This document shows, in pieces, positions 1-64,000 of a stretch of 64,000 nucleotides of DNA. The stretch covers positions 34,720,001 to 34,784,000 of the forward strand of contig NC_086381.1 in NCBI RefSeq assembly GCF_036588685.1, in the 5' to 3' direction. The notes beneath the pieces were generated by a model. It did not search any database. It was not told the origin of the DNA and worked only from the letters and a program-made list of their open reading frames with translations. The DNA comes from Mytilus trossulus. Its lineage: Eukaryota. Position 1 is the stretch's first letter, and the number at the start of each line of letters is the position of its first letter. A program made the translations under genes and the position numbers.

Positions 1-492
1 CTTCTTGTTAACTGTAACAATGTAAAATATCGGACATTAAGATATATAAGTATGGAGAGTTGAATTTCAAAAGATGTTAAACAGCTATCCGGATGGTCGA
101 CACGTTTATATAAGATATACCGGTACCACGATGTCTGCACACTATCATCCAAAGCATGTTTACCCTTTTTTCTGAGGGGGCCTTACCCCATGGTTGCCTG
201 GAGTATAGAAGTATGGTCTTCCGTTCCGCAGTAAAACCTTGGTGTGATGCAGAAGTACATGTAGTGCTCAACGCCTGGTCTAAATCGGAACATGAAGTTA
301 GATGTCTCGTGTAGAGAAATTGACTAATGCTGTTTGAAAGAACCCTTGAAACAACTCTGAAGGGTTCGTATATTTTGTAGGTGACATTTTGCTAGGCCAA
401 ATTTCTTTCCCATTTCAACATACCTTAGCTTTTCACAAGCAGTCCACATATGCCCCCTTTCATCTAGGTGGACCTCTAACCAAAATTACCGA

Positions 493-970
493 TTTGTATA
501 CGCCGGTAAAAAAATGCGGGGAGTATTATGGTATACAATGTGCGGCGTCCGTCTGTACGGGGTAAACATGTCGCAGCGTAACTTGAGAGCAACTTATTTA
601 AATTTAATGAAACTTAACATAGTTGTATCGTATGATGGTCAAACAAACTGTATACTTTTTGGTGAAAATAAGATTTAAACTTTTTGAGTTACGGGACTAA
701 AACAAGGGTGTGTTTTTTTCACATGTCGTGTCGTATCTCAAAAATAATTTAAGATTATTGCTTAAAACTGTTTACACTTCTTAGTTATAAACTAAAGATC
801 TGCATACTTTTTAAAGTTTTTAGAGTAATTGAGATTTTTGGTAAAAAAAAAAGTGTGTGTGGGGGGGGGGGGGGGGGGTCACATGTCGCACCGTATCTTA
901 GAAACTATTGAGGATTATTGTATAAAACTTCACACAAGACAACGGGCGTTCGTGCCACAGCTTTTTATTT
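493..970 (+). mobile_element. Degenerate non-autonomous Helentron/HINE (DINE-1-like) element
   Basis: 5' end TTTGTATACGCC...GTATTATGGTATAC followed by GTCC/GTCT-like repeats; two diverged internal units (CACATGTCG..CGTATCT at ~720 and ~880); poly-G tract; 3' GGGCGT subterminal inverted motif. Same terminal layout as the better-preserved copy at 53443-54227. Confidence 0.6.
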
Positions 971-1427
971 CAGTTACATTTACATGGTTTATCTAGGTGG
1001 GCCCCCATTTGCTGAACCTATTTAGAAGAAGGGGGTTAAAAAACACGCTATCATGTATATCTTTATTGTGCCGTAAAAATAAACCCAGTACTAAGCAGTG
1101 TAACTGATGACAAGCTGTGGCTATAGATTACTTTTCAACCTAAGTAACTTAATTATAAATTTGCATGAACATTTATTTATTGATACTTAGTAACCGCAAT
1201 TATGGATTTATCAGTGAAAAATAAATAAATTTGTTTTCAATTACACCTATATCTATTTAAATTAGTTTGTAAAATGTACTTACATATAATGCACATGCCC
1301 ATGATTACTAGAAAGAATTGGTCAATATTCGTTTTGATAATTTGAAGATCCATGTTCGTAGACATTTTCGAAATTAGTTTGTCCTCCAGTTTGTCCGTCT
1401 TCTGAATAGTCAGTTGTCACAAATAAA

Positions 1428-2209
1428 TGTCACAAAAAGAAACTTGGTGTATCTGATGACTGGGTAATTTTTTGGCCTGGAACCACACACACAATAACAA
1501 TACGACTAGTCTGCACGGACTCTGACTCTAGGACTAACTCTTGCAACAAAAAACGACTTCGGTTAGCGCGATGTATAAATTTGACAAGTTAAGCATGGAA
1601 TACAATTGTACAGAGTTGGAACTACTCAGAGTAATACTAAATCCAATCTACCATATCGAAATGATGAAACAGATTATATAACGAACCAAAAGTTACTTGA
1701 ATAACTTGACAAATATTTCTCTAAATGAGTGACAAAGCCAATTAACGGGTAACATAAAATATAACACATAGCCAATTATTAACAATAGAACATACGGACA
1801 TATTTAGGGAATCAAATTAATAAAGATGAATTAATTAAATTGTCGCTAATTGAAAGAAAATAACCACAAAAAATAAGTTTGGCTTAATCTTCCAAACTTG
1901 ACTTAAACCTTTCACACAAAATTCCTAGGTGAAATAAGGCAAATATAATAAACACAGTGATTTTACAGAATCTTTTACAAAATGTCCGACTGAGACTTTA
2001 AATTTATTGAAAAAATAAAGAATGTATGTGTCGTTACGGTTATATAGTTTCAAACAACTAAAACACGTTGTGATCACGCTTCGAACATGCATGTATAAGA
2101 GTTTGGGTATAATGCGTGTTTATTACGAAAAATATTTTATGGAAAACTACCACAGCCGTGAAAAGCAGAATAGCTACATTATAAAGTTTGCTCACTCTTC
2201 CGTGTTACA
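1428..2209. mobile_element. Possible solo LTR
   Basis: Bounded by TGTCAC...GTTACA (TG...CA) with near-identical 5-bp flanks ATAAA/TTAAA. No internal coding sequence or second copy. Confidence 0.25.
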
Positions 2210-2844
2210 TTAAACTGAATATACAGGGACAAAAAAAACAATGATTGTTCAGTGAGTGACATATATAACATGTATACATGATAATTGAAACATTTTTAAA
2301 GGAAAACAACACACCGATTACTACAAGATGTAGTACATTTGTATTTATTTACATGCATGTTTTCGAAAACAACATTTATATTTTAGTTATATTAACATCG
2401 CTTTTTTTCTGTAAATTACATAACCACCTTAATAAGAAAGTTTTTCAACAATCGGGGGTTGAATAGAAGCGGTAAAGTTATAATTTTGTATCAATTTTTA
2501 TTGATATTTCTGCCTTTTTTACAAGAGTTATCACCCTTTTCAACGCAAATCTCCATAGGAATTTTAAATGATGATTTTTTTTAGTCTTCCTCAAGTTAGA
2601 TTTTATGGGACTTTTTCCTGTGTATATTTGGGGTAAAATGCTAAAATTAAAACATCCGTTGCAATTACTTTCGGGTTAGGGTCAAATTTATGCTACATTG
2701 ACTAGACTAGTACATGTATCAGTTCTTTTGTAAAGTACAGAGTTTGCATGCACAGTCACGTGTTTCCCCGTAAGATACTTTTTCTTTTTAAAATGATGAC
2801 CTGTCTATCATTTGATGTGAAATGTATCTTTAAACAAAACTTAC

Positions 2845-2941
2845 AATATACAACCATTCCCATGATGATAAGGAAAAACTGATCCAAAGAAAAAGAAAGA
2901 GATGATATTTCTTTAGCTGTATCAGTAGCGTTTGAAGACAT
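2845..2941 (-). CDS. Amt: First coding exon of a probable ammonium transporter (Amt family); remainder lies off the left edge
   Basis: Exon 3049-2845 has a polypyrimidine-CAG acceptor and GTAAGT donor. An in-frame stop precedes the ATG at 2941. Translation MSSNATDTAKEISSLSFSLDQFFLIIMGMVVY resembles the start of TM1 of invertebrate Amt proteins (LDQFFLIIMGxxxxxMQxGF). No downstream exon found in 1-2844. Candidate 5'UTR exon donor at 5070. Confidence 0.6.
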
Positions 2942-3560
2942 TCTCAAGGACTTTTCTACTGTCTCCCACAAATTGTTCTTTGTGTGTATTTCCTCAAGTT
3001 GGTTATAATCTGTCTCCCTGTCTGTAACTTCTTGAGTATACTCTTAGCTCTGGAAAAAATGCAAAACAATAGTTTACGATTGTTTTTTAAATGACGTTTA
3101 TTTATATACGAAATGACTGAATACTAGTAGATAGAAAAATCATTTTCAAAGCAAGTCAGTGGCAGTTTCAGAAATTGTGCTAAAAGTGGATGGGACTGAC
3201 TGTCAAAAAGGGGGGAGAAACAGGCTTCAGTGATTTCATAAATAATCAGCCTATTTTTCCCCACAGAGGAAGAGGGACCTTGTCCCCGCCTTGATTCGCC
3301 TTTGTCAAAGTTTGGCGTGTATGGTGAGTGATGAATAGATCGAAGAAGAAATAACACGTATTTTTAAATGCAAGAAAATAATATATTTTGGGTAAAATCA
3401 TCCGGATGTCACGTTTAAGACACGAAGTAGCTGTTCCATGTGTTATTTGAATACATTAAGCTTATATAAGTCCTATATATAGGCCTAAGTATTATTTAAA
3501 AAACAACATTCACAAAAAAAAAGTTATTATACTAAGTTAAATATAAAGCAGTTTAGCTTA

Positions 3561-3775
3561 TTAAGGGCATACGATACAGTTTTGATTCCGTATTTACATT
3601 TTGATAAAACAAAATCCATATAGACTATGTTTTACCTGATTAAATAAAATATGTAATAAAAAATATATCTTCATGTGCTATTTTTTTTAGTAAAATGAGG
3701 TCGAAATTTTGCATATTTGCTCAAAATTCGGATTTGTGGCCGTATTTTCTGTTTCGAAAGAAAACCATAAACGCA
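3561..3775. mobile_element. One end of a truncated TIR DNA transposon/MITE starting at TTAA
   Basis: TTAA followed by GGGCATACGATACAGTTTTGAT..., recalled as a common mussel MITE terminus. Matching right TIR not found. Confidence 0.3.
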
Positions 3776-6339
3776 TTGACACTTTGAAAAAGTCATATTT
3801 AAAAATATCCTGTGAAAAGTTGTGTCTATTATCTTAAATGTCGCATCAAATCGAGAAAATCTTGATATGTCTGAAAGGGTTTAAAATGTTGAGATCTAAC
3901 TATAACCTTTGCTTACCTTAAAATTGTCAGACATTTTCAACCGGAGTTATTGCCATACCAAGACGTATTTTATCATTTTTTTCATTTTTTCGAATAATCA
4001 TGAAAATTTTACCAGATTGAGAGAAACTTTTTTGAAAATACCAAAAATAATCAGCTTGACAAAGTCAATCAAAATAGCTGAAACCGTTCGACGAGAGTTT
4101 TGACAGTTAATGTCGATTTTGAGCATTTTTGGGAGTTTTTGCCTTATATCTTAAAACACTTTAAACAGCAAAAATGATCAACAAGACATGATCTATGAAT
4201 GTCATCATCATGACCTAATTCGTCAGTCGACTCCTTATCAGAGTTTTTGCTTGCTCATGACAATGTTTACTATTTTTGCATGATTGCCTTTGATCTTAAG
4301 TTTTATTTTTCGACCAAAAAAGGGGGGATCAAATTATCATTAAAGGGCAATGATTTTTATGAAGAGTCGATAAATAGTTATAAGCTCAAGTGAGCAAAAC
4401 ATTTCGGAAAAAAATAAATGATCTTAAGATCTCGTCTTGCTGATCAGTATTGCTTTTTGAATGAAGATAAAGAGAAATTGTGTGTATAAAGAAAAGTTAT
4501 CAGTAGCTATACACACAATCAACAACAAAAAACAACTTCGTCGTGAATTATTTTCTAGTCAACAACGTTGGATATTTTGCAAGTATGTTAGCGACATAGC
4601 ATCTTTAGAGTCTCTATTTGCAATATGTTAACAAATATAAGATCATATAAGATTGGACACAAGTATTGCAACTTATATAAAGTTTTCCTCAGTCATACAA
4701 ATAATAATATGTTAATGTTTAAATATCAAAAATGCTTTTGAACTAAAATATTTTACAAATTGCAATACATATTCAGTGACAAAAAATCATAAGCAATAAA
4801 TGTCCTAGACATTAAAATAAATCAAAATCAAATAAGAAAAGACTGGCTGCTAAATTTGGAAAATAAATTATTTTATGTGCATAAGCATTATTTGTTTACA
4901 TATACATGAACGTGAAAAGATAATTTAAAGTCGTTATTTCAACAAGAACGCAACTTGAAGATTCTGTGGTTTTTATGATGCAAAATAGATCGGTATAATG
5001 TATGGATGCAATTGAATTTACGTGAAATGATATTCCGATGTTGAACTGTGAAAACAAAATCACTACTTACGGTTATTCAAATCTAAAGTTCAAATTCAAT
5101 GTTAAAGCTTCAGTCAAGGACAAATCAGTGGTCCGCTCTCAAAATCTAAATGAAAAATGTTCAACTTTGTTGTTTTCCCTTCTTTAAAAACATATCGCAC
5201 TAGTTTTTAACCAACACTCAGGTCAGTACAAATCACACACGTTGTTTTGCCGCTAGGTGTTTCGAAATTCTGACATACTTTGGCACTGAGTAGATTATTT
5301 ATTGATTAGTTTTCCTTTAACAATCTACTGAGTTGTATCTATTGTTTGTTAGTTTGCTCTTTTATGGCATTATTGTTATTATTTCATTACTCATTACAGC
5401 AATATATTTTTTTTAATATTTCAAAGAATTCTCTTCCTATATATGTAATTGGCAGATGGCTTATCATTTTTGTTCGCATATTCAAGATTTTTTTGCGTTA
5501 TAAATAGTCGGATAACCAATTTAAGGTCACGATCACAGAGTAGAAGACAGCTTAACTCCACCAATGGGTCTTCAACACAGCAAGAAAATTCTGCATCTAA
5601 AGGCGAGCCTCAGCTGGCCCCTGCTCGTATTACTGTTTCATTATGGGATATACACCATTTAAAATAATTATTTGTTTTTCATATTCATCCCAAAGATTGA
5701 ATCGGAGTTAGAAATATAGTCATCTGGACTTCTGTTATAAATTCGGTAATAACAAAACACTCATACTAAAAATGTTGTGTTGGATGTATAAATACACAGC
5801 CACGTCAATCTTGCGACTCGTACAGAGAGCTAGGTGTCATGTTTTCTGCACCATTGTAACAACTCTTTGAGGGGTTGTATGTGCTATTTCTTGTAAGACT
5901 CATTTTCTGCCATTATCAAACACAATCTCTTTTCCCGATGGCTGTCTTAATTTGAGTCTTGTAGGGCGGATTCCTGTCAGAACCTGCCTACGTTTTTGTT
6001 TAAATTCTATTAAATGTGTATGTATTACAACAACATGTTGGCTTCATAGTTTTCTTTTGTTTTCTGGCATAGTTTCAATGCTGTTTACTAGTAATTGGTG
6101 TCCCAATGTGTTTTAATGCATAGAAAAGTATGATCATTTGATGTTAATGCAGTTCTTAAAATAACACAATAAACTGTTAAAATTAAAGGCTAGGTCCTCG
6201 TTAAAAAATAATCTAATGACAGAAGTTGACAGAAATTCTCTTATCAGGATAGTCATCAAATAAAAGACCATTTCGGGAAGACAGTGCCCATATGAGCGTG
6301 TTAATTTTGTCTATGATGATGAAGAATTACATGGGTGTT

Positions 6340-6535
6340 CATACATTAGGCCGTTAGTTTTCTCTTTTGAATTGTTTCACATTGTCATTTCGGGGCCTTT
6401 TATAGCTTGCTATGCGATATAGGCTATGTTTATTGTTGAAGGCCGTACAGTGACCTATATTTGTTAATGTCGGTGTCTTTGGTCTCTTGTAGAGAGTTGT
6501 CGTATTTGCAATCATACCACATCTTCTTTTTTATA
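6340..6535 (-). repeat. Abundant short interspersed repeat, family A
   Basis: Core AAGAAGATGTGGTATGA..GCCAATGAGACAACT.TCCA recurs in both orientations at ~7749-8045, 9810-10038, 40318-40500, 50977-51090 and 60104-60240. Confidence 0.8.
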
Positions 6536-6801
6536 TAGTTACATACATTAATGCTATGTGTATTGTTTATTTTGTAAGATATTAATAAATGATATTACAA
6601 GTCCAGTCAACTTGCATGAGAAAAAAAATTAAACCGAGAACTGAAGACAACAAACATTGAGGATTATTTTTTTATTGAAATATATCAAAGTTTGACGTTA
6701 AGTTAGGACCAATCTCATAGACGCTATGCCTGACTTTGTAATGTTTTCGATCTGTAAATCAGCATCAAAATCAAAATCACCGTCACATTATTCAAAGACC
6801 A

Positions 6802-9800
6802 TTAAATTTTGGAATTCTGAATATCCACAGGTGCCATACCGCCAAGGGTATTGTTAGAATATGGCGGTGGTTGTGCTATGGTATTGCTCGATGACGGAGG
6901 GTAACCAGTATTTGGCGGGTAAGCTGTATTTGACGGGTATCCAGTAGACGGTGGCGGGTAATTATGAGGATAATTTGGTTGCTGTGCAAGGTATGTAGTG
7001 TTTCCATCGTAATATGTTTGCTGTCCTGGTAAAAGATAAAGAATAGAATGATAAAAATAAAGAATATTACTTCAAAATCATTTATACAGCTATTATACAC
7101 TGGTTATTTCAGAGAAAGATTGAAAGGGATATCTGACATAATCCAGTATTTCAGATAATATTGACCTAAATTTTTTCTATAAGTAATATGCATAAATGAA
7201 TATTCTTCTGTATTTTCGATAAGGTATTAAACACATGGCAGAATTTTGGATTATAATACAATAATTTCATGTTAATTATGCACTGTGCAATGTATTATCA
7301 ACCAGATTTAAGTACATCAGAAATGTATATAATTATGTATATGTCTTCAAAAGTAACAAACAAGCAATCACAAACACAAAGCCCTTTTTTAATGCATATT
7401 TTTATGAATAAAATATGATATTGAATAAAACAAACCGATTTGAGATGCGTTGGTATAGGCTACAGTTGTACCGGATGTTGCTGTAGGCTGTACGATTTGG
7501 CCATGTGATCCTGAGGACTTCGCTACTGCCTTACAAATGCAAACAACTATTGCAATAACAACTCCTAAAGCAAACAGACATCCAACCACTATGCCAGCTA
7601 TCACACCTGTACTTCTGTAAAATATGTAATTTAATCTCATTATTATCTCGCATAATCTATTTGTTAAGAAGATTGTTATGTGTTCATATCGTTCTGAGAT
7701 ATCATGTAAACACAAGGATCGAGATTTGATGATATTTGCTATTGATATATAAAAAAGAAGATGTGGTATGATTACCAATGAGACAACTATCCACAAAAGA
7801 CCAAAATAACACAGACATTAACAACTATAGGTCACCGTACTCTTCAACAATGAGCAAAGCCCATACCGCATAGACAGCCATAAAAGGCCCCGATAAAACA
7901 ATGTAAACAATTCAAAACGAGAAAACTAACGGCCTTATTTATTTTTAAAAAAATAACGAAAAACAAAGATGTAACACATAAACAAACGACAACCACTGAA
8001 TTTACAGACTCCTGTCTTGGGACAGGCACATACATAAATAATGTGCCTTTGAGACAACTTTTGTTTACAAAGTCGAATTTAATAAAGCTAAGTGAAAATA
8101 ACGAATTAATCTCTATTTCTTAGTGAGTCACGAGTTGAAGGGTGGTCAGCTTTTCAGATGGAAAATTCAAGCTTTTTTGGAATATTTTTTTTAGAATCCG
8201 TACGAAAAAATGAGTGACAATTCAGTGTAAAAATATTGGAAAACTTGAACAACATTTAGAAGGAAGTTATTTATCATAGATTGGTTACGGCAAAATAGTA
8301 ATAACGACACAGCTGTGTCATAAAACGACATCTTTTATCGTAATAACAACAACAAAAAACATATAGGCAACAAAACATTATCCCAACGGTCGCACCCTTC
8401 TCAAAATACCTGCATTTTTAAAATGATTTATTAAAATGATTACTAATTAAAATGACTTACACAACACTGACAGCATCAGAGTAGTCGTAGTATGAATAGT
8501 AGTGTAAACAGGTATCGTGACCATAGGTACCAGAGCAGAAGCCACTACAGTATGTAGAATAGACATACGAACCGGAAGTCTTGTAGCAGGTGTCAGCGAA
8601 TACTGTTATAGCTGTAAAATCAGATAGATTAAACAATAATAAACAGTAATATCACAACAGTACTTAACTCCGAAAAAAATTCTAAACGGAAAGTATCTGA
8701 TCAAATGGCAAAATCAAAAGCTCAAAGACATCCAACGAATGGAAAACAACTGTCATATTCCTAACTTAGTACCGGCATTTTCTTATATAGAAAATATTGG
8801 ATTAAAACTGGTTTCAAAGCTAGCTTAACCTCTCACTTGTATGACAGTCTCACCAAATTCCATTATATTGACAACGTTGTATGAACAACAAAAAAACGAA
8901 ATAAGTCCAAATGTCACAAATAGGGGTATAACAGCAACACGAACCCGAACGTTAAACAACAGATCCTGCTCTACATATGGCACCCGTCTTGTTGCTTATG
9001 TTATTACAAAACCGGTTAATAGTATAACTCGGTAGGTTACATTCATAAAAAATGAACGGGTTTATAATTACGACATTGTGGATTGAACCTGGTTTTATAG
9101 CTAGATTTACCTCTCACTTATGTGACAGTCGCATCAAATTCCATTATATTGACAACGATGTGTGAACTAAACAAATAGACGTTAAAGGACACATGTCAGT
9201 ATTACAGCAGTCTACATTGTGTTATAATCTCAATCACTTAAAAACCAACACATGTGTAATATAGAAGCACAAAATGGCATATAGATCCAGCATATTAGCA
9301 AAAATTAAACACAAAAAACACAAATTTACCATAGTACAAAAACACAATGATTGAATGTTTAAATACACAGCCACGTCATATATGTAACAAAGAAACATAA
9401 AAAGGCATATAGACAAAGCACATAGCAAAAATGAAAGACAAAAAACAAACATGTTATACAATGATATAATTGATCGTAAAATCGGATCAATTTTGTTGTG
9501 AGATATTTGTTTTATCTATGAGAAAGTTTGATAACTTGCAGTGTGAACATTTATTTCTTAAACAGTTGTGTTTTATCTGAAAGCAATATATGTAAAGCCA
9601 CGGAACCCGGGGATGAAGCATTCAGCTTTTCAAACCTTTTATATACGTTATTGTGCAAATGTAATAATCTCTTTATTTTACGCTTTTAAAAATCTACATG
9701 TTGAGAGATGATTACTGAGCTTATAGATGAAATTGAGGATAATTTATGTTAGAAAACTAATTGGCTAGCACCAAATATAATTCAGGCAAATATTTATATT

Positions 9801-10610
9801 CAGTAGTTTGTTGCTGTATTTCATATCTGTTTTTCGTTATGTACATAAATCTGACCGTTAGTTCTCTTATTAATTTACATTCGTCACTCTATGGTCTTTA
9901 ATAACCTACTCCGTATGTGGTATGGGTTTTGCTCGTGTTTTGAAGAGTGTACGTTGACCTATAGTTGAAACTTCTATGTCATGTTGGTATCTAGTGGCGA
10001 GTTTCTCATTGGCAATCAAACCACATCTTATTTTTATATTCAAGCCAATTTTGTAACGGCATGCTAAAGGAAGGGTTTTCCCATCTACTGTAGTAAAATG
10101 AAACCATTGATGTATTTTGTTTCAATGAAATCCTACGTAACTCCTTTCAAAATGAAATGTGTCTGCTTCGCATAAAAAGGGTTAATAATGCTTTCTGGTC
10201 TAGATATATCTATAGTTCTTATCACCAAGTATTTAGGTATAGAGCAGATATATATAAAACCACATTTCATGCATAAAATACAAATATATAAGTGCAAAGT
10301 AGACACAAAAAGCAATTCCAATCTATTGAAGAGGACACACTAGCTAGTCATATTGGATTCCGTGGCGAATGTCACGATATAATATTGAATATTTATATTC
10401 TGCTAACATACATCTCGTGTTCTTGTGTTACCCTAGTCATTTTTGAGGGCAGTTTGATGAATAATCGTAACTTCATTGTGACTAATGCAGATCCGATTAA
10501 AACAAAATCAGAAACCAATGCTATATTGTAAACCGTCAATATAAGGCCAAATCTTATTTTAAAAAGGTCTATTTACCTGTAGCAGCTAAAATACTCAAGG
10601 CCTGAATCAT
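6802..10610 (-). CDS. CYYR1/Shisa-like single-pass membrane protein, 4 exons, 195 aa
   Basis: Exons 10610-10577, 8611-8461, 7614-7436 and 7025-6802 join in frame via GT-AG (phases 1,2,1). Signal peptide MIQALSILAATAITVFA, Cys/Tyr-rich ectodomain, TM GVIAGIVVGCLFALGVVIAIVVCIC, Pro/Tyr-rich tail with PPPY. AATAAA at 6676-6671. Confidence 0.88.
8645..8930 (+). repeat. Abundant interspersed repeat, family B
   Basis: AACTCCGAGGAAAATTCAAAACGGAAAG...CAAATGGCAAAATCAAAAG...AACAACTGTCATATTCC recurs at ~10985-11145, 30985-31232, 38780-38990 and inverted at ~35100-35340. Confidence 0.8.
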
Positions 10611-13600
10611 TGTTATAATTCTTTTGCAGTCCTTTTGCGAATGTAATCCGTTTAAAAGAATCAATTTTCAAAAAGAGATCATAGAAACTTTCTTTTATTA
10701 CTCTTGTATAAATAAAGTACCAAATAAAAATGTTCGTACCTTGAGGTAACCAGAAATGTCAAATTTTGATATAGCTAATTAAATACTTCAAAACTAAATA
10801 AACCGTTGACAACGTTTAAACAATGCAATGTATATTAAAATAATAAAGCTAATCAATTTACTATTCCCAACATTATATCGATTTAAAGATTTTATAATTT
10901 CCTATTTTGTTGTAAAATGTACTTGCTCTAAAAATTGTTTAATTTATATTTTCAGTTTTTCCTCCTCTTTTCTATGAAAAAAGTAAGTATAGTACCGAAC
11001 TCCGAGGAAAATTCAAAACGGAAAGACCGTAATCGAATTGAAAAATCAAAAACTCACACAAATCAAACCAATTGATAAAACCTGTCATATTCCTGCCATT
11101 TTCTTATAATTTGATGCTGGGCTGAACCTGGTTTTATAGCTAGCTAGCGGAAACATTGTACAATGTATCATCAGCTTACAGATTTACGGAAAGTATCGAT
11201 TCTGACTGTTGACTCTGAAAGCAAAAATTACAGGGGTCGTTTCAAAAGTTAAATTAACGGCGCACTTGATTCATTAGGAGTTCATAAACGAAGCATACTA
11301 TCTCTCCACTGGCAATAAGAATTCAAACTGGAATATGGAGTTTTCGTAGGTTCACTAAAATCACATTTCACTCGGACCTGTCGTCAAGCTCATGACATAC
11401 AAATGTATATGAAGCCAGATACGTTATTTTGATACATTTTGCCTGCATGTTTAATGCCATAGTCATATATATAAATATGTACATACATAAGAACATTAAC
11501 ATAGCTGGTCCTCTGATATGAACATTTTCAAGTTATCGAGATACAAATGAATATCAATGCTAGGAAGCAATCTTTATTCTATACAAGGGAGAGGGTAAGA
11601 AGAAGACATTTCCAATAAACAAAACAGTACCAATATATCAATGAAGAAACAAATTAAGGACCAGTTCAAGTATAAAAAAAGTCAGACTCGATGAAAAATA
11701 TGTAGAACCAAAGTTTTCTTCTCAGCCCATCCCTCCTAAAACCAAAAACAAACAACTAAAAGGTCGCTAATTTATTAGTGGTGTCGGAGAAGCGGGAACA
11801 TGTAGTCAGTGCTAATCATATTACTGGAAAATATGTGCATACAAAATGATTCAACAGATGTGGTTTTGAACTTAGGGGAGTCTAAAGGGACCTGGTTCCC
11901 TTTTCTGGAAAGTTTTATTAAATTAACGGAAATGTTTGGCACAAACATGTATTCTGGGCAAACATGGCATCGGTGATTTTAATTTTTTTTATTAAGGTAT
12001 GGGTAATTTGTTAAAGGCACCCAAGACAAAAACTCGGACAAATTGTGGGGACTTTTGAAGGATTTGTAAACAGATGACAAACCTGATTTGATTATATATA
12101 TCACTGTGTAACATCTTTTTACCTTGAGAAGCTAATTATTTAGTACCTTTTTATCTAGAGATGACCCCTATTATTTTTACCTGTCGGAGTCGGTGTCAAC
12201 TGTCGGTACCGAGACTTTCCGTAAATGTAAATATAGTCAGTACTTCGCTTCATACATCATTTAAAGATAAACTCATCACAGATACCATATGACAGTTTTG
12301 AACTCCGAAAGCGAATTTTGTCTACAAAAAAAAGTTTAAATGGCCAAAATAGTAAACGAAGTTGAAGAGCATTATAGACAAACTATTCCGAAAGGTTTTG
12401 CCAAATACGACTAAAGTTAATTTATACCTTGGGTCGAAAATTCTTAGCATTTCGAAACATTCTGAGTTGTATTGACAGTTAATTTACACTTATATAATAT
12501 GACCATATCAATGATAATTCACATCAGCACATAAGTGCTGACTTCTGAATCCTTTTTAAATTCTTCGTTGATAATTATTTGTACGAAACTAAGGTTTCAA
12601 CTCACTCACACAATTTGACCTTAAATACATTTTGCTATTCATTGTAGGTCCATATTTCGGTCGTACAGCTTCACAAGTTTCGAAATATTTATGAAACTTC
12701 AAATGTTTGGCTTTGAGTAAAATTTATTCATGATGAAGGTAAATAAAAAAAAAGAGTTCGAACGCACCAAAGTGGTATAAAGTGTTATCTTCACTTCACT
12801 TAGTTGTTACCACGTCTTGTGGATCCATTCGACTCAACTCGCCCGATTCCGTAACCTCATCTAGGAGAGTAGCGGATTTTACCGAGGATTGCCGAATGCT
12901 TGTGGATCGTTTGTCCCTGATGATATCATCAGCTCAATAGTTAGTGCGTCACACAGCATAATGTGTTTTTTTTTAATATACAGATTAAATGGTCTAAAAA
13001 ATACACAAATGGAAACTTAAACAGATTCTTCTAACTGACGAAGAAAAATGAAAAATAATGTCAAACATAACGGAGATATGATGAAACAAGAGTGTGTATG
13101 CAGTAAAGGCTTTTGCGAAACTGAAAGTCGTTTTCTCTTCCTGTCTTTTTTGCACAAGGATAATAGTTACGCTGAACGGTGCCCACTGGTCACCCTATAA
13201 ATAGTACTCTTCTGTGTAGTAATATTGTAGTTCTAAAAATAGAAAACCAAAAATAGACAATTCTTCTTTCTATTTAGCAATACACCATAGATCTAAAGCC
13301 TATCACCGTCTGTATTATCTGTAAGTAAAATTAACGTACTGAGCAATTGAATACAATGAATAACACAAACTTCAGTTTAATGAAGTTATTCAAAGCAAAA
13401 TATTTGTTTCATCCATTTTGCATGATTTGTCATTTGTGATGACACGTTTTTTAAATGTTCGAATCACAGACTAGAAGGAAATCTTCTTTTTTCAGAAGTC
13501 CGCGGAAAATGTAGATAAGAGTGGTATGTATGCATTTAATGTATTGTATGAAAACATTTAATATGATGGCAACATACACTATGTTTATATAAAGCTGCAA

Positions 13601-13779
13601 CTATCAATCTTTTAATCTTTTTGAACTTAAAACTTGCAATCGTTTGGCTACATAGGCTTGATTGAACGAATCATTTTTTGTTTCATAATTACCTTACACA
13701 AATATTTAATTAGATTACATGTGGTCATCTTAACCAGAAATAGGATTTGTTAACCTCTGTTGGCCTTAATATGCTAGAA

Positions 13780-16145
13780 TGGGGTAACTTCTGGTCACCT
13801 TATTCATATATAGGATTTGGTGACCTCTGGTCACCTTCTGTAAATATTGGATTTGGTGACCTCTGGTCACCTTATGTAAATATTAGATTTGGTAATCTCT
13901 GGGATCTTATGTTAATATTGGATTTGGTTCCGTCTGGTCATCTTATGCAGATTTCAGATTTGGTTATCTCTGGTAATTAACATTTTCATACAACTAGTTG
14001 ATGTTTTTCATATCATTTGTAAAAAGTTTGAGACAATCAAAGAAAAAGAGAAAAGAAGAAGAACAGGTTTGATATACATTATACATGTTATAGGTCAACA
14101 AGAATATAGAATATTATTTTATTAAGTTTGATATATCGATTAAACTTTACACAATGAACATTATCTTTCACGATCATCTACAAACAAATCTAAGAAAAAT
14201 CCTTGATCTTTCAAACATTGCCAAGGACATGGACAGTTGATAATTTAGTCAATTTCTTTTAATCCTCATCAGACACTTTTGGATACATAAAATTTAATTT
14301 ACTAATACAATTATCATATGTAGATGAGAGTGGTACGTATGCATTTAATTTATTGTAATAAATATTTAATATGATGGAAACACACAGAATGTTTATATAA
14401 TGCTGCAACTATTCAACTATTATTCTTTTTGAACTTAATAATTGCAATCGTTTCTGGTAAAATGGCCACTCAGGCTTGATTGAACAAATCATTTTTTGTT
14501 TATTGATTACCTTACACAAATATTTATTTTGATTACATGTGGTCATCGTAACCAGAAATGGGATTTGATAACCTCTAGTGGCCTTAGCATGCTAGAATGG
14601 GGAAACTTCTGGTCCCCTTATTCATATAATGGAATTGGTGACCTCTGGTCACCTTTTGATAATATTGGCTTTGGTGACCTCTGGTCACCTTGTGTTAATA
14701 TTGTATTTGGTAACCTCTGGTCACCTTATTCATATATTAGATTTGGTTACCTCTGGTCACCTTATTCATAGTTTAGATTTGGTTACCTCTGGTCACCTTA
14801 TTCATATTTTAGATTTGGTTACCTCTGGTCACCTTATTCATATTTTAGATTTGGTGACCTCTGGTCACCTTATGATAATATTGGATTTGGTTATCTCTGG
14901 TCACCTTATGTTAATATTGGATTTGGTTATCTCTGGTTTCCTTATGTTTATATTGGATTTGGCTATCTCTGGTCACCTTATGTTAATATTGGATTTGGTT
15001 ATCTCTGGTCTCCTTATGTTTATATTGGATTTGGTTACCTCTGGTCACCTTATGTTAATTCTAGCTTTGGTTACCTCTGGTCACCTTATGTTAATATTAG
15101 ATTTGGTGACCTTTGGTCGTCACCTTATTTAAATAATGGATTATGTTACTTCTTGTCACCTCATTCATATATTAGATTTGGTGACCTCTGGTCACTTATG
15201 TTAATATTGGATTTGGTAATCTCTGGTCACCTTATGTTTATATTGGATTTGGTTATCTCTGGTCCCCTTATGTTTATATTGGATTTGGTGTACCTCTGGT
15301 CACCTAATGTTAATTCTAGCTTTGGTTACCTCTGGTCACCTTATTTAAATATTAGATTTGGTGACCTCTGGTCACTTTAGGTTAATATTGGATTTGGTTA
15401 TCTCTGGTCATCTTATGTTATAGAATATTATTACATGAAGTTTTATATGCCTATAAAACTTAACACAATAGACATTATCTTTCATGATCATCTACAAACA
15501 AATATAAGAAAAATCCTTGACCTTGCAAACATTGCCAAGATCATTGGCAGTTGATAATTAAGTAAAATAATACTGATCCTCATAAGATAATTGAATTTAC
15601 TAATACATTTATCATTTATTTATATTCTTTTTTCAGAAGTCCTCAGAAAATGTAGATGAGAATGGTATGTATGCATTTAATTTATTTTGTCAAACCTTTA
15701 ATATAATGAAAACATACACTATGCTTATATAATGCTGCAAATATAATTCTTTTTGAACTTAAATCTTGCAATTGTTTCTGGTAAAATGACCACTTAGGCT
15801 TGATTGAACAAATCATTTTTTTTGTTTCTTGATTACCTTACATAAATATTTAATATTGATTACATCTAAACAAGAAATGGGATTTGTTAACCTGTGCTGG
15901 CCATAACATGCTAGAATGGGGTAACTTCTGGTCACCTCATTCATATATTGGATTTTGTGACATCTGGTCACCTTGTGTTATTAGATTTGGTGACTTCTTG
16001 CCACCTTTTGTTAATATTGGATTTGGTGACCTCTGGTCACCTTATGTTATTAGATTGGGTGACCTCTGGTCACCTTATGTTAATATTTGATTTGGTTACC
16101 TCTGGTCACCTAATGCTGATTTCAGATTTGGTTACCTCTGGTCAT
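13780..16145 (+). repeat. Left arrays of a 36-bp tandem unit in three blocks (~13780-13980, ~14600-15415, ~15920-16145) within a triplicated segment
   Basis: Unit ~TTGGATTTGGTGACCTCTGGTCACCTTATGTTAATA, seen as 12-aa periodicity in the ORF track. Flanking non-array sequence is itself repeated (GTAGAT.AGA.TGGTA.GTATGCATTTAAT at ~13510, 14320, 15652). Confidence 0.92.
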
Positions 16146-18489
16146 CAAAACATAAGTCATGTTATGTTTTTTTATCATTTGTAGGAATTGTAAGACAATC
16201 AAAGAAAATGAAAAAAAGAACAAGAACAGGTTTGATATGCATTACTGGTTCAGCAAAACTATATTTTATTGTATATTAGTCAATACACTTGATTCTCAAA
16301 GAAAACAGTTTTTGCTGGTTAAATTACATATATTGGTGATCTCGTGGTTTTTTTTTAAAGCATTCATAGAGTAGTTACATGGTAGGTAAGGAATTGTGAA
16401 TGGGTCGAAAGGAACATTCAAACTAAAATTTGGAGAACAAACTGACAAAGCTGGACCAAAAAATTAAAAAAGATTGAAATTCAAATTGCAATCATTATAA
16501 TTCAATATAGAAAAAATAAAACTGAGCAACATAAACCCACCAAAAACCAGGGTGGTCTCATGTTATCTAGAATGGTTAGCAAATCCAGCTCATTATGCGG
16601 TGCCCATGATATTGTTCATGCTTGAGTTTAGGATCCCTTGGTATATTACTGTATCATTAGAAATCATATGTCTACTGTGAATCATATACATGTCACTTTG
16701 CCAATCTGTAAGACATTTTTTTAAGTTGTAAGAAATTTCATAACGGTGCCTAATATGTCTTATTCCATATATTTTTCAGCTTAACTGCAAGAAAAGATCA
16801 CAACTGTATCTCACCTCAGTTCCAGGTGATGTTGACTATCAAGTTAAATGCTTTAACCGAGGCTCCTGTCGATAACGAATCAACCAAAAAGGCTGTTTTC
16901 CGAAAAAATGAAAGGGACATCTGCCCAAAAAAAGGATGACAATGAAAAAACTATGTAAGTGTTTGAGGGGAATTCAATTGTTCAGATTTTACGAACATTG
17001 GATCTATAATGGCTACAAAAGCAATCGTCTTCTTGGCATCCTTATTACATACTAAGAGTATGGAATAAAATACACAATAGAAAATGCAAACAACTAGATT
17101 AACATGAAATATATAAAACATACATTTTCCAAATACCATGATCATTATGTATTCATCTTCTTAACAATCAATTATACACTGAGTATTCTCATCTATTTTT
17201 CAATAATTATTCTAGACTAAATTTGAAACAAAATTCAGTTCATAAATTCATAATCAAGTCTATAATGCAATCTATCTTTTTGCACTCGAGGTCTACAAAT
17301 GTATTATATAGAAAATGAACAATTGTGTTAATTGCGAATGGAAATGATTCAAACACAAACATACTACCAGCTGTTCAAAAATAGATTTTGTTAGAATATA
17401 ACTCTATGGACACGTGTAATATGCCAAAGAGAAAACAACCCGACCAAAACGTAAAAACAACTCAAGGTTGTGCAAGTTTCATATTTCTCTGTGTACTAAA
17501 TAATAAACTTATCAAAGCAAACTGACATGCAATCAATCATTTTAAAATTAATCGCATCGTTAGAATACGAACTATAAAATCATATACAATCTACTTCTTA
17601 CAGGTCATAAACGTAAAACAATCCACACTACATTTTTATCGGAAAGCTAGGTAGAACAATTGATGTACAAATTACTATTTGATTTGGCCTTACAATTCGA
17701 TTTGGTCCTATGTTTTATTGTAGATATGTATAAAATTGCTATTCTCATTTATTTTTAAACGGTTTAACATGCTCTGTTTTATTGTAGCTAGGAAACATTT
17801 GAAATTATTGAATAAAATATTTGTTATTAATGACATAAATTAAGCATTATAGTACCAACATACTAAAACATTTTAAAAAGAATATTTAAGTCAATTAAAT
17901 ACATTTTTGTAAAGTATTTTCTTTGTTCAGATTAAATTAGTCTTATTAAAACTAGAAGTCAGAATTAAAATAGTGTCATTATATAAAATAATGTAGGTAA
18001 AGAAATGTCCTGTAATAATAAAACTGCTGTCTTAACTTATATTTGCAGAGAATTTATTGGCCATGTTATAGGCGAACTAAATAAAACAAATGTTAACAAG
18101 GCAATTCATGGGAAAGTTTTGAGGCCTTTTGGAAGACAATAGAGACAATGCTGCCAGATAATGATTTATTAGACGCATCACACGTATTATCTTAACTTCA
18201 AACATATTTGATCATTTGCTTAAAACATATAACCTACTTGAGACAGCAAACAGACCTAGTCAAATGTATATATATATAGCCAATTTATCTGTTTGACAAA
18301 ATCTTCATTAGGGATAGGTATTAGTTATATTAAATTATATACATTTGGTAACATCAGTATCTTTGCAAAACATATCAAGAGCAAACTGTATATGTCCTAC
18401 TTTTAAAGCCTTTATTCACCAATGTAACATATACATTTTTTGAATGAATATCAAGAAAAAGCAGTTTTTCTAAATCAGTATAATATTTC

Positions 18490-21400
18490 ATTATTTTGGT
18501 CATTGAAATAGTTTACGAATGGATTCTTTCTTTCTGTGGGTCGATTTGAAACTGCCATCATCATTAACTTTACGCCCCTGTTTTTTACAACACATTTTCG
18601 GCTTACTGAAGAGTCATGATCAGTTTTTGAACTTTTGGATTTTCTGCTTGGAAACAGCGGATGTTGCTTTCGCTTTCTTGTTATTTTTGGAAAAGTTGGT
18701 TGTCTTACAAATATATAATGCCGTTGTGATTGCTTGTTAAATAGTCTTTTTTGTTCACGTCAATTGTCAGGAAGTTATCATTGTTTACATATATACTCAA
18801 TTTTTCTTTTAATAGCCTGTTCGGTTGTTTCTTTGTCTTCCTTTAATTGTTGTCTTGTTTCATCAATTGGGGTAGACTCTATGTCAGGTGATGAAAATAC
18901 CATTTTTTGCTACCATCACACAAATACAATGTATACCATGGCTATTGGCAAAACATGTACATTTAAATGAGGTCAAATAAACAACTGATACATTTCCCAA
19001 TCTGGACAAAACCTCTAGATCTGCGCCCTACAGTGAGGTCGATGTTCCTTTTAGACGCAATAAATTCAGCTTAATGAACATGCTTACACATCCATAAAAA
19101 ATAGGAGAGAATGGAACATAAATAATGCCTTATACCTTTATGGTTTACTTTCAATTGTACAACCTTCAAACAAAACCACTAATGAACATTCAGTAAAGAT
19201 TAACTTAAATTAAATCGCATTGTTTTAGAAAAATTGATGAGTCAAATGATTATTTGCACTTGTATAACCTGATGACGCCTTGTTGGAAGACAAAAACAAT
19301 CAAAATCGAGGAGACTCTTAACCCAAAAGACATTCACAACAGTAAAAAAATAAAACAATAAACAACGCGAATTCCACTAAAAACCTGAAGTAGAATTAGA
19401 TGCTCCAGAAGGCTAAGCATTTGTGGGACCATATACAGCACCCGCGAAATTAATAATCTTGATTTCAACAATTCTTACTTGATGGTGTACTTTTAAACAT
19501 TGTTGATCTGACTTAAGATAATAAAAAAAAAACATACCTCTTGTTGTTGCAGCTGGACAATTGCACACTACATTGACAATGTCTACATTATAAATCGTCC
19601 CAAATGCTGTCTGTGATGGAACAGTGCATTCTGTGGATGAAGTCCATTGTATCATTTGTTCAAGTTCTGCCTTGAGCATATTCTCTGCTGTCAATTTACT
19701 TTTGTCTTCCCTTTGTCCTCCCATATTTTTCAAGCGACTAATCTTTGCGAGTTCATCTATATTGCTAAAATTACGATGTTTTTTTTATTTGAAAACATAA
19801 TTCAAAGATCTATTAATAAATAATTTCTTAAAAAATTGAATTCACAGTATTTAATATTCAATGTAATGAAATTGCATCTTAAATTGAAATCATCTTTCTA
19901 ATTTCAGACGATTCAAGTGAACGATAAGAAGAACAGGATTGTGACAAAATTAAACTTACTTACTCATAAAACATAGTTTCATTTACATGGAGTAAGATTA
20001 TTAAGTCCTCTACTCTGCTATTGGCATACCCACCAAGGAAATGGTATTTCATGCCCAGGAAAAACCTGAAAATGACAAAATGTTATTGAGTTTGAATTTA
20101 TGATTTATGTTTGAAGGAACAAATAGAAAGTACATAAAATTTTAATGTGCATACATTTGAATGTTATAAGTAGCATTATATTTTTTGTTTTAATGTTTTC
20201 ATACACATCAGGTTTTGCTAGACTACATTTTTCATTTGTCTGCTTTTATGTAATTATCGACTTGCATTGACGATTATGATTTTTGTATTAAATTTGCATA
20301 ACCTATCATGAAAGAACGGCAATAATCTCTCCGTATAGTTAAACAATTGTATAGTTTATATCATTTTAAGTCTTTGGTTACCCACGAAGAAGTAGGATAT
20401 AGACAAAGTGTAACACTTTTTATACTTCAGGTCATAAAAACAGAGACAGTTCAGTTTATCCCCAAAATAAAATATAATTAGTTACTATTATCAAATAGAT
20501 AATGATTAGATGATGCTTAAAATTTCGATTTTGTAATATATAAGGTGTATAGTAATAAAATGTATTAATAACCTTTCAACTAAGTTATTTGTATCTTGAT
20601 CTTAATGAAAAAATATGTCTTCCATAGTTGGTCCATCGACATCCCAACTTGTCAGTACACCAGTTGTCTAACAAGTAGTCTGTTATTTGTTTGGAAGGCA
20701 TCTTCTTTTGCAACATTTGAACTTTTTGAAAAGTATATTTGTTGATGAAAATTTATATTGACACATACAGGAACAGAATCTTAAGATTAAACACGCATGT
20801 ACTCATAAGCATTGTATATTTATAGGTAAGATCTTCAAATCGCATCAAGCAACTCTTTGTACTTTTAAATTATTTTACTGATATAATTCAATAGAGATTC
20901 ATTGCTATATGTTTTAGTGGGTTCTTTTTATCTTTTATCAACCAAAATTTATGTTTTTTGTAAGTGTCACTAGTTCATGAGATAAATATTATTATGTAAA
21001 ATTATTTATCTAATATTCTTTGCCAAAATTCAACTGAAATTTGTGTTGACGTTAATTGTATTAAATTTGATATGCAGGAAAAGATGTTTCTTTAGATGAA
21101 TCTTTCTTAGCATTGTCTATTGGTCAATTGTTAAATAACTATCACTGCACGAATATGTGAATAATGTCATAGTTTAACCTGTAATTTTTACAGACAAATA
21201 TATTAAAAGATATAATTGAATGGCCTTTATTTATCTTTTATATCCATATCAGATTTGGTCTTGACTCCGAATGATGTAACTAACTGTAAACAAATAACAT
21301 GACGAAAATGGAGTGTTAATAAGCAATGATATTGAATTTGAATTATTGTCAACTTTGATACCCACAAACCTTGGACATAAATCAAATCCATGATTTTCAG

Positions 21401-21550
21401 CCGTAGTCTTCAGAGATCTCACAACTATTTTGACAACCAGTATCATTTGACGAGATATATTACAAAACATGAGTGCCCCGGCCTTGCTGTTCGTCTCTTG
21501 CAAAAAGAGCATAGAATGAATAACCATAGGCAGTTAAACAAAACATATGT
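18490..21550 (-). pseudogene. Spliced MULE transposase with SWIM zinc finger, decayed and 5'-truncated
   Basis: ~21545-21370 reads YGYSFYALFARDEQQGRGTHVL* with a frameshift. ~20720-20573 reads DYLLDNWCTDKLGCRWTNYGR..H*DQDTNNLVER. 20065-19964 reads FFLGMKYHFLGGYANSRVEDLIILL. 19764-19538 ends VPSQTAFGTIYNVDIVNVVCNCPAATTRG, then MCKHVH* from ~19091. The first two splice junctions are phase-consistent; the acceptor before MCKH is lost. Stops and frameshifts present. Confidence 0.85.
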
Positions 21551-21867
21551 TGTAAGTTTATTGTCCCACAGTTAAACTTTTTTTTAAACGTATCAATATT
21601 TTAAATTGAAATTTCCATGATTATATATAAGTATATACCTTTATATGTAACATCTAAAACCACCACATTTTCTCCTAGTTTCATTATTCTTTTTCTTTGT
21701 GCTTCATTCTGGTAAATAATTACTAATGGTTATACCCCCCTACAATGTAAATGTTACATATTTATAAATGCCCATAAGTATGAGTATGAATTACATATTT
21801 TATGCTAAAATCATGTTCATATAATGGAAGAGAAGACGACAAACTAGCTACATTGTACTCATATTAA

Positions 21868-22144
21868 ATAACCTCAATTAAAACTGAAAAGACAAAAATG
21901 TAAACTCTATTGACAAAATATATGACGTGTGAACAAGTATAGCACTTAAAACAATCAAAGGGATAAAAAAACGAAAATACAAAACATCTATTATAAGAAG
22001 TCAGATATACGTTCAGTCTACAGAAAACTCGTCTGTACAGCTCTCATTGAATCATTTTACGGACAAAACATATACTTGTTCACACGTCATATATTTTGTC
22101 AATAGAGTTTACATTTTTGTCTTTTCAGTTTTAATTGAGGTTAT
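21868..22144. repeat. Perfect 74-bp inverted repeat with 129-bp spacer
   Basis: 21868-21941 is the exact reverse complement of 22071-22144. Confidence 0.95.
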
Positions 22145-22159
22145 ATTCACAATTTTGGA

Positions 22160-23620
22160 AGGGTGACCAGAGGTCACCATAGTCAATATATGTGTAGGGT
22201 GACCAGAGGTAACCATATTCAATATCTTTGTATGGTTACAAGAGCTAACCACATTCAACATCTTGGTAGTGTGACCAGAGATTACCAAATTAAGCATATA
22301 AGTAGGGTTAATAAAGTTACCTAAATTCAATATTTATGCATGGTGTCTAAAGAAAAATATTTGTTTATCTATGTATAGTGATCCGAGGTAACCACATTCC
22401 AAAAAGGCAATTGCTATATATATTTGTTGACAATGGCAAAATAATTAGATATATGTGTACAGCGACCAGAAGTTACTATATTAATTATAAAAGTAGCGCA
22501 AAAAGTGTGAATCGAGATATCCGATGCTAACCAAATTCATTTTTTGTGAATTGTTATAATAAGTAACATAAGTCAATTTATTGAATGTTGGCCAAAGGTT
22601 ACCATTTTCAATATCTTTGTAGGATGACCAGAAGTAACCATAGCTAATATCTGTGTGGGTGACCAGAGGTAACCATTTTCAAAAGATGTGTAAGGTGACC
22701 AGAGGTAACCTCATTCAATATCTGCATAGGGTGACCAGAGGTAACCATATTCCAAATTTTGGTAAGATGACCAGAGGTCACCATATTCAATATATTTGTA
22801 GGGTGACCAGAGGTAACCATGTTCAATATCTTTGTAGGGTGACCATAGTCAATATATGTATAGGATGACCAGAGGTAAGCACATTCGATATCTGTAATGG
22901 TTAACCAGAGGTTACCTTTTTCAATATTTGTGTAGATTGATCAGAGGCTACAACGTTCAATATATGAGTAGAGTGAACGAAGTTTACAAAATTTAATATT
23001 TAAGTAGGCTAAATATAGGTAACCAAATTCAATATGTATGCACGGTGACTAGAGATAACCAAATTATATATTTGTGTATGATAAGAGGTATCCAAATTCA
23101 AAATATGTGAAGGGTGACCAGAGGTAACCCCATTCAGTTGATGTGTGGGGTCACTTGAGGTATTTAAAGTTCATAAATGTATAGAGTGACCAGAGGTCAC
23201 CACAATCAATTATGTAAAAGGTGACAAGATGTAACAAAATTCAATATCTGAGAAGGCTTGCGGGGGTGACCAGAAGTAACCAAATTCAATATCTTTTAAT
23301 GTTTAAGAGAATTTAATGCATGTGTTGGGTGACCACAGGTAACCAATTTCAATATATGTGTAGGGTGACCAGAGGTCACCACAGTTAATATCTGAAATGT
23401 GACAGGATGTAACAAAATTCTATATCTGTTTAAGGTGGCAAGGTTGACCAGAGGTTACAAAATTCAGTATCTAATTAATTGTAGGTAAATTCAATATATG
23501 TAAAGGGTGATCAGAGGTTACCAAATTCAATATATGTGTAGGGTGACCAGAGGTCACCACAATTAATTATGTAAAGGGTGGTAAGATGTAACGAAATTCA
23601 ATATCTCTGTAGGGGGCCAT
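22160..23620 (-). repeat. Right array of the 36-bp unit, inverted relative to the left arrays (~40 units, many diverged)
   Basis: Repeated GGGTGACCAGAGGT[AC]ACCA.ATTCAATAT, the reverse complement of the left-array unit. Confidence 0.9.
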
Positions 23621-24699
23621 TCAATATATGTCATGAGAGTGCAAAATAGGACATTAGGGTTTTTTTTCTAAAAAAAAAAAAGCCATGTCACTCGCTTTAA
23701 GATATAAATAGAGTAAAGGGTGAATCTTCTATGCATTTTCAATTGTTTCTTTTTAGTGAATTATTATGATTATTGATTATTTGGTATTTTCTTTACTTTT
23801 TGTATCTCTCTCAACAGTATCCTTTGAAATATGGTTATTCCGGAACTTTGCATTAAGCTAATATCCGTTTTATATAGCAGCAATTATAAACTGTGTATCC
23901 CCTTAGTAACGTACTTTCACTTTAAACCGGAAATCATGTACTATTTTTTGTCGCGTATAGACTCAATTTTAACCGTTTCTGTTCAGGTGACCAGTGGGCA
24001 CAGTTCAGCGTAACTATTATCCTTGTGCGTCTTTTTTTCTCGATTAGTTGTCTTCCAAATATATTCTAGAGTTATTAGAAATTGATGTATATTGATTTGT
24101 TCAATTTATTGTTTTTAATTGTCTTGTAACTTTATATGCATATGTCTATAGATATATTTGTATTTATTTCAAAGGTCATTATATTGATTTTACATAAATC
24201 CCATTAATTTTTCAAATTGTTTTGTTCTTATTTCCAAGCATTTTTTTTTTGTATCTATGTAAGATTGAAACTTAAGTATCTTATAGCATACAGACAAAAT
24301 AGTTTGATAGGCAGTTTATGTCAAGAATCATGCTGATGATTTGCGCATTTGACTTCCTGATAATTTTCGCAATTAGTTTTGGTAAGTTTATAAAAATATT
24401 GTTTGAATCCATGTTGTTTTTGTGTGTATTTTATCAAAATTTCAAATAATTGACTAGAAAATATTTAGAGGGAGATATGCAACCTCATTTGGGCATGCGA
24501 CAATCGATAAATATTCAAAACTTCTTTGAATGTTTGATTGTCCCATGCTCGTACCAAACAACTGCATGGTTTTGTGTTGTGTGTGTGTTTAAAGGATGGC
24601 GTACAAATCTTTGTCGTTGACGTGCACTAGATACCTTACTTTATTAGAATTACAAATATCTGATAATCTTAGCTAAAATTATATCTATTTATAGGTGTA

Positions 24700-26775
24700 A
24701 TGGCAGAAAGTGAAGCACAATTTGAAACCTTTATGTAAGTTTTCTTCATATTGTTCTATACAAATTAATTCCGTTGAAATAGAGGCTGAAAATACCTCAG
24801 AGGGTAAAAACTCACAAGTCTAAGAAAAAACGATAAATATTTGAGAAAATAAGGAGAGACGAAGAAACAGTATATAAATTGAAATCACTACACTAAAACC
24901 CTAAAAGGACTGAGAAACATGCCAATTATGGTGTGTATCATTGGAATTATAGAAGACAAAACAAAATAATCAAACACATCCAAAAACAAAGTTATATGAA
25001 GCTGTTAAGTATATGCTCAGAAAAATAATATATATAACTCAGTCATTATATTCTGTTCGCTATGATCTCTTATGGGCGAAAGTGGCCGTTTGATGGCATT
25101 GACGGTAAATAATCTTGTTATGGACACAGATGATGGAGGGAAAAAAACATACAGGCTATATACATGTGCATTCATAGGAATACGCGTATACAAGAACGAT
25201 TATTAAAATGGCGTGTTTGTACAATGAAACGGGGCAAAACAACAATACACCAAAAAATAGCATTTTATTTATCATATTAAAGGTTCAATTAATTGATGAA
25301 GATACTTCTTTGTAAATTGAACAGAACTGACATCTTAAAGCCGGAACATATTTTCGTTGCAACTTCTAATTGATGCAGCTGTACCATCAATTGCTATTTT
25401 GGCTATATCCAATAGTATATGAATATTCATAAAACACTTCTTACTTTTGTAGTCCAGCAGGAGGCTATGTGATGATTTTAATAGCAACATTGATTGGTCT
25501 AGCTATTATAGGCGCTTTGATCTTCGTTATTATCCAGGGAAGGAGGGCAAAATCTCCAATATCTAGATGCCCTGAGAGCTCAACCAGTGGACCAAAACCT
25601 TCAGCTCTTGACTTCAACAAAACCATGGCATTTACTAGAGGTGATGCGTTTCTTCGTTGTTTTCTGTGTTCTGTTGTCTTTGGATTTTTCTAGCTTTGAA
25701 ACATTCAAAAATGTGTGTTTTTAAAATGTGTGTTTTCAAAATGTGTGTTTGTTCTTTCTTGTCTGTTTTACGTTCTACATACATTTGATGAAATGCACGT
25801 GGTGGATTGTTGGTTCATTCAATTCATTGTATAAAAATTTCAGAATAAAAATGATAGTTAGCTTTGCTGTTATGGCATACAAAATATAAATTATCAAACA
25901 CCTTTTTTATGAACATCTAACTATTTGCTTACTCGCAAATTGTTAAAGGGTTAAAAGAAATTAGCTTTTAAAACGCAAGTTTAATTTAATCATATATTCT
26001 TGCAGATAAATACTTCAAGGAGTCAAAGAAAAAAGAAATGAAAAAGAAAAAACCGTTTAGAAAATTCATAGGCCAACAACCCATCACGTCAGAAGAAAAA
26101 AGGCTATTTAACAATGGCGAGTCTTTAGGATCAAATTCAAGCTCGCTATGTAATGGAGAAGTTGAGCGGCAGTCACCGGAAGTTGTTTCGCGAAATAAAA
26201 TGATTTTGAAGAAATTCTTTTCTAATTCCTCCTCTAAAATCAATGCACTTAGCAAGCTATCTACTGTAGACCAGGGCAAGAAAAATCATACCACTGACCG
26301 ACATAATATGAAGGGGAAAACAAGTCCGAACAAACAGTTAAATCAGTCCGGAAAAACAAGTTCCTTATCAATTTCGAATATCGATGTTAGTCAGTCAATC
26401 GATACGAACACGGGATGGGATGTTGCAGCAAATAAATTTGGTCAATCATCACATACTAAAGGGTCGAAACGAATTGTTGGGGGTTTATCATCATTTGTTA
26501 AGGATAAGATAGTCCCAAACCCTCCAAATTCAGGATGGGATGTTGCAGCGTCAAAATTCGGACAAACATCCGAAGCAAAAGGATCTAAACGAATCGTTGG
26601 TGGTTTGCCAGCGTTTATGAAAGTAAAAATTCTCGAAGAAAGTAGAAAAAGAGAATCAGAAATGTTAAATGGAAACAAAAAGATGCAAAGCGTTCAGAAA
26701 AACTTCGGAATATCAGCAAATCCAAACAGATATGTGTGGACAAAAAAACATGTAAAATCGCAGAAAGGAGCGTAA
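24700..26775 (+). CDS. Unrecognised single-pass membrane protein, isoform A (330 aa, basic K/S-rich tail)
   Basis: Exons 24700-24734, 25453-25640 (TM YVMILIATLIGLAIIGALIFVII followed by QGRRAK) and 26006-26775 join in frame via GT-AG (phases 2,1). The last exon contains the 245-aa ORF. Confidence 0.65.
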
Positions 26776-28595
26776 AAACAATCATTTAATCTAAAATGAG
26801 ATTATTTTCAATCTTAACATTTGTTTAAAAACGAAAGGAAGGAAAATATATAAGTTGATTCGAAGTTGATTCGACAGTACCACATGTGCAACAATACAAT
26901 ATGTTAGCAAATACAACTGTCTATTAGTTGTTTATCTTTGAAAAGGAGTTTGTCTGGAAATGTGTATATAAACTTTGATAATACTATTTAAGAAATTTTC
27001 TTTTTTAAAAACTATAATTTATTGCAATCCATTAATATTTGCTCTTTATTACAAAATCGATTAGTGTTTGGACAATAATTTCTGCACTGAAGTAGAGACA
27101 AGTCCGAGTGTAAATCTATTATTGTCGTATTGATCTAAAAGCTGATAGTTTTAGTATTTAGGCAGCAGAGCTTTTATAGTCATCTATTGATATGTGAATG
27201 ACATGTTATTTTATATATTTTTGAACTTTTTTATTCCATTTTATACTAGTTTTTACTTAAGGACTGACTTTATATGCCTATATTATAAATACATCTACCA
27301 TTTTATGTTGAAACATGTTTTGTTCTTTTGGATGCTTTCCAAAGTATAATTAAATCAGTACTGTACATTATATTATATGAATTGTTGTTTTCACAGTATC
27401 ACTGAAGGATGACAGGATCGATACAGTGGACATTGAAAATGATACGGAACCAAAGACAAAAGAGGAAACAGAAACAAAAAAGGAGAGAGGAACAGCAGAC
27501 GACAACGGACTACCAGAAGAATCAGAAACAGATAAACCAAATGTTCCACCTCGTCAAACCCTTAAGCGATCGCTCTCCCGACAAGCTATAGCTACTCCCG
27601 AACAAACAGAAACAAACAGGTATAGTGTGATGAGTAATGCTTCGGTCATAACCAGACAGGCAAGCTGTTCTTCTATTTTGGTAAGAACATCACCTGATGA
27701 CGCTAAACGACCGGAGTCAACGAGACCAGAATCAACCATGGTAACTGTAGAGGAACATCCAGAAGGACCATCGGACGAAAATGTGGTACATAAGGGGCCT
27801 ACTCCGCCACCTTCAATTGAAAACAGTGCTACAAAACATCCCGAGAAGACAACTCCACCAACAGCTAAAGCACCTCTAAAACGAACGATGTCTAGAAACG
27901 CAATTGCCCCGATTCCTACCAACAAGCCTTTGAATAGACAAATGTCTAAAAGTAATATCACACCAGCTGCACCTGCTTACAAACCAATGAATCGGCAAAT
28001 GTCTAGAACGATGTCCAGATCTGTCTTGCGTATAGCAGAACATGCACCAGTTCCAAAACCTGTCATTCAAGAAGAACACGCCGAATCAAAAAAAGAGGAA
28101 ACACCAGCGACACAGATACAGGAAACACCAGCAACAAGTACTGAAACAACACAGAAACAGGAAACACAAGCGACCAGCATTGATATGACGACAGAGAAAA
28201 AGGAAACACAAGCGACCAGCATTGAATCGACCACACAGAAACAGGAAATACAAGAGGCCAGCATTGATATGACGACAGAGAAACAGGAAACACAAGAGAC
28301 CAGCATTGAATCGACGACACAGAAACAGGAAACACAAGAAACTAGCACTGAAATGACGTCAGAGAAAGGGGAAAATGAGGCAATTTCTAACCTTGCAGAT
28401 AATGAAAATAAAGAAACACCAGATGGAGAACAAAATACTCAAAAGGTTGAAAATCTAGTCGAGAGCGGAACCAAATCTGATGGAGAAGACTATGAAAAGA
28501 CTGGTGATGGGACAAAGACAGACGAAAAGGATGCCAAGGAAAAAGGGGTAAATGATAATATAATTGAGGACGTAGCTGAGATTCTAAACGCTTGA
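24700..28595 (+). CDS. Same gene, isoform B (473 aa, acidic E/T-rich low-complexity tail)
   Basis: The same first two exons spliced to the TTTTCACAG acceptor at 27396 (phase 1) run in frame into the 389-aa ORF ending at 28595. Contains 13-14 aa tandem repeats (TQKQETQATSI) at ~28090-28350. Confidence 0.75.
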
Positions 28596-31500
28596 ATCAG
28601 ACGTTTTTATTTTGTTTTAAGTTTTATTTGTTGTAGTTTTATTTGTTAGACTTTTTATTAAATATCTTTGATCGTTGACAATCATTCTTGAAGAAGTGTG
28701 TCAAACATTATATAAAGCATTTTTTTCTAATATCAGTGCTTGTTTGACATTTATTGGTATGAATAATATAAAGCATGAATTCTCTCCTAACTTATACCTT
28801 ACTTCCTCATTGATCTCAGCTTTCAGTTTTTAAACTGGCGAAAGTGCTAGGATATTTAATTTGGAATGGGCCTTTATTTGGTGTAACAACCTATCAATAT
28901 GGCTTTTGTTGATTTTTTGTTTTAAATTATCCAGATATCCCCTGACACCATTATGACATGTATATGAAAATGTTATGTTGAATGTTAACAAGAAATAACT
29001 CGGAGAATATTTATGAAAATAATTTAAAAAAGTTATTAATTATCGGTATTATCCCTGATACCTCTCTTGAGGGTCTTCACGCGGATTCTTACTTTCTCTA
29101 TTCTTTAAAGGCCCTTAATTTTTGTTATTTTTTAGAATCATTTTAAGGACTTTTTCATTTTCATGTTTTGCATACAAAGCTTCTTATCTAAAATCGTCAT
29201 GTCTAGATTGTTCTATTATTACATCTTCCTGTAATGAGATGATTTCATTTTTCTTTACATAGTTCATTCCATTTTCCACAGTAAATCTGTTTAATTTTGA
29301 ATCTATTTTTTCTATTCTTTATATATCTTGCTATTTTCCCTCCACTCATTAACTTTTTGTTGCCAATATTATCTATTCCAAAACCCCATTCCGACCCCTC
29401 ATTTATTATGCTCTTTTCAATTGTAACAGAAGATACAACCAAAGGATAAAATGTGATATTTTCTATGTTATTTTCATAATTCGCATCTTTAACAATTTAC
29501 CTCAAAGATTGATTATGTTATCTAAAATAAAAGTTTTCCTGTGATACAGTTGATATGTTATATGAGACTATTATTGTTGTTTATAAGATAATGTAGCATT
29601 ATAAATATTTCATAGTTATAGTCTGTTAGAATTTATATTTTTTATAAAGTTGCATTGATTGAAATAAAAAACGTGTCTTGTTAATTTATCTGTTAACCTT
29701 GTTACTAGGCAAATGAATTATTAAAGATTCAAATATTGGATTTTTTTTGTATCAAATATTTTCCATCAATTCAACATGTATCCATAAAAAACGTTATTCA
29801 GCAGTTGAAGTTGCTTTTAATACCACGTTACAAATTTCACAAGTTTCCAGAATTATTCATCGATGTTTATCACTTGCCCTATTTTTTAATTTGAGTTTGT
29901 AAGACATACTAGCTAACCTCCAACAGAAATGTTGGTTTAGTTTTTAGATTGTAGAAAAAACGACTTATACGACCGAAGGCAAAAACTGGAAAAGACTAAA
30001 CCACAAATTAGCAAAATGGTGATTATAGAAAATCATAAAACGCGTATATGTTAAAGCACAGTTTAAACACAGTAAGTGAAAACATGAAAACTTGTAAAGA
30101 AGAAAACTCAAAATAATGTATAATGACTTTAAAATTGTTTGTATCCTTCATTGTACTTATTTCTGTATAACATTCACATACTATGTAGGGTTATAAATCA
30201 ATTTGATTTTAGAATTATTTATGTCTTTAAACTTCTTCCACTATTGTTATTTACCTCTATGATATGTTATATATTGTTTATGATTGTTATACTTTGTACC
30301 TTCAATCATCTTAATAAACAAATTTGTTTTGAAAGATTCTTATTTTTATATTTACTCCTAAACATATTTCCGATTGTTACAACTGCTTCGTTGGAGGAGG
30401 TGTATATTAATCTAACTCTATTTGTCCTTTTCATGAAATCAGCATACCATTGATACGATGAAATAAAAATCAGATAGTTTAGCCTCAAGCTTCAGGTGTG
30501 CATGCTGTATGATGTCAAATGCCGAAAAAAAAACAAAAAACGGAAAGTTCCTTATCAAATGGCAACATCAAAAGTTCAAACACATGAAACTGACTTGTAG
30601 CAAGTATTTCCAACAATGTTTGAGTAAATCAAAACGAAATGCATTATGGGAAAATATGTCAAAAAATGTGGTATTGTGGTCAACTTGGTGTTTTAATCTT
30701 AATCACTATAAACGAATAACTTTTTTAACAAAGAAAAACGCAAAACGGCATAGGAAAACTCTTTAGACACAGTGTATAAGCAAAGACGAAATTCAAAAGT
30801 ACAAAAAGACCAGAGCACTAGAACACAATGACGGGATTAATAAAAACCTAGCTACGCTAAATGTATTCACCACAAATGGACTAAACAGAGAGGATAAAAA
30901 ATATAGCGACCAACAAAACTTTAAAACTTCAAAACAAAAAATTAAGAGAATAAACAACGTCAGTACCTAGACTCTACAAAATATACAAAAATATCGAACT
31001 CCGAGGAAATTGAAAACGGAAAGTTGGTAATCAAATGGCAAAATCAAAAGCTGATACACATCAAACGAACGAATAACAACTGTCATATATTTCTGACTTG
31101 GTTCAGACATTTTCTTATGTAGAAAATGATGGATAAAACCTGGTGTTATAGCTAGCGAAATCTCTCACTTGTATGACAGTTGCATAAAAATGCATTATAT
31201 TTACAACGATGGGTAAACAAAACAAACAGACAAACTACAGATTCCTATTTTTTGTCTGCTCTATGGTATGGTTGGTGTCTCTTTGAAACATTCTCCATTT
31301 CCATTCTCAATTATTTTCCTGTTTTTCGTCGGTTTTTATAAAACAAAAAAAGAGCTATACTTCATGGAGTAAGTTACAATTTGAGAAGCTCTTAATTTTC
31401 GCATTTTAATTTCTAGTGATCAATCATGTTCTCTCACTTCTCGATTATAACAAAGCCTTTCAACATTAATAGTTTTAATAGTATGTGCATGTCCTTTCAG

Positions 31501-32436
31501 AGCAATTTGAATATTAATTTCAATTAGAAAGGATTTTAATGTGACTACAGTGGAAACCGTATTCAAAAGAATGTTTTGAGTCATTTGACTATTTGGTCAT
31601 TCACCTGCTCATCGATGGTGTGTTTGATTTCATTCATTACATTATTGGTTATTGTACTCACAAAGTACCTAGGTAAACTCGTCTGTCTTTGTTTGTATTC
31701 AGTCTTAAGTAAGTGTTGTTCTTACTAGTTTCTTGTACAGTGAAATTTGTAATTATGAAAAAGACACAATGCATATAAGTGACTAATCACGAGATATTTT
31801 TGAATTTACAGGTTGGTTAGAACTTTTTGAAAAAATAAACGCTAACACATCATAGCAAGTGAGTAATCTATGTTTCAAGTTTTATAACAAAAATCGCGGT
31901 TTTAAAGACTGTGGATTTTCTATAAAAATCTTGATTCATTTGACACAAAGTCCTCTTTTTCTATTAAATGTAATGAAACAGTAAATGATAATGCTTTGCA
32001 TCAAGTTTCCCCTTGGTATGTGTACAAAATGGCCTACCTCTTATATTCATTATATCTGTAGTTTTGATACATTTGAAGTTTTAAAATTTCGTACAAAAAT
32101 GGCTACAGAAGTGGTCATAAACCTTAAGTTCATATCTGGTAAACAACAAATGTATTTGATGGAGAGTTATCTCACTGGAAATCATACCACACAGTCTTAT
32201 TGTATACGTTCGTCGGTTTTAGTAATAAAAAAAACGTTACATCTCATGGAGTAAGATACAATTTAAGAAGTTTTAATTTCCTGATTGATCTCTCGTATAC
32301 TCTTATTCCTTGATGTTATTACAATGCCCTTCGACATCAATAATTCTTATATTTGGTTCATGTTTTGAATGAACATTTTTCACAGCATGAATCTGAATAT
32401 TTGTATAACCTGTTATCTCCAAATGTATACATAATG

Positions 32437-33933
32437 TTACTCTATGTCGTACAGTGCAGCATACCCATCCGTTTCATTGCAAATTAATAAGCGGTCTCCT
32501 TGTGCGTCGTAGAATAGTCCTGTTGGCCAGTTAAGGCCATCCGATTCTCCACTCAACAATACTTTGTAACGTCGGCCATCGGGAGAAGTCACCATTACAT
32601 TGTTTGTTCTATAGCCGACAACAAAAACATTACCTTCGGCATCAGTCGCTATTCCCTGCTCTGAAACAACATTGTCATACCCGTAGCACCATAATTCATC
32701 GCCGTTAAAGTCACAGCAGTTTACGGTGTTTTCTGCCCAGTCAGTATAATAAATTTTATCGGCGTGAAGCGAAATATAAAAGACATGATCTACATTGATA
32801 GGAATGACGGCTATCAACATTCCAGCAATACTTATTACTTCAATTCCCTTTCTGTAGACCACGACGAAGAGATTCCCATCCCGATGGCAAATTCCCCAAC
32901 AATCATTTGCGGTTTTAATAATTCTATCACATTTATGTTTCGAAATGTCTAAAATTTCGAGTTGTCTGCCCCTACCATAGGTTACTGCAACTCGGCGGGG
33001 ATCGATTACAACAACATCGAATGGTTTACCGGAAACACTAATATCGTGGTGATGTGATCCCTCTTGGTCGTGAATTACAAGTCTTTCGTTTTTCTCATCG
33101 ACGAAAAGAAATTGGTTGCTTGGTAGTATAATACACTTCTGTACCGACAACTGGGCTTTATTCTTTATCCTTATGTCTGTTTTAACTTTCAGTCTTATTT
33201 CGGCAATATTTCTTGCAGGATTGAGGTTTAATTTCAAATCTTCATTTTTACAAGATAACTGTAATGATGGTGATTTTTCGGATATTGCAATTGCGCCAAA
33301 AGATTCAATTTCTAATACCATTAGTTCTGCTTCAGTACTGGCGTCAAATTCCAAATTTGAATGTTTTAAGCCATGAAGTAGAACAGTTATGGGTTTCGTA
33401 AGTCGCGTCAATTCTTTCTTTACCTTTTTTGCTATAATGAAATTTGTCGGAGATTTTTCTTCCTCGGTAATATTTTCAAAATTTATTATCAGTGACGCAA
33501 GCTTTGATTTCTTATTTTCAAGATCTTTAATGGTTTCCTCGATTTGAGCGGCGAGTTTGGTATGTGTATCTGATAAATCATCCATTAGATCTTGTTGCAA
33601 TCGATCAAGATGGTCATTGATCTTATCCCTAAAATGTTTAATGTCTGCTGCGATAGTATTCTTCTGCTCTTCAAGTTGTGTTCTGTTTTCTTTTTGATCT
33701 TGAAGAAAACTTTCTATATTTTTCTCCATGTCTGCAGAGGCTTGCTTAATGTCTGATAATTCACTGAGGTCAGCGTCTTTTGATATTTGATCAACGTCAA
33801 TTAAGTTACGACATCCTTCATGTTTGCTTTCAATGCATGACTCGCAGATGACTTCGTCGTGTCTCGGACAATAATAGTCAAGTTCCTTCCCATGAATAAT
33901 GCAATGGTCAAATTTCTCAGTCACTTCTGACAT
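32437..33933 (-). CDS. B-box / coiled-coil / NHL-like beta-propeller protein (RING-less TRIM-like), single coding exon, 498 aa
   Basis: B-box HCIIHGKELDYYCPRHDEVICESCIESKHEGC, then a heptad-rich helix, then NHL-like repeats (GIATDAEGNVFVVGYRTNNV; GLNWPTGLFYD). AG acceptor immediately before the ATG; candidate upstream exon donor near 36004. Confidence 0.9.
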   Translation of the reverse strand: MSEVTEKFDHCIIHGKELDYYCPRHDEVICESCIESKHEGCRNLIDVDQISKDADLSELSDIKQASADMEKNIESFLQDQKENRTQLEEQKNTIAADIKHFRDKINDHLDRLQQDLMDDLSDTHTKLAAQIEETIKDLENKKSKLASLIINFENITEEEKSPTNFIIAKKVKKELTRLTKPITVLLHGLKHSNLEFDASTEAELMVLEIESFGAIAISEKSPSLQLSCKNEDLKLNLNPARNIAEIRLKVKTDIRIKNKAQLSVQKCIILPSNQFLFVDEKNERLVIHDQEGSHHHDISVSGKPFDVVVIDPRRVAVTYGRGRQLEILDISKHKCDRIIKTANDCWGICHRDGNLFVVVYRKGIEVISIAGMLIAVIPINVDHVFYISLHADKIYYTDWAENTVNCCDFNGDELWCYGYDNVVSEQGIATDAEGNVFVVGYRTNNVMVTSPDGRRYKVLLSGESDGLNWPTGLFYDAQGDRLLICNETDGYAALYDIE

Positions 33934-34599
33934 CTTTGAAAAATCTGTATGCTAAAATTTAATATCAAATATAATTTTTTTATACCGTACAATTCTTTGT
34001 ATGTTTAGACCGGTATGTCAATCAATGACATTGTTTAAATAGTTATATACATTATCTAATTTTGCTTTGAAGTTTCTTTTGTTAACAGATGACAGAAACT
34101 ACCGAATATTATACTTATTTGGCCTTTTCAAATGTTTTTTTTTATTTGAGCGTCACTGATTAGTCTTTTTTTTAGACGAAACTCGCGTCTGACGCAAATA
34201 CTAAATTTTAATCCTAGTATATGTGATGAGTTTATATATCACTAGATTTCCGTTGTTTTTATTCTATGTGTCATTGCATTGGACTGTTATACAGGGTTTG
34301 TTTAAATTCATGCGATGGAGATTCATAAGTGCTCTCATGAAGTTTGTGAGTAAACACACCTCCCCTATTGCCTAAACATGAAACCCGATTTTATGGAGGA
34401 GTCTACTTGTTGTTCAAAAAAAAATACCAGAATTAGGCGTTATTTTTAAGAACAATGTTTTAGCGGTAGACGACATATGTCTGAGGTACGCACCACAGTT
34501 TAGGAAATAAAATTAGAATTGGCGAACTACAAAATGTTAAATCCTCTTCTATTCAAGGCTTTCCAAAACATTATGTTCAAGTTTGCGTCATAAATGTGG

Positions 34600-35340
34600 A
34601 TTTGTATGTATCTTTGTGCTTATAACGTGACTCTGTACTTTGAAAGATCCCGTCAGTGTGATATTTGTCTATAATATGTCATTATGATATATTTCTATTA
34701 TGAATTACTATATACGTTGAACCACAAACGTCAAAATCAATCAATGGCGTAGTGGAATTAACAATTTTTGGATTCTCATAAATTCTATGTATAACTTTTG
34801 GACTAGTTTGAATCTCGGTCTATTTCTGTAATTTATACTCACATACTTTTGATTTTTTTACCCTGTATGCGTACATTGCCTATGTAAATTTTAAAATTGT
34901 TTGTATGCACATTGAACGACAAATTTATGTGACGTATATAATTTTTCTGACGTCAGACACTCAAATCAATCCATGTGTTCGTAGATTATAATAGTAGATG
35001 TTTTTGTGTCCTGTTAAATTGTTCCTTTTAAAATTGTTATACGATGATGACTGATGTACCCATATTTTGACTATTTTATTAATTGTGACTGTTTATGTAA
35101 CGCATCATGTAAATGTAGCGGGATTTGATGAGACTGTTATTAAAGTGAGAGGGTTAGCGCTATAGAACCAGGTTTAATCCACCATTTTCTACATTTGAAA
35201 ATGCCTGTACCAAGTCAGGAATATGACAGTTCTTGTCCATTCGTTTTTGATGCGTTTTGTTTTTTGATTTTGCCATGTGATTATGGACTTTCCAAATTGA
35301 TTTTCCTCTGAGTTCAGTATTTTTGTAATTTTACTTTTTT
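34600..35340 (-). repeat. Long copy of a family B-related interspersed repeat in the 5' intron of the TRIM-like gene
   Basis: 35100-35340 is the reverse complement of the family B core. The upstream boundary is approximate. Confidence 0.65.
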
Positions 35341-38248
35341 CCATAGATTTGATTTTCAAGAGTTGTAATGGTGAAGATAAGTTCTTTGCTGTGTTATTGA
35401 CAAGAGTTCACCAAATAATCAAATAAAAAGTGGGTGTCTCTAGCATTATTTTTTTGTTAAATTGAATAACAAAGTTCTTGAAAATACATCTCAAAAGTTT
35501 CTCAACTAATCTTGTATGGACATGAAATACTGACTGTCATACAGAAAACTGCCCATAATACATACATTACAAGTGAAATGTAAAGCTTGCTAAAAAAACA
35601 ATCTTGATGTTCATAAAACTCACTTCGAAGGATATATTTATCTTCAGCTATCATAAAATTAATATAATTGAACACTAGCTTTTATATTTGAAAAATCTAT
35701 GAGACAATGATGCGAAATTATACACTTAACTGGGGAGTGTTTCCTTAACAAAGTTTCCTTTGAACTAGAATTTAAAATGTAAATTTTGCAAAATAAGATG
35801 TCATAACAACTGTGTGTTTATTAAGGAATAATTACATAAAATAGTCCATCTCGTTCCTTGTGTTATATTGCGAGCTGATTGTAAATGAATTAAATTCTTT
35901 TCATTATTTATTTAAAATATTGTTAATTTTAAACGCATTTATGAGATCACTTCATATTCTGCTTGGTAACAAATCAAAAGTTAACTTTTAAAAATAAGTC
36001 TTACCTATAAGCGACAAGACGGTATTGGTATAGTTTAGATCAAATCCTAATTCACACACATCTTATACATATTCCAAAATCAATGCATTGACCCCTGTAA
36101 TTGTTACAAGCATTGGTGGAGGGTATCTGATACAGTTTTAAAGGATGTGTATATTTAAGTGTATAACCGTGAAGGTCTAACACAATGAAGAATAATCTTA
36201 ATGCGTGGTGTATTGTCATGAAGGCTTTTGAATATGATTTGACTAATCAATTCAGTTGAAAATATCTTTCATCAGTTTATAAACCTAAATAGGAAATATT
36301 TCAATCAAATTAAATAACATGTACTATCTTTAACTAACTTGGTATATATATAACACGTCGATGGTCACTTGGTTCACAGTTTTGTATTTTATCAGTTTAA
36401 ACGCATCTTAAGACGGACATTTTGATTATTTAAAAAATATACAGGACCATACGTGTATCTTAAGTATCGAGATGAAATAAGTACTCGGTGAAAGTGAGAA
36501 TATAAATAAGGAATAGCTTCATATTTGAAACAAAATATGTTTTGATAAGATAATTCAATTTTAACAACGTAAAAACTATACAGGCTCCGACATTGATACG
36601 ATTGCTGCCTCAAGAGCTGTGTCACTTCTTACGTTTTCAATTATCTAACTACAATGTATGTTAACTTGAGCAATACTAAGAAGACATCTGGTGAACTAAA
36701 CTTTATGTCGTTTATTTTATGATATTTAAAATTTGTAATTTAAAACAACATTTTGTACACACAAAATATATGATATATATGAAAAAAATCACCAAGCATT
36801 CAATCATAAAAGCACAGACTATTAATTGTAAAAAAAAAACAGATTGAGATTAAAACAGGATGGATTTACGCATTAGTATTTCCTACACCTACGATTGGTA
36901 ACCTTAGTTGTACTGTTACTGTTTTTTACTTGTACATCACATCATTATCACGTTAAGACATCATCACGGCTTGGATGATGATCTCACTTGAGGTTTACAA
37001 CGTTATATTACAACCCTAGGACCAAAACAGTATTCATAACTATTGGCTAACGATCCTTGTAAACCATTTGTAAATCACTATTACTTATATAGTAGGCATC
37101 TATATTGATAAAAGACTAAGGTTTCAATTCCCTCCGGAAAAGTTGGCCTTGGATTAATTTGACTATTAAATACAGTCCATTTCTATCATATAGCTCTTCG
37201 ACTGTTTTGATTCTTATATATTATTGGCTTTAAACGGTTGGATGAATGGAATCCAGAAAATTGTTTTGTTTTAATTTTTGGAAACGGTAGGTCGATTCTG
37301 CTACTGGTGGACAATCAGTCCACGATATTATCATCAGCTCAGTAGTCATTACTATAATACTGATATAATTCATAACAAACCTTTCTTACATTTTCTGTTT
37401 ATAGATATAGAAATTATTGAGAAAAATAAGTTTCAACTTCCTCAAGTAAAGTTGACCTGAGCTAATTTTGTAATTAAAAAGGGTCCTTTTTAGTCACATA
37501 GCTCTTCATCTTTGTAGTTTCTTGTGCACCCTTGGCTTTCAAACATTTAGCTTTGTGCGTTCCTGGTGAAGTTCTTTATTATTAATTATATAGCTTGAAG
37601 AAATAATAAGTCCGATGCGTTTCCCTACTTTATATTGAATGACCGGTTTTAATTTATTATGTATACATGTAGAAAGGCTTTGCTGTACATGTAATTGTAG
37701 GATTGTTGTAATCGTATAAAAGGATAAAAGAATTAACAAATAAGAAATGTATTTATTGTTATTTTAAATTCGGGTTGGCCTCACAAGATCATCCGTCTTT
37801 TGATCAGGTAAGTTGTATATTTAAAACTTTCCTTAATCATAAATACATGCATATAACGGGATAACTTCAACTTTATTTACCACTATCTGGTCAATCCCAC
37901 TGCTGATGGAGTTTGTATTTCCCGAGAGTATCACAACTCAGAAGTCAGCATTTTTGTGTTGACATGAATCATCATTAATATGGTCATAATTATAAATAAG
38001 TTGTTCACAAAACAAATAAATACTTAGACTTGTTTATCTCAGAAATAGATTACCTGAGCTGTATTTGGCAAAAGGAATGTTTAGTCCTCGATGACTTTTT
38101 TTAATCGAGCGTCACTGGTGAGTCTTTTGTGGACGAAACGCGCCTCTGACGTAGCACAATATTCCAATCATTGTATATTGGCGAAGTTTTTTCAAGATGT
38201 AACAAGATCCAACAACATTGAATAATAAGGATTTTCATTTCAGGTTAT

Positions 38249-40579
38249 ATGCTGGTTTACATAGCAATGAAACTGCTGATATTCATCCTGTTATGTGTGT
38301 TATCAAGTGCAGACTCGCATAACTACGAACGGTTATTACAGGTTTTGACAAATTTTGGAATCCAGGAAAAGCCATCGATTGTTGGTCATGGCTTGCAGGA
38401 AAGGGGTCAATTAGACCGTAAGTATTCGGACTACAACTTCCATTGTATGATATAAACACCATATGTCATACTATATGCATTAAAGTAGCTACAAGTTCAA
38501 TAAGTAACTTAACTATATTTAAAGCAGCAATACAGGGAGGGAGATACTAAACGTGCAATATATCAGCACTCAACGATAAAGACAAATACCAAAGAGAGAC
38601 AACAAAAAGATATATTAACATTTATTGAAACATTACTCAGAAATCAAAGTTTGATCAATGAAATATCTCATTACATCTCGATGCTCGGCAAATATTTTCA
38701 ATTTAGAAAGGATTCAGCACTAATTATAAGGTAAATGTAAAGCACTTTTCTTAAGTAATTAAAGCATAATTTAACCCCAAAAAAGTTAAATCACAAATAA
38801 ACTGAACTCCGGGGAAAAAATTCAAAACGAAAAATCCCTAATCAAATGGCAAAATTTAAAGATAAAACACTTGAAACGAATGGACAACAACTATCATATT
38901 CCTGGCTTGGTACAGACATTTTCTTATGCAGAAAAAGGTGGATTTTATAGCTAGCAAAATATCTCTCTGGTATGACATTCTCATCAAATTTAAGGCAATT
39001 GCTGGTATAACGTCACATAAGTAGTTGTTCTTGTGAGTTGTGATAGTAATTTCAGTAACATACAATATACTTGTATGTAAAAACGATAAAAGCACCCTGT
39101 ACACGTACGGATAGACATTTTGTGTTTCCAAAAATTTTCTCGACAAATTTAAAGTAAGGTATTGTTTACATACTTAAACAATCAATGTGAATTTACATTC
39201 TTTTCAGCAACTTACCATGCTTATATTTGTGAGAATCAGTTTTTGACTATTAGATGCCCTATTGGTTATATCATTAGAATTATTGAATCTAATTTTGGAC
39301 GACAGGGTTCCACACATTGTCGAGGAAGACATGCTGACCAACTGTGTTACACAGCGTGGACAATACAGGAGCTAGGTACACACTGTTATTGGAGACAAAA
39401 ATGTACTGTCTTTGCCTCAACAAAAATATTTGGAGATCCATGTACGGATGTGGACAGGTATCTGTCTCTAAGTTATCAATGTGAGAGCATCTCAGGTAAG
39501 GATTGGCTTGTATGCGTTGTTTATATGGGTGTCATACATAATATTACATACATGCTGACTTTAGGGTGGGGCATAAACATTAAAATCATAACCTTATAAG
39601 TTTTTTAATGACCGAAAGTCTGATTAATCAAATGTTTTGTTAGCTGATGACACTAAATGACGTTTTTGGATATAAGGTTAAAGATTTGTCTCTATTGCGA
39701 ATAGACAACAACAAAACAGAATGAATCCATACACAAATATACTCTGCTTTTATAAATTCAACACTGTTTTAAAATGAATAGCCAGTCAGAATTTTCTTTA
39801 TTGCGCTTATTTTTTCATTATTCAAGGAATGACTGCAAAATATTTTCTGTCTATGAAGAAATAACATAAAAAAATGTGGTGCACATTGAATAACGCGCGT
39901 AGCGGGTTATTTAACAGTGTGCACCACATTTTTTCTGTTATTTCGAATAGACAAAAAAATATTAAAGTCATTTCTTATAATTTAATTCTAAATTCCATTT
40001 GAAACCGTAGAAAACCAGGAAAAAACGTTGATGACGTTACGGTCACATGACTAAACTATGTCTATGGGCTCATAACAAAATAACATCAGCCAATCAGAAG
40101 ACGCGTTACATCCAAAATTAAATTATATATCAATAAAAACATGTTTAGTAGATTTAATTGTAGTAGTAGTCTTGGTGAATAGCTTGTGTAAATTTAGTTT
40201 TTCTATTTTAGGTCGTTAACCTGAAAAGTAAAATGAAACGAGGATCAGGACTATACGGCAAATTTGTAGACTCATTTGTATAAACTCATAAAAGACAGCA
40301 GGCTTCTAATTAAAATTTCCCGTTTGAATGGTTTTACACTAGTATTTTTTGGGGCTCTTTATAGCCTGATATTCGGTGTGAGCCAAGGCTCCGTGTTGAA
40401 GGTCGTATTAAAACCTATATATATAATGGTTTACTTTTATACATTGTTACTTGAATGGAGAGTTGTTTCATTGACATCATACCACTTCTTCCTATATCTA
40501 TATTAGTTGGAATGACACATATTGAGATGAGCAATTATTGACAGAAAGCTGGTTTTCATTTGTGTGCTTCACAGGATGA
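38249..40579 (+). CDS. Secreted SUEL-type (rhamnose/galactose-binding) lectin, single domain, ~153 aa
   Basis: Exon 38249-38417 encodes a signal peptide (MKLLIFILLCVLSSA). Exon 39208-39495 encodes ICENQFLTIRCP...SNFGR...FGDPCTDVDRYLSLSYQC (8 Cys). Probable terminal exon 40575-40579 (G-stop). All junctions phase 1, GT-AG. Candidate non-coding exon donor at 37808. Confidence 0.88.
39820..40126. mobile_element. Palindromic non-autonomous repeat in a lectin intron
   Basis: Imperfect hairpin 39824-39976 (AAATGTGGTGCACA...TGTGCACCACATTT; GAAATAACA...TGTTATTTC) followed by a ~150-bp tail. Superfamily not assigned. Confidence 0.6.
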
Positions 40580-41164
40580 TAAAAAAGAAACGGGTTTTTA
40601 TTTGTGTGTAGTTATCTTTTTCAAGCAAAAATCTGCTGTGACAATAAGAAGACAGTATTGGATGTTTGTTGCTTGTTTAATGTCAACTTGCTAATATTCC
40701 ATGCATATTCAGGATGATGATGAAAAAGATTAATACCGTGTTTAAACCTGTGTGTTACGGTGTTGAAGACAACATATTATGCTATAAAGAATGTAAAAAA
40801 AAACCTCGCAAAACAGAATATTGTCAATTGCATAGTTTCGACCAAGTAAAATGCGATAATTCATAGGATAGTTGAGAATATTCTCAGAAACAGGAATGGC
40901 TAAAACTTTATATCACTAAAGCCAGATTTATCTAGCAAATTTGTACGGTGTATCATTTTTTTACATAGTATTTAGAATAGACGGGTGATGAAAATAGGAT
41001 GGTAACACTAGGCACAAACTATTTTGCAGTATGCATTAACAAAATTAAAAAATTTGTGAGGATTCATTTAAATCAGTTTAAAGATGCAGATCTTCATGGG
41101 TGCAAATTTTGAATACTGTTGAATGAATCTGTGTGAGCTACGTCTGACACAACTAGGTACACAC

Positions 41165-42870
41165 ACAACTTTCTTGGGGAGGGATAAATCCTACTTTGTA
41201 AAGAATCACTCTGATTAAAACCAAACATTCACTGAAACTGGCATTACCAAGATGCTTGATTTCTTAATTGACAACATAATTGTTACGTTTGGAGGACGTG
41301 TTTTTCAACAGACTGTCAGAATTATCCAATGGAAACCAATTGTGCCCCTCTTCTTGCCGACTTGTTTCTTATTATTATGAGGCTGACTTCATACAGGAAG
41401 AAAGATAAGACGCTAGCAATATCCTTTAACGTGACGTTCCGCTATATATATGATGTTCTCTCACTTAATAAAACAAAATTTGGTGACCATGTTGAACGAA
41501 TCTATCCCATCGAACTGGAGATAAAGGATACTACACATATAGCTAAGACTGCAACATATGTTGATTTACATATAGAAATTGACAATGAGGGTCGGTTGAA
41601 AACAAATCTTTACGACAAAAGAGATGATTTAAGCTTCCAAATTGTGAACTTTCCATTGCTATGAAGCAACATTTCGCACCTGCATACGGAGTATATATCT
41701 CCCATTTTATACGACATTCCGGTGTTTGTATTTCCTATCATGATTTCCTTGATATAGGATTGCTACTGACAAGGAAACTATTAAACCAAGAGTTCCAAAT
41801 GGTGAAGTTGAAATCTTCCCTTCGTAAATTTTATATTGGTTCTCATTTGTATGCTTCTAAGAATTTTCATCGGATTTTGTTAATTGTCTTGACGTCTCTT
41901 CTGTTATATACATGTGTTATGGTAAAGAAAATTAGTCACCGCCTTGATTTATTAGATTTGATTTGTTTCAACGTAATTTGTACGATGTATAACGATTGCA
42001 GTTTGATTCAGAATATACCGGACATAGCTATATAATATAGTTGTCTAATTGCTACCTCAGTTTGATATTTTAAAATAAGTATTGCAATTTTCGTTGTTAT
42101 TAAAGGTAATATCAGTATTTAGTACAAATATAATCTTAAATCAATCCTAATTCTATCTTATATTTGAGAAACAGCTTGAGTCATTTAAATGTGACGTCAT
42201 TTTTTGTGTGCTGTTTTAGAATTTCAAATGTGACGTCATCTTCTGTGCTTTCATACAATTTCAAATTGTGTTTCAGTGTGTCTTACATTTTAACGTTGTG
42301 TTTCTGTTGTGACATTTGTTTCCTCTTCTATTTGAGTGGGAATTCACATTACTATAAGACGTGTCACGGTTCTTTTCTATCCTTAAATTCATGTACAATG
42401 CATTTACTTTTAATGTTATGCTTGTTATTCTCATCGGATTTTATCTAATGTTTACTTCGTTTCTGTGTGTGTTACATTTTAATGTTGTGTCGTTGTTCTC
42501 CTCTTATATTTAGTGCATGTCCCTCAGTTTTGTTTGTTACCAAGATTTGTTATTTTCTATCGATTTATGAGTTTCGAACAGCGGTATAATACTGTTGCCT
42601 TTATTTAAAGACGCCATCACGAGTTGGTAGACTGTTATGGAATAACCGTTTCACAGATGATAATGAATATGTTCCTTATGTCGTAACTACAATACCCTTT
42701 CCCTTTTCACGAATGTGACCTACCGCACTATACTTTTTACCGAATTTGTAATAACATAAGCAACGCAATGGGTGCCACGTGTAGAGCAGGATCTGCTTAC
42801 CCTTCCGGAGCACCTGATATCACCCCCACTTTTTGGTGGGATTCGTGTTGCTTGGTCTTTAGTTTTCTAA
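41165..42870 (+). pseudogene. Penelope-like retroelement reverse-transcriptase fragment, split by a nested insertion
   Basis: Reads PMETNCAPLLADLFL, FRYIYD (catalytic YIDD mutated), IYPIELEIKDTT, LYDKRDD, APAYGVYIS, with frameshifts. Stops at LRKFY (41834) and appears to resume as RHHELVDCYGITVSQM at ~42610. Confidence 0.8.
41835..42608 (+). mobile_element. Nested insertion with a Helitron/Helentron-like 3' hairpin
   Basis: Interrupts the RT frame and ends in AACAGCGGTATAATACTGTT (hairpin) followed by GCCTTTATTT. Confidence 0.6.
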
Positions 42871-43404
42871 GTTGTGTTCTAAGTTGGTGATCTTCTGCTG
42901 TTGTTTTTTTATTTGTTCGGGTTGTTCTCTTTGACACATTCCCTATTTCCATTCTCAATTTTATTTGTCAGTATAATTTGACTCTCCCTCATATCTTTCT
43001 TCCCGGTTTTATATTGATGGAACATATTTGGGTGCGCAACATCTATGTACCTTTTATATCGTTCAATGACTCAAAATATACTGTTCCACGCATGTGAAAC
43101 CTGTGAAAAAAATATTTTAAATCATTCCAGCAATTGGAATGGTGCGCATCTTAACTTTATGTTAAAAAATTGTGCAAAGTTTGAATAATATTCATTTGGA
43201 GCTCTTGTGACTTAACACTGACTCTGTACCTGTATAGCAATTATCAATGACACAACTAAATTCCACACATGGGAAGCTAGAGTAGAATAATCAAACAACC
43301 ATGTCTAAAATAGAAATTCTACATTCACAAAACGCATGTGTACAAAGTTTGAATACTTTGATGATTAGCAAGCACCTCACTCCTTTGTTGCTGCATGTTA
43401 TTGA

Positions 43405-43947
43405 GTTATTGCCTTAGGAACGTTCTGAATAAAAGATTGTCATGGGTTATTGCCTTAGGAATGTTCTGAATAAAAGATTGTCATGGGTTATTGCCTTAGG
43501 AACGTTCTGAATAAAAGATTGTCATGGGTTATTGTCTTAGGAATGTTCTGAATAAAAGATTGTCATGGGTTATTGCCTTAGGAACGTTCTGAATAAAAGA
43601 TTGTCATGGGTAATTGCCTTAGGAACGTTCTGAATAAAAGATTGTCATGAGTTATTGCCTTAGGAACGTTCTGAATAAAAGATTGTCATGGGTTATTGCC
43701 TTAGGAACGTTCTGAATAAAAGATTGTCATGGGTTATTGCCTTAGGAACGTTCTGAATAAAAGATTGTCATGGGTAATTGCCTTAGGAACGTTCTGAATA
43801 AAAGATTGTCATGGGTTATTGCCTTAGGAACGTTCTGAATAAAAGATTGTCATGGGTAATTGCCTTAGGAACGTTCTGAATAAAAGATTGTCATGAGTTA
43901 TTGTCTTAGGAATGTTCTGAATAAAAGATTGTCATGGGTTATTGCCT
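43405..43947. repeat. 41-bp minisatellite, 13 copies plus 10 bp
   Basis: Unit GTTATTGCCTTAGGAACGTTCTGAATAAAAGATTGTCATGG, head to tail, only four variable positions. Confidence 0.97.
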
Positions 43948-46916
43948 AGAAATTGGAACAGCCAATAGCAAATGGGGTATGTTGGATAGAGACAGAAACA
44001 TGCAACAGACCACCTATGGAGCCTTTGATTTCGTCATGAGACTTAATTACAATGTTCTTAGAACCAGATTATGACATTCCAATTGCCGTAAATGGCAAAA
44101 AAAGTTGCTTCTGGCTACTGTTTCTCTAAATTGACATATTTAATCGTATTAAGATTTCACAACACATCTCTTTCCAGAAACCTTCAAACCCTTTTGGGAA
44201 TTCAAACTGGTAGAGGATTATAAGTAAAGGTTAATAAAAGCATTTCACTGCAGAAAAGTTGTCTTTTAGAAAGAATAGATAGCTTGTTTACTCCCAAAAC
44301 TAGCTTGTAGATTCTGGCTGAATTTTAGAATAATTTTGTTTGCTTGTTAGTTTGAAAAACTTTCAGGAAATTTGGCTTTATAGTGGCAGCTTTTTTTGTT
44401 GGCTTAGAAAGCCAGAGTGTGTTATATCTTCATATAACACAAACAGGGTCAGATAAATTGGCAACACAAATTATATATAAATAATATTTAATTTTATAGT
44501 TTGATATAATTATCTTTAAATGAACAAATATAAATATACAAATATGTTCTGTACACTGTACAAAATAAAGGAATGTACAAAAATTGATTAAACAATACAA
44601 AATGATTTATATTCAAATACCAACTTGATGAAGATATGTTTATTTTTTTTAACAGTACAACATTATAAGCGTGACTTATTGCCAATAATAAAGATAAAAT
44701 AACCTCAGATTTGGAACTATTGATCTTCTAACATATTTGTGCACACAATTTACGACATACAATCTTTAATGTAGTTTCTGAGTATCAAAAATACTTAAAA
44801 AAAACAAACAATAGAAGGGATATGGTGTATTTATTTATGACACAAAATCCCTCCTTTCACTTGATATATATCGATATTACCCATTGCATATAAATAACAC
44901 TTCTATCGCTGTGCTTCTCATCAGGGTCACAGTGAGGCTTTCAACATTTTAAATGATAATAAATTCATTTACATTTTTACATGTCCTGCATTCAACTTAT
45001 ACAATATTGTTAACAATCATATTTCTGGTCTGACAGATTATGAATTCAATTCATAATTGTTTTTAATCTATATTTTTCAAGTAAGTGATCTTTTAAAAAA
45101 AAATAGTACTTAAACTAGATTTTAGCAGATAACTTCAAAATATATTACAATTGCTGTGACACTATTAACTGACACAATCAAAAATTATTGTTCAACATAA
45201 CAGTATAAAAACTTGCATATCTATGGACAAAATAATAATAACAAAAATAACAATTAATAAACTTGAAACATACAAATATATAATAATATTTAGATATATA
45301 AATTTGCTAATATAAACAATTTATTCAATAAAATATATTTTAGAAACGTTAGTTGTTCAATCACTAACCTTACATCACACAACTTCTACTAGATCTGACA
45401 TAATATCATTGATAAAGCAACTTGTCTAGCTTGACATATAGCTATAGTTTGCCTCTTTCTTAAGTTGTCCTTCCATAAAGCGAAATATGAAAAACTTCCT
45501 ATGATTTTTCAGATAATTTAACCAGACTTTAAATGAGAATAAAAATGTCCTTAAAAGGTCAAAGGAAACCAACTGTATTGAGACTAATTATTGTATGCCT
45601 AATTTCATCCACAGAATACTTCACTGCATAAAAAAACTTGTACAATACCTATTTTTCTTCTTAAAAATTATTAACAGAAAGCAAAGACTTGGACAGAAAT
45701 TGTGGCACACAACCATATTCATATTATAAAAAAATAAAACAATTTTTAAAAAAAAATTGACTATCACAGATTATTTCATTTAAGCAGCATAATTGTTCAT
45801 TGTATAAAAAATATCACAAAGCTATTCATCTGTTAATATCATTTGTTGTAAAATTATTGTTCCAGAGGTTAAAGCTAAATTGAAGTAACCTATGTTCACA
45901 ATACTGAAAAGGACGTATAAAATATTTCTTTGATTCTCACATTTAATGGTGCCTACATCTAAGTAAAGTCAGCAATAAACAAAAATCTTTGTTTTTGATA
46001 TATAAATATAAAAGATAAACGTTTGTTACAAAAATTTTCTTAAAATCCTGAAAACTAGATAGAAACATAATAATTTTCTTTTTATTATTTCTTATTTTTT
46101 AATTGCAAAATCAGAAAACTAAGATATCATCTATACTTCATTTTTCTACAAAATACGAAAATTGACTAATGAAATAAATTGAATCCATCAAAGTTCTGAG
46201 AACTAGTATTGCCTAGTGCATATAATACTACAAAAAGTTCACATTTAATGCAAAACTATGAGTAGCAAAAACTCAATTTGAAAATAGCTACTAAGACATT
46301 TATAAACAGTGAAAATTTTAACAAGCAACATTTTACAAACTACCTCTAAAAAGTCTGATTAATAAATAACATGCCCTAATTTATAAAGAGAATAAAATAT
46401 TCAAATATTTAGCAATGAATATAATAACACATCTTTTAAATGCGTTTTGACTACAGTTTACCATCTTTATTGAGTTTAAACCTTGAACACATTCGCTTTG
46501 CTGTATCAATAATCATAAAATGAGTTTGAAAATAGTTTTTGCTTTATCATTCTGTATCTACCATTTAATTATTTTAATGGTTGAGGTAGCGTTTTTTTAA
46601 ACCAAACCAAGTCAATCTTGTAAATGAATTTTGTTGATAAGTAAACATGGTAAAGGCTAGTTCAATAAATAAAATGAAAATATTTGAATAATAATGATAT
46701 GTGATAGCAAGTATTATGCAAAATTTCAATTATCATTATTTAACACATATTTATGATAACGAACTGATACATTTGAATACTGTTAATCGTGTTATGTTTC
46801 GGACATTCAGTTTATTCATTTAGTAAAATATGTTAACAGCTAAGTATTAAAAGTAAAGTTCATTATAAGTACTACATCTTTTAATACTGGCCTCTAAGAT
46901 TTTTTTGGAAGGTTTT

Positions 46917-49900
46917 CTAAATGTATAAGTTTTCTTGTCGTTGGTATTTTTCTATATCCGTAAGTTCAGCTTCCTTGACAATCGAATCTTCAGGGTCAGG
47001 AACAATTATTTGTCCTGGAATTCCAGACCATGTTTTTCTCCTGGCAGCTGAAAAATAAGGTAACATTAATCACTACATGTACAAGAAGAAGTCAGAATGT
47101 CTTTTGATTAAATTAAAGGCAAAACCATTTAATAAGTAAACTGTCTATGGTTAAAGATGACATTGGCTAAAACACTTGATAGAAACATTTATTTCTTGTA
47201 CCCCTATTTGATATGTGGTCCTCTTTCAATTAAACTCTTAATAGGAATGATCTCAAACATTATAACTCTACCCATTGGCAGTGGGGTGGTCTTATGACAC
47301 CTTTCAATTGAGAAATCACTCTTTTTGAAAGATAACTATTTATCTGAAAATAAACAACAGGATTGTTTCTCTAAACAGTCGTGACATTATTTGTGAAATT
47401 GCTGTATCCCTTCCTAAATAATGTTTAATAATCAATTTAGAACAACCATCTCAGACTAACATAAACCGGTAAGTATTTTTTATTAAATACAATATTTCCA
47501 AAGCAGTATATACTGCAATGTTATTAAGTCTCTAAAAATCTACACTATATGGTGCTGGCCTTCCCACACTAGGTGTCAGCAGTGTTCTCATTCCATAAAT
47601 CATGTGAATGTTTAAATATAATTATCCCTTCAGCAGCATTCAATTCAATTCAAGAACTTATAAGACCATTTCCATGCATAGAATTTGAAATTAAATAATT
47701 GTGTTATCACACTATACAATGTAAATGTGTTAATCTTTAAGATAATTTTAAACGTAAATAGTTTTTTGGTTTTTTAATTTTAATTTATTTATTCTTCTTC
47801 AAATTAAATACATAGAAAGTGATCTTTAAAACCAAATAACAGGACAAAATCAAAAACTTTGTTAAAATTATGAGTTTTATTCTCTTAATCAAATATTGTA
47901 TATTGTTAAAAAATTAGTAAAAATGTTTATGTTTCCATGCTGAATAACAAAACACATATATAAAAATATTTCTACAAAATAAATAATATACAGCAAGTCC
48001 ACAGTAAGTCACTTTAAAAAATTTGGTTTAAATTTTGAATCCCATGAGAAAATTGATTAATCAAATGCACGAGTCAATACAAAAAACAGCATAATCTTTA
48101 CTTCAATACTTTTAAAGTTTTTAAAAATGCACTAATAAATCTTTCCCCTTCTTTCAAAGGTCATTTGTTGTACTTATTCTGGACTTGTGTCATATAATGT
48201 TATAAGAATATAACCAGTTTGAACAAGTTTTGATTGTCCTGTTATTAAAAAAGAAGTTTTTATTAACTTGAACAAAGTTATTTCAACAAATCCTGACAGT
48301 ATAGAAACTTTGTTAGTACCAAATTCATAATGCATTTACCATTATATCATTTATATTTATAAACCATTTGCAAACAAACAAAATAAAATCAATTTTTCTA
48401 CATCAAACCTGCAAAAAGTTCTGTAGGCTATCAAACATCTGAAAAAAGCTTAATTTGCAAAACCGCCTTGATCTACTCATTATTCTGTAATAAAGTTCTG
48501 TCTTTGTAAATATTCTAGCTCTAGCTAACTACTAAAAAACTTTCCATGGTCACCATAAAATTGTTTGCATCAAGTTCATACATATATAATATCTACATTC
48601 ATTCCAATTCAATAATAAATGACAAGCATACAAGAAGAGAAGCACCTGAAAAAGTGCAGACTCAGCATTAATACACCTACCTTAACGAGGCCACTCTATA
48701 TAATTAAAGCACAAATACACATCACAAAATATTATGTATTAAAGTTTAAAGATTAGCTCTGAATAAATGCATTCAACAGACCTTGTAGGGTAAAAAACAC
48801 AACACCCTACAAGTGTCTGGTTACACAATTTCAGGACCTACCTTTATAAGGCCCCTATCAGTCGTCTATAAAAACCCAATTATTTTCAAATCATCTTAGT
48901 TTTAAGAAGTTTCTAGTTTGAAAGTATTCCTTTAATTTCTAAAATGTTTCAATTTTTCATCAAACTAAATACACTCAACATGACCAATATCCATTCTGAC
49001 ATGCATAGTCAAAAATACTTAAAAATTATTTCTTTGGAAAAATAAATTTAATTTGATAACATGCTTGAGAACAACTATACTTATATACTACATTAACATA
49101 GTCAACTGAAAGCACAATGCACATGAAACAGACAGAAAAGTACAACATATAATTACTGAATATATATTTTTGTCTAATTCTACAAACAAGAAGACATTCA
49201 AGAGAGACAACTCTTGGTATAAGACATTCAAGAGAGATAACTCTTGGTATAGTGTTAATGACATACCTGCAGCCTCTCTTGATTTTTTAGTGACTTGTCT
49301 TGCTAATTCTTGGTTCATGGTCAACAACTGAGCTCTTCTGACTTTCTCTTGGGCTACATTACTAACATCAGGCTGAGATAATGAATGAATACTGAAATAA
49401 GACATTAAAAGGCTATGTAAAATAAGCCTCATTTGTAAAAAAAACATGATGTTCAATGAATGTCAATGCCATGGCAACACATCTTTAGCTATATTGAAAG
49501 AACACAAAACGTAAAGAAAACTTGTCTCCATAAGTTTTGAGCAATTTAAAAAATTTGATTGAAGCTAAACATGTGAGAAAAGATTATAATTATGTCAGTC
49601 CTGATTAAAAACCTGTGATTTAGATTTCTCACAATCCTTGTCCAAAGTCAGAAGTTGTACCTTTTGCAACAGTTGTTCATTCTGTGATTTTGATACTAGT
49701 TCTATAAGGACTTCTAAGACTGTTTAGTGTCAAAAATAAATTTCTATTGTAGTAATCTCATTATAAAGTCATAAATTATTCATCATGTATGAGATTGAGG
49801 CTCATGTTTATTCATCCTCTGCTATTTCATTTATATCATAATTAGCTATTTATGAATCCTATGAAATATGATCAACTTTATTTTATATGATATAACTTTA

Positions 49901-52900
49901 ATATCAACAATAAGATGACACTATGAGCTAAATCTGTGAAGTTATTTAAATCACAATTGTTTAAAAAAGTAAATAATCTATTTTCATATCGTCTGATTTT
50001 TATTTATTTACCTTTGTTGTGTAAGAATCTTTTTCAACCTATCAGATTTTTCTTGTCGTCTATATTTCTCTTCTTCTGTAAATGATTCTTCATCAGATTC
50101 AGGCATATATCTTTCAGGTATCAAAACTTTGTTGGGGAAAGCTAACTGTAATGATTGAAAATTTACTTATTTAATAATGATGTTAAACATATTATAGAAA
50201 GTATATTCCTCTACTTGTGAATAGAAAATAAACTTTCAGCCAATTTTTGTACATGCCATATGTATAAATGAACAATAGATGTAAGTTTTCAGCAAAATAC
50301 TGATCTCAGATTGGTTTAGATGCATATTTGTCAAAATCATAAAATCAAATTTGCTGAAATTTGTTCTTCTTCCTAATAAACAGAAACTAATTCTGCTGAA
50401 ATAAATGAATCTAAAATTCACAATATTACTGGTGTTTGTCAAAGAAAGGATATCCAAAATGTTTTAAAACATTAACACAAAAAATTCTCTTCATGTGTTT
50501 TCATTGTACTAGCAAAATCTATTTAGTGTTGTGTTTATCTTTGCAAAAAAATACTAAGTAAAATGCAGTTTTACTTTTGTACTAGAGTCTTTGATCATGT
50601 GGTGTATTATTATACAGAAAACTGAAATCTATTTATAGTAACTTACAACTTCTCGTTCGAAAGACGTATCATCCATCTGGTCTACTTTTGTGGTAGAACT
50701 CTTCACTATATCAGGGACCATATCTAACTGTTAAAATATTAAAAAGATGTTAATTAATTTATTATTCCATAAATACTTCAGGTCTGTGATGCTCAGACTT
50801 TATTTTTCAGACAAAACTTATTTCTAAAAGTCTAATCTAATTTCCCATCTAATTTGAAAAAAAATAGTCTTTATGTCATCAACAATTTAGTTCCTATGGA
50901 AAAGATTCATTCAAAGGGTGGTAAGTTAAAAAGAAGGTTAACCTTATGGTAAATACCAAATGTGCTATGAACTGATAGATATAAGAAGATGTGGTATGAG
51001 TGCCCGCCAAATGAGACAAATCTCCATCCAAGTCGCAATTTATAAAAGTAAACCATTATAGGTCAAGGTACGGTCTTCAACACAGAACATTGGGTATATT
51101 TCTTGATCAAACTTTACTGCTCAAAAGCAATTCAATAGGGAAAATTAAGGAGGTATAAACAGGAAATTTTATTTTCCAATATTGCACACTCACTGCTGAT
51201 GTCTCTATTTTAGAGGAAAAAAAAGAATTTTCAAAATTTTACAGGCTTGTAAATTTTTGTCTCCTCCTAGAATTTGGAAATGAAAGACAACTTCTCCATA
51301 AAAATATCTCCAATTTTTTTTATGAATAAACTGACCTGTAACTTCCAAGCTTCCTTTTTTTTAAGGAACATTATTATTTAAAAAACACAATAGAGACTTA
51401 ATTTGAAAATAATGTCTTGGATATATGTATTTGTTATACAGCATATAAAGTGTGTATATGTATCATTATTAAATCTTATAATATAAAAGTTATCTGTTGT
51501 ACTATAAATATAAGATTTTTCAGTAATTTTAAATTTCCTAATTGAAATGATATGTGTTCCTAACTCATAAAACGGGTAATTCTGCATGCAAGAAATACAC
51601 AGATGCTTCCAAATACATTCTTTTTTGGGTGAAAAATGTTTTGACAACATTTGCATACAGATTTAGTGTTAAAGTTGTTGATACGACAATGACAAACCAT
51701 TTGTATGTAGATTATTGGTTTATTCTGAGTATACACAGAGAACTTACATGTTATGTTTTGTCTACAAACAAAAATAAACAAAAATATGACTGGAAACACT
51801 CTAAGGATGGAAACTACACCACATTTAAATATAGCATTGAAAGTTCATTACCAGATTATACTTTTTCAAAACATATTGAGAAGTTGTTGGTTACTCTTTG
51901 TCCAGTGGCAATATTATTTCATGTATACTATAAATCAAATATAATAGTTGTGCAATGGGGGTTCATCAGAATCATTGACAAAATATTTGAAATGCCACAG
52001 GTGAAAAAAAAAGTATAATGAATAAGGGCAGAAATTTGCCTTTTTTATGATATGAAACCCTCATATATGTTGTTCGACCAGGGGGTGGGATCCTCCTTAT
52101 TTGAGTCATTGGATTAAGCATCCAAATTTAAATCTGAGGGATACTGTTCTACTGAAAGAATAAACAACATTTTGATGTCTGTCAATTATTGATTGAGATA
52201 TTTCCTGTGAGTCTAAACTTCTCACAACTCAATACATTGCAATAAAACCTGTCAATAAATAACTGACAATAGAAAATGATTCAGTTTAGCTACAAGAAGA
52301 AGAGTACAATTGTAATTTGCTGACTTCTACTCATTTAATGGACTTCCAGTGGTATTTTTAAACAGTGTGTAAATATGACGACTGCCAGTGTTTTAAGTAA
52401 GACATTTTAAAGTATTTAATAATGTAAAGGAAAGAGCAAAAACAACATCTTCAAACCATATACAACAGATCAAATGTTTATAGATACATGTTTCATGTTA
52501 TTTGCTAATCTAACACAAACTTCACACATACTTACACATAGCCATTTACATAGAAATGTATATACATCTTAAATTAAAATAAGTAGTCAGATTTTAAAAT
52601 ATCTAGAAGAACCACATTTGTTCTACAAGCATTCTGGAACCTTTTCTTACATTTTTTGTTTGTTTTTTAGATTGAAAATAATTTAAAAAGTTGCCAATCA
52701 AAAATAAAACAAATTTTATTTTATTCTTAATTTTTGTGAAATCGGAGTTTATATATCGCTTTTTTTTTCTTTGTACACCTATCTGAAATGATCTTGTATC
52801 ATAACACAAACATCAAGATAAATTTGACTTTCAATTCTTCCACCGAAAGCTACAATCATGATTTCAGGTAAGATTTTCCTGTACTTACATTATTATTGGT

Positions 52901-55900
52901 CATGAGGTCTCCCGCTACCGAATGTAACGATGCTGGCTGCAAGAGTGATGTTTCCATCTTCACCGGCTCACTACTAGATATTGTCATATACCTTCCTTTA
53001 GGAGTCCGTTTCACATTGAATAAATTAGTCTTTACCGGAGACCATCCTTTTACAATAGGCTGCGACCTTGAAGGACTCAGGGGTGATGTGGCAGTTTGAG
53101 AATCGTCACTTGGTTGCACTATGACCCTTGTAGCCTTGACAACACCACTGTCATTGAATGATAATCCACTAGAAAAATTAAATGATTTTGATGGCAGTAT
53201 TTCTGCTGATTCAGCAGTCGGTGAAGGGTATGTTCTAACGAATGGTCTAGGAGCTATGAGATGTAAATTTGAATGTCTACGGGAACCTGTGGTCGATGAG
53301 TTATTGCTACTACTTCCACCAAGGTTAACAGAAGACCATGCCTTCGGGGCATTGTTGGCTGGTGGAAGATTTTCATATATAGGTTGATACTCCTGAAAAA
53401 ACAATATTATATGATATGAAGAGTTACCGCAATTTAAATATTAATAAAGTGCTGCGGTTTAGCGCATGATACGCCCATTGCTCTTTTAACTTGTCTTTTA
53501 TGCTTTAAATGAATTTATATGATCAACTAGAAATAGTGTGAGCCCTGTCAAATCCCCCCCCCCCCCCCCCCCAAATAATAAATAAGAATGCACAAAAAAA
53601 TTGGCACTATTAAGGTCAATAGATATAAACAATTTATCAAAGTTGCATAAAATTTTGTGAAAGTGTTAGTTATTGTCCCAAAATAAGAAAATCACCCCTT
53701 TTTTAAGCATAAAAATTCATAACATGGAAATGTAAAATCTGAAATTTATAAAAATTGAAAGGGAGCTTACATCAATAGATATAAACAATTCACCAAAGTT
53801 TCATGGACATTGGTGAAAGCCTTTTTGAGTTATTGTCCGAAGTGTTAAAAATCCCCCTTTTTTTATGAATAAAGCCCCATAAATCCAAAACTTAAAATCT
53901 GAAATTTATAAAAATTGAAAGGGAGCTTACATCAATAGATATAAACAATTCACCAATGTTTCATGGACATTGGTGAAAGCTTTTTTGAGTTATTGTCGGA
54001 AGTGTTGAAAATCCCCCTTTTTTATGAATAAAGCCCCATAAATCCAAAACTTAAAATCTGAAATTAAAAAAAAACGAAAGGGAGCTTTCCTTAATAGATA
54101 TAAAAAAATTCACTTAAGTTTCATGGAAATTAGTGAAAGTGTTTTTGAGTTATTGTCAGAAGTGTTGACGACGGACGGACAACGGTATACCATAATACGT
54201 CCCGTCTAAAAGACGGGTGTATAAAAACCATGAATGTAAAAAGAAACTTTTACATGGAAATTATTAAGTTTCCTATTGACCTCAACCTTGTAACAACAGA
54301 TCACACTTATATTATATAACTAAGCAATTAAAAGAAAAAGACTGTAAATTCAACCATTGATAAACATTTCTATATCATTATTAAGATACATTAGATACTT
54401 ATATACTAATAGTATGTGAGAAGGCCGTTAAAAAGTTTTCAATTTAAGAAATTATACTGTTAGCTACCTGTTTTGGACTCACTGTAGAACTGGCCCAACT
54501 AGGATCTGAAAAGAAATCAATCATGGTTATTTCTAAGCAGTAAATGACAGACTTTAATAAATTCCTTTAAGATAAACTTTTAAAATCTTTAACTAAAAAT
54601 AATGAGCTAACTGATGAAAATAATGCCTTTGGTAGTGCAGTTACCTAGCAATACATTTGGTACAAAAACAAATATTTACATAAAAAAATAACTAGTTAAT
54701 TAAAACCAAAGTCATGTTAAATCTATATTTAAGGTTTTCAATTACTATGGATTCATTATATTATTCCATGTATTCATGGGGAAACCAATTTTTGTGAATT
54801 TCGTGAGTAATGTGAACCACCAATTTGAAGTACAAAATAAGCTTGTACACAGATTTGGGTATTGATACTTATTATTGCTACCTATTCTCAAAGAATACAA
54901 CATGCAACCTGTGCCTCTAAGCAGTGTGCATTCATACATAACGTCAGCATGATTTTGATTCAGACCATGAATACAATAAATGATTGGTACAAAACACAGA
55001 TGGGAAGCACACAGAATGCTGTATTCAATAGCATGCATGGCCATGCAGTTTTTACTTGATGATGATCATTTATGTTTAGAGGTATGTTTAATGCATATTA
55101 AGGATAAGAACCTGAAAATCTGTGTAAATATTAACCCAAATTGAGCTAGACTTATGTGCTGCACTTGATTTCAGTGTGCTAGTTCATAAGGTCAAAGACT
55201 AGCTGGACACATTATTCTGATGTTGAGATAGCCCAACAATCTTTACCCTTACTCATTAAAAGTCTTTGGATTGTCCTATGCCTCAGCAGGGCTTGAACCA
55301 ATGCCCTCACACTAGGGTATTTCACTGCTGCAGTACTTTTCACATGATAAATTCAATAACATTTACTTTGATTTGATTCAAAAACAATTTTGCTATGTCC
55401 TGACTTAAAAAAACTTATGGTGTTTTCTGCATTGCCAAAAGGTATATGATAAATGTTAACCTAAATTCATATGGAAAATTCTACTACTGGCAAAAAATCA
55501 AAGTTATTAAATCTGTAATGCAGAGTTAAACAAGTCAACTTGTTAGTCTATGATTTGTTAACTTAAGGTAACCAATTGCTATTAGTTATGGATAACCTGA
55601 TTTGAGTGCTGCTATCTTAGTTATAGAAAGTTTCTATGATTTGTCAGATACATGTATTAATGATTACAAAGGACAAGTTCTGTATGTGTGTGTTTAACAG
55701 TATACATGGTAATTTGATATGTCATGCATAAAACACCTTAAATTCTATAAATATGTTAACTTAAACAAGACAATATTACACATATAATTACACAAAACAT
55801 TGTTACACATAACTAATATGATTTATAGTCTTCATGACTTCTATATATAACTGTGACATGCAATTAGACAACTGAACATACATGCGCCAACTAAAAACCC

Positions 55901-58900
55901 TCCACATTGTGCATATTAAGTATGTAATATATCATAAACATAAAAAATATTAAACATAAAAAACAATGCATGATGATGGTTTATTAATCAGGAAATATTA
56001 AGGATTTGTTTTTAACCTGATAGATTGTGTATTGACCTTAATATGGTACAACCTAACTAAATTTCTCCGTCAAAATTTCACAATTTGTGTACACATAATA
56101 TATAACTTGGTGATGGAACACACTCAATTTTAAGCAAGACATGCTGAGCACTCTTTAGAGCAATTTTCCTAATGCATGTAGGTTAAAGTTTTGGTTAGCT
56201 TGCTTGCTTTGTTTGCAAAATGTTTGCTCAAGCATTCCAATAACATCATAAAAGTTGAATATCCATATATTTATTGATGGCAGATGTCAATCTTAATTAC
56301 AATGCTTGAACAAACACTTATACAAAAACAACAAGACATTCAACCAAACCTTTAAACTACATGCATTAGGAAAATAGCTGTAACAACAATGTCAAACACA
56401 CACAACAGTCATATACCTTCAGAATCCAATTCATCGATTTCTTTTCTGATTTTTTCCCTTTCTCGTCTTTGTTCACTTTGACGTTTGACATCTCGTACTG
56501 TCAATGTTTTTGGTCTTTCTTTAGGGATAATACCTATTTTCAAAGCAAAATAAAATGTCAATTGGACAGGGCCTTTCCGTACACCTCAAGCAAACAAACC
56601 TGTGTTGAAGAGGACTACAGGAACCTATGTGTCTAAACAAAATTGGTTTAAAATATTGGTCTCTGTGAAAGAAGATGTTTGAAGAATGATTTAGGGGTGT
56701 TATGATTTGATGTCCTCTCAAAGCAGGCTATCACAGACTAAACATCTAACAGATCTAAGCTACTATAGCGAACAGGAGTAACATGACAAACCAATACCAT
56801 ACCTCAATCATTTCAATTGTTGGCTGAAATAATTTCGTTCTTTAAAATTTTCCACATTAAATCTTATTAACCATAATGAAACATAATATAATTTTATTTT
56901 TTAGTTTTGGTCCTTATTTTCTGATTATTTAAGCATGTTCTATAAAAACTTCAAAGAAACAAATGCAACATTATCCGTATTTATTTTTAAAGGTTTTATG
57001 ATCATTATTGTATACTGTAAATTCAGAATGGTTGCCTGCATTTATTATTACTACTTTATGAGGAAGGCGAAAGGGTGATAATAATTTTTAAAAAAAATAG
57101 TGCAAATCAATTAAATAGAAAAAGGAAACCAGGAATGTGTCATACAGACAACAACCAAATCAAAGAGCAGGTAAGTGCAAATTAATACTTTCAAAATAGT
57201 TGCAACTTTCGCAATAATGAAAATATCACAAAACTTTCTAAATGTATCTGAACAAGAAAATATTGCATTCATTTCACATAATTTCTTCTTCTTGGGTATG
57301 GCTTATACAATATATACAATAATAGATCTAAGGGGTCCAATTTGTAAGGATAAATATTAACTGGAATCATACAGCATGTTAAGTCGTTTCTTATAATTAT
57401 TGGGAATAAATGTGATGAATATCTCCTGAAACCTAAGCAAACTCCCTTGGTTTCATATAAAACTGAAAAGTAATATATTTATCTATACTGAATACAATCT
57501 ATCAGATATTTGCAAATTATCACATTTAAGCTTTGTTAAAAATGGTATGTCCCACTACCACAACATATGAGTGAAATGAAATGAATTGTATGGTAGCTAT
57601 TCCATTTTTAATTTAGAGATAATTACAAGACAACAATATATATTATTGTATAGCAATATAATATTTCATATATTATTAATAATTTTATATTAAACTTTTT
57701 ATTATCTTTTACAGACATTTGTATAAAAATCAATTACAATTTCAAGTAAAATGTTGTCTTTTATCTCTAAAAGTGAAAATGGAACAGCTATCATTTAAAT
57801 AAAATTATATATTCTATGACTATTATTACATTTGCTTATACACAATATTTGCAATTCAATATTGTTTCATTACAAAGTTTATTTACAAAAGTCATAAAAT
57901 ACATTTTGACCTTCATCAATCTGACAGTATTTGCATGAATTCTTCTTTTTAAAATCAATCTTATTAAGATCTTATTTATTTTTTAATATTTTTAAGTTTG
58001 AAAGTTATAAAGAAACAAACTTCAATTTCAGCTGTTATTCAATATTTTATGACCATATTTGTTCCAATCTTATCAAACAATTTAACTCAGACACGATTTT
58101 CGCATCTTTTCGAAAGTGAGTGAATTTTTGATCATATAGCGAAAATTAAAAAGAGCTGTCAGTTTTGATGGTCAACTAGGTGGTATTAGAGTAATTCAAC
58201 TTGGCACAAGTTAATCATGAATTTTAAAATACCAAATTTAAATCACTTAAAAAAAACACCATTAGATAACCCATGCCAACAATTACTTGTTAAAATTAGA
58301 AATTACCATAAAATCGTTTAGTATTTTCATCAGCATCACTGATATCCCATGGGCCTTCTTCCTGGTTAAATCCCATTGACTCCAATGGTGCAGATACCTG
58401 TTGAAATAAAGAAATGTTCATTTAATTTAACAATTCTTTAACAAAAAATGTACTGTACTTAATAATTTACCTTCAATTAACATAAAAGAAACAAGAAACA
58501 CAATATGAATTAAAACGCACTGATTTACTGAATAAGAGAGCTTAATAATGCCAAATAATATACAATTTTAGAGTTTCAAAAAATGCATGCAACTATAAAA
58601 TGTTAAATTAACAAATCGTGCAATATCCTCATGGGTAGTACGGTCACTAAAAACCACCCTCATCAACTATAACATTCAAACAAGTATCAATCAAGCTATA
58701 TTCATATGATAGAAACATATCTTATCATTCTAAGTAATGAAATATGTCTCATTTGACATTCTCAATCCCAATTTGATCGAAAAAATGAAATTTAACATAT
58801 AACTAATAATTTTACCTGTGACTCAATAAAATCAACGGCCTTTGGAGAAATAGCTGTTTCAACATTTATATTCATATCATCAGGAACTGAGGTCAGTGAC

Positions 58901-61900
58901 CTTTGAGACAGAATGGCCTTGACCTGTGACAAGTCTTTAGATTCTGTAGTGTCAAGGTCAGTTTCCATGTAAGTACCAGATTTCTCCCTCTTTCTTGGCT
59001 TGTCCAGCTCACCATTGACCAGATTAAGAGCACCACCAGATGACGATCGTTTCAGAGTATTTATAGCCTCAGATAACCTTTGACCTTCTTCTGATAAACC
59101 AGCCATAATGTTCTTCACTTTTGCCAAATCTTTCTCCATTGTCATCTTTTTTCTCATATTTTCATTAACCTTTAGAAAAGAAAAGAAATAAATTCGAAGT
59201 GATTCAATTTCTTTAAAACAACTATTTAAAATTGTTAGTTGAAAACTATCATTATTCATCTTTATCTTCAATAATTAGTTTTGTGTTATAGTAATAATGA
59301 TGTATTATTATATTGTAAACCAAAAGAAGGATAAATAACGATTTTTGGTAATTATTTCATAAAATTTAATAGGATGCGCCTATGTGACCCAGAGAAAATT
59401 ATGTTGAGTTAGACAGAAAACAGTGCTAATGACATTCTAATGAAAAATCCTGGGTCACATTGGTGCAGGCACTTAAAAACTAAAAAATATTGTACAAAAC
59501 ACCTGAAAAGTGAATAATAATTACAGTATTTGAATAATAACAGAAAGTTTACCCCTTCACCTCACCCAGTTGCTAATATTAGTGGTTTTGAAGTTCATCC
59601 CAACAAACTTCAAGCATTTAGGAATATTTTAACATAATAAGTAGCTTTCAAAAACATAATTTGAAAAATGTGAAAATAGGGGGGCTTAAACAGGCCTTGT
59701 CGTACCTTGTCCTTCATTCAGGTTAAAAAGAGCTAAAATCGATAATAAAGGATCCACAAAAAGAAGTTGGTTGAAAGTTTTCCACTTTTTTCATCGATGA
59801 GAAATATTATCAGCTGGTTCAACTCAACATTGAATTTCATAAGACTTACTAGAGAAGGAGCACTCTTACTCCTTGCCAATTCTCCATGAACTTTTGACCT
59901 CAGTAATGCTACTTCATGTTCCACCTTGTTATTTTCAGCTGTTGTTTCTTCTAATTCCTAAAATATATATCATCAAATATTTTTGATTGAAAGAAAATGT
60001 TCTACTTTTCAAATAATCTCCTTTACTTTTTATATTGTATAATTATATTCCCAGTCATTTGAAATATATAACACACTGCAATGTTTTGTCTTGAATTTGT
60101 TTAATAGATATAAGAAGATGTGGTATGAGTGCCAATGAGACAACTCTCCATTCGAGTCACAATTTATATAAGTAAACCATTATAGGTGGAGGTATGGACT
60201 TCAACACTAAGCCTTGGCTTACACCGAAAAAACAGCAAGCACAAATATTTATATTTTTCAAAGTTAGGATGTTTTGATTTATGAGATCAATTAAAAAAGA
60301 TAACAAAGATTTTATTTTTTTTCCTTCTCTCTCAATTTGAATATGATTTAATTTCTTACCTTAGAAGCCTGAGCTAAATGATATAAAACTCTAGATAATT
60401 CTTTCTCTACAGTTCTTTGTTGCTTGATAAGATGATGTAATTCATGAGAACTATCTTGGACCATATCCTGTTGTCTTAACAAGCCTTGTAATGCCTTCTC
60501 TAGTAAATCCTGAAACACACAAGTTCTTCTTTACATATAGATTCATATACAAGATAAAATGCATTTAGTAATATATTTTTTCTTACTTCTAAAAACACAA
60601 ACAATAACATTTGCAAGATACCTTTACTCTTTAAAACTGTTTCTTTTATAAACCATATTTCATATGACTGACTGTTGAACAAATGCTGTAAAACTATATA
60701 TCTTTAACTGGTTTTTTTTTTTACTTCTGAACATTTTCATGAGCGTTACATATTGTTTTCTTAAATTTGGTAAAATACATAATTTCTTAAAATGATTTTG
60801 TTCTGTTCATTTTTAGATTCAAAATATTTTTATAACTGTATTTAAGTTAATGTCAGTTCATATGAATATCAAGTAAGTGCAACAAGGTCAAATCTATATT
60901 TTCTCATGAATTTGATAAAAAAAAAAACTGTTGCATTTACCGTGCACCATTTATCATATAGCATGCTTCCTAGTTATCATTCAATGTTCTACTGTAATAT
61001 AGGATCTTATAACACTGATATGAATGGTATTTGTTTCAGAAGACAATAGTCATACTAACCTTATCCTCTTGAAATGCTGTAACTTTATATGATTGTTCCT
61101 GGAGAAGTCTGTCAAGTTCATACAATCTTTCTAGTTTATCCTGAAATCAAAATGTAAGGTAGATTTAAATTAGTAAAACTAAAATCAAGTGTTTCATTTT
61201 ATTAGCAATTTCAGAATTTGACCAGGTTAAATGTGCTTACGGTAGAATTTGATGAATATATGAGTCGATTCCCTTTTACATATCAAAAACATCTCGTTGC
61301 TTGTTTAATACATTGCCTGTGAAGAGATACACTCCTTCTCCCAAATTTTAATAATTGCATATTAAAAATTTTGACATTTGAAAAAAGTTGCTTTTACCAC
61401 ATATTTGTGAAGAAATGGTTGTAACTTAGTTTTAACCTTATCAGTATTTTGACTTTTTGGCAATTTGACATTGACGAATTAACTACAGCAAATACAATTT
61501 GGAACCCCAATCTATACAACTACAACAGCCATACCTCCAAATCAACCTGGTCCCTTTTCAAATGGTCCACTTCTTCTTTCATATTATGTACAATAGTATC
61601 TTCTTGATGTTTTCTTGAAAACTCAATCATTTTCTTTGGAGGGGACACTTGTTCAGGGGATAATAAATGCTGTAAAGGAAAAATCAAGTTTATCAATGTT
61701 TAGAAAAACTATACATAACATAGCTAAGAATGAAATACTTCTGATAATCAAGTATGTAAGTAAATATGATGATGATGATAAATTGGGTGTTTTAAAACAT
61801 CAAGCGGTAATATTGACACACTTAGACAGATTTTTTTAATGTGCTAACTATAACAGTAACAGTCCCCAGGAAAACTTGTTACCCTTCCAGATAGCAAATA

Positions 61901-62800
61901 CAAGTTTTCAAGTCTTTGGTTTGACACAGACAAGGATCAAACCTTTCAAGTTCAGCACTCAAGGGGGGCATGCAATAATAAAACTATCAAAGTAATTAGA
62001 TTTTATTTAAATATGAAAACTAAAGTTAGAGAAAAGACAACAATTTGGGAAGTACAAGGGAAAAAACTTAGTGTCCATGAAATTCTTTTACTTTCTGTGC
62101 CCTTGTTTTGCTGTTTTATTGACATATACACCACATCACTTTTAGTCATAAAAATATTCCATAAACCTACCTTTCTATATTGTGAGGCTAACATTAAATT
62201 GTCTCCTCCATAAAGACTACCCATGTTAACCATATTATGTACAAGGTTAACGATTGGTCGGTACACCTCTAACTTTTTATCACACTCCTCCCCTTGATAT
62301 TTCATTTCCACATATTCATTATGTTGTCCCTCCAATCTGGGATCTATTGGCTGGTGGGAATCTTGTTGCCTATGAAAAAATATATATATAAGTACTAATT
62401 AATAACAAAATTTATCTCATAAGAGAAATATTTTTGTCTAACTTAAAATGTTTTTCAGCATAGAAAATCATCCTGAGTACTAAAGTGCATACAACAAACA
62501 TTAGAATTTGCATGAATGATTAATGCATTGTTGAAAATGAGACAACAGCAATGATTATTTCTATACCTTAATGTTCATGTCATATGGACACTGGAGAATA
62601 GTCTCACTAGCTATCAATACCAGATTTCCTCAATATATTGTCTCTAACTATTTGCGAGCTACAAATACAACTTACATTTTTCTATATGCAATCTCTGCTG
62701 ATCTTTTCTTTTGTACTTGTTCCCTATAATAATTCCTGACTTTCTCCAGAGCTGTGAATTCTCTCCTCAACTGTATCAACAATAGCACTAATTCATCATG
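46917..62800 (-). CDS. PLEKHA5/6/7: PLEKHA5/6/7-like (kramer-like) protein, C-terminal 790 aa in 15 exons; N-terminal part off the right edge
   Basis: Exons 62800-62676, 62369-62171, 61669-61535, 61140-61060, 60509-60360, 59957-59850, 59169-58816, 58397-58307, 56533-56417, 54505-54468, 53392-52889, 50727-50647, 50145-50012, 49391-49267 and 47047-46917 join in one open frame with GT-AG. Motifs HDELVLLLIQLRR, DADENTKRFYG, PDIVKS, KVLIPERYMPE...LKKIL and QELARQVTKKSR match my recollection of this family. Confidence 0.85.
53443..54227 (-). mobile_element. Helentron-associated (HINE/DINE-1-like) element with an internal ~160-bp tandem array
   Basis: Subterminal inverted motifs ATACGCCC (53469) and GGGTGTAT (54215); hairpin CCCGTC-TAAAA-GACGGG; GGAC microsatellite at 54170; units starting 53734, 53894 and 54053; poly-C tract at ~53554; T-rich insertion site. 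Confidence 0.8.
55140..55335 (-). mobile_element. Old tRNA-derived SINE-like remnant; second copy at ~61800-61990
   Basis: Degenerate match, from memory, to a common molluscan SINE consensus (GTGCTAG...GGACACATTAT.CTGAT...AGTCTTTGG.TTG...G.TCGAACC). Confidence 0.45.
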
Positions 62801-62855
62801 CTGAAAAAAAAGTTAACAGCTATTAATACTTCTATAACTTCTAAATAATAAAGTT

Positions 62856-64000
62856 AACCAGATGCTTCGCAGGGCGTAGCTTTATACGACCGCAGAGGTT
62901 GAACCCTGAACGGTTGGGGCAAGTATGGACACAACATTCAAGCTGGATTCAGCTCTAAATTTGGATTGTGATTAAATAGTTGACACAGCATAGGTTTCTG
63001 ACACAGAATGAATGTGTTCTAATGAACTTAAAATTTTTGTTTTCTCTTAGAGCAATTCACTATGCTGTTCAATATTAATCCTCTCAAAAAAATGTTTGAA
63101 GAAATTTTCTTTTTATTTATGAAATTTCAAATGAGAAAAATTTAACCCAATTTTTTAAATTTTTTAAACACATCCCCCTTTCCCTTATTCCAAAACTAAT
63201 CTCAATTAAAATATTCTAATGGAGTTTGCAACAATAACTACTCATTTAAATACATCATAAAATATTAAGATGTAAAAAAAACTGCTTGTTATCACTGAAT
63301 GGTAAAGATTATTTAAATTTATCAGTTGGTAGTAAAAAGTGAATATACATTGTATATTGTATATAACAAAGATTTAAGTTGATTCTGGACAAAGAAAGAT
63401 AACTCCAATTAAAAAAAAATCTTGCAATAAGATATTTCTTGCCTACTATTTTGGACAAAGAAAGATAACTCTAATTAAAAAAAAATTGCTATTTCACAAT
63501 ATTGTGAAATTAGATATTTCTTGCCATTGCACAATACTGTGCAATTGAAAAGACTTGCTATTCCACAATACTTAATATAATAATTTTAGATCCTGATTTG
63601 GACCAACTTGAAAACTAGGCCCATAATCAAAAATCTAAGTACATGTTTAGATTCAGCATATCAATGAGGCTCAAGAATTTAATTTTTGTTAAAATCAAAC
63701 TTAGTTTAATTTTGGACTCTTTGGACCTTAATGTAGGCCAATTTGAAAACGGGACCAAAAATGAAGAATCTACATACACAGTTAGATTTGGCATATCAAA
63801 GAACCCCATTTATTCAATTTTTGATGAAATCAAAAAGTTTAATTTTGGACCCTGATTTGGGCCAACTTGAAAACTGGGCCAATAATAAAAAATCTAAGTT
63901 AATTTTTAGATTCAGCATATCAAAGAACCCCAAGGATTCAATTTTTGTTAAAATCAAACTCAGTTTAATTTTGGACCCTTTGGACCTTAATGTAGACCAA
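62856..64000 (-). mobile_element. Helentron/HINE-like element with an internal ~259-bp tandem repeat, running off the right edge
   Basis: Terminal hairpin GCTTCGCAGGGCGTAGC next to TTTATACGACCGCA. CCTGATTTGG.CCAACTTGAAAACT recurs at 63592 and 63851, each unit made of two related ~130-bp subunits. Confidence 0.7.

Follow-up and report, generated by a model that had tools for sequence, protein, structure and literature searches.

A Mutator-like element with well-preserved ends and a decayed transposase gene in the mussel Mytilus trossulus

The window analysed here, 64,000 nucleotides of the Mytilus trossulus genome, contains a Mutator-like element (MULE) of about 10.9 kb, which has its closest similarity to sequences of Mytilus mussels. 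The element is flanked by an exact 9-bp target site duplication (TSD), GTCTTTTTT, at 13143..13151 and 24029..24037. This 9-mer occurs four times on the plus strand of the window, both TSD copies included. Directly inside the TSD lie 43-bp terminal inverted repeats (TIRs) at 13152..13194 (plus strand) and 23986..24028 (minus strand), with 42 of 43 bases equal (BLASTN E 3e-15); the similarity ends at base 43. Coordinates and BLASTN thus verified the 43-bp TIRs with one mismatch and the intact TSD that had been read from the sequence alone. One mismatch per 52 paired TIR and TSD bases has a 95% interval of 0.05-10%, which is weak dating by itself.

Each TIR is followed by a unique spacer, of 588 bp on the left (13195..13782, plus strand; a TATA-like TATAAATA lies directly inside the TIR) and of 379 bp on the right (23607..23985, minus strand), before the nearest tandem array. 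The two spacers have nothing in common except a 16-bp match at E 0.09, as expected from the earlier description of short TIRs set apart from their arrays by non-homologous DNA. From its position, the right spacer likely holds the transposase promoter. Its CpG observed/expected ratio was 0.79, versus 0.43 for the whole element. An Rfam search of 13000-24200 gave no matches. The element lies a few hundred bases upstream of the start of a putative host gene.

The left arrays, on the plus strand, consist of 36-bp units: L1 (13783..13974, 5.4 copies), L2 (14608..15422, 22.5 copies) and L3 (15920..16144, 6.4 copies). The right arrays (22150..23606, minus strand; individually 22160-22291, 22592-23136 and 23173-23606, the last with a 178-bp higher-order unit) are inverted relative to the left ones, and their consensus is identical to the left consensus at 29 of 36 positions. 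With units matching at only 70-81%, the arrays are diverged, as had been stated. The left side is a threefold macro-repeat (13481..16244, plus strand), whose tandem units of about 0.7-1.3 kb are 85-89% alike outside the arrays. Each unit comprises an array together with what is left of two small putative exons, best preserved at 15637-15664 and 16185-16229. Between the transposase and the right array, a 277-bp segment (21868..22144) has perfect 74-bp inverted ends (21868-21941 and 22071-22144) and may be a nested MITE or a repair scar.

The inner 17 bp of each TIR (13178-13194 in the left one) form a dyad, GGT(G/T)ACC-N3-GGTCACC, which is present in every array unit. The window had 70 matches to the dyad, corresponding to 58 distinct sites, and every one was within the element (0.08 expected by chance). 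Two of these sites were in the TIRs, 33 on the left and 23 on the right; 56 were in arrays. The array dyads agree with the TIR dyad at 14-15 of 17 bases. Within the array unit, conservation was mostly 0.8-1.0 in the dyad and 0.5-0.7 in parts of the linker. From this pattern, the dyad is likely to be a binding site of the transposase.

A different view of the arrays is that they are passenger minisatellites in introns, derived from a TIR-like motif, and that only the 43-bp TIRs matter for movement. This view bears on a single step and does not conflict with the other parts of the explanation given below. The arrays are indeed 0.4-0.6 kb away from the ends, those on the left are flanked by putative exons, and array units are poorly alike. 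In two M. edulis gene models the array is read directly upstream of the first retained transposase exon, so that it may be an ordinary intron feature. Against this, no part of the unit is better conserved than the dyad, which is close to that of the TIR, and the orientation of the arrays is inverted between the two ends. We regard passenger arrays as a possibility to be taken seriously, though an unlikely one.

Splice motifs and one RNA contig suggest a plus-strand transcription unit starting from the left end. A putative non-coding first exon in the left spacer ends at a GTAAGT donor at 13321, and the RNA contig (X21 record 22) stops aligning at 13320, leaving 30 loose letters. A putative 28-nt exon is at 13496-13523. 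Another putative plus-strand exon (16780..16954) has acceptor and donor motifs; its 3′ part is also found in an M. coruscus copy, and a read-through in P0015 matches 16954-17052. For a 52-aa putative exon of this second gene we found no homologue and no Atlas match, and two copies of the 28-nt exon had 4 base differences with no sign of coding constraint. Therefore, we do not claim a second protein. In maize MuDR, mudrA and mudrB are convergent. The mussel element shares with MuDR the 9-bp TSD and possibly a second convergent unit from the other TIR. In contrast to maize mudrB (noted in PMC6446971), the mussel unit is represented by splice motifs and one RNA contig, and no protein was found.

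What remains of the transposase gene is in minus-strand orientation and spans about 21739-18500. The first retained exon (21639..21739) carries the first catalytic Asp and one stop, and corresponds to amino acids 448-481 of an intact relative, so that the N-terminal ~447 amino acids are missing in this copy. The MULE-domain exon (21370..21539) has lost its acceptor and has one stop and one frameshift. The next stretch (20736..21369) was expected to hold the exons for the second Asp, for CxxH and for the following ~40 amino acids, which were not detectable, with scores of 35 and 32 versus shuffled maxima of 40 and 43. The exon with the catalytic Glu (TNNLVE; 20573..20735) has one stop, one frameshift and no clear acceptor. 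The exon behind it (19964..20065) and the exon with the CxC of the first SWIM-like finger (19538..19764) are open. The last exon (18500..19093), with the end of the first SWIM-like finger, the second finger and the C-terminus, has lost its acceptor and has two stops, a deletion of ~59 nt and five frameshifts in all. This copy therefore keeps the first catalytic Asp and the Glu and lacks the second Asp and CxxH. Frameshift-aware alignment gave five TAA stops and six frameshifts, and a frame change in tblastn revealed a seventh frameshift near 18907; AG was absent at two acceptors, the minimum number lost. The sequence-only reading had reported several stops, frameshifts and a lost acceptor, and the damage is heavier than that. 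A Pfam search with the six transposase fragments of this copy alone gave no family match.

An intact relative was found among cluster members in M. californianus (P0203, 994 aa; LOC127712818, XP_052075386.1). It has an OTU protease domain, a WRKY-GCM1-like zinc finger accompanied by a helix-turn-helix, a MULE DDE domain and two SWIM-like fingers. PF10551 scored 45.9 bits versus a cut-off of 27.6, and was above the cut-off in other relatives too. The DDE residues are D476, D544 and E664, and (C/D)xxH is C565/H568. The top fold match of the predicted model was the Mutator-family transposase ISCth4 (E 7e-7). These results, the TIRs and the 9-bp TSD, which falls in the 8-11 bp range given for MULEs in PMC6446971, confirmed the assignment to Mutator: the element belongs to the MULE superfamily. 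The zinc finger (C295-x20-C316, H341, H344) is conserved in nine full-length relatives. The beta part of its model aligned with yeast Aft2 at a middling Z of 6.0 (rmsd 2.9, 75 aligned), and a Foldseek search with the model of the finger had no match at E<=0.001. A SWIM-like CxC..CxH finger is at 766-779, downstream of the core; the Pfam SWIM score was below the cut-off for the Mytilus proteins and above it for some relatives. The OTU call comes from Pfam and motifs, as pLDDT in the OTU region of the full model was mostly <50.

No intact transposase was seen among the M. trossulus proteins. The second-Asp exon was present in 0 of 10 of them, and gene models may skip this exon. A search for relatives of P0006 of >=675 aa yielded a single outcome, a mis-fused gene model. 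An active partner had been predicted for this element and a copy with an intact transposase proposed as the thing to look for; such a type does exist in M. californianus, but M. trossulus itself did not provide one.

Could the TIRs come from another mobile family, with the dead MULE picked up as cargo? No element with both these TIRs and an intact transposase was seen. However, TIR and arrays have the dyad in common, the arrays adjoin this transposase in the two M. edulis loci too, and a 9-bp TSD suits a MULE as described in PMC6446971. Cargo capture is accordingly very improbable.

The history of the lesions was examined in M. trossulus sibling copies, compared at the level of their proteins. 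One cluster (P0002) has eight members, all of them M. trossulus RefSeq loci, across at least seven different contigs. The junction made by the ~59-nt deletion and its frameshift recurs in six of the eight loci; the other two end before it. Further breaks are shared with other loci. P0186 terminates precisely at this copy's stop at 19073, and the end of P0190 is in the reading frame set by the 18907 frameshift. A ninth locus, P0213, begins in the shifted frame that this copy has behind 21434. Since the same junction is found in six of eight loci and further breaks are common to others, many of the lesions are inherited. Four 148-aa siblings show 1-2 residue differences among them, and this copy differs from P0187 at 4 of 147 residues. 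In comparison, 388 of 459 residues are identical between this copy and relatives from other Mytilus species.

Public sequencing runs gave evidence on the ends. In run X1, two left-end contigs, one differing at 2 of 202 bases and the other at none of 121, had depths of 420 and 542, respectively, while a flank contig of 1214 bases had a depth of 46.8. The left end is thus at ~9-12 times the flank depth, a figure to be taken as a rough guide and not as a copy number. A DNA joint between 13291 and 13503 represents a second deleted form, with a depth of 606 in X1 and 53 in X2; it was not among the matches listed for X9 or X21.

An autonomous element that was inserted long ago and decayed in place, its ends kept clean by chance or by gene conversion, would also give clean ends around a dead gene. 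The 52 paired bases allow a wide interval for the age, and this copy has three residue changes absent from every sibling and apparently one lost acceptor of its own. Decay at a single site cannot yield the same junction in six of eight loci together with further shared breaks, and the collapsed copies have nearly the same left end. The shared lesions largely refute this reading, and we give it next to no weight.

The search for other copies with this TIR, suggested by the sequence-only reading, found it joined to two other flanks. A metagenome contig (L001), the only locus found by a TIR pattern search of metagenome contigs, carries the same TIR, with the outer 28 bases identical, in a different place: there it lies where a Gypsy-type integrase frame ends. 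The other case, X1 record 5, has the TIR joined to 28 letters of a different flank. The same pattern search of viral contigs gave no loci. Together with siblings on at least seven contigs, the two other flanks point to dispersed copies at independent insertion sites. A contig from another organism (X9 record 30, depth 102, similar to its neighbours in the flank) matches the flank up to 13147, after which come 436 letters unlike the left end. The left end is missing there at a matching flank, as would be consistent with an empty site.

Passive spread of the copies, through segmental duplication or as part of a larger mobile element, and not by their own ends, was also considered, as the sibling evidence consists of proteins without flanks. 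This reading conflicts with the TSD, which adjoins both TIRs exactly, with the adjacent flank, which is at single-copy depth over 1.2 kb until depth climbs at the TIR, and with L001 and X1 record 5, where the TIR has unrelated flanks. It is most unlikely. An assembly artefact was rejected, with the left end and the flank both found in independent runs and relatives in five Mytilus species.

We conclude with good confidence that this is a non-autonomous, internally deleted MULE, whose transposase was likely dead before insertion and which was likely mobilised into this site recently by a related element's intact transposase. The shared breaks, the ~9-12-fold left-end depth, the further insertion sites and the missing left end at the X9 flank indicate likely amplification of a dead derivative in trans. 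The proposal of an old non-autonomous derivative that moved recently in trans was thereby strengthened, by breaks shared among near-identical loci on different chromosomes and by multi-copy, near-identical left ends. In the mechanism that we propose, the zinc-finger/helix-turn-helix region would bind the dyad with which each TIR ends on its inner side. The arrays, with another 56 sites, would load extra transposase and aid pairing of the ends, by analogy with Muta1, for which PMC5499845 reports a role of subterminal repeats; the Muta1 repeats are inside the TIR, whereas the mussel arrays start 0.4-0.6 kb away. A staggered 9-bp cut would then yield the TSD. Selection would act on the cis ends only, which would explain clean ends around a rotten gene.

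Among known systems, Phantom/Muta1/Tm1 share with this family a 9-bp TSD, an end dyad motif, repeated subterminal motifs and derivatives moved in trans (PMC3169594, PMC5499845). As described there, they have FLYWCH, a transposase of ~500 aa and 12-14-bp repeats within the TIR, whereas the mussel family has a 994-aa multi-exon transposase, 36-bp units recessed from the ends and no FLYWCH match. FLYWCH (PF04500) was absent from P0203 at E<=1, from 16 relatives at E<=0.01 and from 47 relatives at E<=0.001 (one overlaps the 16; for one protein the best 5 of 8 families were considered). The Tm1 paper (PMC3169594) describes FLYWCH as characteristic of Phantom, and in Table 1 of PMC6446971 Phantom (group 20 of Dupeyron 2019) may also have SWIM or no such domain; the absence of FLYWCH thus makes membership only less likely. 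The likeness to Phantom drawn earlier is loose: FLYWCH was not found, and the finger resembles the insert-type WRKY-GCM1. As regards foldback-type ends, inverted arrays are present, set apart from the TIRs by the non-homologous spacers.

Rehavkus, as described in PMC6446971 and bioRxiv 10.1101/2024.12.02.626372, also has a 9-bp TSD and inverted subterminal tandem repeats. It differs in its PHD finger, in repeats within long inverted termini and in its hosts, arthropods and annelids; the mussel family has SWIM-like fingers, short TIRs and non-homologous spacers. A PHD finger was not found in P0203, and was carried by only one of 47 relatives (P0150, distant). The assignment stops at the MULE superfamily and does not extend to Phantom or Rehavkus.

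The insert-type WRKY-GCM1 finger of Babu et al. 2006 (PMC1702500), C-(basic insert of 20-70)-C ... H-x-H/HxxH, is a family to which that paper also assigns yeast Aft2. MULE transposases of this type share with the mussel protein a 20-residue basic insert between the cysteines, followed by the MULE core and SWIM. Unlike those described there, the mussel protein has two SWIM-like fingers, and its OTU domain is N-terminal whereas the OTU fusion of the Medicago elements is C-terminal. MuDR-6_HM of Hydra is another MULE from an animal for which PMC6446971 gives an ovarian-tumour (OTU) domain; the comparison is by description only, and the entry there has a length of 5227 bp and no TIRs.

Curated bivalve MULEs (Martelossi et al. 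2023, PMC10294476) come from the same host group, and several begin with repeated short motifs. The five Mytilus families shown there have different termini, and the lengths given range over 2.4-6.8 kb. Neither this TIR nor the dyad was in any consensus start searched in that library (Additional file 31). The family thus appears uncatalogued so far, in line with the earlier suggestion as tested against these consensus starts. A literature search, with subscription journals and Repbase reports outside its range, gave no description of it. As for the layout, which had been called unusual, this holds for the recessed position of the arrays and not for subterminal tandem repeats as such, known from Rehavkus, Muta1, Tm1 and the curated bivalve MULEs.

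Clean ends with a dead gene are the expected outcome of trans-mobilisation, an ordinary process, so the window itself is unsurprising. Its use is a practical one: for a large mussel MULE rich in introns, it defines the ends, a candidate binding site, the defective subfamilies and the type of the intact transposase. Libraries based on open reading frames would tend to miss such an element, and many Mytilus genes annotated as 'uncharacterized' are debris of it. Recent copies may serve as presence/absence markers. The intact protein allows tests of the effect of recessed arrays on transposition and of the role of OTU on the transposase.

More speculatively, and rather improbably as a whole, the family could belong to an unnamed, still-active lineage of animal MULEs in mussels, hemichordates and several fish orders. 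Its mussel branch would combine an N-terminal OTU fusion as a counter-defence or self-stabilising module, binding sites in intronic arrays, and a second gene, spliced and convergent, that starts at the left TIR, as an animal counterpart of mudrB. Identical intact transposases of 746-749 aa were present at several Astyanax loci, and such intact multi-copy fish relatives bear on the 2019 statement in PMC6446971 of limited evidence for chordate MULE transposases.

The element is very probably real: a non-autonomous MULE derivative that inserted recently and belongs to a Mytilus family that is probably uncatalogued. It spans 13152-24028 (10,877 bp) and is flanked on each side by the exact TSD GTCTTTTTT (13143-13151 and 24029-24037), a 9-mer found four times on the plus strand of the window, both TSD copies included. 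Its 43-bp TIRs are identical at 42 positions, and no similarity extends past base 43. The 36-bp arrays form three blocks on the left side and an interrupted, inverted series on the right; they lie 588 bp and 379 bp from the TIRs, and these two spacers share no significant similarity. The sequence-only reading, with its intact TSD, near-identical TIRs and arrays set apart from them by 0.4-0.6 kb of non-homologous DNA, was borne out. No second match to the element was found elsewhere within the 64-kb window.

Six exons of the transposase survive, between about 21739 and 18500 on the minus strand. In the remaining exons, 388 of 459 residues were identical to relatives from other Mytilus species, and the same alignment revealed five TAA stops and six frameshifts. 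A seventh frameshift, near 18907, appeared as a tblastn frame change. Two splice acceptors lack AG and one more is unclear. Of the catalytic residues, the first Asp and the Glu are retained. No score above that of shuffles was obtained for the exons with the second Asp and CxxH, for the ~40 residues after them, for a 19-residue piece or for any N-terminal piece tested, and the alignment of P0203, an intact M. californianus relative, begins only at its residue 448. The transposase is thus dead, as had been claimed, and this copy is incapable of moving itself. All 15 matches to the best-kept exon were Mytilus proteins (85-97% identical), the top one from M. trossulus, so that on these matches the window would derive from a Mytilus mussel, probably of the M. 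trossulus lineage. A 277-bp segment (21868-22144) whose 74-bp ends are perfect inverted repeats, readable as TA-flanked, may be a nested MITE or a repair scar near where the 5' part of the transposase is missing.

The best match clusters with seven siblings, making eight proteins, all from M. trossulus RefSeq loci on at least seven contigs. The window's deletion-frameshift junction is present in six of the eight; the remaining two stop short of it. One sibling protein terminates exactly at the window stop at 19073 and another in the frame that the 18907 shift opens; the protein of a ninth locus begins in the frame that results from the 21434 shift. Four 148-residue siblings differ from one another at 1-2 residues; compared with the central sibling, the window has 4 changes in 147 residues. 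Because the siblings share these breaks and are near-identical, the transposase would already have been broken before the copies spread, and the spread would be recent. This supports the proposal of an old non-autonomous derivative that recently moved, with siblings known as proteins only. As to the active partner it implied, an intact transposase exists as the 994-aa type of M. californianus (P0203), but none of 10 M. trossulus proteins contained the second-Asp exon and no helper was found among them.

Contigs from 4 of the 22 listed sequencing runs aligned to 11500-13760; coordinates are those of the raw records, two of which, on the minus strand, overrun 13760 at the start. In run X1, left-end contigs had 2 differences in 202 bases (depth 420) and 0 in 121 bases (depth 542), and a 1214-base flank contig had a depth of 46.8. 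The left-end depth, ~9-12 times that of the flank, agrees with the RefSeq locus count, contig depth being a rough guide only. A second deleted form of the element, with 211 bases missing, is marked by a DNA joint between 13291 and 13503, off splice sites (depth 606 in X1 and 53 in X2); in X1 this form is at least as deep as the full left end. In another X1 contig (record 5), the left end is diverged and is fused to 28 letters from another flank.

Run X9 comes from another organism. One of its contigs, with the depth of the flank, tracks the window as far as 13147, which lies within the TSD, and its next 436 letters do not match the element's left end. The left end is therefore absent at this matching flank, which is consistent with an empty site. 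In a metagenome contig (L001), a left TIR identical at 28 of 28 positions lies at the end of a frame (L001:29-1309) that we take, from its motifs, to be Gypsy-type integrase/chromodomain-like. The 9 bases adjoining it are an A/T tract, as at the window site, a hint from two sites only. Short pieces of very high-copy repeats lie in the left flank at 12336-12563 and 12792-12943 (summed X1 depth up to about 98,000).

P0203 (XP_052075386.1) has an OTU-like protease domain at residues 56-151 (PF02338, E 4e-9), a zinc-finger motif (C295-x20-C316...H341/H344), a MULE domain (PF10551, E 8e-12), catalytic residues D476/D544/E664, CWFH and two C-terminal zinc-finger motifs. The top structural match of its predicted model was ISCth4, a Mutator-family transposase (E 7e-7), followed by Hermes. 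Modelled on its own, the N-terminal DNA-binding region comprised a beta part resembling yeast Aft2 (a middling Z of 6.0, rmsd 2.9, 75 aligned) and then a helix-turn-helix. As modelled, this region fits the insert-type WRKY-GCM1 MULE transposases of PMC1702500.

At E<=0.001 a profile search retrieved 1618 proteins, of which 30 reached E<=1e-30. Close relatives among the 20 representatives looked up were from fish (Astyanax, Pseudorasbora, Misgurnus, Chanodichthys, Leuciscus, Fundulus and sturgeons) and from Pleurodeles, Saccoglossus, Ptychodera and Panulirus; a weaker representative includes green-algal members. Four intact relatives of 746-749 aa in Astyanax mexicanus (P0018, P0166, P0171 and P0173) are 39% identical to P0203, keep every catalytic and zinc residue and show 0-1 residue difference across several loci. 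From these sequences, they are likely a recently active fish MULE. Intact forms are also present in Brachyhypopomus and Pseudorasbora. Fish MULEs are not new as such, because PMC4746887 lists MULE-MuDR repeats in teleosts. P0022 and P0178 (Pleurodeles, Panulirus) have lost catalytic residues and kept the zinc fingers, and are possible domesticated genes. M. edulis and M. coruscus gene models (P0005, P0012) that join transposase exons to HSD17B8 and COL6A-like host genes are probably mis-annotated inserted copies.

The inner 17 bp of the TIR form an imperfect dyad that is also the core of every array unit. At <=3 mismatches the dyad gave 70 matches (58 distinct sites), all within the element, with 0.08 expected. 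Left and right consensus units are identical at 29 of 36 positions, the dyad being the best-conserved part. In Muta1 (PMC5499845), binding and excision rise with more subterminal repeats, and the terminal palindrome also contributes to binding. By analogy, the array dyads may act as in Muta1, so that these repeats would raise binding and excision; that the arrays are passengers seems rather unlikely to us. Two M. edulis gene models read an array directly upstream of the first retained exon. This adjacency is therefore older than the M. trossulus subfamily; the array may be intronic, or the loci may share a deletion of the N-terminal part.

The element resembles a foldback-type MULE in its working, and tests of MULE membership were positive. 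The comparison with Phantom is loose: Phantom/Tm1 has a FLYWCH finger (PMC3169594), for which the mussel transposase family gave no match. Among the matches listed, neither OTU nor FLYWCH was found in 68 other relatives, except for OTU in P0199, which is an incomplete model of the Mytilus gene that encodes P0203. Rehavkus has a PHD finger (PMC6446971), whereas the mussel transposase does not; inverted subterminal repeats were known from Rehavkus (bioRxiv 10.1101/2024.12.02.626372). Curated bivalve MULEs have repeat-rich starts (PMC10294476), and MULEs with OTU were known from MuDR-6_HM (PMC6446971) and Medicago (PMC1702500). What is particular to the family is the combination of short TIRs, recessed arrays, an N-terminal OTU, two fingers and many introns. 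The TIR did not occur in the consensus starts compared from the curated library of bivalve DDE elements (PMC10294476 file 24), and no description of this family was found in the searched literature; on the library comparison, the family is probably uncatalogued, as had been suggested.

The left half of the element consists of three macro-repeat units, which outside the arrays are 85-89% alike. Plus-strand splice motifs flank small exons there, and a TATA-like motif lies behind the TIR. A putative convergent spliced transcript would span 13195-16954 on the plus strand, with 28- and 45-nt exons within the triplicated unit. The alignment of one RNA contig (depth 3.5) breaks off at 13320, immediately before a GTAAGT donor, and leaves 30 letters unaligned, a weak hint of such a transcript; two others (depth 2) cover intronic sequence. 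Homology searches found no protein from it. An active animal-wide lineage with both a functional OTU and a convergent second gene is improbable.

Just downstream of the element, a putative host gene was read by eye at 24300-26775 on the plus strand, with a donor at 24382, a small exon at 24695-24734 (ATG at 24700) and a hydrophobic exon near 25453; its 25990 frame had no Pfam match. The start of this gene would be a few hundred bases downstream of the element. The region 44000-64000 seems to contain a multi-exon gene on the minus strand; there, CpG observed/expected is 0.29 versus about 0.83 in the flanks, consistent with gene-body methylation. The window also contains a CYYR1-like exon (7389-7817, minus strand), a B-box/beta-propeller protein (32437-33951, minus strand), a SUEL lectin domain (39153-39599, plus strand) and a decayed plus-strand frame (41272-42035) that by eye looks like a retroelement remnant and had no Pfam match. 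Two unrelated tandem arrays have a 41-bp unit (43405-43947, 13 copies, 96% matches) and a 160-bp unit (53733-54168, 2.7 copies).
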